This document shows, one piece after another, positions 1 through 40,663 of a stretch of 40,663 bases of DNA (the first letter of the stretch is position 1; every line of letters starts with the position of its first letter). The notes below the pieces were generated by a model, which worked only from the letters and a program-made list of their open reading frames with translations, was not told where the DNA came from and did not search any database. The position numbers and the translations under genes were made by a program. The DNA lies in assembly GCA_044351695.1 (NCBI GenBank), contig JBILFF010000003.1, positions 1-40,663 on the forward strand, written 5' to 3'. This stretch comes from Bdellovibrionota bacterium. GTDB taxonomy: Bacteria > Bdellovibrionota > UBA2394.

Positions 1-2
1 AG

Positions 3-473
3 CGAGAGGCGATTCATTTAGCAGAAATCAGTTTGCTCGCTTTGGTCACGCCTGATCGGATGGTTCGCGAGTACGAAAAAACAGCGCGCCGAATTCAAGA
101 AGGTTTTCAGTTAGTTTACGGCGAAGAAAATCAAATCATGAAAGACTTCACCCAGCCGCTCTTGATTAGCCTTCGTCAATCCGCACTGCGTGCCCGAGTC
201 GAACTTTTCAATCCTTTTTTATCTGTGAATATTAAGGGCGAAAGTCCGTTTCACTTGGCTAAGAGTGCTTTTCAGAGTTCCGAGAAATTATTTAAAAAGC
301 TTGAGGGTGTTTTAGAGGCCGATCGTCGCTACAACGAGGAACTCGTCAAGCAGACCGAGTCTTTGCACCGCTTTTTAATGAAAAAACAAACCGACTATGA
401 GCTTCAAAAAACTCGAGAAATATGGGCGGAGTTTATGGAGGGAGCCTTTCACGTTCCGGCGGCTTTGCCTTAA
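3..473 (+). CDS. Hypothetical helical protein, 5'-truncated by the window edge
   Basis: Frame is open from position 3 (REAIHLAEISL...) into ORF 33..473; charged, helical composition; no recognisable motif. Confidence 0.6.
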   Translation, partial: REAIHLAEISLLALVTPDRMVREYEKTARRIQEGFQLVYGEENQIMKDFTQPLLISLRQSALRARVELFNPFLSVNIKGESPFHLAKSAFQSSEKLFKKLEGVLEADRRYNEELVKQTESLHRFLMKKQTDYELQKTREIWAEFMEGAFHVPAALP

Positions 474-498
474 GATTGAAGATCACTCCTTTAGGTTC

Positions 499-1059
499 TT
501 AAAGGGTTTTCAAGGCTTCTTGATAGAGCTTTCTAATGCCCTCATCTTGGATATCTAAAGATTCCAGTTGTTTGAGAAGCTGTTCAAAATATTCCAGACT
601 GGTTCCATTTTGCCCTCGAGATCGGGCCAGTAAGGAGATCTTTTCAGTTTCACTTAAACGTCCCGCGTACTGTGGACTTTCGGGATTGCAAACAAAAGTG
701 AGCGCCTTTCCAGCCTCTCCAGAGTCTAAAGAAAATTCAAACCAATGCTCATCGTAAATGGGCGTCCAGACTTGCTCGTGTGGGAGTCGTTGACCACGTT
801 CGCGAAATAGAACTTTTTGGTAAACCGACTCATAGTTTTGGGGCGCGACTTGAAAAAGGATTCCCGTGCAGGATCCGCCTCGGTCCAGCCCCAACACCAG
901 CCCTGGATTTTCGGGCGTGCCTCGGTACTTCCAGCTATAAACGCTAGGCGATCTCGAAAAGCCTTGAAGCTCAAAAACCCAATTTCTTTCGAATTCAAAA
1001 TCAGGGTTCCACATCAATGAGCCGTAACCAAAGATAAACAGGGGCTGCTGAGCGGCCAT
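499..1059 (-). CDS. chaC: ChaC-family gamma-glutamylcyclotransferase
   Basis: FIFGYGSLMWNP, YRGTPENPGLVLGLDRGGSCTG, RE and G-x-S-x-EY motifs; ATG at 1059 preferred over 1137. Confidence 0.9.
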   Translation of the reverse strand: MAAQQPLFIFGYGSLMWNPDFEFERNWVFELQGFSRSPSVYSWKYRGTPENPGLVLGLDRGGSCTGILFQVAPQNYESVYQKVLFRERGQRLPHEQVWTPIYDEHWFEFSLDSGEAGKALTFVCNPESPQYAGRLSETEKISLLARSRGQNGTSLEYFEQLLKQLESLDIQDEGIRKLYQEALKTL

Positions 1060-1225
1060 AGGTTTGTATACCACAGATTCGAGGGCTCGGTGGGCATGTC
1101 CAAAAAATCCCACAACTGTGGTTTTGGGCCACAGCATGAGGGGTCGACAGGCCTAGAGGACTGCATAAAATCCATTTCCAGTCAGTGTAGATTCGGCACG
1201 CGACTTGCGATGCTCGCCTCTCGCG

Positions 1226-2086
1226 ATGGAGTTTAAGACGAGAATTTCTAGTATTACCTTTGCTGTAAAGTTGTTGGTACTCGCTACGCTATTATGTGTC
1301 GGGGCGTTCTTGGCCTTGCAGAATAGTCTTCTTCTGAATTTGGTGGGGGCGATCATTTTAGGGGTGATGTTTGCTCATGCGGTCGAACTTCAGCATCAAT
1401 GTCTCCATGCTACGGCCTTTCGATCGAAAGAATGGAATTTGTGGATCGGACGCATTCTGGGTATTCCACTTTTTGTGTCTTTTGCGCACTATCGCGCGCG
1501 ACATTTTGAGCATCATTCTTGTTTGGGCACTCCGAAGGACCGAGAGTTTTTTTCTTATCGAAATGAAGAAGCGAAACCCCTTTGGACAGCGATGAAGTCC
1601 TGGCTTCGATTGGATCGATTTCGCCTGTGCATTTTGGATGGCGCACGTGCTTGGTTGGGTCGTGTCCCCTCGGACATCTCGACCCCTCGTGACCGGCGAT
1701 TGGCTTCTAAAGAATATCGATTCCTTTTGATTTTCTTTCTTTTGTTAGCACTTTTAGGCCTTTTATTTCCCAAAGAAGTTTTATTTCTTTGGGTTTTGCC
1801 AGCCTTGGTGGTGGGAGAAGTCACTCATATTTTAATAGAGCTTCCAGAGCATTATGCGGTCGACACCCTGTCCTCAAACCCGCTCGTCAACACACGAAGC
1901 ATCACGGGCTCTTTTTTTTCGTATTGGTTAACGAATGGAAACAACTTTCACGTCGAGCACCATCTCTATCCACACCTCTCTATCGATCAGTTGCCGTTGG
2001 TACATCGCTCGATTCGGGCGGAGATAGAGGCACTTGACCCCACGTATTGGGCATTTTTTAAAAAGGTCTTAAAAGGAGCGAACTAG
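1226..2086 (+). CDS. Membrane di-iron fatty-acid-desaturase-family protein
   Basis: Three His boxes (HQCLH, HFEHH, HVEHH) plus hydrophobic segments; ATG at 1226 likely start. Confidence 0.9.
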   Translation: MEFKTRISSITFAVKLLVLATLLCVGAFLALQNSLLLNLVGAIILGVMFAHAVELQHQCLHATAFRSKEWNLWIGRILGIPLFVSFAHYRARHFEHHSCLGTPKDREFFSYRNEEAKPLWTAMKSWLRLDRFRLCILDGARAWLGRVPSDISTPRDRRLASKEYRFLLIFFLLLALLGLLFPKEVLFLWVLPALVVGEVTHILIELPEHYAVDTLSSNPLVNTRSITGSFFSYWLTNGNNFHVEHHLYPHLSIDQLPLVHRSIRAEIEALDPTYWAFFKKVLKGAN

Positions 2087-2087
2087 C

Positions 2088-2708
2088 TTGATCATTTTTT
2101 TTGAAGCCTTCCTTTTGGGGCTTGCCTATGCGATGCCTTTAGGACCTCAAAATGTTTTTGTGATTCACTCGGTATTGACCAACCCCTGGAAACAGTCCTG
2201 GAAGGTTCCCAGTTTTGTATCGCTCGTGGATATTTCGCTCGCCATGGCTTGCTTTTTTGGAGTCGGAACATTGCTCAAGCTGTCACCTTGGGTGGAGCCA
2301 GCTCTTCTCGCTTTTGGATGTGTTTTTCTTCTTTGGATGGGATGGAAGATTATTCGTTCTCGGCATAAAGTTCAGGTGCAGTCTGGCCAAAAAACTCCGC
2401 TCAGCTCCTGGAAAGTTTTGCGAGCGGCTCTCGTTTTAACTTGGCTCAATCCCCAAGCTCTCTTAGACGGAACCCTTCTTTTTGGATCTTATAGGGCGAC
2501 CTTAGGTGCCGAGGAGACGATTTACTTTTTGGCCGGTATTAGTGTGGCTTCTCCGCTTTGGTTCTTCCTCCTATCCGCCTTTGTCAGTATTTGGAGAACC
2601 AACAGTGTCGAAAAATTATTTTGGTTTGTGAGCTGGATTTGTGGTTTAGGCATGATCCTTTACGCACTTCGCCTCGGCGTTCATCTCTATGAAAGGCTCG
2701 TCCTATGA
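2088..2708 (+). CDS. LysE/ArgO-family exporter
   Basis: PLGPQNVFVI and LTWLNPQALLD motifs; about six hydrophobic segments in 206 aa. Confidence 0.9.
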   Translation: MIIFFEAFLLGLAYAMPLGPQNVFVIHSVLTNPWKQSWKVPSFVSLVDISLAMACFFGVGTLLKLSPWVEPALLAFGCVFLLWMGWKIIRSRHKVQVQSGQKTPLSSWKVLRAALVLTWLNPQALLDGTLLFGSYRATLGAEETIYFLAGISVASPLWFFLLSAFVSIWRTNSVEKLFWFVSWICGLGMILYALRLGVHLYERLVL

Positions 2709-3829
2709 TTCATTTGGTTTATCTGAGTTGTCTGATTCTCTCGCAAACATCGCCCGTTCGGATCGCCATTATGGATCGACTTCAATCGCAAACGCTGGCT
2801 TCCGAAAAATATGAAAAGGATTATTTTTTAGGCATTGAGCTCGGTAAGCGACAAATGGCTGAACAGGGCATTCCGCTTGAGTGGAAGTACTTTGAGTTGG
2901 GTCAGGAGCCTGTATCCATCCTAGAAAGAGTTTCGGAGGTTGAAGCCTGGAACCCGGATGTCATCATTGGACCTCGATCTTCTAATCGCTTCTTACTTTT
3001 AAAGAATAGCTTTCCCAAGCGCTTAGTCATATCGCCTTTGGCCACGGCAGAAGCGGTGGGCGCCCTGCCCGACAATCTCTATTCGATATCGTATCCAAAT
3101 CGTTTTGCGACGGAGGCTTTAGTGAATTTTTCGATCCAAAGGCTTAAGCCAAGAGGGATTCATGCAATCATTGAATCGGAGTGCAAGAATTGTCGCGATT
3201 TTGCCGATGTCTTCTTATCTAAGTTCAAAAAGCGACGCCCGAGTATGCATATTTCTGAGGCGACCTTTGCGACGGCGACGGTGGAGAGCGTCGATGTAGA
3301 GAAGCTTTTAGTGGGATATCGAAAGGGAGATTTGATTTTATTGCCTAACACTTCATACTCCTCAGGAATACTCGCCTCTAAACTGAGTGACCGACTTCAG
3401 GATGAGAACCTCATTTTTTTAGGAAACGATGATTGGGGTCCTTGGAGTGCGTCGAATTTTGGTAGGATCCAGTCTAAGCAGGATGTAAGTGGATATCTAG
3501 TAAACCCATGGGCTTTCGAATCGGCCCGTGTTTTGGGGGATGTCTTTAAAAAAGAGTACGCTAAATTCATGACGACGACCTCCGAACCGGAGCGTATTTC
3601 TTTAATTGCCTTTGCCGCCATGAAATTGATTCAAACGGTGAGCTCTGAAAAGAATCTACTGGGTCTTCCCAGCGACAAGCGAGCGGCTGGGTTTCTTAAG
3701 GCGTTTTTAGAAATGAAAGCAAAAAACCCCTTTGTTTTTCGATCGGAGCGATTTGCCATTCTGAAGTACACGAAGAAGGGCTCAGAGTTCATTGAGTCGG
3801 TTCGGGTTCCCAGAGAGTCTATCCCGTGA
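2705..3829 (+). CDS. Type I periplasmic binding protein (LivJ-like)
   Basis: Short N-terminal hydrophobic signal; PDVIIGPRSS, VISPLATA and FLGNDDWG match LivJ-like patterns; ATGA overlap with the LysE gene. Confidence 0.75.
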   Translation: MIHLVYLSCLILSQTSPVRIAIMDRLQSQTLASEKYEKDYFLGIELGKRQMAEQGIPLEWKYFELGQEPVSILERVSEVEAWNPDVIIGPRSSNRFLLLKNSFPKRLVISPLATAEAVGALPDNLYSISYPNRFATEALVNFSIQRLKPRGIHAIIESECKNCRDFADVFLSKFKKRRPSMHISEATFATATVESVDVEKLLVGYRKGDLILLPNTSYSSGILASKLSDRLQDENLIFLGNDDWGPWSASNFGRIQSKQDVSGYLVNPWAFESARVLGDVFKKEYAKFMTTTSEPERISLIAFAAMKLIQTVSSEKNLLGLPSDKRAAGFLKAFLEMKAKNPFVFRSERFAILKYTKKGSEFIESVRVPRESIP

Positions 3830-5148
3830 AGAGCCTTCAGGATGTCATTCGGCGCCAGATTGTTTCTAGAGTGGCTGGTGTCATTGCGATTCTGGTCCTC
3901 TTGAATTTAAGTTTTAGCACCTATGAAGCTTTGCGATTAGTAGAGGATCTAAAAAAGTCGCTTCGAGCGGAACTGGTGGAGCTAGAGAATTTTGTGATTG
4001 GACAAGTGTTGGTCGATAATGAAGAGTCTATTCCCGAGCGATTAGAGGTTTTTAAAGATCGGCACCCGGAGCTGACTATTCAATGGAATCATTCAGCAAA
4101 CCTCGACTTGGAGGGCTTTCGCTGGCACTTTCCAGATCGGTTTCAGTGGGAAGTTCCGTTACGTAGTATTGGATCTCAGCGCTTTGGAAGCATTTTTATC
4201 GATGGATCTTATTTTGCCTTTGAAAGTGCGCTTCATGAATTTGGACGGCGAACTGTATTTTTAGTGATTGTCACCATTCTCATTTTGAGTTTGCTGGTGC
4301 CCTTAGTAAATGTTGTTCCCAATCGCTTTTTTATGCAACCCATCCATCGGACCTTGGCCCTCTTGGAGGGCAAAGAAAGTCCTGAGGACTTAGCTTCAGC
4401 TCCCGAAGTTCAAGAGGTGTATGATATCCAGATGCGAATTCAATCTCTTTTGAAGGAGATTGAGTTGAAGTCGCGAGAGGCTGCCGTTTCTGAAGTGGCT
4501 TCTCGTGTGGCGCATGATATTCGATCTCCTGTGGGCGCTATCTTGATGACCATTTCGGATGATTCCGTTCTCGATGCCGATGCCAAGAAAATACTAAAGG
4601 CTTCTGCGTTGAGGGTCCAGGCGATATCGAGTCAGCTCCTAAAAGAGTATGCGGAGCCAACGTCATCATGGACTCAGAACTTTAGGCAACTGGTAGAGGC
4701 TCTGATCAAGACGATACGTGCGGAGTTTTCGGGGCATGAGCCTACGAAGGTAGATTTGCAAATGGACGATGTGTCCGCGCAATTGCCACCAAGTCCACAT
4801 ATTTTAGAGTTAATCCAGGTCTGCTCGAATCTCCTCAAGAATGCCTTTGAAGCAGTAGATCCAGATACGGGAGTGATTGATGTAAAAATCAGTGTGAGAA
4901 ATCAGAATGTGAATTTAGAAGTTACGGATAACGGTAAGGGCATGCCTCAAGAGATTCTCGTAAAATTGGGAACGGATGTGATCACGCATGGTAAAGGTGG
5001 TTCGGGGACTGGCTTAGGGATTTTACGCTCTCAACAAAGCATCCGCATGCGCGGCGGAAGTTTGATGGTCGAATCCGAGCAGGGCAGAGGCACTCGCGTC
5101 TTGGTTGTTTTGCCGCTAACGGAATCGATTTCTCAGAAAGGAAATTGA
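3826..5148 (+). CDS. Membrane sensor histidine kinase
   Basis: Two TM segments flanking an extracytoplasmic region of about 110 aa; H box VAHDIRSP, N box SNLLKNAFEA, G1 DNGKGM, G2 GTGLG. Confidence 0.93.
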   Translation: MKSLQDVIRRQIVSRVAGVIAILVLLNLSFSTYEALRLVEDLKKSLRAELVELENFVIGQVLVDNEESIPERLEVFKDRHPELTIQWNHSANLDLEGFRWHFPDRFQWEVPLRSIGSQRFGSIFIDGSYFAFESALHEFGRRTVFLVIVTILILSLLVPLVNVVPNRFFMQPIHRTLALLEGKESPEDLASAPEVQEVYDIQMRIQSLLKEIELKSREAAVSEVASRVAHDIRSPVGAILMTISDDSVLDADAKKILKASALRVQAISSQLLKEYAEPTSSWTQNFRQLVEALIKTIRAEFSGHEPTKVDLQMDDVSAQLPPSPHILELIQVCSNLLKNAFEAVDPDTGVIDVKISVRNQNVNLEVTDNGKGMPQEILVKLGTDVITHGKGGSGTGLGILRSQQSIRMRGGSLMVESEQGRGTRVLVVLPLTESISQKGN

Positions 5149-5151
5149 ATT

Positions 5152-5886
5152 ATGAATCTTAGCCTGAACGGAAAAATTTCATTGGTCACTGCTTCGACTC
5201 AAGGAATTGGTTTGGCCATCGCTCGGTCGTTGGCTGCCGAGTCCGCTCGAGTGGTTTTGTCGAGCCGGGATGAGTCGCGCCTTAACTCTATATCTTCTGA
5301 GATCGGTGCCTTCGGTATTGTTCCGGCAGATTTATCGAAGCCGAAAGAGGTAGAAAGCCTCTGTCATCGCTTTACCATGGCCTTTGGATCTCCGGAGATT
5401 TTAGTGATCAATATGCCAGGCCCACCCAAGGGTTTATTGATGGATTTAGAGTGGACCGATTGGCAGATGGGATTCGAGGCTTTGTTTTCTCCCGCCGTAC
5501 AGTTGATGAAGTGGGCGATGCCCGCGATGAAGGAGAAGGGCTTTGGTCGAATTGTCTTGGTGACCTCGCTGGCGGCCAAAGAGCCGATCGCCAAGATGCC
5601 CATCTCGAGCAGCCTTCGTACGGGACTATCGAGCTTGGTGAAGCTCGCGTCTCGGGACCTCATTGCGCATGGTATCACCGTGAATGCTGTTTTGCCGGGT
5701 TGGACGCTCACTCCGGGAGTCGAGAAGTTGAAGGTTGCGGAGGCAATGGCTCCTACGCTGCCACAAAAAAGACTGCTCCATCCTCAAGAGATTGGCGACG
5801 TGGCTTGCTTTTTGTGTTCGCAACAAGCCTCGGGACTCACAGGCCAGTCGATTTTGGTGGATGGTGGAGCGACGAGCGCACTTTAA
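5152..5886 (+). CDS. SDR-family oxidoreductase (atypical FabG-like subgroup)
   Basis: VTASTQGIG, INMPGP, GITVNAVLPG, TGQSILVDGG; SSSLR in place of YxxxK. Confidence 0.9.
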   Translation: MNLSLNGKISLVTASTQGIGLAIARSLAAESARVVLSSRDESRLNSISSEIGAFGIVPADLSKPKEVESLCHRFTMAFGSPEILVINMPGPPKGLLMDLEWTDWQMGFEALFSPAVQLMKWAMPAMKEKGFGRIVLVTSLAAKEPIAKMPISSSLRTGLSSLVKLASRDLIAHGITVNAVLPGWTLTPGVEKLKVAEAMAPTLPQKRLLHPQEIGDVACFLCSQQASGLTGQSILVDGGATSAL

Positions 5887-5992
5887 AAGAATTGATATTT
5901 CGGCGCGACAAGTGCCGGCAAGTCGACTTAGGATAACTCCGCTTAATGAAAGTTCTTGATTCAGGACGCGGATTGTTGCATAGCCTCGCCCC

Positions 5993-6652
5993 ATGAGAGA
6001 CGCCTCACTGCTATTGAAATCAAGAGTTCTAGCCGCCCTCGTGTTGGGAGTGGGTTTAATGGGTTTGTTCATGCCGCAGTCTGCACACGCTTTTGATACG
6101 CTCTATTGTGGGCTGACTCGGGTGCCTGATTTAGAAGACTATCGAGGTATTGAGAAGATTACGGGGAGTACATTTGAGAGTATCCCCTTTGCGCTCAATG
6201 ACACTGAAAAAGCCTTTGCCGCTCAGATAAGTCAGGACCCGGCGGTGTTTGTCTTGTATGAAAAGCTGCCGAAAAGAGAAACAATCCCGATGGAGTACAA
6301 GCTGTCGGTGATTCGATCTTCAAGCATTAAGGTTGAGGATCTTATTGAGCAGCCCAAGAAAGAGGCAGCTCTAAGGGCTGCCAAGCGAAAGCCTGACTTT
6401 GCCATGAGTTCTGTCACCACCATCCAAAATCCTGACCAAAATGGAAGCTACGCTGATGGTGCAGAGGGAGACAGTATTGCCTTTGGACCTGCGTCAGTAT
6501 CTGACGCTGCCTCAAATGTAGGTTTGAACACGCTCAGCCGAGACGGCAGAGTGTTGCAAAGTAGTTGTATCATCTGTGATCAAGTCTTTTGTAGCCGACT
6601 CATTAAACCCCAGGACTACATTGAAACCAAAATTGAAAGAAAAAGGCGGTAG
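5993..6652 (+). CDS. Secreted hypothetical protein with four Cys
   Basis: Signal peptide ending AHA; Cys in YCG and CIICDQVFC. Confidence 0.7.
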   Translation: MRDASLLLKSRVLAALVLGVGLMGLFMPQSAHAFDTLYCGLTRVPDLEDYRGIEKITGSTFESIPFALNDTEKAFAAQISQDPAVFVLYEKLPKRETIPMEYKLSVIRSSSIKVEDLIEQPKKEAALRAAKRKPDFAMSSVTTIQNPDQNGSYADGAEGDSIAFGPASVSDAASNVGLNTLSRDGRVLQSSCIICDQVFCSRLIKPQDYIETKIERKRR

Positions 6653-6653
6653 C

Positions 6654-7268
6654 ATGAAAATCTTTTTTGCTGTGTTGGTATGGGTCGGCTCAGCCGCAAC
6701 GGCCAGAGCCCAAGAGATGTGGTGTTCAACTGTGATCGAAAATCTTGAATCTGGCCAGCGGACGGTCGGGTTCACTGCCACTGGAGTTCCAACGCGCGAG
6801 CAAAGTGCGCAGGGTCTCGCCAGCGGGCAAAGGCTAGGCGCTGTAGTGTCCATGCTACCAGATCGCAGTGAGAAGATAACGGGGCTCTTGAAGTTAGGAC
6901 GCAATCGCGGGACCGCGGGCACTTTTGACCTTTGGATTTTTCGATCACGAGGCGATGTGCCTTCGGGCAGCGTTTATAGAGAACTTGCAAAGGATCTTAA
7001 AGTTTCATCGTCTGGTCAAAATGGCTCAACCACTCAGTTTAGTTTTTGGGCTGGAAGAGTCAGATACAATGACGTGCCGGAGCAGTATCTGAGTGCAGTA
7101 CCCACCTATTCGTATAGCACAGGCAAAGAGTACATAGATCATATCTGCCAAATGTGTTCGCCCAAAATGAAAACCTGCCCCAACCTTGAAGATCCTGCCG
7201 TCCTCAAGCAAGAAGCTGAAAAGCTAAATGCGACGCTTGTTGAACTTAAACCCTTTGACTTCTTTTAG
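6654..7268 (+). CDS. Secreted hypothetical protein with four Cys
   Basis: ATG at 6654, 1 nt after the upstream stop; signal MKIFFAVLVWVGSAATARA; Cys in MWC and CQMCSPKMKTC. Confidence 0.75.
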   Translation: MKIFFAVLVWVGSAATARAQEMWCSTVIENLESGQRTVGFTATGVPTREQSAQGLASGQRLGAVVSMLPDRSEKITGLLKLGRNRGTAGTFDLWIFRSRGDVPSGSVYRELAKDLKVSSSGQNGSTTQFSFWAGRVRYNDVPEQYLSAVPTYSYSTGKEYIDHICQMCSPKMKTCPNLEDPAVLKQEAEKLNATLVELKPFDFF

Positions 7269-7492
7269 TTGAAGCTTCGCTATGCGTCGTTATGTTTCGT
7301 TAATCCTTCGGATAGTCGCGTAAATTTGTATTACTTTCATATGAGGTGTGGGACCCCTCACACTCATTTCAGAGATGAGGAGTGGGTGCGATATATTCGA
7401 GACAAGTACGAATTCTCTCTGAGTTAAGAGTCGATAGCCCTGACAATGAGAAGATCTATGCAGGCACGGGGCCTAAGTAGCTGATTTCAAAT

Positions 7493-7527
7493 AAGCTTCG
7501 GTGGGCTGCCCAAAGCCACCAAAGCTT
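7493..7527. other. Imperfect inverted repeat, possible terminator or regulatory hairpin
   Basis: aagcttcggtgggct...agccaccaaagctt; no clear U tract. Confidence 0.4.
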
Positions 7528-7541
7528 GCTATGAGGTTCCC

Positions 7542-8963
7542 GTGGTTCGCGTGCTTTATCAGTCGGTTTTTTTAGCGGTTATTTTTTCGCTCGGTCCTAT
7601 CACCGAGCTCGATGCCTTGCCCAAGGGGCGTTACGATTGTCCTACCAGCATAAAATCAATCTTTCATGCGCAGTTATGGAGAGAGCGTTCAAAGCTTGGA
7701 GGTAAGCCCGCGCGAGCTACCGTGATTCGTTTTACCTCTCAAATGAGAAGCCATTCGCTGGATCTTCAAAAAGCGAATGAAGAAGTGGCCATTTGGATCG
7801 ATGAGTTTTTGAGCTACCGTGATCGCCTTGAAAGTTTTCCGGCTGGGCTCAAACGTCTTCGAAAGCGAATCGAAATCTTAGAGACCGCTTTCAAAGCGGA
7901 CGCGCCCAAGAGCACGGAGCCCTTTGAGGAGGTTCTGCTTCCCCCAGCGCCAGATAAAATTGGGGGCGTCATTGTGGTTCCTCAGAATCCAGCCTTTGTC
8001 AGTCGGCTCGTTAAAGACAAGAGAGCTTTAAGAAGATTGATCAACGAAGAAGTTCTGGAGTTGAAAAAATTTGAAAGTGCTTTGAGAGCTCTGAGAGAGC
8101 AACAGGCGATCTACTTTGTGAGATTTAGTATTATTCTTAAGCTGTGGAATGAATCTTCCGAGCAGAGTAATCGAATCGAGCACCACCCCATCACCAAGCA
8201 GCGCTTGCAGTTAATAAGAGACATTGAAGATCTGTTAGATCCCCGAGGATTGTTTATCGAGTATCATCCGGATCCAGAAATTTTTGCTTGGGCACAAAAT
8301 CTCTATCGCTATGATCAGATCTTCAGAGAGTTTCGTCGGCGCAGTCACATCGAAGATCCGCTCAATGTCATGAATTGGGTGAATCAAAAAGCAAAAGATT
8401 TTGTGAAATTACATTCTGAAAAACTAGCATGGGTGGGCGCTATTACAACGGTTTTAGGAACCTATGGATTTTTTCAGAGTCAGCTGAGGGCCATTCGAGA
8501 GCAAACGAGTGAGATTAGGGATCAGCTTGTGGAGACCGTTAAGTCACCTGAGGAGTTGAAACGAGAAAGGGAAGAGCGAGAGAAGGTCGAGCGTGAAAAA
8601 CAATTGATCGCTGACGCAAAAATCATCGCTGAAAAATCGGAATCTTGGGATGAAATCGAGACTCGATTTGCTCAGTTTATGTCGAGGTTTCCTGCAGAGT
8701 CGGGCATTATTTGGGGCCAAGTCAAAAACGGAAAACGAAAAGATTTTACTGAAGACACCTCATTTCACCCCTTCTTCTTTGAGCAAGCTCGTGAGATTGA
8801 CCTGTGGTGGAACCGCATTCAAGAGGGTTATGTGCTTAGTGGTGAGCAACTCATCTACGGGGCTCGGGGGCGTTTTGAGGTTCGTCGTGAGTCGCGAGAT
8901 CTCCTGCGTCAGTTTCTAGATAGATTGGAGTTCTCCTCCAGGGCTGACGATAAACCCCAGTGA
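7542..8963 (+). CDS. Hypothetical exported or membrane-anchored helical protein
   Basis: 473 aa; N-terminal signal-like segment, internal hydrophobic stretch LAWVGAITTVLGTYGFF, E/K/R-rich coiled-coil-like region. Confidence 0.75.
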   Translation: MVRVLYQSVFLAVIFSLGPITELDALPKGRYDCPTSIKSIFHAQLWRERSKLGGKPARATVIRFTSQMRSHSLDLQKANEEVAIWIDEFLSYRDRLESFPAGLKRLRKRIEILETAFKADAPKSTEPFEEVLLPPAPDKIGGVIVVPQNPAFVSRLVKDKRALRRLINEEVLELKKFESALRALREQQAIYFVRFSIILKLWNESSEQSNRIEHHPITKQRLQLIRDIEDLLDPRGLFIEYHPDPEIFAWAQNLYRYDQIFREFRRRSHIEDPLNVMNWVNQKAKDFVKLHSEKLAWVGAITTVLGTYGFFQSQLRAIREQTSEIRDQLVETVKSPEELKREREEREKVEREKQLIADAKIIAEKSESWDEIETRFAQFMSRFPAESGIIWGQVKNGKRKDFTEDTSFHPFFFEQAREIDLWWNRIQEGYVLSGEQLIYGARGRFEVRRESRDLLRQFLDRLEFSSRADDKPQ

Positions 8964-9044
8964 TGCTCGAGTCTTATACAGACTTCTAAAAGCCCTGCAT
9001 AATAAAGCAGTGTGGTGGTCCCCCATTTGGGGTGGAGGGGGTCG

Positions 9045-9419
9045 ATGTTGCGTTTACGAAAGTGGTCTCGATTCAAGATAGGTTCAGAAAAAACAATTAA
9101 GGCCCGAATTCTGGAGGGGCTTGATCGGTCCAGCGCTCTTAACAGTATCGGCTTAGGTGGCTGTAGCTTTATGACGGGCTGGAGGGACGCACATCTTCTT
9201 CAGCGTCCCCAGGTGCGGATTGAACTTCGTATTGGTAATGAGAGCCTGCTGGTGGATGGCATCGTTCATTATTGTCGATTTCTGCCGGATAGAAGCGGAA
9301 ACATCGTGGGAATTGAGTTTAAGTGGTCCGATGAGGAGCTTCGAAAGAGCTTTGGTAACCTGATTGGAAAAGCAGTTATCGAAGGGAATCTTGAGCATAT
9401 GCAATCGGTTGAAGTATAA
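9045..9419 (+). CDS. PilZ-domain protein
   Basis: RKWSR (RxxxR), [16 protein letters not shown]...VGIEF; GGAGG SD upstream of ATG 9045. Confidence 0.75.
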
Positions 9420-9427
9420 GCGAAGGC

Positions 9428-12400
9428 GTGTCACACGCTATTCGTTCTGAACAAAGTCTACAGCCCGCTTACCCCATACGATTTGTAACGGCTGCCTCTC
9501 TTTTTGATGGGCATGATGCGGCGATCAACATTATTCGTCGAATACTTCAGGATCAGGGATGCGAGGTGATCCACCTGGGTCATAATCGCAGTGTCTCCGA
9601 GATCGTGCGGGCCATTATCCAAGAAGATGCCGATGGAGTCGCGATTAGTTCTTATCAGGGTGGTCACAACGAATTCTTTAAGTATTTGATCGACTCACTT
9701 AAAGCTGAGGGCTTCGGGCATGTGCGCGTTTTTGGTGGCGGAGGAGGAGTTATTCTTCCTCGCGAGAAAAAAGATCTCGAAGCCTATGGTGTAGATAAAA
9801 TTTTTCTTCCCGAAGACGGAATGAAGTACGGGTTAGAGGGCATGATTCGGCTCATGATCGAGTCCTGCGTTAAGGTTCGCGAGTCACGACCAGCTCCCGT
9901 TTTAAATTTTGATCACCCCAAGCTTTGGGGGCAGACGCTGACGCAACTTGAGCGAAGCACTTCTCTCCCCAATCTTCCCAAATCCAAAAAACAACCGGTA
10001 GTCGTGGGTGTGACGGGCACGGGAGGCGCGGGCAAGAGCTCTTTGGTCGACGAGCTGATTCTTCGTTTTTTGTATGAGCATCCTGGCCTTAAAATGGCGA
10101 TCTATTCAGTCGATCCTACCAAAAAGCGAACGGGTGGTGCGCTTTTGGGGGATCGTATTCGAATGAATGCGATTGAAGACGACCGTGTTTTTATGCGCTC
10201 GCTTGCCACGCGGGGCAGTGGCTCTGAAATTGCGGACTCTGTGCAAAGAATCGTACAGGCCTCCAGAGCTAGTGATTTTGATGTCATTATTGTTGAGACG
10301 TCAGGAATTGGACAAAGTGGAAGTGCGATCACCCAATTTGCAGATCTCAGTCTATACGTGATGACCTCTGACTACGGAGCTGCCACTCAGCTCGAGAAAA
10401 TCGATATGATCGATTTTGCGGACCTGATCGCAGTCAATAAGTTTGAGCGACGCGGTTCAGAAGATGCGCTTCAAGCCGTTCGAAAGCAATATCAGCGAAG
10501 CCGAAAGCTTTTTAATCTTCAAGACCTCTCGGAGCTTCCGATTGTTGGAACTCGATGCAATATCTTTAACGATCCTGGAGTAACGAAGCTCTACCATTTG
10601 CTAAAAACAAAGTTACGTGAAAAGAATTCACAACTCCCAGAGGCCAATAAAAATTTCGACACTTCTGGTAAGATTCAGTCCGTCATTATTCCGCCGGATC
10701 GAGTATTTTATCTTGGGGAGATCGCGAAGGTTTGCAAAGATTATCGTCGTCTAGCTCATCAAGAGATAGCTCAGGCAAGAAAGGCCTATGTTCTTAAAGA
10801 GGCCGCTCAGTGGCTGCCCGATGCAAAGACCCAAGCTCAAGCCGAGTGGGAGGCTCTCTCGTCTGGGTCGAAGGAAGTGCTTGAGCGATGGAGCCAGCTT
10901 GCGAGCGAGTATCAAAATGAGAAAGTTCGTTATCGAGTGCGCGACAAAGAAATTTTAGCGCCACAAATTTTTAAAAGTCTCTCCGGCTCCTTGCTTAAGC
11001 GAGTGGCGGCACCCAAGCTTGAGTCCTGGGATTTGATTCTTAAGTTTAGTTATTTCGAAAATCTACCAGGCTATTTTCCTTTCACAGCAGGAATTTATCC
11101 TTTCAAAAGGCAGGGCGAGGAACCTCGGCGCCAGTTTGCAGGCGAAGGTCCTCCGGCGCGCACCAACGCACGTTTTCACTATTTGTGTCGACACGATCAG
11201 GCTAAACGACTTTCGACCGCTTTTGATTCGGTGACTCTCTACGGAGAAGATCCTGCACTGCGCCCCGATATTTATGGCAAAGTGGGCGAGAGTGGAGTGA
11301 GCATCGCTACTCTGGAAGACATGGAGGTTCTGTATAAGGACTTCGATCTTTGCGACCCTAATACTTCGGTATCAATGACGATCAATGGGCCTGCCCCGAT
11401 CTTGCTGGCGATGTTTATGAATACTGCTATCAATCAGCAGCTTCAAAGATTTAAAGAAAAGAATCGTCGCGAGCCCCATGCGGAAGAGCGTCTTGAGATT
11501 GAAAAACAAACCTTGGCGAATGTTCGAGGCACGGTACAGGCGGATATCTTAAAAGAGGATCAGGCTCAAAATACCTGCATTTTTTCCACTGAATTTGCAC
11601 TTAAAATGATGGGTGATATTCAAGAGTACTTCATTCAAAACAAAGTAAGAAATTACTACTCCGTGAGCATCTCCGGGTATCATATTGCAGAAGCTGGAGC
11701 GAATCCCGTCACGCAGCTCGCTTTCACTTTGGCCAATGGTTTTACGCTCGTAGAGTACTATCTTTCGCGCGGGATGAAGATCGATGAATTTGCACCTAAT
11801 CTTTCATTCTTTTTTAGCAATGGTCTAGATCCTGAGTACTCAGTTTTGGGTCGAGTGGCGCGCCGTATTTGGTCCGTGGTGATGAGAGACCGGTATGGAG
11901 CTAATGAACGATCTCAAAAGCTTAAATATCACATTCAAACCTCGGGCCGCAGTCTTCATGCGCAAGAAATCGAATTCAATGATATTCGTACGACGCTTCA
12001 GGCGCTCACTGCGATTTACGATAACTGTAACTCCCTTCATACCAACGCCTACGACGAGGCTATCACTACACCAACAGAAGAAAGTGTGCGCCGTGCGATG
12101 GCGATTCAAATGATTATTGAGCGCGAGTATGGTTCGGCAAAAACAGAAAACTTTTTGCAAGGTTCTTATGCCATGGAAGAGCTCACAGATCTGGTCGAGG
12201 AGGCTGTGCTTGCTGAGTTTGAGCGTATTTCTTCTCGCGGCGGTGTTTTGGGAGCCATGGAGATGCAGTATCAGAGGGCCAAGATTCAAGAAGAGAGTCT
12301 GCACTACGAGCATCTCAAGCATAGCGGGGAGCTGCCCATCGTGGGGGTGAACACTTTTCAGTCGGAGCAATCGCAGTCGATTGAAAATATCGAGATTTCG

Positions 12401-12622
12401 CGTTCGAATCCTGAAGAGAAGAATCAGCGCCTTGAAGATCTTAAGAAGTTTTGGGCCAAACATGCTCAAGAGTCGTCTCATGCGCTGCAGTCGCTAAAGG
12501 CAACGGCGATCTCGGGCGGCAATATTTTTGAAGAACTCATGAAGGCTGTGCGCTCTTGTTCGCTCGGACAAATTTCGCAAGCGCTTTACGAGGTCGGTGG
12601 TAAGTACCGCCGCAATATGTGA
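9428..12622 (+). CDS. icmF: Fused isobutyryl-CoA mutase / G-protein chaperone IcmF
   Basis: N-terminal B12-binding domain (FDGHDAAIN), MeaB-like GTPase ([17 protein letters not shown]), mutase barrel ([35 protein letters not shown]). Confidence 0.96.
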
Positions 12623-12629
12623 GGGCTTT

Positions 12630-13460
12630 TTGAACCTAAGTCTTGGTCAACGGCAAATGTTGGCCTCCATTTTGGCTTTCACGCTCATGAACATCTTTGC
12701 CAAGATGATTCCCCATTTGCATTTTCTGCAGTTGGTGTTGGTTCGAGCAGCGATAGGTCTTGTTTTGTGTAGTTTCTTTTTGCACCAAAGAGAAATTTCA
12801 ATGTGGCCCAGAAACAAAACGCTGCTCTGGCTGCGTGGGATTTTTGGAACACTCTCGCTTTGTTGTTTTTTCTATGCGCTTCAGAATTTGCCCCTGGCAA
12901 CGACGATTGTTCTTCAAAATTTGGCCCCCATTTTTGGTTTGATGTTAGCGGGGTTTATCTCGCAAGAGTCGGTAGCTCCCCGGCAGTGGATCTTTTTTTT
13001 GATTTCTTTTTTGGGGGTAATCATGGTTCGTGGTTTTGATTCGGCTGCGAACAATGTGGCGCTCGCAGCGGCTGTGGCGTCTGCTTTTTTTTCGGCGCTT
13101 GCGCATCAAATGATTCGAAGAACCAAAAAGCAAGAAGACCCCTTCCTCATTCTTTTTTATTTTTCAGTGGTGTCGTTTTTCTTTGTTCTTCCGTTTGGGT
13201 GGTCAGAGTGGGTGTCACCGTCCGCCACGGACTGGTTTTATTTAGTGGGAATTGGTTTAAGCACTTTTGTGGGGCAGGTATTTTTAACTCGCTCGTTGCA
13301 AAACGGACTCGTTCAGGAAGTGAGTCAGTTTGGTTTCCTTCAAGTTATTTTAGCCGCGGGAATCGGTACGGTTTTATTTGAAGAGAGCTTGGGTCTCACT
13401 GCGCTTTTAGGAATTGGAGTAATTTTGCTAGGAGTTTCTTTGTCAGCCAAAAAAGTTTAG
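12630..13460 (+). CDS. DMT/EamA-family transporter
   Basis: About ten hydrophobic segments; LWLRGIFG...YALQNLPLA...APIF; start uncertain (TTG 12630 or ATG 12657). Confidence 0.88.
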   Translation: MNLSLGQRQMLASILAFTLMNIFAKMIPHLHFLQLVLVRAAIGLVLCSFFLHQREISMWPRNKTLLWLRGIFGTLSLCCFFYALQNLPLATTIVLQNLAPIFGLMLAGFISQESVAPRQWIFFLISFLGVIMVRGFDSAANNVALAAAVASAFFSALAHQMIRRTKKQEDPFLILFYFSVVSFFFVLPFGWSEWVSPSATDWFYLVGIGLSTFVGQVFLTRSLQNGLVQEVSQFGFLQVILAAGIGTVLFEESLGLTALLGIGVILLGVSLSAKKV

Positions 13461-13470
13461 AGGCGTTCTT

Positions 13471-14163
13471 CTAACGCCATCGCGTCTCTGTCAAATCATC
13501 CAAAAATAAAACTCGATCTACACGTTTAAAAAACTCAGAGTGGCCCGAGCGAAACTTAAAAAAGCAAAAGATAAATCGAATGAACCTAATGAGTTCGATC
13601 GGGTTCAAAAGCCTCTCAGGCCGAATCCTAAAGCCATCAAAAAAGTTCAGCTCGTGAGTTTGGGAATCAATCACTGTTCGAAGAACTAAAACTTGAGCGA
13701 CGAGACTAGGGTCCAAGTTCTCTAAAAAAAATTCCAGTTCACAATCTATAATATCAGCGGCATCGGCATGATGGCGATTTAACTTTTCTGTAGAGGACCA
13801 AATGGGCACAGAATTGCTGGTAAGCACGGCCTGCGGAAAACTGCTCAGCTCCTTTGGTACATTTAAAGTCCAGGATTTCCTTGCGTGTTTTACTTCTCGA
13901 ACCACAAAACTATCACCTGTTTGGATTCCCGGACGCAGGCCGCCCGCGCTTCCGGCAATCACGATCCAGCCTTTTGGTCGGGTGAGATTAAGGCGACGAG
14001 CTAGTTCCTGAGCCGCCCTTGCACCCATGCCAAAGCTTACAAACTTATGATCAAAGTTTTTAGGAAACTCCCATTTGCTGGGTGAGTAAAAATGAACCAC
14101 GATTTGGTTTATCAGAACCAACGCCCAATGAAAGCCAAAAGCCAGGCCCCTACAAGGAGCCAT
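13471..14163 (-). CDS. Nucleoside phosphorylase/nucleosidase-fold protein (HpnG/MTAN-like)
   Basis: GMGARAA, IAGSAGGLRPGIQTGD, IIDCE (compare VDME), LRTVID; start uncertain. Confidence 0.7.
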   Translation of the reverse strand: MAPCRGLAFGFHWALVLINQIVVHFYSPSKWEFPKNFDHKFVSFGMGARAAQELARRLNLTRPKGWIVIAGSAGGLRPGIQTGDSFVVREVKHARKSWTLNVPKELSSFPQAVLTSNSVPIWSSTEKLNRHHADAADIIDCELEFFLENLDPSLVAQVLVLRTVIDSQTHELNFFDGFRIRPERLLNPIELIRFIRFIFCFFKFRSGHSEFFKRVDRVLFLDDLTETRWR

Positions 14164-14528
14164 CGGCGACGAGGATCAAAAACATAGACTCGAGCGATAG
14201 GCAGTCGCATGAGATCGAATACTCTAATAAAAAAAAGCGGAGCCAACGCGCCCAAACCAAACCAGAGAACTGGAAGCGGATAAAAGAGGGCTCCAAACAG
14301 GGCTGCCGAACAAAATAAGATTAAGCTAGCCCTCTCTTTGGTGAGCTCGCGAAAATCGATGGAGTCTTTAAAAGTCGGAGCGCATAAAGCAGCGGCCGCA
14401 AAAAAACTAATCCACAGACCCGCTAGGGCCGTGGCCGACCCATGAAAAAAGATAATGGGTATCAGAAGGATCGCAGTTCTTACCCAGCCCCAAAGAATCA
14501 GCGAGATAGCAGAAAATAAAAAAATCAC
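14112..14528 (-). CDS. Small polytopic membrane protein of unknown function
   Basis: 138 aa, strongly hydrophobic; overlaps the start of the phosphorylase-like gene. Confidence 0.6.
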   Translation of the reverse strand: MIFLFSAISLILWGWVRTAILLIPIIFFHGSATALAGLWISFFAAAALCAPTFKDSIDFRELTKERASLILFCSAALFGALFYPLPVLWFGLGALAPLFFIRVFDLMRLPIARVYVFDPRRRWLLVGAWLLAFIGRWF

Positions 14529-14617
14529 TGACTTAAATCCCTCTTCGCTCGAATTGTTCCTTTGGCTCTCTCGCTCTCACTTGCTCGTGCCAGATCACCT
14601 ATGGCATACACCAAGGG

Positions 14618-15814
14618 ATGAGCTTGGACGATCGTGATGTTGAAGTAAAAGGCAATGATCTTTTAAACGTTCGCATTGATTTTGTATGCGGTGGAGGCAT
14701 TGCCGTCATCGAGAGTCCCAAGCAGATTCGAGAGCTGCGCCGTTATGGTGCGATCGTCCGGCCCGTGTTAACAGAGATGGCACAAACTTTCGTGAGTCCT
14801 TTGGTTTTTGAGTGGGCTGCAAAGCAGCAGCCCAAGACTGAGCTTACGGGTAGTGCAGAGCATTTGAGTTCTGCCGAAGCTCTGATCATCTCACCGGCTA
14901 CACTCGATCTTCTTGCCAAAAGCTCTCTTGGAATTGCTGATAGTTTAGCAACGACACTGATTCAAAGTGTTTTGGGTCGAAAGCCCATCATCTTTGTGCC
15001 CTCGATGCACCAGAGTTTGCGTGAGAGTCCCTCATATCAAGAGCATCGAAAGAAATTAGAAAAGCTACCGCATGTATTTTTTGTGGATGGACCACTCGTT
15101 GAGGGAAAGCAAAAGGCGCCGTCCTTCGAAGATCTCGCGCAGCAGGCTTGTCATTTGGTGAATGCTTTTCGCCTAAAGTCAGCAAAGAAAAAGAAAAACA
15201 GCGCTCTAGTGACTTTGGGCGCGACGATGTCGGCCGTCGACGATGTTCGCTTTCTGGGCAATCAGTCGTCGGGGCGAACGGGACTTCAGATCGCCCTTGC
15301 TCTTTATCGTGCAGGATGTGAAGTCGAGTTGATTGCAGGACTTCATCAGGTGCAGATCCCTTCATACTTACAGCAATACTCGGCCATTACTCATTCAGAG
15401 ATGTCAAAAACGGTGGAGAGGTTCAAATCGAATGCCCCTGATCTTTTTGTTCACTCGGCGGCCATTTTGGATTTTGAAGTGAAGGCTCCCAAGAAAATGA
15501 AAGTCACGTCCGATCAAGCGATGTATCTTGAGTTAAAGCCCACGTCAAAGATACTCGACAGAGTAAAGTGGCCACGCACAAAAGTGATTGCCTTTAAATT
15601 AGAGTCCCGACTCACCGCAAGCGAGCTCCAAAAAGAAGTTCGCGATTGGTTAAGGGGCAAGAAAATTGATTTCGTCGTCGCGAATCGCTTAGAGGACGTC
15701 AGCGCGCATTCCTACCGCGCCCAGATCTTTAGCGGCAAAGCAGAGAAGATCGCTGAAGTGCATTCCCGAAGAGAACTTGCGGATTGGTTTTGTGCCTCTC
15801 TCGTAGATTCTTAA
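14618..15814 (+). CDS. coaBC: Bifunctional phosphopantothenoylcysteine decarboxylase/ligase
   Basis: Flavoprotein domain (GGIAV, PATLDLLAKSSLGIAD) plus CoaB domain (DDVRFLGNQSSGRTG, HSAAILDF, AFKLE, VVANRL). Confidence 0.93.
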   Translation: MSLDDRDVEVKGNDLLNVRIDFVCGGGIAVIESPKQIRELRRYGAIVRPVLTEMAQTFVSPLVFEWAAKQQPKTELTGSAEHLSSAEALIISPATLDLLAKSSLGIADSLATTLIQSVLGRKPIIFVPSMHQSLRESPSYQEHRKKLEKLPHVFFVDGPLVEGKQKAPSFEDLAQQACHLVNAFRLKSAKKKKNSALVTLGATMSAVDDVRFLGNQSSGRTGLQIALALYRAGCEVELIAGLHQVQIPSYLQQYSAITHSEMSKTVERFKSNAPDLFVHSAAILDFEVKAPKKMKVTSDQAMYLELKPTSKILDRVKWPRTKVIAFKLESRLTASELQKEVRDWLRGKKIDFVVANRLEDVSAHSYRAQIFSGKAEKIAEVHSRRELADWFCASLVDS

Positions 15815-16680
15815 AATTTCACGCTTAGTTTAAGACCAAAACCATCTTTGTCTTTGCCGTAAAGTGATCGAGTGTAGAACCCAGCGAGAGAGCTTTTGGG
15901 AGCCTCAAGGGCTGCGCCAGCTGACCAAAGTCTTCGCTCCTTCTCGTGGTTCCAGTGAAAGCCCCCCCGAACGGCGAAAAATTTCTTCATGATCAGATCA
16001 AGTCCTGCTGAGTAGTTAAAGTCTTGGTCTGGGATCCCAAAGCGACGATCAGCTTGGAATTGAAAGGTGAGCGAGTTCTCGAGGCGATAAACAAATCCCG
16101 TGGCAAACTCGGGCGGCAAGAGGTGGTCTGGTGCTCGATCTAATAGGTGTCGGCCCAAAACGCTTATTCCAAAATTGGGGCCGAGGGGAATGTAAGCACC
16201 CAGACTCTGTGAAACGTGCCAACCTTTTCCGCGGGCAACATCATCAAAATTGTAAACATGAACTGAGGTTCCTAGGCTACCGTAGCTCGTCGGGTAGGCG
16301 AGTCCCAAATGATAAGTGTGGCGTGTTGGACGCCCCTCATCGACCCAATCAAAACGAAAACCACCCACTACCGCCTTTCGCCCATCGGCCAGACCCACAG
16401 ACCAACGGTCGATATCTTTAGGAAGTCTCAACCAATCACCGCCGGCACTGCTTGCTCCCTTGATACGAAAGAGAAGGGCGGGATTTGCGGTCAGCGCATC
16501 CAGCTCATCAGACCAGGCCACCGCAGCCCCGCCACGCATCCAGGCTTGGGGTGCCCACCAGCTCTGCCCGCTCATGCTTTGGGCATGTAGGCTTAGTGCA
16601 ACGAATGGAGTCCCTAGTAGGCCCAGGAAGCTTAAACAGCGTCCTAATAAGCCCAAAGCACGAAAGCGTATAAAAAACAT
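15811..16680 (-). CDS. Outer-membrane beta-barrel, FadL/PorV-like
   Basis: Signal peptide; GGAAVAWSDELDALTANPALL resembles the FadL/PorV N-terminal motif; amphipathic strands; C-terminal Phe (LSVKF). Confidence 0.7.
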   Translation of the reverse strand: MFFIRFRALGLLGRCLSFLGLLGTPFVALSLHAQSMSGQSWWAPQAWMRGGAAVAWSDELDALTANPALLFRIKGASSAGGDWLRLPKDIDRWSVGLADGRKAVVGGFRFDWVDEGRPTRHTYHLGLAYPTSYGSLGTSVHVYNFDDVARGKGWHVSQSLGAYIPLGPNFGISVLGRHLLDRAPDHLLPPEFATGFVYRLENSLTFQFQADRRFGIPDQDFNYSAGLDLIMKKFFAVRGGFHWNHEKERRLWSAGAALEAPKSSLAGFYTRSLYGKDKDGFGLKLSVKF

Positions 16681-16814
16681 CGAGCCTCCCTCTTACTTAT
16701 TGTTAACTGACTTTCGTCGGAAGCAAGTGAATTCCTTGTTCGCCTGGTTTTTTTGTTTGATTTTGCTTTCACAAATCATCTATCAGGACTCCAGTTTTAA
16801 GCGAGGAGTGCGGA

Positions 16815-17225
16815 ATGCCAGGATTAACGAAAGCAAAAATTAAGCACTATCAAAAAGTCCTTAAGGATCGTTTGGCAGAGCTTTTGGCTGATGCCGATCA
16901 AGCATCTAAAGATATCTCTGAAGCGAGCCGGGACCGCTTTGCCGACCCTACCGATCAAGCAGCTGTTGAGCTGGATCGCAGCCGGTTGTTACGTTTTCGG
17001 GACCGCGAGAGAAAGTTAATCCGCAAAATTGAGCTAGCACTTTTAAGAATTGAAGAGGGTTCTTACGGAAGCTGCGAGGGCTGTGGTGCGGACATCGAAG
17101 CGCAGCGCTTAGAGGCCCGACCCATGACCGAGCTTTGCATTGATTGTGCTACTGAAGCTGAAGGCGAAAAGAAGCGTCGTCAAATGGAAGGCGGACAGAG
17201 TCCGACTCCCTCTCCATTTGCTTAA
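16815..17225 (+). CDS. dksA: DksA/TraR C4 zinc-finger RNA polymerase-binding factor
   Basis: DPTDQA (DxxDxA), CEGC...RLEARP...CIDC; GAGGAG SD. Confidence 0.92.
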   Translation: MPGLTKAKIKHYQKVLKDRLAELLADADQASKDISEASRDRFADPTDQAAVELDRSRLLRFRDRERKLIRKIELALLRIEEGSYGSCEGCGADIEAQRLEARPMTELCIDCATEAEGEKKRRQMEGGQSPTPSPFA

Positions 17226-17731
17226 AGGCTTGGCTGGTTAACACTTCCAGATCGGTTTTGCAAAAAGCTCTGCAAACGTTCCTCGATTTTGTTATCCAGC
17301 TTTGTTTTGTAAGACTCACCCAACTCACCAATCTGCCGAAACAGGCTGGTGGCTTCGGTCTCACTGAGCTCGCCTTTTTTCTGAAGCTTCTCCACATGGA
17401 GTCGAAGGTCTTCTTGCACTCTTAAGTGGGCGTCGAAGGCTCCAAAAATATACTTCTGCATGAATTCAAAAAGGTTGTTACTGCCCGATTTGACAATGTG
17501 CTTCAAAATCGAAACCGGGAGCACGCTTTGATGATTCTTCTCTTGCTCGTAGAGCACTTGAGTCAGAATCAAAGCGGTCACGTCCTCTTTTGAGTTGTTG
17601 TCGATGACAACGATTTCTTCGCCATCCCGAATCATTTTTGCGATTCCATCCAAAGTGACATAGCAGCTGTCCTGCGTGTCATAGAGCTTTCGGTTCTGGT
17701 ACTTTTTGATGATTCGAATGCTTTCGGACAT
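17222..17731 (-). CDS. PhaR-like regulator (PHA-synthesis regulator DNA-binding domain)
   Basis: IIKKYQNRKLYDT...YVTL...EDVTALILTQV. Confidence 0.88.
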   Translation of the reverse strand: MSESIRIIKKYQNRKLYDTQDSCYVTLDGIAKMIRDGEEIVVIDNNSKEDVTALILTQVLYEQEKNHQSVLPVSILKHIVKSGSNNLFEFMQKYIFGAFDAHLRVQEDLRLHVEKLQKKGELSETEATSLFRQIGELGESYKTKLDNKIEERLQSFLQNRSGSVNQPSL

Positions 17732-17866
17732 TTTACTCCCCTCAATTTGGATCGAGATGTTTACCTAATCGGTGCGCACCTTAACCCTCCAGTAATATTA
17801 CAAAGTTTTGGACCATCCATGGTCAACCACTTTTTATGTTACGCATCATTTAAGTAGCCCTTTTGA

Positions 17867-17896
17867 TTGACCCTAAATTCATCGATTCGTTATTCT
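17867..17896 (+). promoter_or_regulatory. Putative sigma70 promoter of the nuo operon
   Basis: TTGACC-N18-TATTCT, ending 6 nt before GTG 17903. Confidence 0.5.
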
Positions 17897-17902
17897 CGGC
17901 CC

Positions 17903-18277
17903 GTGCTTCTCTCTGATTATTGGGGCGTTATCATTTTAGGAGTTCTTGGGGTTTTAACGGGTGCTGGCGCCGTTTTGGCGAGTCAGATCGTGGGGACGCG
18001 CAAATTTCATCCGGCGAAGGCTAGTCCCTACGAGTGTGGAATTCCCACTGTCGGGGCCGATAACCAGCGTTTTTCGGTTAAATTCTACATGGTTGCGGTG
18101 TCTTTTATCCTTTTCGATATTGAAACCGTCTTTTTGGTGCCTTGGGCTCAAACGTTTCGTGGTTTTGTAGCGATGGGTGAGGGAGCCTATATCTTTACAG
18201 TTGGCGCTGTCTTTTTGGTCGTCTTAACCTTGGGCCTGCTCTACGAGTGGCGCAAGGGCTTATTGGATTGGAATTGA
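17903..18277 (+). CDS. nuoA: NADH-quinone oxidoreductase subunit A
   Basis: KASPYECG, FSVKFY, FDIE, YEWRKGLLDW. Confidence 0.95.
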   Translation: MLLSDYWGVIILGVLGVLTGAGAVLASQIVGTRKFHPAKASPYECGIPTVGADNQRFSVKFYMVAVSFILFDIETVFLVPWAQTFRGFVAMGEGAYIFTVGAVFLVVLTLGLLYEWRKGLLDWN

Positions 18278-18281
18278 TTGG

Positions 18282-19361
18282 ATGTTGGAAGCCTTTTTGC
18301 CCTGGATCTTTTTAGGTGCAAAGATCCTTTTGTTTTTTGGAATCGTATTTGGGGCGGTTGCTCCCGTGATGATTTGGGTAGAGAGGCGAGTCGCCGCTTT
18401 GATTCAAGATCGCGTAGGCCCCAACCGCGTGGGGCCGTTCGGTCTTCTTCAGAGTTTAGCCGATGGAATTAAGCTTGTTCTTAAGGAGCCACTGGAGCCC
18501 GAAGGTGTCGTGAAGCCTTACTATTATTTAGCTCCTGTGTTAGCGGTGATTCCGGCGGCGCTTTCTTTTGCCGTGATCCCCTTTGGGCCGCCCACAACGC
18601 TTGGGGGTTTGTTTGAGACTCCTCAGCGACTTCAGATTGCTGAGCTGAATGTTGGTATTTTGTTTTTGATGGCGGTGAGCTCTTTATCTGTATATGGGGT
18701 CGCGCTAGCTGGGTGGTCTTCAAATAACAAATTCTCAGTTCTTGGGGCTCTTAGGGCTTCAGCTCAAATGATTAGCTACGAGCTGGCAGCGGGTCTGGCA
18801 GTGGTCACTGTTATTTTATTAGCGGGGACTGCTGACCTAGTGGGCATCGTCGAGTCTCAGGCTTCCATGTGGCATATTCTGCCGGGCTTTTTTGCGTTTT
18901 TTGTTTTTTTACCGGCCATCTATGCAGAGACGAATCGAAGTCCCTTCGATCTTCCGGAGGCTGAGGCCGAGTTAGTCGTTGGTTACCATACGGAGTACTC
19001 GGGTATTAAGTTTGGCCTCTTTTTTCTCGCCGAATACGCCATAATGACTTCGTTATCGGCTGTAGCGGTTTTGATGTTTTTGGGGGGCTGGGAGCTCTGG
19101 CCCGGTTTTGGCTGGAACGATCTATATTCGACTTTGGGTTTAGATTGGACGATCGACGGAACGAGCAATATTTTGGGGACTTTGCTTCCCGTTGTTTGGT
19201 TTGTCACCAAGGTGGCTTTCTTTTTGTTTCTTTTTGTTTGGGTTCGCTGGACCTTGCCTCGATTTCGATACGATCAGTTGATGAGCTTGGGTTGGAAGCG
19301 GCTCCTTCCTCTGGCCATCGTGAATCTCACCCTTACAGCCGCTGTGATTGCGCTTTGGTAA
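18282..19361 (+). CDS. nuoH: NADH-quinone oxidoreductase subunit H
   Basis: ERR...QDRVGPNRVGPFGLLQSLADGIK, AETNRSPFDLPEAEAEL, PRFRYDQLM. Confidence 0.97.
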   Translation: MLEAFLPWIFLGAKILLFFGIVFGAVAPVMIWVERRVAALIQDRVGPNRVGPFGLLQSLADGIKLVLKEPLEPEGVVKPYYYLAPVLAVIPAALSFAVIPFGPPTTLGGLFETPQRLQIAELNVGILFLMAVSSLSVYGVALAGWSSNNKFSVLGALRASAQMISYELAAGLAVVTVILLAGTADLVGIVESQASMWHILPGFFAFFVFLPAIYAETNRSPFDLPEAEAELVVGYHTEYSGIKFGLFFLAEYAIMTSLSAVAVLMFLGGWELWPGFGWNDLYSTLGLDWTIDGTSNILGTLLPVVWFVTKVAFFLFLFVWVRWTLPRFRYDQLMSLGWKRLLPLAIVNLTLTAAVIALW

Positions 19362-19364
19362 AAA

Positions 19365-19922
19365 ATGGAAGCAACCAATCTTGTTTTTTATGTTCTTGCG
19401 GGCCTGATCCTCGTCACCGGTGGGTTGGTCGCTTTTAGGCCCAAGCCCATCGAAGGGGCGTTGTGGTTGATCGTTAATTTTATCTGCACATCGGCACTGT
19501 ACGTGTTGCTGGGAGCTCATTTTGTCGCTGTGATTCAGGTTCTCGTCTACGCAGGGGCGATTGTGGTTCTTTTTACTTTTGTGATTTTACTGCTTAACTT
19601 GAATCCCAAAGAGCTGGGCTTAACGGCGGCGGTTCCATGGACGACCGTTGTCCTGTTATCGAGCACGATAGCGGTGGTTTTTTTATGTCTTCATGTGGCG
19701 ACACCGGAATTGCTCAAACCTCTTCCTGCGCTCAGTGAAGAGGCTTCAGGTTGGGGAAGTTTGGATCATTTTGCTAAAGTCTTTTTACACCAATACGTTT
19801 GGGGATTCGAAGTTGCAGGCGTGTTGCTTTTAATGGCCGTTCTTGCGGTAGGGCTTTTGGCCCATCGAAAAAAGAAAGCCACGTTGACCGCGGTGTCTTC
19901 ACAGAACTCGGAGGGTGCCTAA
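19365..19922 (+). CDS. nuoJ: NADH-quinone oxidoreductase subunit J
   Basis: QVLVYAGAIVVLFTFVILLL, FEVAGVLLL. Confidence 0.95.
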   Translation: MEATNLVFYVLAGLILVTGGLVAFRPKPIEGALWLIVNFICTSALYVLLGAHFVAVIQVLVYAGAIVVLFTFVILLLNLNPKELGLTAAVPWTTVVLLSSTIAVVFLCLHVATPELLKPLPALSEEASGWGSLDHFAKVFLHQYVWGFEVAGVLLLMAVLAVGLLAHRKKKATLTAVSSQNSEGA

Positions 19923-20231
19923 GTGTTGACGGTTCCCATCGCACATATTTTATTTCTCTGTTTTGGCCTTTTTGTCCTTGGGGCCGGCGGATTTTTGATT
20001 CGTAAGAACGCGCTTTCGATGCTGATTTGTTTAGAGCTCATGCTCAATGCTGTAAACATTTCCCTGGTGAGTTTTGCTCGAATGCACGGCAATGAGGGTG
20101 GTAATGCCATCTATTTTTTGGTCATTACAGTAGCCGCTTGCGAGACGGCGGTAGCGCTGGCGATTATTTTAAATCTCTTTCGTTTACGAAGAAGCATTCG
20201 CTTGGATGATGCGACCAGCTTGAAAGGCTAA
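19923..20231 (+). CDS. nuoK: NADH-quinone oxidoreductase subunit K
   Basis: LELMLNAVN, VAACETAVALA. Confidence 0.95.
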   Translation: MLTVPIAHILFLCFGLFVLGAGGFLIRKNALSMLICLELMLNAVNISLVSFARMHGNEGGNAIYFLVITVAACETAVALAIILNLFRLRRSIRLDDATSLKG

Positions 20232-20235
20232 GACA

Positions 20236-22134
20236 ATGGAATCGTCTTCAACAATTTCGATTTTAGGAGCTTTAGTGGTCTTGCTGCCTCTTGCGGGCAG
20301 CGCTTTTTGGTTTTGGACTAAGCCTTACCTCGAAGAGAAGGGTATCGGAATTTTGGGGACGGCTTGTATTGCGATACCCTTCATTTTGGTTTGCATTCTC
20401 TTTTTTCAGATGAGTGGAGGCGAAACGGTTCACTACTTCTCGTGGATTCCGTTTGGCGATAAAAGCTTAGTCGATTTTAGTTTTAGGCTGGATCCGCTTT
20501 CACTCGCTTTGGCCTTGGTCGTGACGGGCGTCGGTTCTTTGATTCATGTTTATGCGGCCGGATACATGCATGGTGATGCTGGTTTTGGGCGCTTCTTCAG
20601 CTATTTGAACCTCTTTGTGTTCGCCATGATGATGCTCATTTGGTCTGATTCTCTTCCGGGGATCTTTTTGGGCTGGGAGGGTGTGGGGCTGTGTAGTTAT
20701 CTTCTGATCAGTTTCTGGTTTACGGATGAGGCCAACGCTCAGGCGGGCAAAAAAGCTTTTGTCGCAAACCGCGTGGGAGATTTCGGTTTTTTGATCGCCA
20801 TGTTTTGTTTGTACAAGGCGTTCGGAAGTTTGAGTGTTCAAGAAATTTTAGCAATCGTGAAAGCCGGCTCGCTTACTGCAGCTCAATTAGACCTAACGAC
20901 TTATGCCTGTTTTGGATTGATTTTAGGTGCAGCCGGAAAGAGTGCTCAGATTCCACTATTTGTTTGGCTTCCTGATGCGATGGCGGGTCCCACGCCCGTC
21001 TCTGCTTTGATTCATGCAGCGACAATGGTGACCGCTGGAGTTTATTTGGCCTGTCGTTTGCAGGGCTTGTTTATTTTGAGTCCTGGGGCCTTGGAGCTGA
21101 TTGCTTATGTGGGTGGCCTCACGGCTATCTTTGCAGCCAGCATTGCCATCTTTCAAAACGATATTAAAAAAGTTTTGGCTTACTCCACGGTTTCTCAGCT
21201 GGGGTATATGTTTTTGGCGGTGGGCTTGATGGCTCCCGTTGCTGCTTACTTTCACTTGATCACTCACGCGTTCTTTAAAGCACTTTTATTCTTGGGCGCA
21301 GGCTCCGTCATTCATGGCATGCATCATGAGCAGGACATGCGCAAGATGGGTGGTCTGCGAAAAATGATGCCGATCACTTTTTGGACGATGACCATTGGTG
21401 TGTTGGCGATTGCTGGACTGCCCCCGCTCTCGGGTTTTGTCAGTAAAGATCAAATTATAGCGGTGGCTAAAGAGTCGCATCGACCCCTACTTATCTTTTT
21501 TGCTTTTGCGACTTCATTCATGACGGCCTTTTATATGGGCCGAATGTGGTTCATGACCTTTTTTGGTAAATTTAGAGGTGAGCATGAGGCCCATGAGTCG
21601 CCGTGGAGTATGACAGGGGTGTTGATTGTATTGGCGCTGCTGTCGGTGTTTGGGGGCTTAATCAATTGGCCACAGTACTTGGGTGGAACCGAGTGGCTCG
21701 CGGGATATTTTGCTGAAGTGGTGAATCAAATTCAGAATCAGGCTCCACATAGTTGGGCGATGTTTATGCTCAAAGTGGGATTGTCGATAGCCGCTTTGGG
21801 GCTCGCTTACTGGAAGTATCGCGACTACAAATCCGAGGATTTCCGCTCGCCCGCGTTTAACGTTTTTAAGCAAAAGTACTACGTTGATGAAATTTATGAT
21901 TTTGTGTTTGTGAGAAATCTTCGCCGTCTAGGCGAGTTTCAATGGAAGATCGTCGATCAAGGAGTGATCGACGGAACTTTGCATGGAGCCGCTGCATGGA
22001 CACGGTCGCTGGGAGACCGGCTTCGAAGCCTTCAGACCGGACACACTCAGACTTATCTTTTAGTGTCTTGGTTGGGCCTCATTGTCTTTTTTGTGGGGGC
22101 CTTTTTGGTTTTTTATCTCGGAAAGGGAAGATAG
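20236..22134 (+). CDS. nuoL: NADH-quinone oxidoreductase subunit L
   Basis: GWEGVGLCSYLL, WLPDAMAGPTPVSALIHAATMV, THAFFKALLF. Confidence 0.97.
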   Translation: MESSSTISILGALVVLLPLAGSAFWFWTKPYLEEKGIGILGTACIAIPFILVCILFFQMSGGETVHYFSWIPFGDKSLVDFSFRLDPLSLALALVVTGVGSLIHVYAAGYMHGDAGFGRFFSYLNLFVFAMMMLIWSDSLPGIFLGWEGVGLCSYLLISFWFTDEANAQAGKKAFVANRVGDFGFLIAMFCLYKAFGSLSVQEILAIVKAGSLTAAQLDLTTYACFGLILGAAGKSAQIPLFVWLPDAMAGPTPVSALIHAATMVTAGVYLACRLQGLFILSPGALELIAYVGGLTAIFAASIAIFQNDIKKVLAYSTVSQLGYMFLAVGLMAPVAAYFHLITHAFFKALLFLGAGSVIHGMHHEQDMRKMGGLRKMMPITFWTMTIGVLAIAGLPPLSGFVSKDQIIAVAKESHRPLLIFFAFATSFMTAFYMGRMWFMTFFGKFRGEHEAHESPWSMTGVLIVLALLSVFGGLINWPQYLGGTEWLAGYFAEVVNQIQNQAPHSWAMFMLKVGLSIAALGLAYWKYRDYKSEDFRSPAFNVFKQKYYVDEIYDFVFVRNLRRLGEFQWKIVDQGVIDGTLHGAAAWTRSLGDRLRSLQTGHTQTYLLVSWLGLIVFFVGAFLVFYLGKGR

Positions 22135-22138
22135 AAAC

Positions 22139-23623
22139 ATGGAGTTGAGTGGAAATTATCTTCTAGTTTTGCTTTTGCTTCCTTTTGTTTCAGCCTTCGT
22201 CTTGGCACTACTCTCTAAGCCTGCTGCGGGGCTTGTTTCTGTGGGCCTTTCTGCTTTATTTTTGGTGGTCGTCATTGCGGGTTGGGGGGCCGAGTCTCTG
22301 CGATTTCAGGCGCCCTGGTTTGAAAACTTTGGCTTGAGCTACAGTCTGCATTTGGATTCATACAGTTATTTTTTGATTCTGCTGTCGGCGTTTTTAACAC
22401 TGAGTTGCCTTTTTTATTCACTTAAAAAAGTCAGTCTTCATGAAAAAGCCTACCATGCTTTGTTTCATGCCTTGCAGGGTACCGTCGTCGCGAGTCTTTT
22501 GGCTGAGGACCTGTTTTTATTTTATGTGTTTTTCGAGGCAATGCTGATTCCGATGTTCTTTTTGATCGGAATTTGGGGCGGAAAGAACAGGCTTTATGCG
22601 ACGACTAAATTCTTTCTTTTCACTCTTGCAGGCTCGCTCTTGATGCTGGTGGGTTTGATTTCGACTTATGTTTTGTACTTTAGCAAAACAGGCGAGTGGA
22701 GCTCGTCTTTTGAGACCCTTCGGGTTTATTTTGAAGAGAATCCCATACCACTTGGAATTCAGATTTGGATGTTTTTGAGTTTCTTTCTGGCCTTTGCGAT
22801 CAAGGTTCCGTTGTTTCCCTTTCATACCTGGCTACCTGATGCACATACCGAAGCTCCTACGGCTGGCTCAGTGATTCTAGCAGGAATTCTCTTGAAGATC
22901 GGAACCTACGGACTGATGCGATTTGCCGTTCCTTTGTTTCCGCAGGCAGCGATTGAGTTGTCGACGATCATTTGCGTTCTCTCAGTGATTGGAATCATTG
23001 CGGGAGCGGTGGCCGCCTGGCGCCAGACCGACGTGAAGAAGTTAGTGGCTTATTCTTCTGTTTCGCATTTGGGGTTTGTGACGCTAGGAATTTTTTCTTT
23101 GAATGAGATGGCCTGGAATGGAGCTTATATTCAAATGATCAATCACGGCATAAGCACTGGAGCTTTATTCTTTTTGATCGGTTTCATTTACGATCAAAAA
23201 CATTCTCGCGACATCGATTCATTTGGCCAACTAGCAAAAGCGATACCGGTCTTTAGCGTGGTCTTTATCATTGCTTCATTAAGCTCTGTGGCTTTGCCGG
23301 GAACCAATGGTTTCATTGGTGAATTTCTGATTCTTCTAGGCAGTTTTCAGTCCTCAGTAGTGAGCTCGAGTGTTGCGGTTGTGGCGACCACAGGTGTGAT
23401 TCTGAGTGCCATTTACATGATGCATCTGGTTCAAAAGCTTTGCTTTGGGGCCGTTGGACCAAAATCGACGGGCTTGAGTGATTTCGCTCTGAAAGATTGG
23501 ATTCTTTACGCTCCTCTGGTGATTTTGGTTTTTGTAATCGGATTTTTTCCGTCGTGGATTTTGTCCCCAGTGGAGAAAACAAGTTCTCAAATTTTTAAAA
23601 CTTTGCCGAATTTTTTACAGTAA
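22139..23623 (+). CDS. nuoM: NADH-quinone oxidoreductase subunit M
   Basis: FFEAMLIPM, PFHTWLPDAHTEAPT, LPGTNGFIGEF; ATG 22139. Confidence 0.97.
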   Translation: MELSGNYLLVLLLLPFVSAFVLALLSKPAAGLVSVGLSALFLVVVIAGWGAESLRFQAPWFENFGLSYSLHLDSYSYFLILLSAFLTLSCLFYSLKKVSLHEKAYHALFHALQGTVVASLLAEDLFLFYVFFEAMLIPMFFLIGIWGGKNRLYATTKFFLFTLAGSLLMLVGLISTYVLYFSKTGEWSSSFETLRVYFEENPIPLGIQIWMFLSFFLAFAIKVPLFPFHTWLPDAHTEAPTAGSVILAGILLKIGTYGLMRFAVPLFPQAAIELSTIICVLSVIGIIAGAVAAWRQTDVKKLVAYSSVSHLGFVTLGIFSLNEMAWNGAYIQMINHGISTGALFFLIGFIYDQKHSRDIDSFGQLAKAIPVFSVVFIIASLSSVALPGTNGFIGEFLILLGSFQSSVVSSSVAVVATTGVILSAIYMMHLVQKLCFGAVGPKSTGLSDFALKDWILYAPLVILVFVIGFFPSWILSPVEKTSSQIFKTLPNFLQ

Positions 23624-23634
23624 CGGAGTAAGCG

Positions 23635-25152
23635 ATGAATCAGAGCCTTATGCAGCAGATTGTTCAAGATAGTGTGCAGGCTTTGCCTCTTCTTGGTTGG
23701 GCAGTGGTGGGGCTTTTGGTTCTTTGTGTGGAGATGATTTTTAGAAGAGCCAAGCTCTCGGCGATAGTGGGTGTGGCTGGTTTGCTTGTCGTGATGGCCG
23801 TAAGCATTGCTCAGTTTGATTCTAGCGCGAACGTCGGATTGTTTTTTGGGTCGGTAGCCTGGGATAGTTTTTCACAGTTTTTTAACCTCTTGAGTCTAGT
23901 GATCGCTCTAAGCGTCGTTTTGATGTCGCTGCCGGGTGTATTCGATCGTACTGAAGATCATCGTTATGAGCAGTTTCCTGAGTTTTTGATGTGCATTATC
24001 TTTGGTGGCTTTGGCGCAAGTGTGGCTACTTCGGCTTCGGATCTCACTAGTTTTTTTATTGGATTTGAAACTCTCTCAATTGCGCTGTACGGCTTGTGTG
24101 GTTTTTATCGAACCGACATGCATTCAACGGAAAGCGCTTTCAAGTATCTTCTCTTAGGATCGTTTTCAACAGTGACGTTACTCTTTGGTTTGTCATTGCT
24201 TTACGGAGCGACGGGCTCGACGAATTACGCGGATATTGCTCGAACAATCGCGGCGGGTGAGCCCGCTTTGCTGGTTTTATCTTTGTTGTTTTTGGTGGCG
24301 GGCTTTGCTTTCAAGCTGGCTTTGGTACCCTTTCACCTCTACACGCCCGATGTGTATGAGGGAGCACCCACTCCCATTACGGCCTATTTGGCTACGATTT
24401 CAAAAGTGGCAGCGATAGGAGCTTCGCTTAGAATTTTTTGGGGGCTTTTCGGCAGTGGGCAAGAGGCGCTGATGGCAGAGCTTTGGCAGCCCTTGTGGCT
24501 AGCTCTGTGTTTATGTTCAATCATCCTAGGAAGCATTGCGGCCCTTCAACAGCGTTCTTTAAAAAAGATTTTTGCTTTTTCGAGTATTTCTCATGCGGGC
24601 TTTTTAGGTCTGGGTTTGTTGGTGGCGGGCCCTGTGGTGGGAGAAGAAGGTGTGGTTTCAAACATCACTCGCTTTTCGCTTTTAACTTATCTTTCAGTTT
24701 ACTCGGTGATGAGTTTGGGAGTGTTTGCAATTATTCATCGGCTCGAAAAAGTCGGCGATGTGCTGCTTTTGGATGATCTTAAGGGTCTTGGAGAGAAGCG
24801 ATTGGGCCTATCGTTGGCTTTCGGCTTGCTTGTACTGGGAATGGCGGGGATTCCTCCCTTTGCCGGTTTTATGATTAAGTTTTGGCTACTTCAGGAGCTC
24901 GTGCTGCAGGGCCACGTGTTGGCTTCAATCTTTGCTGTTTTGGGAACTTTAATTGGCATGGCTTACTATCTAAGAATCTTGATACATCTCTTCATGGGGA
25001 AAGAGGGAAGAGCTCTGAGCTGGAATGTGTTGGAAGATCGAGTGTTTACGCTGCGTGCAGTCTCTCTCTTGGCAATTGTACTCACCTTAGTGGGCGGAAT
25101 CTTTCCGAGTTTGTACGCGGATTGGATATTTCAGACTCTCGGGCTAAAATAA
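23635..25152 (+). CDS. nuoN: NADH-quinone oxidoreductase subunit N
   Basis: ESAFKYLLLG, FKLALVPFHLYTPDVYEGAP, AGIPPFAGF. Confidence 0.96.
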   Translation: MNQSLMQQIVQDSVQALPLLGWAVVGLLVLCVEMIFRRAKLSAIVGVAGLLVVMAVSIAQFDSSANVGLFFGSVAWDSFSQFFNLLSLVIALSVVLMSLPGVFDRTEDHRYEQFPEFLMCIIFGGFGASVATSASDLTSFFIGFETLSIALYGLCGFYRTDMHSTESAFKYLLLGSFSTVTLLFGLSLLYGATGSTNYADIARTIAAGEPALLVLSLLFLVAGFAFKLALVPFHLYTPDVYEGAPTPITAYLATISKVAAIGASLRIFWGLFGSGQEALMAELWQPLWLALCLCSIILGSIAALQQRSLKKIFAFSSISHAGFLGLGLLVAGPVVGEEGVVSNITRFSLLTYLSVYSVMSLGVFAIIHRLEKVGDVLLLDDLKGLGEKRLGLSLAFGLLVLGMAGIPPFAGFMIKFWLLQELVLQGHVLASIFAVLGTLIGMAYYLRILIHLFMGKEGRALSWNVLEDRVFTLRAVSLLAIVLTLVGGIFPSLYADWIFQTLGLK

Positions 25153-25158
25153 GAGAGA

Positions 25159-28100
25159 TTGAGTGGGGATTCGAAGAATTCGGGGGATGACGGACAAGAT
25201 CCGCTGTCGAAACTTTTGGAGCTTGGTGATGGCGAGGCGACCCAAGTCTTGTCAGAGGAGGCTTCGTCTTTTGAACAAAAGACCCCTGTAGATACGCAGC
25301 TAACAATATCAGGCCATTTAACAGGCTCTGGTCTTTCTCAAAAAATCGATGGCGATCTTGATCTTTTTGAAGACGTGGATGGACTCACCGACTTGATCAC
25401 CAAAAGCGGGGTTCAGAATTCCGCGGTGGACGCTTCATCGCTTGGGGGTCTTCAGGAAGACGATTTTTCTTCAACAGCGGAGGCGACGGAGCAGCACGAC
25501 GCCGTTGCCCCAACTCAGGGTCCCCAAAAACTCGGGCAATTGGTTGACTCGGTTGAACAAAGTCCGGAGGAAGTCACTTTTTTTTCGGAGGATCTTTCTG
25601 GCTCTACTCATTCAGACGGCGCGAAGGATTTGAATTCGGCTCATGTGCAAGAAACGAGTTTAGAGAAAGAACTTTTTGAGGGCGAAGAGCTGGATGCAAC
25701 AATCTACGACGGCTCGGACGAAGCAAAAGAAAAAACAATTGTTCTGGATATGAGCGTCAAAGAGGAGGAGTCAGCCTCCTCCTTCTCTGTCAAAGAACTA
25801 GACGATCCACTAGAGGCCGAGCTCCGGAAAATCGAAGCGGAAGCGAATTCAGTAGTAGACCCGATCGATGCGGCCTTGGCTGGCTTTGAGACGCCCTCCA
25901 GAAATTCATCCATTCCCAAAGCTATTCCAGAAGTGGAATTGGATTCTCCAAAAGTCAAAGAACTCTCGCAAGATGATTTCGCCGACGTTTTTGCGAGTGG
26001 CCCGGTAAAAGTATCTCAAATCAAAAGCCCGGCAGAGATCACTGGTGGGCATCGGCGATCTTGGGTTGCGCTTCTTGGAATTGGATTTGGTGGAGCTGCT
26101 GTAGCAGCGGGACTACTTGGAATCTTCTTTTTGCTCAAGAGCGACGAGGGTGTTCTCGGCTATCGTTTAGAGGGCTTTGCCATTCAGAAGTCCTACCGAG
26201 TTCCTAGTGCCGAGCAACAAGCGGAGTTTCAAAGAATATTTGATACGTCAAAAAGTGTCTGGCGATCAGATGACCCGGCGAGCATTCGCACTCAACTGGT
26301 ATCTCTTCAGGGAGTGATTCAAGAAGACTCAAGAAATCTAGAGGCTCTTCACTGGACGCTTTGGCTTTCGGCTCGACTCATTGCGTGGGAGGGGCCATCG
26401 TCTTCAGCCATAGCTATTTTTGAGTCAGCCTCGAATCGTTTCGCCGAGATTCGCACGATCGTCGATTCTGTCGAATGGGATGAAAGCAAAGAACTGGCCA
26501 TCGTGTACCGTCAACTCGCTCTCGGGAGTGTCGAAAGTGTCGTGAATCAATTAGAGGCGCTTGATTCTCGATTTGCTCAAAATGAATTTTACCAAGAATT
26601 GAAGTTCGAGGCTCTGGTTCGATCTGCAAGATTGGAAGAGGCGCGTAAATTTATCGAACAAGTGCGCTTTCGCTCGACCGCCATAGATTTTTGGAGGGCT
26701 CGATTTTCTAGTGACAAACAAGTGTTGAGAGAATTGGCCGACAAATCTTATCTTCCGGCTCGAGTTGCCCTTGAGGTTGAAGCGGTGAGTGGGGCGTCAG
26801 TCTCTGAAGAAATTTTGAAGAATTTGGCTGCTCTTGCAGATCAAGTGAAAGCTTATCCAAAGTTGAGTGCTGAAGTGGGCATCGCTCGTGCAGATTTATT
26901 GGTCAGCTCCGGAGACGAGGTGGGGGCTCGAAGGGAGTGGGAAGCGGCTTTAAAAACCAATCCCTCCAATCTCAATCTCACTTTAAAGCTCGCGACTTCA
27001 TATGAAAAGGGGACGATCTGGGATAAGGCCATTGAGTCATTGCAGTCTGCTTATCGTCTAACGGGTGGCGAGCGAGAGATTACTCTTCGTCTGGTCCGAC
27101 TTTTGCGTCAGCGATTGAAAATAGTTGAAGCTCTTGAACTCTTAGACAAGACGCAAAAAAAATTTCCGAAGGATGCCGAATTGTTTTTTGAGCGGGGACT
27201 GACCCAGCTAAAAGTTTTTCAAGAAGAGCCTGCAAAAAATTCGTTTCAGGCAGCTCTTGAAATCAAAAAAGACTTCGAGCCCGCCATTCTAAGCCTCGCA
27301 TCGATTGCGACGCGCCAGCAGGACTGGCAAGAGGCTGAGCGACTTTTTAAGATGATTCAGGACTCTAGCCCTCACTACTCGATGGCCTTGCTCGGTTTAG
27401 GGCAAATGGCGTTGGTTCGCTATCGACTCGACGAGGCCCAAAAGTTTTTTTCTTTAGCAATCAAAAATGAGCCTAAAACAGAGGCTGCCTATGATGGGCT
27501 TGTTCGATTGTTACTGCGTCGTGAAGAAGACGCAAAGGCCATGGCGATAGTGAACGAGGGTGAGAAAGCACTTCCGCAATCAGCTCTCCTGGCTCTTGCT
27601 AGAGCCCGGATTCTCGCGTTTCGCGGGCAGTTATCGGAGGCTTTAACATCTTTGGAGCCTTATCAGAGTCGTCACGAGCATGATCTTGAATTTCAAACGG
27701 CGCGCTTGGATTTGCTGATTAGCGCTGGAAAATTTAAAGAGACGGCAGAAGCTCTGGAGGCATTTGCGAAAAAAGAAATGACTGATCCTGAACTCCACTA
27801 TCTTCGAGCTAGGTTACTCTTTCTTCAAAATGTGGAAGAAGGGGGCAATCGAGAGGCGGCTAATCGAGCGATTTCTGCTGCCATGAGAAGTCAGCCTGAA
27901 AATGAAAAATATATGTTGTTAAAGGCCCGGATCGAACTGGAACTCGACGAGCGGGCGTCGGCTCAAGAGACCATCAATCGTCTGCTGAATCTCTATCCGG
28001 ATAACGCTCAGGCTTATCTGGTTCGAGGGGACTCCCAGTTTGAGGATGGCAGCTACCCTGCCGCTATCGACTCGTACACAAGAGCTTTGCAGTATACGAG

Positions 28101-28476
28101 ATTCGCCAATGAAACCTTTCGTAAGCTCGGTATTCTTTATCGGGCCACGGGCCAAGCCAAGAAGGCGATTGAGTACTTCAATAAGGTGGTTCAAGCGAAT
28201 CCAAATGATGCAGAGGCTCATTTAGAACTCGGAAAGCTTTATATTGAGGGCGCCAGACCTCAGAAGGCCATCAAGCACCTTAGAACGGCTACACAACTCA
28301 ACCCAAGGCTCTCGGATGCGCATTTTCATTTAGGCTATGTGCTTAAGGAATTAGGGGATACTCGATCGGCGGTTCAGGAGTTTGAGAAGTACTTGAACCG
28401 AAATCCGGGCGCGATCGAAGCCTCTACGGTGCGAGATGAGATCTTTTTTTTAAAGCAGCAAATGCAAGCCAACTAA
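25159..28476 (+). CDS. Large single-pass membrane TPR protein with acidic disordered N-terminus
   Basis: About 300 aa D/E/S-rich N-terminus, TM segment (WVALLGIGFGGAAVAAGLLGIFFLL), many TPR units (e.g. AEAHLELGKLY...A...L..A..LNP). Confidence 0.88.
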   Translation: MSGDSKNSGDDGQDPLSKLLELGDGEATQVLSEEASSFEQKTPVDTQLTISGHLTGSGLSQKIDGDLDLFEDVDGLTDLITKSGVQNSAVDASSLGGLQEDDFSSTAEATEQHDAVAPTQGPQKLGQLVDSVEQSPEEVTFFSEDLSGSTHSDGAKDLNSAHVQETSLEKELFEGEELDATIYDGSDEAKEKTIVLDMSVKEEESASSFSVKELDDPLEAELRKIEAEANSVVDPIDAALAGFETPSRNSSIPKAIPEVELDSPKVKELSQDDFADVFASGPVKVSQIKSPAEITGGHRRSWVALLGIGFGGAAVAAGLLGIFFLLKSDEGVLGYRLEGFAIQKSYRVPSAEQQAEFQRIFDTSKSVWRSDDPASIRTQLVSLQGVIQEDSRNLEALHWTLWLSARLIAWEGPSSSAIAIFESASNRFAEIRTIVDSVEWDESKELAIVYRQLALGSVESVVNQLEALDSRFAQNEFYQELKFEALVRSARLEEARKFIEQVRFRSTAIDFWRARFSSDKQVLRELADKSYLPARVALEVEAVSGASVSEEILKNLAALADQVKAYPKLSAEVGIARADLLVSSGDEVGARREWEAALKTNPSNLNLTLKLATSYEKGTIWDKAIESLQSAYRLTGGEREITLRLVRLLRQRLKIVEALELLDKTQKKFPKDAELFFERGLTQLKVFQEEPAKNSFQAALEIKKDFEPAILSLASIATRQQDWQEAERLFKMIQDSSPHYSMALLGLGQMALVRYRLDEAQKFFSLAIKNEPKTEAAYDGLVRLLLRREEDAKAMAIVNEGEKALPQSALLALARARILAFRGQLSEALTSLEPYQSRHEHDLEFQTARLDLLISAGKFKETAEALEAFAKKEMTDPELHYLRARLLFLQNVEEGGNREAANRAISAAMRSQPENEKYMLLKARIELELDERASAQETINRLLNLYPDNAQAYLVRGDSQFEDGSYPAAIDSYTRALQYTRFANETFRKLGILYRATGQAKKAIEYFNKVVQANPNDAEAHLELGKLYIEGARPQKAIKHLRTATQLNPRLSDAHFHLGYVLKELGDTRSAVQEFEKYLNRNPGAIEASTVRDEIFFLKQQMQAN

Positions 28477-28513
28477 GCTGCTGGAATCTCTTCGTCAAAT
28501 TCAGTAACAATAA

Positions 28514-29791
<1,278 letters not shown>

Positions 29792-29797
29792 TTGCTT

Positions 29798-30697
29798 ATG
29801 TCGAACTCGATTTTTGAGCAGTTTTCTTTTGAAGGACCAAGGCCTTTTAAACTTTTTGGGAGGCTCTGGCATACCACGCAGCGAGCTCGAGGCTCTGTGA
29901 TTGCCTGCCATGGATACACTGAGCATAGTGGCCGGTATGAAGATCTCGCTGCTGATCTGACAACGCACGGTTATCATTTTGGAATTTTTGATTTGCCTGG
30001 TCATGGGTTAAGTAGTGGTCGGCGCGCGAATATCGACAACTTTGACGATTATGTAGCGTCTCTCGAATTATTTTGCGAGCAAGCTCGAGATCGTACTTGG
30101 CCGGAGCCCTACTTTCTATTGGGCCATAGCCTGGGCGGATTGATTTCGATTCGTTTTCTACAATCTTCTAAGGCAGCTACGAAAATCAAAGCAGCGCTAG
30201 TGACCTGTCCTCTTCTTGGATTATCCACGCACAGCTTTCATGGAGTGGGTCATTTAGCCGAGTATGCTTGGGGCGCTCGCTTACTGCGATGGATGTGTGA
30301 GATTGCGCCAAACATTAGTCTTCCGAATAAAAAAGATCTCGGAGGCAGCGTTCTCACGCATGACCCCCATGAGGTTGAGCTTCGAAAACAGGACCCTCTC
30401 ATCAAGCCGACGGTGACCATTCACTGGACGAGAGAGTTTCTGAAAGCGATTGATTTGGCGGTGGCGCAAAAAAACCAGCTGCAGACACCTCTCTGTATCT
30501 TGCAGGCCGAGGATGATCGTGTTGTGAGTGTCAAAGCTCCGAAGCAGTTTTTTGATCTACTCACTGTAAGTCCCAAAAAATATATGAGCTATCCAAATAT
30601 GTGGCACGAGCTGCTCAAAGAGATAAATCGCGATCAGGTTCGATCAGATATTCGAGAATGGTTTCATCAGTTCGTCGAGGCAAAGGGCTCAACCTGA
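29798..30697 (+). CDS. Alpha/beta hydrolase, lysophospholipase/monoacylglycerol-lipase-like
   Basis: HGYTEHSGRY, DLPGHGLS, GHSLGG nucleophile elbow, DDRVV, WHELL. Confidence 0.9.
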   Translation: MSNSIFEQFSFEGPRPFKLFGRLWHTTQRARGSVIACHGYTEHSGRYEDLAADLTTHGYHFGIFDLPGHGLSSGRRANIDNFDDYVASLELFCEQARDRTWPEPYFLLGHSLGGLISIRFLQSSKAATKIKAALVTCPLLGLSTHSFHGVGHLAEYAWGARLLRWMCEIAPNISLPNKKDLGGSVLTHDPHEVELRKQDPLIKPTVTIHWTREFLKAIDLAVAQKNQLQTPLCILQAEDDRVVSVKAPKQFFDLLTVSPKKYMSYPNMWHELLKEINRDQVRSDIREWFHQFVEAKGST

Positions 30698-31596
30698 AAA
30701 GTGGTATGGCCGACACCATACTTCTCTCGAACAAAAGCATTGATGTGATCGATCAGAATTTGTGAGTCCTCAAGATTTTTGATGTCGGCCTCAAAATGAG
30801 CCGTCATTGCAAAAAGATGCGACGTAATTTCCCAAATATGAAGATCATGAATGTTCCTAATTTGCGGAAATTTTTTGAAAAGTTCGGATTCAAGCTCTTC
30901 GGGATCCATGTGTCGAGGGGCCCCCTCTAACAAAACATGTCCCGAGCTATAGATTAACCGAACGGCCATGATGGTGATCATCAATGAGACCACAAAACTG
31001 GCGGCGAGGTCGGGCCAATAAGCTCCAGTAAACATGATAATGACGGCCCCAAAGATAACTGCGAGCGAAGAAAGAGCGTCTCCAATCACGTGTAAAAAAG
31101 CCGCTTTCAAATTGATGTTCGCCTCATGCGTCTCATGCATGAGTTTCATCATCGCCAGATTTGCGACGAGTCCTATAATGCCTATTCCGAGCATCCAGGA
31201 GCTCTGAATACTATGGGGGTCCGACCATCGATCGATGGCCTCGAAGGTTAAAAATCCAGCAATACCTAAAAGCAGGATGCCGTTTAAAAAAGCAGCCAAG
31301 ACTTCTAAGCGGTAATAGCCGTAGGAGCGATATTTGGATTTGGGTCGAACCGCAAGCCAGGCGGCTAGAATCGCCATCCCCAAAGCGACGGTATCGGCCA
31401 ACATGTGAGTTGCATCGGCCACCAGCGCTAAGCTGCCCGACCAGAGCCCTCCGAGCATCTCTAAAGCCATCACCCCACTGCAAACAACAAGTGCGATGAT
31501 CAATCGATTTAAGCCCTCTTCACGCAAAGGCTTTTCTGGATGATCGGGGTGATCATGGGGCCTGGGATCATGATCGAGTAGGCGGTTGCTGCTCAT
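30667..31596 (-). CDS. Cation diffusion facilitator (CzcD/ZitB-like Zn/Co/Cd exporter)
   Basis: SLALVADATHMLAD, YGYYRLE, AFLHVIGD, IHDLHIW, HTTFQVE; His-rich N-terminus. Confidence 0.93.
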   Translation of the reverse strand: MSSNRLLDHDPRPHDHPDHPEKPLREEGLNRLIIALVVCSGVMALEMLGGLWSGSLALVADATHMLADTVALGMAILAAWLAVRPKSKYRSYGYYRLEVLAAFLNGILLLGIAGFLTFEAIDRWSDPHSIQSSWMLGIGIIGLVANLAMMKLMHETHEANINLKAAFLHVIGDALSSLAVIFGAVIIMFTGAYWPDLAASFVVSLMITIMAVRLIYSSGHVLLEGAPRHMDPEELESELFKKFPQIRNIHDLHIWEITSHLFAMTAHFEADIKNLEDSQILIDHINAFVREKYGVGHTTFQVEPFASTN

Positions 31597-31631
31597 TGAT
31601 TCTCCAGCTAAATTGTGTCATCCGATGAGCC

Positions 31632-33407
31632 ATGAGTCTAGCAAAGCTGTCCTCTGAATCCTCGATTTCAGCGAAGCGCTTTAAAACGAGGCTTGTTCAT
31701 ATTGGGTCCCTAAAAATGGGCGGGGATGAGCCCATTATTGTTCAGTCCATGACGACTTCAGACACCATGAAGATCGATGAGACTGTTCAGCAAGTCAGGG
31801 ACTTAGCCGATGCGGGTTGTGATGTGGTTCGGATTACTGCTCCGACGGTCGATGATGCCGAAGCCTTAAAAGAGATTAAAGCTAAACTGGTTCGCGCTGG
31901 CTGCCAAGTTCCTCTGGTGGCGGATATTCACTTTCTTCCTCCCGCCGCGATGATTGCTGCCGACTACGTCGAAAAGATTCGAATCAATCCGGGTAATTTT
32001 GCAGATCGAAAGATGTTTAAAACTCGCGAGTATTCAGAGGCAGAATATGCCGAGGAGTTGGCGAGAATCGAAGAAAAGTTTAGCCCCCTTGTCTTGAAAC
32101 TCAAAAAATTAGGCCGTGCTCTGAGAATTGGTACAAACCATGGCTCCCTCTCAGATCGTATCATGAACAGATTTGGTGATACGCCGGAGGGAATGGTTCA
32201 GAGCGCTTTTGAGTATGCTGAGATTTGTCGAAAGCATGATTATCATAATTTTGTTTTTTCGATGAAAGCGAGCAACGTCGGTGTGATGGTGCATGCGTAT
32301 CGACTCTTGGTGCAGCGGCAGATGGAGCGAGCTTGGGACTATCCGATCCATCTGGGTGTGACCGAGGCGGGTGAGGGTGAAGACGCTCGAATCAAAAGCA
32401 GTGTCGGGATCGGAACTCTTTTGGCTGAGGGAATTGGAGACACGGTTCGAGTGTCTTTGACCGAGGCGGCGATTAAAGAAATTCCAGTGGCCCGTGCCTT
32501 GGCGGCTAGCTTTCCAAAAACAGAAGCGCCTTGGAGCCCAGGGATTGCTCTAAAGCCAAATTTTAGGAACGCGGATTTTAATCGCGTCTGGTTTGAGTTG
32601 GCCGGAGAGATCAACCCCGCGGAGTGGAGAAAAATCACTCTTCGGCCTGATGTCTTTTTCTGGAGTGACTATCAAGTCGCCAACAAGCGAAGTCCTCGAG
32701 CTTGGAGAGAGCTACTACAAGGACTTCTTGGAGGTCAGGACTTCAAGATGGCCATACGCTACGATCAGAATACGCCAGAGGCTTGGATCGAGCAGGCTGA
32801 TTATCTTGTCTCGTCTGAGATGCCGACACAATTCTCGGCCAAGTGGGTCAGACCCCTTGAGGCGCCGACTGAACTTAAATCGGCTTCGCAGGTAGATCCC
32901 GAAAAAACTTTAATCAAAGTGCAGCCGGGCAAGCGATCGACAAGCGAGCTTCAGCGCTTAATCGATGTGAGTGTTCGCGCAGGCTCGGCTTTTTTAGAAG
33001 CAGGATTTGCGGGGATTTTAGTTTCAAATGTCGCGCCGGCGGAATCGATGAGTCTTGCTTTTGGAGTCCTGCAAGCAACCAGACGTCGGATGGAGAAGAC
33101 CGAGTATATTGCATGTCCTTCTTGTGGGCGCACCCTTTTTGATCTCGAAGAGACCACTGCTCGAATCAAAGCCGTTACCTCGCACCTGAAGGGAGTCAAA
33201 ATTGCAGTGATGGGCTGTATTGTGAATGGCCCCGGTGAGATGGCTGATGCTGACTTTGGTTATGTTGGAGGCGCGCCGGGCAAGGTCAATCTTTACGTTC
33301 AAAAAGACTGTGTTGAGCGAAATATTAGCTCGGCCGAAGCTCCTGGGCGACTGGTAGAGCTTATTAAAAAACACGGGCGTTGGGTTGAGCCAAAAGCCCT
33401 GAGCTGA
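31632..33407 (+). CDS. ispG: HMBPP synthase IspG, long form with central insert
   Basis: VQSMT, PLVADIHF, RINPGN, RIGTNHGSLS, HLGVTEAG, CPSCGR, MGCIVNGPGE. Confidence 0.96.
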   Translation: MSLAKLSSESSISAKRFKTRLVHIGSLKMGGDEPIIVQSMTTSDTMKIDETVQQVRDLADAGCDVVRITAPTVDDAEALKEIKAKLVRAGCQVPLVADIHFLPPAAMIAADYVEKIRINPGNFADRKMFKTREYSEAEYAEELARIEEKFSPLVLKLKKLGRALRIGTNHGSLSDRIMNRFGDTPEGMVQSAFEYAEICRKHDYHNFVFSMKASNVGVMVHAYRLLVQRQMERAWDYPIHLGVTEAGEGEDARIKSSVGIGTLLAEGIGDTVRVSLTEAAIKEIPVARALAASFPKTEAPWSPGIALKPNFRNADFNRVWFELAGEINPAEWRKITLRPDVFFWSDYQVANKRSPRAWRELLQGLLGGQDFKMAIRYDQNTPEAWIEQADYLVSSEMPTQFSAKWVRPLEAPTELKSASQVDPEKTLIKVQPGKRSTSELQRLIDVSVRAGSAFLEAGFAGILVSNVAPAESMSLAFGVLQATRRRMEKTEYIACPSCGRTLFDLEETTARIKAVTSHLKGVKIAVMGCIVNGPGEMADADFGYVGGAPGKVNLYVQKDCVERNISSAEAPGRLVELIKKHGRWVEPKALS

Positions 33408-33437
33408 GTTTTGGCCAGCAGCGAAGCGGGCCAAAAC
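33408..33437. terminator. Probable bidirectional terminator between convergent ispG and kinase
   Basis: gttttggcc-N12-ggccaaaac perfect 9-bp stem. Confidence 0.55.
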
Positions 33438-33442
33438 GACAC

Positions 33443-35917
33443 TTAAGGTTTTGAGGAGCTATTTGTATGAGACCAACCCAGTTCTTTGGCAGTTTCTGCT
33501 CCAATGAGCATTTCATCAAGACTATTGACTTCTCGTTTCTGAAGCGAATCCAAGAGAATCCATCGACCCATGAGCTCTGCTCGCTCTTGTGGCAGCAGCG
33601 GATTCTTTTGAGGTGCAGCCAGTCCAGAGGGAACTTTGGGTAAAAGGGTTCCAGGCTCGATTCGGTCCTGAGCGCCATGAAGGCGTGAGATTTCTCGGGC
33701 AATCTTGACGAGTAGAGAGATTCGGCTTTCTTTTTGCGCGTTAAAAAAAACCAGTCCCGTTGATCGATAACGTCGTCCTGAAAACTCATCTGGAAACCTC
33801 GATGCCCCCGCCACACTATCTTGATAAACATAAATCACAATCGAGCTATTGAATGGGTCACGATGCTGAATTCCTTCACGCTCAAGATCAAAAAAAATCT
33901 CTCCGGACTCTAAGCGCTGAGAAAGATCCGGCAAAAAGGCCATGGGCCGAGAATTGATACGGGGCTCAGTAGGAACAAGCGCTAGGACTCGACCTTTTTT
34001 GCCTGTATGTTTTTCATGCGCCTGATTAAAAAAACTCTCGATGCGATGGACCGAGTAGTTGTCGCTAAACTGAAGATCTCTCGAGATATCTTTCTGAGTC
34101 TGAAAGTCGGCCTCACCCGTCAAAAGAAGAGCTATTTGTTGCGAGGGAACGAGCGGGCTGGGTTTAAAAGTTTGTGAAGACAAAATGAGTTGATGATAGA
34201 GGCTTTCAGCCCGAGTGACCAGTTTGGGCCAGTTTTGATAAACGCCCCAAGCGATACCAAGTAAAAGCAAAAGAGCGATTCCTGGTGCAAAAAATCTTTG
34301 AATCGTTTGAGAGAAAGCTCTTTCGCGCTTTAGGTTTTTGTCTTTATCTTCAATAGGAAGTGACAGCGATCCGGAGGTCAAGCCCTGCGGGGTTGGTTCA
34401 TCGGCGGCTGAGATCTTGGGCGAAGCTTCTCGATATTCGGGTGCCTCTTGCTCTCTGGTGGGGACTAGATCTTCTCCTAGAATAATCGTCTTCTCTGCAC
34501 GGCCAGAGAGAGTATTCTGTTCAAAAGTCTCAAGATCTTCAGAGTTTTTGATTTCAAACGCAGGCTCTGAGTGTCGTAGCACTTCTCGTTCATCTTTGTT
34601 GATCGAGATGTTTTGTAGTTTATCTTTTACCCGCTGTCCCTGAGTGGTTTTAAAATCAGGAATAGTTGCCTGCTCAAACTCTGCGGGCGAAAGATTTTCA
34701 AAGTTCTGGTTCTCTTGGATGACCTCTTTAGGCGGAAGCCCCATGAGAATTTTTTTTCGCTCCTCTTCTGTCAGAGGATAGTGTCGCGTTGCTTCGTTGG
34801 TGTGATCGGGTTCTAAAACAGTTGCCTCGTCAACTTGATTGATCTCTGAAAGAAGCATTTCTGGCGGAATTTCTTGAGGGCGAGTGTCTCCCAGATCTGC
34901 CTCTCGCTCACTCAGCATCAAGGCTTCTTGAATAATTTCGAGTTCTTCAATGATTTCGGCTTCAAAACATTTGCGAAGATATTCGGCGAGTTTCTTTTTA
35001 AAGTAGGCTCGCGTGGCTCTCGAATTAAAGTCTAAATTTTCTTTCTCTAAAAAATATTTTTGAAAGGCTGAAAACATTTCAGGAGCACTTTGAAATCGCT
35101 TGCGAGCGCTTTTATCTAAATTTTTATGAATGAGATCCGAAAGTTCTCTCGGAATCTCGGGTCTAAGGCTTCGAATGTCCGCTGCTTTTCCTTCAACAAT
35201 TTTTTTATAAAGTCCCGATGGTGATTCGGACTCAAAGGGTAATCGACCGGTCAATAATTCGTAATAGACTGCTGAAAGCGAATAGAGATCACTGGCGCAT
35301 ACAACGGGATCATTTACGGCCTGCTCAGGGGGAATGTAGACGAGTTTGCCCAGAGCGACATGAGAGAGCTCTACTTGGAGACGATTCTCAGCAGTGGCAA
35401 TCCCAAAATCCGTGAGTTTTACATTGCCCTTATACTCGAGCAAAATATTGCCGGGGCTCACATCGCGATGAACAATATTGAGTTCTCGACCCTTAACATC
35501 TTTGAGGGCGTGGGCAAAAGCCAGCGCCCTGAGGACCTCAAACAGGATAAAAGTGGCCACATCTCTGGAGGGGAGAGGGCAAGTCTCTTCTCGAACTTTT
35601 GCGAGAATTTTGTCGAGACTTTTACCGTGAATATACTCCATGGCCAAAAAAAACTCAGATTGGTGAGAGCCAAGATCAAAGACCTCAGCAATGCCCGGGT
35701 GGGCGAGAAGAACCCCAATCTTGGCCTCATGGACGAGTAAGTTTACAAAGGGTTTGTTTGCATTCAGGGGGGCGTGGAGCTTCTTCACAGCTATAAACTG
35801 GTTTTGGAGCTCGGGGCGGTTACAGGTTGCTAAAAACACCTCGGCCATGCCTCCAGAACCGACCTTAGCGTAAAGACGGTATCGTCCGAATTCGAGGGGT
35901 CGGGGAAAGGCCTCCAT
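33443..35917 (-). CDS. Hanks-type Ser/Thr kinase with acidic linker, one TM and extracytoplasmic domain
   Basis: GSGGMAEV, IAVKK, HRDVSPGN, DFG, PPEQ, SDLYSL; TM GIALLLLLGIAWGVY. Confidence 0.94.
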   Translation of the reverse strand: MEAFPRPLEFGRYRLYAKVGSGGMAEVFLATCNRPELQNQFIAVKKLHAPLNANKPFVNLLVHEAKIGVLLAHPGIAEVFDLGSHQSEFFLAMEYIHGKSLDKILAKVREETCPLPSRDVATFILFEVLRALAFAHALKDVKGRELNIVHRDVSPGNILLEYKGNVKLTDFGIATAENRLQVELSHVALGKLVYIPPEQAVNDPVVCASDLYSLSAVYYELLTGRLPFESESPSGLYKKIVEGKAADIRSLRPEIPRELSDLIHKNLDKSARKRFQSAPEMFSAFQKYFLEKENLDFNSRATRAYFKKKLAEYLRKCFEAEIIEELEIIQEALMLSEREADLGDTRPQEIPPEMLLSEINQVDEATVLEPDHTNEATRHYPLTEEERKKILMGLPPKEVIQENQNFENLSPAEFEQATIPDFKTTQGQRVKDKLQNISINKDEREVLRHSEPAFEIKNSEDLETFEQNTLSGRAEKTIILGEDLVPTREQEAPEYREASPKISAADEPTPQGLTSGSLSLPIEDKDKNLKRERAFSQTIQRFFAPGIALLLLLGIAWGVYQNWPKLVTRAESLYHQLILSSQTFKPSPLVPSQQIALLLTGEADFQTQKDISRDLQFSDNYSVHRIESFFNQAHEKHTGKKGRVLALVPTEPRINSRPMAFLPDLSQRLESGEIFFDLEREGIQHRDPFNSSIVIYVYQDSVAGASRFPDEFSGRRYRSTGLVFFNAQKESRISLLVKIAREISRLHGAQDRIEPGTLLPKVPSGLAAPQKNPLLPQERAELMGRWILLDSLQKREVNSLDEMLIGAETAKELGWSHTNSSSKP

Positions 35918-36063
35918 AGAGAATCATTATGGCTGGTGTTTGTGGGGCTTCGAAGAAAAAACGCGGTGACAAATGAATGAAATTAAGCAAAAAACGGTCT
36001 TAGTTTTGACGTTGCGCCCAAAAAAGCGTGAAGTTGAAGAGATGGCTTTGTTGAAAAGCAGAC

Positions 36064-36136
<73 letters not shown>

Positions 36137-36171
36137 TATCTTTTCTCCCATAATTCGGGAACCTCCTAATT

Positions 36172-36441
36172 TCAGTGTGTCATTTGCGTGTCAGTGTTTC
36201 CGCCGCCCAAAGAAACCAAATTGGCTTTGGCTTCCAAGTGACTAGTTGAAAAGTGAGCACGGCGCTTAGTCATCTCAAGGTTAGAATGGCCCAAGATTTC
36301 TTTCAGCTCATAAATATGCCCGCCGTTGATTGCAAACAAGCTGGCGTAGGTTTGGCGAAGATCATGAATTCACAAATGCCCAAGTTAGGTTTTTTTGCAA
36401 ACCCGCTGGTGCATCTGACGAAGGGGTAAGAAGTTTAAACG
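36172..36441 (-). pseudogene. Tyrosine recombinase/integrase C-terminal remnant
   Basis: Manual translation: ...RVCKKT*LGHL*IHDLRQTYASLFAINGGHIYELKEILGHSNLEMTKRRAHF...; two in-frame stops and Arg at the catalytic Tyr position. Confidence 0.9.
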
Positions 36442-36475
36442 CTATTTTTTGGAGTCGAGGGCTGTAACGGGAGGT

Positions 36476-36724
36476 TCAGTAGAGTTGGTTTGGTCGACCG
36501 TTTTGATATTTTTGCCTTTCGAGAGGCCGATTTTTGAGGGGCTGTTCCATGGGGGTAAAGACGATATGAGTCGTGCCATCAGAAAACGGTTTCTTTAACG
36601 TAATTTGGATATCACCTTGAGGTGTTTCACCCACTCGACTCAGTGCCACTGAAGGCCTGGCCACGTATCGAATCAACTTCTCCAATCGATCTCGTTTTTT
36701 GGGAGGGATCGGACGGATACTCAA
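36476..36724 (-). mobile_element. IS91-like (Y2/HUH) transposase fragment
   Basis: RLEKLIRYVARP...LKKPFSDGTTHIVFTPME resembles the C-terminal part of IS91-like transposases; only 82 aa remain. Confidence 0.8.
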
Positions 36725-36791
36725 AGACTTGGATTCCTGCTCGCATCAGGTCGCGAAAGTAGTAGTAGCTCACCCACGGATAAAAAAGATG

Positions 36792-37139
36792 TCATTTCTG
36801 CGCGGGACGATCACTCGAATATCGATACAAGTCATGCATGGATTGCGAGAGAAGGGGTACGTCCGCGTCTGAAAACTGGACCGCGATATCGCGTCAAGCG
36901 TCTTTGCCATAGATTTCTGGAGAGTTGCGATCGTCCACGTTAAAGCTTCCCACGATGGCCTCTTCACCATCGCGAAGAATAATCTTTCGGTGATTGCGAC
37001 GATTCAAGACGCTTAGCGCTCGCCCCCAAGAGACTTTTCCGAGAGCTAGTTTTGAGATCATCGTGTTCACTCGGTTAAACATACGATACTGGATCTTCGC
37101 CGCTTTCAGGCGCTTCCCGTAGCTCGCCTCGAACTGCGG
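36792..37139 (-). pseudogene. Phospholipase D/cardiolipin synthase fragment
   Basis: RLKAAKIQYRMFN...NRRNHRKIILRDGEEAIVGSFNV...*RDIAV: intact HxKxxxxD and GSxN; TGA at 36894-36896 replaces the Trp of WRD. Confidence 0.82.
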
Positions 37140-37198
37140 CTAGCGACGTCGGTCCAAGAATTGACAACGTAATACGAAATGGAATCTGTTAGAGGGGA

Positions 37199-38326
37199 GT
37201 GAATTTCATCTCTCAAGCTAATGGCAAGCCAGTGGACCTCGTGATGGTGGTGGAAGACCTCAACGTGGGGGGGGCACAGCGATCCGTTATTGCTCTCTCC
37301 CGTTGTTTTGTAGAAGCTGGTCATAAAGTTGAGGTTTGGATTTTTGATGAGGCGGACCGTTATCGAGGGGTTTTAGATTCTCGGGTTCGTCTGCTCTCGT
37401 TGCATGACCCACGTAAACGAGGGAGCAAGCTCTGGACGCCGCTTCTTCTTCGACAACAGTTAAAAAGCAGACGAGCTGAAAATCTTACGGTGCTTTGTTT
37501 TTTGCCTCACATGGCTTTTTACTTAAGGTGGGCGAGCTTGGGTTTTTCTTGGAGGGTGGTGGCTTGCGAGCGCATGAATCCGGCCTTTGAATTTACACAC
37601 CGTGCTGTTGGGCTTCGATGGGCAATGGCATTCACTTATCCACTTTTCGATGCCATTACTGTTCAGACCAAACAAGCAAAGGCTTACTTTTCGCATCTGG
37701 TATCTGAGCGTGTTTATGTAATTGAGAATCTTCTGTATCCGTTGCCAAAATATTCTTCTTTTTCTGTCGAGGCATTCAAACCTTACGTTTTGTTTGTTGG
37801 GCGAATGACTCAACAGAAAAGGGTCGAGAGAGTGTTGAGAGAGTTTGATCATGCAAAGAAAAGAATCTCCACTCCCCTTCACTTAGTTCTTGTGGGTGAT
37901 GGACCAACTAAGAATCAGTTGGTTGAGTTGTCTCAATCACTGAAAAGTAGAGAAAGTATTTATTTTCTCGGAGAGCAAGAAACTTCTCAAGAGCTCTATG
38001 GGTCCGCAGAGCTTCTGCTTTTGACTTCAGATTACGAGGGCTTTCCGAATGTGATTGTTGAGGCCTTATCTAACGGATGTCCAGTGGCGACCACGAATTG
38101 TCCAAGTGGGCCCTCGGAGCTTGTGCGATCCGAGTTTAATGGTTGTCTGATTGAAGATCGAGAGGGTGTAGGCATGGCAGATTTTATTATCAGATTGACG
38201 ACATCTTCTTCTCTTCGATCGCAGTTTAGATCTAATGCACTAAAGTCTTCAGAGCGCTTTCAGTGGCCAGTCATTTACTCGCAGTGGGCAAAGTTTTTTA
38301 GTCAAGATTCGGGGGATAGCCTGTAA
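37199..38326 (+). CDS. GT4-family glycosyltransferase
   Basis: GGAQR, FVGRMTQQKR, LVGDGP, SDYEGFPNVIVEAL (Ex7E), CPSGPSE. Confidence 0.93.
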   Translation: MNFISQANGKPVDLVMVVEDLNVGGAQRSVIALSRCFVEAGHKVEVWIFDEADRYRGVLDSRVRLLSLHDPRKRGSKLWTPLLLRQQLKSRRAENLTVLCFLPHMAFYLRWASLGFSWRVVACERMNPAFEFTHRAVGLRWAMAFTYPLFDAITVQTKQAKAYFSHLVSERVYVIENLLYPLPKYSSFSVEAFKPYVLFVGRMTQQKRVERVLREFDHAKKRISTPLHLVLVGDGPTKNQLVELSQSLKSRESIYFLGEQETSQELYGSAELLLLTSDYEGFPNVIVEALSNGCPVATTNCPSGPSELVRSEFNGCLIEDREGVGMADFIIRLTTSSSLRSQFRSNALKSSERFQWPVIYSQWAKFFSQDSGDSL

Positions 38327-40269
38327 TGTGTGGCATCGCCGGACTGTTTTCGTTTCGTGGATCACTAGAGGAAATCAAGCGACGATTATCTGAGGGCTCT
38401 CGTTACTTAAAGCATCGTGGACCAGACGATGAAGGATTCTGGATTAGGTCCCAATTGAATGGTGGCCTGGCCCATCGCCGTCTTTCAATTCTTGATCTAA
38501 GTCCTGCAGGACACCAGCCAATGACAGATAGTTCGGGGCGATGGGTCGTCTCCTTAAATGGCGAAATTTACAATTACAAAGAGCTGCGATCGACGCTTGA
38601 GAAGAATTTGAAGACTCAGTTTGTGGGATCTTCAGATACAGAAGTCGTCTTAGAGTATGTGGCAGCTTATGGAATTCGAAAGGCCTTGGCGGAATTCAAG
38701 GGAATGTTTGCGATCGCCATTTTGGATATTCAGAATCGAAAGCTTTTTTTGGTTCGAGATCGTGCGGGAGAGAAGCCAGTATTTTATTACATTGATGAAA
38801 GCGAGATCGCCTTCGCCTCAGAACTTCCAGCACTCTTGAAGCTAGTGTCAACGAGTCCCAAGATATGCCGTCACTCTTTGGCGCAGTTCTTAAGGTTTAA
38901 TTTTATCCCAGCACCAAACACAATTTATGAAGGGATAAAAAAGCTTTTACCGGGGCAGATGCTGGAAATTTCGATCGAAAGCGATAGATTTCTGAAGCAG
39001 TTTGATACTTACTGGAGTGCAGAAACGGAGTTCAAGCAGCGGCAACTTCGTAAATCCGAGGATACCTATGAGGACCAGTTAACGCGATTTGCGACTTTGT
39101 TCCGGGATTCAGTCAAAGGACAGCTGCAGGCCGATGTGCCTGTGGGTGCTTTTTTGTCGGGCGGTATAGATTCTTCCGCAGTCGTCGTCGAGATGGCTAA
39201 ACTTTCGTCACAAAAGATTCGCACTTATACCATTGGCTTTGTGGAGAGCGAGTACGATGAATCTCCCTATGCACGTAGGCTTTCAGAATTTCTTTCGACT
39301 CAACACGAGCATCAGATTCTTTGTGCTGAAGACGCATTGGCGATCGTGCCCCATCTGTCTGAAACTTTCGGAGAGCCTTTTGGAGATGCCTCGGCGATTC
39401 CTACCATGTTGGTTTCGAAAATGGCGTCCAAATCGGTGAAGGTTGCGCTCTCTGGTGATGGAGGTGATGAGCTGTTTGGGGGCTATCCACATTACACCAC
39501 TGTGGGAGGTGTTTGGCCGAAAATTTCAAAGTTTCCACATTGGTCTAGATCGATAATCGCAGAACTTTTGCCACTGGTACCTACTCCTGGCTGGAGAGTT
39601 GCTGAAGTCATTTTGAAAAAGATTGCTGGGCAACAAGCTTTGCGACGACCTTTGAGCGAGACCTGGAGAGGCCTTCAATCATTATTGATTTCCAAGGATT
39701 TTCGGGAGTTTTACTTTAGACTGATTTATTCGCCCCTAACCTCTGAAAGAATTCTAAAAACGAGAGCCGATTATGCTCAAGACCGATTCTCTTCGATAGG
39801 TGCTCCCATTGAGAAGCAGATGATGTTGTTTGATTTGCAATGTTATTTACCCGACGACATTCTGACAAAGACGGATCGATCAGCGATGAGATATTCCTTA
39901 GAGTTGAGAAGCCCCTTTCTTGATAAAGACATTATTGAGTTTTCTTTTTCTTTGCCGATGGCGTCTAACTTTTCTGGCCTAGTCGGTAAGCGTCTTATAC
40001 GGGATCATCTTAAGCAGCAGCTCCCCGAGCATCTTTTTGATCGACCCAAAAAGGGCTTCTGCGTTCCTACTGGAGAGTGGATCAGAGGGCCTTTAAAGGA
40101 ATGGGCTCAAGATCTTTTGTCGGAGGGAAGTGTTCGAGACCAAGGATGGCTCGATGCTTCAGTGGTAAGTGAGGTGTTCGCAGAATATTTAGAGGGTAAG
40201 ACACATCAGGAGCAACTGTTATGGAACTGCCTAATGTTTCAAAGCTGGCTTCGTGATAGGGGGCGCTAA
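38326..40269 (+). CDS. asnB: AsnB-like glutamine-dependent amidotransferase, probably modifying a surface polysaccharide
   Basis: MCGIAG, HRGPD, HRRLSILD, NGEIYN, LSGGIDSS, SGDGGDELFGGY; TAATG overlap with the GT4 gene. Confidence 0.93.
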   Translation: MCGIAGLFSFRGSLEEIKRRLSEGSRYLKHRGPDDEGFWIRSQLNGGLAHRRLSILDLSPAGHQPMTDSSGRWVVSLNGEIYNYKELRSTLEKNLKTQFVGSSDTEVVLEYVAAYGIRKALAEFKGMFAIAILDIQNRKLFLVRDRAGEKPVFYYIDESEIAFASELPALLKLVSTSPKICRHSLAQFLRFNFIPAPNTIYEGIKKLLPGQMLEISIESDRFLKQFDTYWSAETEFKQRQLRKSEDTYEDQLTRFATLFRDSVKGQLQADVPVGAFLSGGIDSSAVVVEMAKLSSQKIRTYTIGFVESEYDESPYARRLSEFLSTQHEHQILCAEDALAIVPHLSETFGEPFGDASAIPTMLVSKMASKSVKVALSGDGGDELFGGYPHYTTVGGVWPKISKFPHWSRSIIAELLPLVPTPGWRVAEVILKKIAGQQALRRPLSETWRGLQSLLISKDFREFYFRLIYSPLTSERILKTRADYAQDRFSSIGAPIEKQMMLFDLQCYLPDDILTKTDRSAMRYSLELRSPFLDKDIIEFSFSLPMASNFSGLVGKRLIRDHLKQQLPEHLFDRPKKGFCVPTGEWIRGPLKEWAQDLLSEGSVRDQGWLDASVVSEVFAEYLEGKTHQEQLLWNCLMFQSWLRDRGR

Positions 40270-40516
40270 GCGAGAACGGTCAAATGCCTCTAGAGTTTCA
40301 GAGTTCGCTCATTATCGGTTAAAGAGGTTTTGAAAGCTTGTACTTTGTTTTAATTTTCGACCTACAGCTTTCTGAGTTCTTTGGGTCATTCGAAGAATTT
40401 CTGGATCCGCCAAAGTATAGTGCGTCTCTCGATCTTTGGAGGGAGTATGTAAAAGCTCTCTTTATGCAGATAAGACGGTATCTTTATCATCTTGAGTTAC
40501 CCGTGTCAGATCAGTG

Positions 40517-40663
40517 CTAACTCACGCGTGTGGGGCGGCGAGCTACGATCATCACGTTGGAGTAGAATCTTTCGGTAGGATCTAGGGTGTCCAGTAACCA
40601 TCCTAAGAGATTCACTAGGGCTGACAGAACGATCCAAACTGGAAGTAGGAGCTTTCTAAGATT
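40517..40663 (-). CDS. C-terminus of a gene entering from the right edge, possibly a class I SAM-dependent methyltransferase
   Basis: Manual translation NLRKLLLPVWIVLSALVNLLGWLLDTLDPTERFYSNVMIVARRPTRVS*; tail resembles polysaccharide-locus methyltransferases. Confidence 0.5.
   Translation of the reverse strand, partial: NLRKLLLPVWIVLSALVNLLGWLLDTLDPTERFYSNVMIVARRPTRVS

Follow-up and report, generated by a model that had tools for sequence, protein, structure and literature searches.

The operon and its setting

The stretch of DNA analysed here, 40,663 nucleotides in all (hereafter the window), carries five genes that follow one another in the same direction (Table 1). According to the ORF listing all five frames are open, and the junctions, read from the sequence in gene order, measure +1, -4 (ATGA), -4 (GTGA) and +3 nt, confirming the spacing and shared direction reported by an earlier reading of the sequence alone (the sequence-only reading). 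AAAGGAG-like Shine-Dalgarno sequences precede the LysE and SDR genes. The same reading had noted neither an ABC permease or ATPase near the binding protein nor a response regulator in the window, and a Pfam scan of 34 window ORFs (11 + 23) agreed, since no receiver domain, ABC permease, ABC ATPase or sigma-54 activator was found among them. The operon itself holds no catabolic enzymes.

Table 1. Genes and candidate promoters of the operon (window coordinates).
Feature	Position	Strand	Details
Sigma-70-like promoter match, candidate alternative promoter	1144..1171	+	TCGACA-16-TAAAAT, 10/12
Sigma-54 (-24/-12) promoter motif	1195..1208	+	GGCACGcgacTTGC; exact match; ends 18 nt before desaturase ATG
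Desaturase-fold membrane di-iron enzyme	1226..2086	+	286 aa; PF00487; ATG start, TTG also at 1205
LysE-family translocator, LysE/ArgO branch	2088..2708	+	206 aa; PF01810
Periplasmic binding protein, LivJ/LivK (type I) fold	2705..3829	+	374 aa; fold match, no Pfam model
Membrane histidine kinase	3826..5148	+	440 aa; HATPase_c
SDR-fold protein	5152..5886	+	244 aa; adh_short_C2

A rare binding protein with a predicted kinase interface

The third gene product matched no Pfam family even at E<=10, and its identity as a periplasmic binding protein, proposed in the sequence-only reading, is upheld by its modelled fold. The top Foldseek matches of the AlphaFold model (pLDDT 87.4, pTM 0.85) were LivJ/LivK-type solute-binding proteins (TM 0.74-0.81; best match 4nv3_A, E 4e-17), and its Atlas structure matches were Peripla_BP_6 proteins. 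These fold relatives serve in the uptake of amino, keto and aromatic acids. The family is rare: 1.8 billion proteins yielded 115 cluster representatives at E<=1e-30, and a set of 5.8 billion cluster representatives contained only 15 relatives. It has an invariant C160-x-x-C163 motif, and the window protein retains all invariant residues of the family. Set against its homologues, it has a short, uncharged N-terminal export signal (MIHLVYLSCLILSQTS). An 89%-identical binding protein (P0002) occurs on a different contig; no close homologue was found in 13 genomes of the same family.

The kinase matched only HATPase_c models in Pfam (71.6 bits), and its best NCBIfam matches were AtoS and ZraS. Its kinase boxes are intact, with AHDIRSP as the H-box, and a receiver domain is absent. 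Hydrophobic segments at residues ~7-36 and 138-170 flank an extracytoplasmic stretch of ~105 residues, in line with the short outer domain described before. This domain matched no Pfam family, and in an alignment it was conserved across 12 kinases that follow a binding protein.

An interface between the two proteins, on which the sequence-only reading had made its proposal depend, was indeed predicted. The complex of binding protein and kinase sensor scored 0.80 (runs 0.82, 0.79 and 0.80), compared with 0.00 for the best of 3 controls; of 80 solved complexes 58 reach the mark, as do 2 of 110 mismatched pairs, counts that are only a rough guide to this score because it was obtained with our own alignments. 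All contacts agreed between runs (100%), with a partner pLDDT of 77-80. The predicted interface comprises residues 68-73, 93-98, 117, 158-164 and 187-192 of the binding protein and residues 52-75 of the kinase, and includes residues that are invariant on both sides (S93, F96, L97, C160 and C163 of the binding protein; I58, L62 and N65 of the kinase). As in solute-binding-protein-dependent sensors, the modelled third protein has a solute-binding fold and its gene is linked to a kinase gene without an ABC transporter.

The LysE carrier and its fusions

The second gene product belongs to the LysE family (PF01810, 98.1 bits vs a Pfam cut-off of 25.6) and scores best against the NCBIfam models of Lys/Arg exporters. 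We rejected it as an equivalog of either LysE or ArgO, since its scores fall below both cut-offs (TIGR00948, 94.7 vs 213.65 bits; ArgO, 85.7 vs 298 bits). In five proteins, each the representative of a 50%-identity cluster, LysE and the binding protein are fused in one polypeptide (P0009, P0147, P0149, P0150 and P0242), with a linker of <=15 residues past the last LysE helix and no signal peptide. No such fusion is known for the established LysE/ArgO members. Such fusions suit uptake at least as well as export, and because of them the outward direction of transport by the carrier is open to doubt.

LysE (Corynebacterium) and ArgO (E. coli), which share Pfam family and size with the window carrier, export Lys, Arg and their analogues, and every characterised LysE/ArgO-type protein described in the passages cited is an exporter (PMC8498466). 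A title cited in the same article places the ArgO C-terminus outside the cell, which suits a periplasmic domain fused there.

The desaturase and the SDR

The first gene product matched FA_desaturase (PF00487, 133.8 bits in Pfam) and carries three histidine boxes, HQCLH, HFEHH and HVEHH (H57-x3-H61, H93-x2-HH and H242-x2-HH), which are invariant in 30 desaturase homologues and, with the Pfam match, place it in the membrane fatty-acid desaturase/hydroxylase superfamily. Its best NCBIfam match was the guanitoxin L-arginine hydroxylase GntB; at 57 bits against an equivalog cut-off of 380, we rejected it as an orthologue of this L-arginine gamma-hydroxylase. A second point of comparison is RtxC, the dihydrorhizobitoxine desaturase, which we take to have the fatty-acid-desaturase fold. 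[quoted passage not shown]

Across its family, the desaturase mostly sits in specialised-metabolite, i.e. biosynthetic, neighbourhoods. An A-T-TE NRPS-like gene was a neighbour in 36 of 79 loci, followed by genes for an aminotransferase, an N-acyl amino acid synthase, an amino acid ligase and a heme-oxygenase-like oxidase; many of the neighbours (FeeM-like, KS, A-T-TE) would also be compatible with a lipid-like substrate. Ferredoxins adjoin the desaturase-family gene in two loci (L036 and L092), and in a Sorangium locus (L040) the desaturase-LysE pair stands by itself. Monophyly of the LysE-linked desaturases was neither supported nor rejected (p-AU 0.47).

The SDR (adh_short_C2, 151.1 bits in Pfam) contains no tyrosine at all. 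Its SSSLR aligns with the YAATK of classical SDRs, so that the catalytic Tyr of YxxxK is missing and we do not class it as a classical SDR dehydrogenase; cluster-linked SDRs carry Y-x6-R in the alignment. The window protein may instead be an NAD(P)-binding accessory. In both types of locus described below, an SDR accompanies the sensor pair rather than the desaturase. Because it travels with that pair and has no tyrosine in the window copy, the earlier suggestion that two enzymes make the signal is doubtful. We propose the desaturase as maker or finisher of the signal molecule.

Conservation across genomes

The sequence-only reading had looked to other genomes for conserved linkage, and this was found. 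Desaturase, LysE and binding protein occur together in 9 of 26 related loci from several phyla, and in all 21 loci with enough downstream sequence (at least ~900 nt) a kinase comes next after the binding protein. Seven loci share the order desaturase-LysE-binding protein-SDR-kinase (L013, L014, L015, L043, L072, L110 and L111), from which the window differs in having the SDR last; L013 is cut upstream, and L112 is cut behind the binding protein. Set and order alike recur in metagenome-assembled genomes (MAGs) labelled Oligoflexales, Polynucleobacter, Pseudomonadota and Peribacteria, as well as in metagenome contigs. Since the arrangement recurs in other phyla, we do not consider it the product of chance. 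In 15 of the 26 loci the binding protein-kinase pair lacks both desaturase and LysE, and there it must sense something made elsewhere; MAGs with this reduced module are labelled Legionellales, Coxiellaceae and Neisseriaceae.

Regulators and promoters

Orthologous sigma-54 regulators, 46-62% identical to each other, lie directly upstream in L014, L015, L072, L111 and L112, and a sixth locus has a divergent sigma-54 regulator. Among the 9 desaturase-bearing loci, only the window shows neither an adjacent sigma-54 regulator nor a hybrid kinase, with the proviso that L013 is cut upstream. No orthologue of the cluster regulator was found in the window's genome (97.7% complete), where the best match is 32-36% identical; an orphan sigma-54 regulator on another contig (C196) falls in the sister group of the cluster regulators.

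The sigma-54 motif ahead of the desaturase gene is the sole match in the window (0.08 expected; 8 of 100 shuffles have one), and rpoN is encoded in the same genome. The strict motif also stands ahead of three regulator-headed operons (L014, L015 and L072), with near matches in L112 and L043, against a background of 0.94 per 100 kb in 1.17 Mb of other loci. Transcription from this motif would leave a leader of only ~6 nt, and there is no Shine-Dalgarno sequence before the ATG at 1226. The sigma-70-like match is the best of 6 between positions 400 and 7600, a count that is not raised over the shuffle mean of 6.6.

Interpretation

Our best reading, which we hold tentatively and at somewhat less than even confidence, is a sigma-54-controlled make-export-sense feedback loop for an amino-acid-derived molecule. 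The five genes would be the effector and sensor parts of a module that elsewhere places its own NtrC-type response regulator first. The LivJ-fold binding protein would sit in the periplasm with the mouth of its ligand cleft against a conserved outer-domain helix of the kinase (residues 52-75), and its ligand-driven closure would change the kinase output. The kinase would act on a sigma-54 activator, leading to firing of the promoter at 1195-1208. This promoter would drive both the di-iron enzyme, which may hydroxylate or desaturate an amino-acid-like precursor, and the LysE-type carrier, which would release the product into the periplasm beside the binding protein. The outcome would be self-induction by an amino-acid derivative that is made and exported. 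The sigma-54 regulators that head related operons, the promoter motif in the window and the LysE-binding protein fusions also fit such a circuit. Gene layout, conservation, fold, predicted interface, fusions and promoter motif are all results of computation, whereas the identity of the ligand with the product of the enzyme, export by LysE, the sign of the feedback and any part played by the SDR are inferred. It is possible, though we lean against it, that the family forms a new autocrine or quorum-signalling class. Its signal would be a hydroxylated or desaturated basic amino acid, LysE its dedicated exporter, and an exporter-coupled LivJ-fold receptor (one polypeptide with it in some species) would dock on a new kinase sensor domain, with sigma-54 positive feedback and a cassette moving between phyla.

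Uptake and detoxification of an outside compound are serious rivals. Several observations weigh against the make-export-sense loop: the short leader without a Shine-Dalgarno sequence and the upstream sigma-70-like match, the sensor pair's occurrence without desaturase and LysE, the company that the SDR keeps, the low GntB score and the desaturase neighbours that would suit a lipid-like substrate. The tethering of a binding protein to a translocator also counts against it, being the classic layout of an importer rather than an exporter and the fusion architecture of importers such as OpuA and GlnPQ. The binding protein might capture an outside amino-acid-like compound, pass it to LysE acting as a binding-protein-dependent secondary importer and inform the kinase, with the sigma-54 regulator inducing the carrier and two processing enzymes. 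NtrC-family two-component systems typically act at the sigma-54 promoters of genes for nutrient uptake (DctBD, AauSR), and the kinase has AtoS and ZraS as its best NCBIfam matches. The five fusions with their very short linkers, the 15 loci in which the pair occurs without the desaturase and the uptake functions of the binding protein's fold relatives all argue in the same direction. We nonetheless consider import unlikely: the operon encodes nothing that would channel the compound into central metabolism, relatives of the desaturase keep biosynthetic rather than catabolic company, and the characterised LysE/ArgO-type proteins described in the passages cited are exporters (PMC8498466). A further rival is a valve against antimetabolites or overflow, in which the pair would detect a toxic basic-amino-acid analogue or an amino-acid surplus in the periplasm and switch on the LysE exporter and modifying enzymes, keeping the cytoplasm clear. 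ArgO and LysO confer protection from canavanine and thialysine, and mutants in the exporters fare badly on dipeptides that contain Lys, according to the sections cited (PMC8498466), and the window carrier scores best against Lys/Arg exporter models. A valve, however, leaves the tethering of the sensor's binding protein to the exporter unexplained and gives no role to a membrane di-iron oxygenase with relatives in biosynthetic clusters, and we think it improbable.

Also counted against the feedback loop is the state of the window copy, which may be rewired or decaying because its genome lacks an orthologue of the cluster regulator. In such a remnant the regulator would have been lost, the SDR moved behind the kinase and deprived of its catalytic Tyr, and the binding protein left with a poor export signal. 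The lack of an adjacent regulator or hybrid kinase, unique among the nine desaturase-bearing loci (L013 being cut upstream), the tyrosine-free SDR where cluster-linked SDRs have Y-x6-R, and the 13 related genomes without a close binding-protein homologue are consistent with this. Yet the five frames are open and tightly joined, the invariant binding-protein residues, the kinase boxes and the histidine boxes are intact, and the sigma-54 motif is exact; moreover, the 89%-identical binding protein lies on another contig, and the sister group of the cluster regulators includes the C196 regulator. Decay or rewiring appears rather unlikely to us, and it is compatible with any functional reading of the intact family. 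Finally, the operon could be a chance grouping of unrelated genes for a lipid desaturase, a housekeeping exporter of amino acids, an orphan binding protein, a kinase and a dehydrogenase, given that each comes from a large family and that the links between them are drawn from sequence. This is scarcely credible, since synteny and fusions already contradict it: the genes are found again, in the same order, in MAGs of four labels and in metagenome contigs, genes are fused, and the predicted interface lies on invariant residues.

Significance and comparison with known systems

Few examples of binding-protein-dependent sensor kinases are known. In the present module, a rare binding-protein family is always paired with one kinase family of undescribed sensor domain, often with LysE and sometimes fused to it; the gene set is conserved but undescribed and may be a self-signalling circuit of a new kind. 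If the make-export-sense loop holds, it would bring a new signal chemistry (a modified amino acid) and the first role of LysE as a signal exporter in a compact cassette; if uptake holds, this would be the first binding-protein-dependent LysE transporter. Either would be new biology for a very common transporter family. LysE and ArgO themselves are controlled by the LysR-type regulators LysG and ArgP and, unlike the window module, have no binding protein/kinase/sigma-54 circuit.

In TorT-TorS, ChvE-VirA, XylFII-LytS, HptA-HptS, BctC-BctE and CBP-ChiS, a solute-binding protein is the co-sensor of a kinase and its gene is usually adjacent (PMC8050422). The window pair follows the same principle and differs in being LivJ-type and LysE-linked: among the kinase partners covered by the cited part of that source, none is Peripla_BP_6/LivJ-type, fused or coupled to LysE, or linked with any exporter, and the majority govern how the sensed nutrient is taken up or respired (PMC8050422).

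A different partner is used by NspS-MbaA of Vibrio cholerae, in which an orphan PotD-like periplasmic binding protein reports norspermidine to a membrane GGDEF-EAL protein, not a kinase, and no exporter or synthase is linked. It resembles our preferred loop in that an orphan binding protein signals the presence of a small amine, made by the cell itself, to a signalling protein in the membrane.

The output of the LuxP-LuxQ-(LuxU) pathway is LuxO, an NtrC-type sigma-54 activator. In LuxP-LuxQ (Vibrio AI-2), as the passages cited describe it, an orphan type I binding protein docks on the outer domain of the kinase without an ABC transporter (PMC8050422), and likewise is predicted here. The sequence-only reading had likened the window pair to LuxP/LuxQ and ChvE/VirA; the layout bears this out, whereas family membership does not. 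We rejected assignment to the LuxP/LuxQ family because the binding protein has no Peripla_BP_4 match (Pfam, E<=10) and a LivJ/Peripla_BP_6 fold rather than the Peripla_BP_4 fold of LuxP, and the kinase matches only HATPase_c, not the periplasmic tandem-PAS domain of LuxQ. The window further differs from LuxP-LuxQ in its ~105-residue kinase outer domain of no known family, in the regulator gene absent from the window, and in a putative synthase and exporter encoded in the same operon, while LuxQ-like hybrid kinases with a receiver domain occur in two of the homologous clusters (L013 and L043).

The operon and its surroundings

The five-gene, co-directional layout described by the sequence-only reading was confirmed from the ORF coordinates and junction sequences. 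Successive genes are joined by a 1-nt gap, a 4-nt overlap (ATGA), a 4-nt overlap (GTGA) and a 3-nt gap, and ribosome sites resembling AAAGGAG precede the second gene (LysE) and the fifth (SDR). A ChaC-like gene lies upstream of the operon on the opposite strand. Receiver domains and the permease and ATPase domains of ABC transporters were absent from the 34 window ORFs scanned, in line with the earlier statement that no ABC permease or ATPase lies near the binding protein and that the window has no response regulator.

Coordinates and best family matches of the five operon genes
Gene	Window position	Strand	Remarks
Desaturase	1226-2086	+	ATG start, in-frame TTG at 1205; Pfam FA_desaturase 133.8 bits
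LysE	2088-2708	+	Pfam LysE 98.1 bits
Binding protein	2705-3829	+	No Pfam or NCBIfam family
Histidine kinase	3826-5148	+	Pfam HATPase_c 71.6 bits
SDR	5152-5886	+	Pfam adh_short_C2 151.1 bits

Directly 3' of the operon, three ORFs without a Pfam or NCBIfam family (219, 230 and 473 aa) occupy 5993-8963 on the + strand; the first two share 77 nt, which casts doubt on one or more of the start or ORF calls. Elsewhere in the window, 9428-12622 encodes a 1064-aa protein with an IcmF-like layout, in which a B12-binding domain, a MeaB-type GTPase and a methylmalonyl-CoA-mutase domain are fused. Complex I membrane subunits follow one another at 17867-25152 (chain 3/NuoA, NuoH, chain 6, 4L and three Proton_antipo_M), and peripheral-arm genes are absent between the first two of these genes.

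The third gene encodes a predicted LivJ-fold protein

The third gene product had no Pfam match even at E≤10 and no NCBIfam match, so its initial label as a binding protein was unproven at the sequence level; it was the fold that bore the label out. The AlphaFold model (pLDDT 87.4, pTM 0.85; 15 homologues in the alignment) resembles LivJ/LivK-type periplasmic binding proteins (top match 4nv3_A, E 4e-17; TM 0.74-0.81), the structural matches being binders of amino, keto and aromatic acids and GABA, and an ESM Atlas structure search likewise returned Peripla_BP_6 clusters. Comparison with E. coli LivJ by hhalign gave a probability of 1.8%, with the wrong lobe aligned. The family is rare: relatives numbered 15 among 5.8 billion cluster representatives, and a profile search of 1.84 billion representatives returned 789 at E≤1e-3 and 115 at E≤1e-30, while 13 genomes of the window's own family held only distant LivJ-like matches (best E 1.3e-6).

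A C-K-N-C motif (window 3182-3193, residues 160-163) stands at a helix start, is invariant in 15/15 family members and falls within the predicted kinase interface; it may serve as a disulfide, as a redox switch, or to bind a metal or ligand. One protein from the profile search, P0155 (649 aa), joins a classical SDR and the binding protein in one reading frame; the linker resembles translated intergenic sequence and leads into the signal peptide of the binding protein itself. This protein would be a fusion of cytoplasmic SDR, membrane anchor and periplasmic receptor or, alternatively, a gene-calling artefact.

The binding protein and kinase are predicted to form a complex

Hydrophobic segments at residues ~7-36 and ~138-170 of the kinase (H-box AHDIRSP) flank an outer stretch of ~105 residues. 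The outer domains of 12 kinases that follow a binding protein align, with I58, L62, G121 and G127 invariant and N65, W87 and F120 nearly so. We modeled binding-protein residues 17-374 with kinase residues 33-143, using a separate alignment for each, and three runs scored 0.82, 0.79 and 0.80 against 0.00 in each of three controls. Of 80 solved complexes 58 attain the tool's mark, as do 2 of 110 mismatched pairs, figures that are only approximate with user-made alignments. The scores express the confidence of a model, and at about 0.80 versus 0.00 the predicted interface is in line with the proposed pairing of the two proteins.

The runs shared 100% of contacts, with a partner pLDDT of 77-80. 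Cleft-mouth loops of both lobes (68-73, 93-98, 117, 158-164, 187-192) form the binding-protein side and segment 52-75 forms the kinase side, and the contacts include the invariant S93, F96, L97, C160 and C163 of the binding protein together with I58, L62 and N65 of the kinase. The model is unlikely to be repeating a solved complex: no PDB sequence is matched by the profile of the binding-protein family at E≤0.01, and the sensor domain belongs to no known family. A kinase partner touching both lobes would feel cleft closure, as is the case for the LuxP-LuxQ and TorT-TorS complexes (PMC8050422).

The gene set recurs in other genomes

Twenty-six loci encode the binding protein: the window, 11 from GTDB genomes, 2 found via the desaturase, and 12 metagenome records, among which L114 and L115 appear to be one sequence. 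By tblastn, a kinase homologue lies 3' of the binding protein in 21 of these, and the remaining 5 contigs break off within the match to the binding protein or no more than 471 nt beyond its end. Desaturase and LysE directly precede the binding protein in 9/26 (the window, L013, L014, L015, L043, L072, L110, L111 and L112; hereafter desaturase-type loci), in MAGs labeled Pseudomonadota, Polynucleobacter, Peribacteria and Oligoflexales or on unlabeled contigs. The expected linkage of the genes is therefore seen beyond this genome. The sequence of L038 (Oligoflexales) stops just past desaturase-LysE, and that of L120 starts within the binding protein. At the other 15 loci, in MAGs labeled Legionellales, Coxiellaceae, Neisseriaceae and Gammaproteobacteria and on metagenome contigs, the binding protein-kinase pair occurs without desaturase or LysE. 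Such pairs at L016-L023 and L113-L119 are often near a classical SDR, an HTH_26 gene and a 300-337-aa partial-receiver protein, and their kinases carry C-terminal extensions of 200-300 residues.

An SDR adjoins the pair in 17/26 loci and comes in two kinds, a classical YxxxK form at 7 loci without desaturase and a Y-x6-R form placed between binding protein and kinase at 8 desaturase-type loci and L020. The window's SDR is of the Y-x6-R kind but follows the kinase, has SSSLR at the motif position and contains no tyrosine at all. Against NCBIfam, the cluster SDRs matched generic models alone, far below cut-offs.

LysE is fused to the binding protein in some homologues

The best NCBIfam scores of LysE were to Lys and Arg exporter models. 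We also considered LysE as a DsbD/CcdA-like electron carrier feeding the CxxC of the binding protein, and rejected this since the Pfam and NCBIfam matches are plainly LysE/ArgO.

In five representative proteins (P0009, P0147, P0149, P0150 and the fragment P0242), a full LysE domain precedes a binding-protein domain; at most ~15 residues separate the last LysE helix from the conserved start of the binding domain, and there is no signal peptide. P0009 probably sits in a desaturase-type cluster, on the sole basis that its contig and that of the desaturase homologue P0115 are both 46,801 in length. The 4-nt overlap of the LysE and binding-protein genes makes fusion an easy mutation. ArgO has an N-in/C-out topology according to a title cited in PMC8498466, and a similar topology here would put the fused domain in the periplasm. 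The fusions suggest that carrier and receptor are coupled both physically and functionally.

The operon carries a sigma-54 promoter motif

Directly 5' of the desaturase at L014, L015, L072, L111 and L112 lies an NtrC-type regulator (receiver plus sigma-54 AAA+), and these five form one clade (support 100/100; 46-62% identical where compared). L110 has a more distant sigma-54 regulator, and L013 and L043 have hybrid kinases with a receiver domain instead. The strict motif GGCAC-N5-TTGC occurs 30-55 nt before the likely regulator start at L014, L015 and L072, and L112 and L043 have one-mismatch versions in the corresponding position. The window's copy, at 1195-1208, is its sole match versus 0.08 expected (background 0.94 per 100 kb in 1.17 Mb of unrelated loci), and it ends 18 nt before the desaturase ATG, giving a ~6-nt leader without a ribosome site. 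A sigma-70-like match (10/12) lies upstream of it at 1144-1171. Near the Oligoflexales cluster, two more strict motifs were found (L072:3158-3171 and 2510-2523), one of which precedes an ICMT/PEMT-like methyltransferase gene that is itself 5' of the regulator.

The window's genome has rpoN and 13 sigma-54 activator genes, none of which is an orthologue of the cluster regulator (best 32-36% identical, versus 46-62% within the cluster). Only the regulators on two other contigs, C196 and C106, were sister to the cluster clade in the tree (support 94/91, not starred). On C106 (L123:1941-6464), the gene for a 410-aa Peripla_BP_6 protein shares 4 nt with that for a 560-aa histidine kinase, and the sigma-54 regulator is divergently transcribed beside this pair, making a second such module in the genome. 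No kinase accompanies the C196 regulator on the 6.1-kb contig and, given also its sister position, we infer that this regulator is a candidate partner of the window's kinase.

A probable biosynthetic role of the desaturase

The desaturase keeps the three His boxes. Its best NCBIfam match was GntB, the guanitoxin L-arginine hydroxylase (57 bits vs a cut-off of 380), and the lipid desaturases DesB and DesA scored 40.5 and 31.8 bits. GntB is presented as a transmembrane enzyme making 4-hydroxy-arginine in the GntC paper (10.1101/2023.03.21.533663) and is termed alpha-ketoglutarate-dependent in one review (PMC12371840); we prefer the transmembrane description since the alignment of the NCBIfam GntB model with the window's membrane protein runs from one end to the other. 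RtxC desaturates an amino acid en route to secreted rhizobitoxine (PMC6304460). A mangotoxin lead was dropped, as it concerns a soluble heme-oxygenase-like enzyme.

Among 328 loci of the family in GTDB genomes, we kept 80 and examined the neighbors at 79 by crude ORF calling. Most neighbors were specialized-metabolite genes: A-T-TE NRPS-like (36 of 79 loci), amidohydrolase (13), class III aminotransferase (10), FeeM-like N-acyl amino acid synthase (9), heme-oxygenase-like oxidase (7), ThiF (6) and ATP-grasp ligase (6), with Lys/Orn N-monooxygenase, ornithine cyclodeaminase and ferredoxins at individual loci. A desaturase-LysE pair stands alone in Sorangium (L040). On the desaturase tree, where the window is a long branch, the LysE-linked label requires 3 changes, and a single clade is not rejected (p-AU 0.47). 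In Winslowiella, Pseudomonas and Aliivibrio (L033, L042, L092), a desaturase homologue heads a conserved set of PNPOx-like, heme-oxygenase-like di-iron enzyme, 2OG-Fe_Oxy_2, GNAT, ThiF and sometimes semialdehyde dehydrogenase genes, which looks like an uncharacterized amino-acid-derived natural-product cluster.

The biosynthetic neighbors, the distant GntB match and the exporter scores of LysE together lead us to read the desaturase as biosynthetic, with an amino acid or amino-acid derivative as its substrate; a lipid-like N-acyl amino acid is an alternative.

Possible functions of the module

Several independent lines support a sigma-54 operon, a LivJ-fold co-sensor with a dedicated kinase, and functional coupling of this sensor to LysE and a membrane di-iron enzyme. 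We consider it likely that the five genes are one functional unit, and chance adjacency is excluded for practical purposes. The sequence-only reading had proposed that the enzymes make a small molecule which LysE exports and the binding protein-kinase pair senses. We hold this loop tentatively, as the one that best accounts for the biosynthetic relatives of the desaturase, for a LysE that belongs to an exporter family and for a regulator located inside its own operon. Linkage and the predicted interface also speak for it, and we infer the direction of export and the sensed product.

A module that senses an external compound, imports it and modifies it would accord best with the fusions and with what NtrC-type systems usually do, a binding protein tethered to a carrier being a typical importer design. 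The fused domain may equally capture an exported product, or just anchor the receptor near the kinase, and the operon holds no enzyme linking a sensed compound to central metabolism; we regard such import as unlikely. That the module has been rewired or is decaying in this genome, which is compatible with the functional readings, seems quite improbable, and a valve for an antimetabolite or for overflow no more probable. The self-made, exported and sensed molecule remains our preferred, tentative reading.

Comparison with known systems

Searches of open-access text for LysE/binding protein/kinase/sigma-54 and LysE/desaturase arrangements turned up no description, and a further one brought up lipid and alkane enzymes only. 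LuxPQ-LuxO and other binding protein-kinase pairs listed in PMC8050422 have a similar layout, and to this extent the earlier comparison with the LuxP/LuxQ and ChvE/VirA layout is upheld. Membership of the LuxPQ-type families is not, because the fold class differs, the binding protein and sensor domain match no family, and the linked genes differ. Two-component sensing that depends on a binding protein is already known; what we rate as new here is its combination with a LysE carrier and an enzyme of the desaturase fold.
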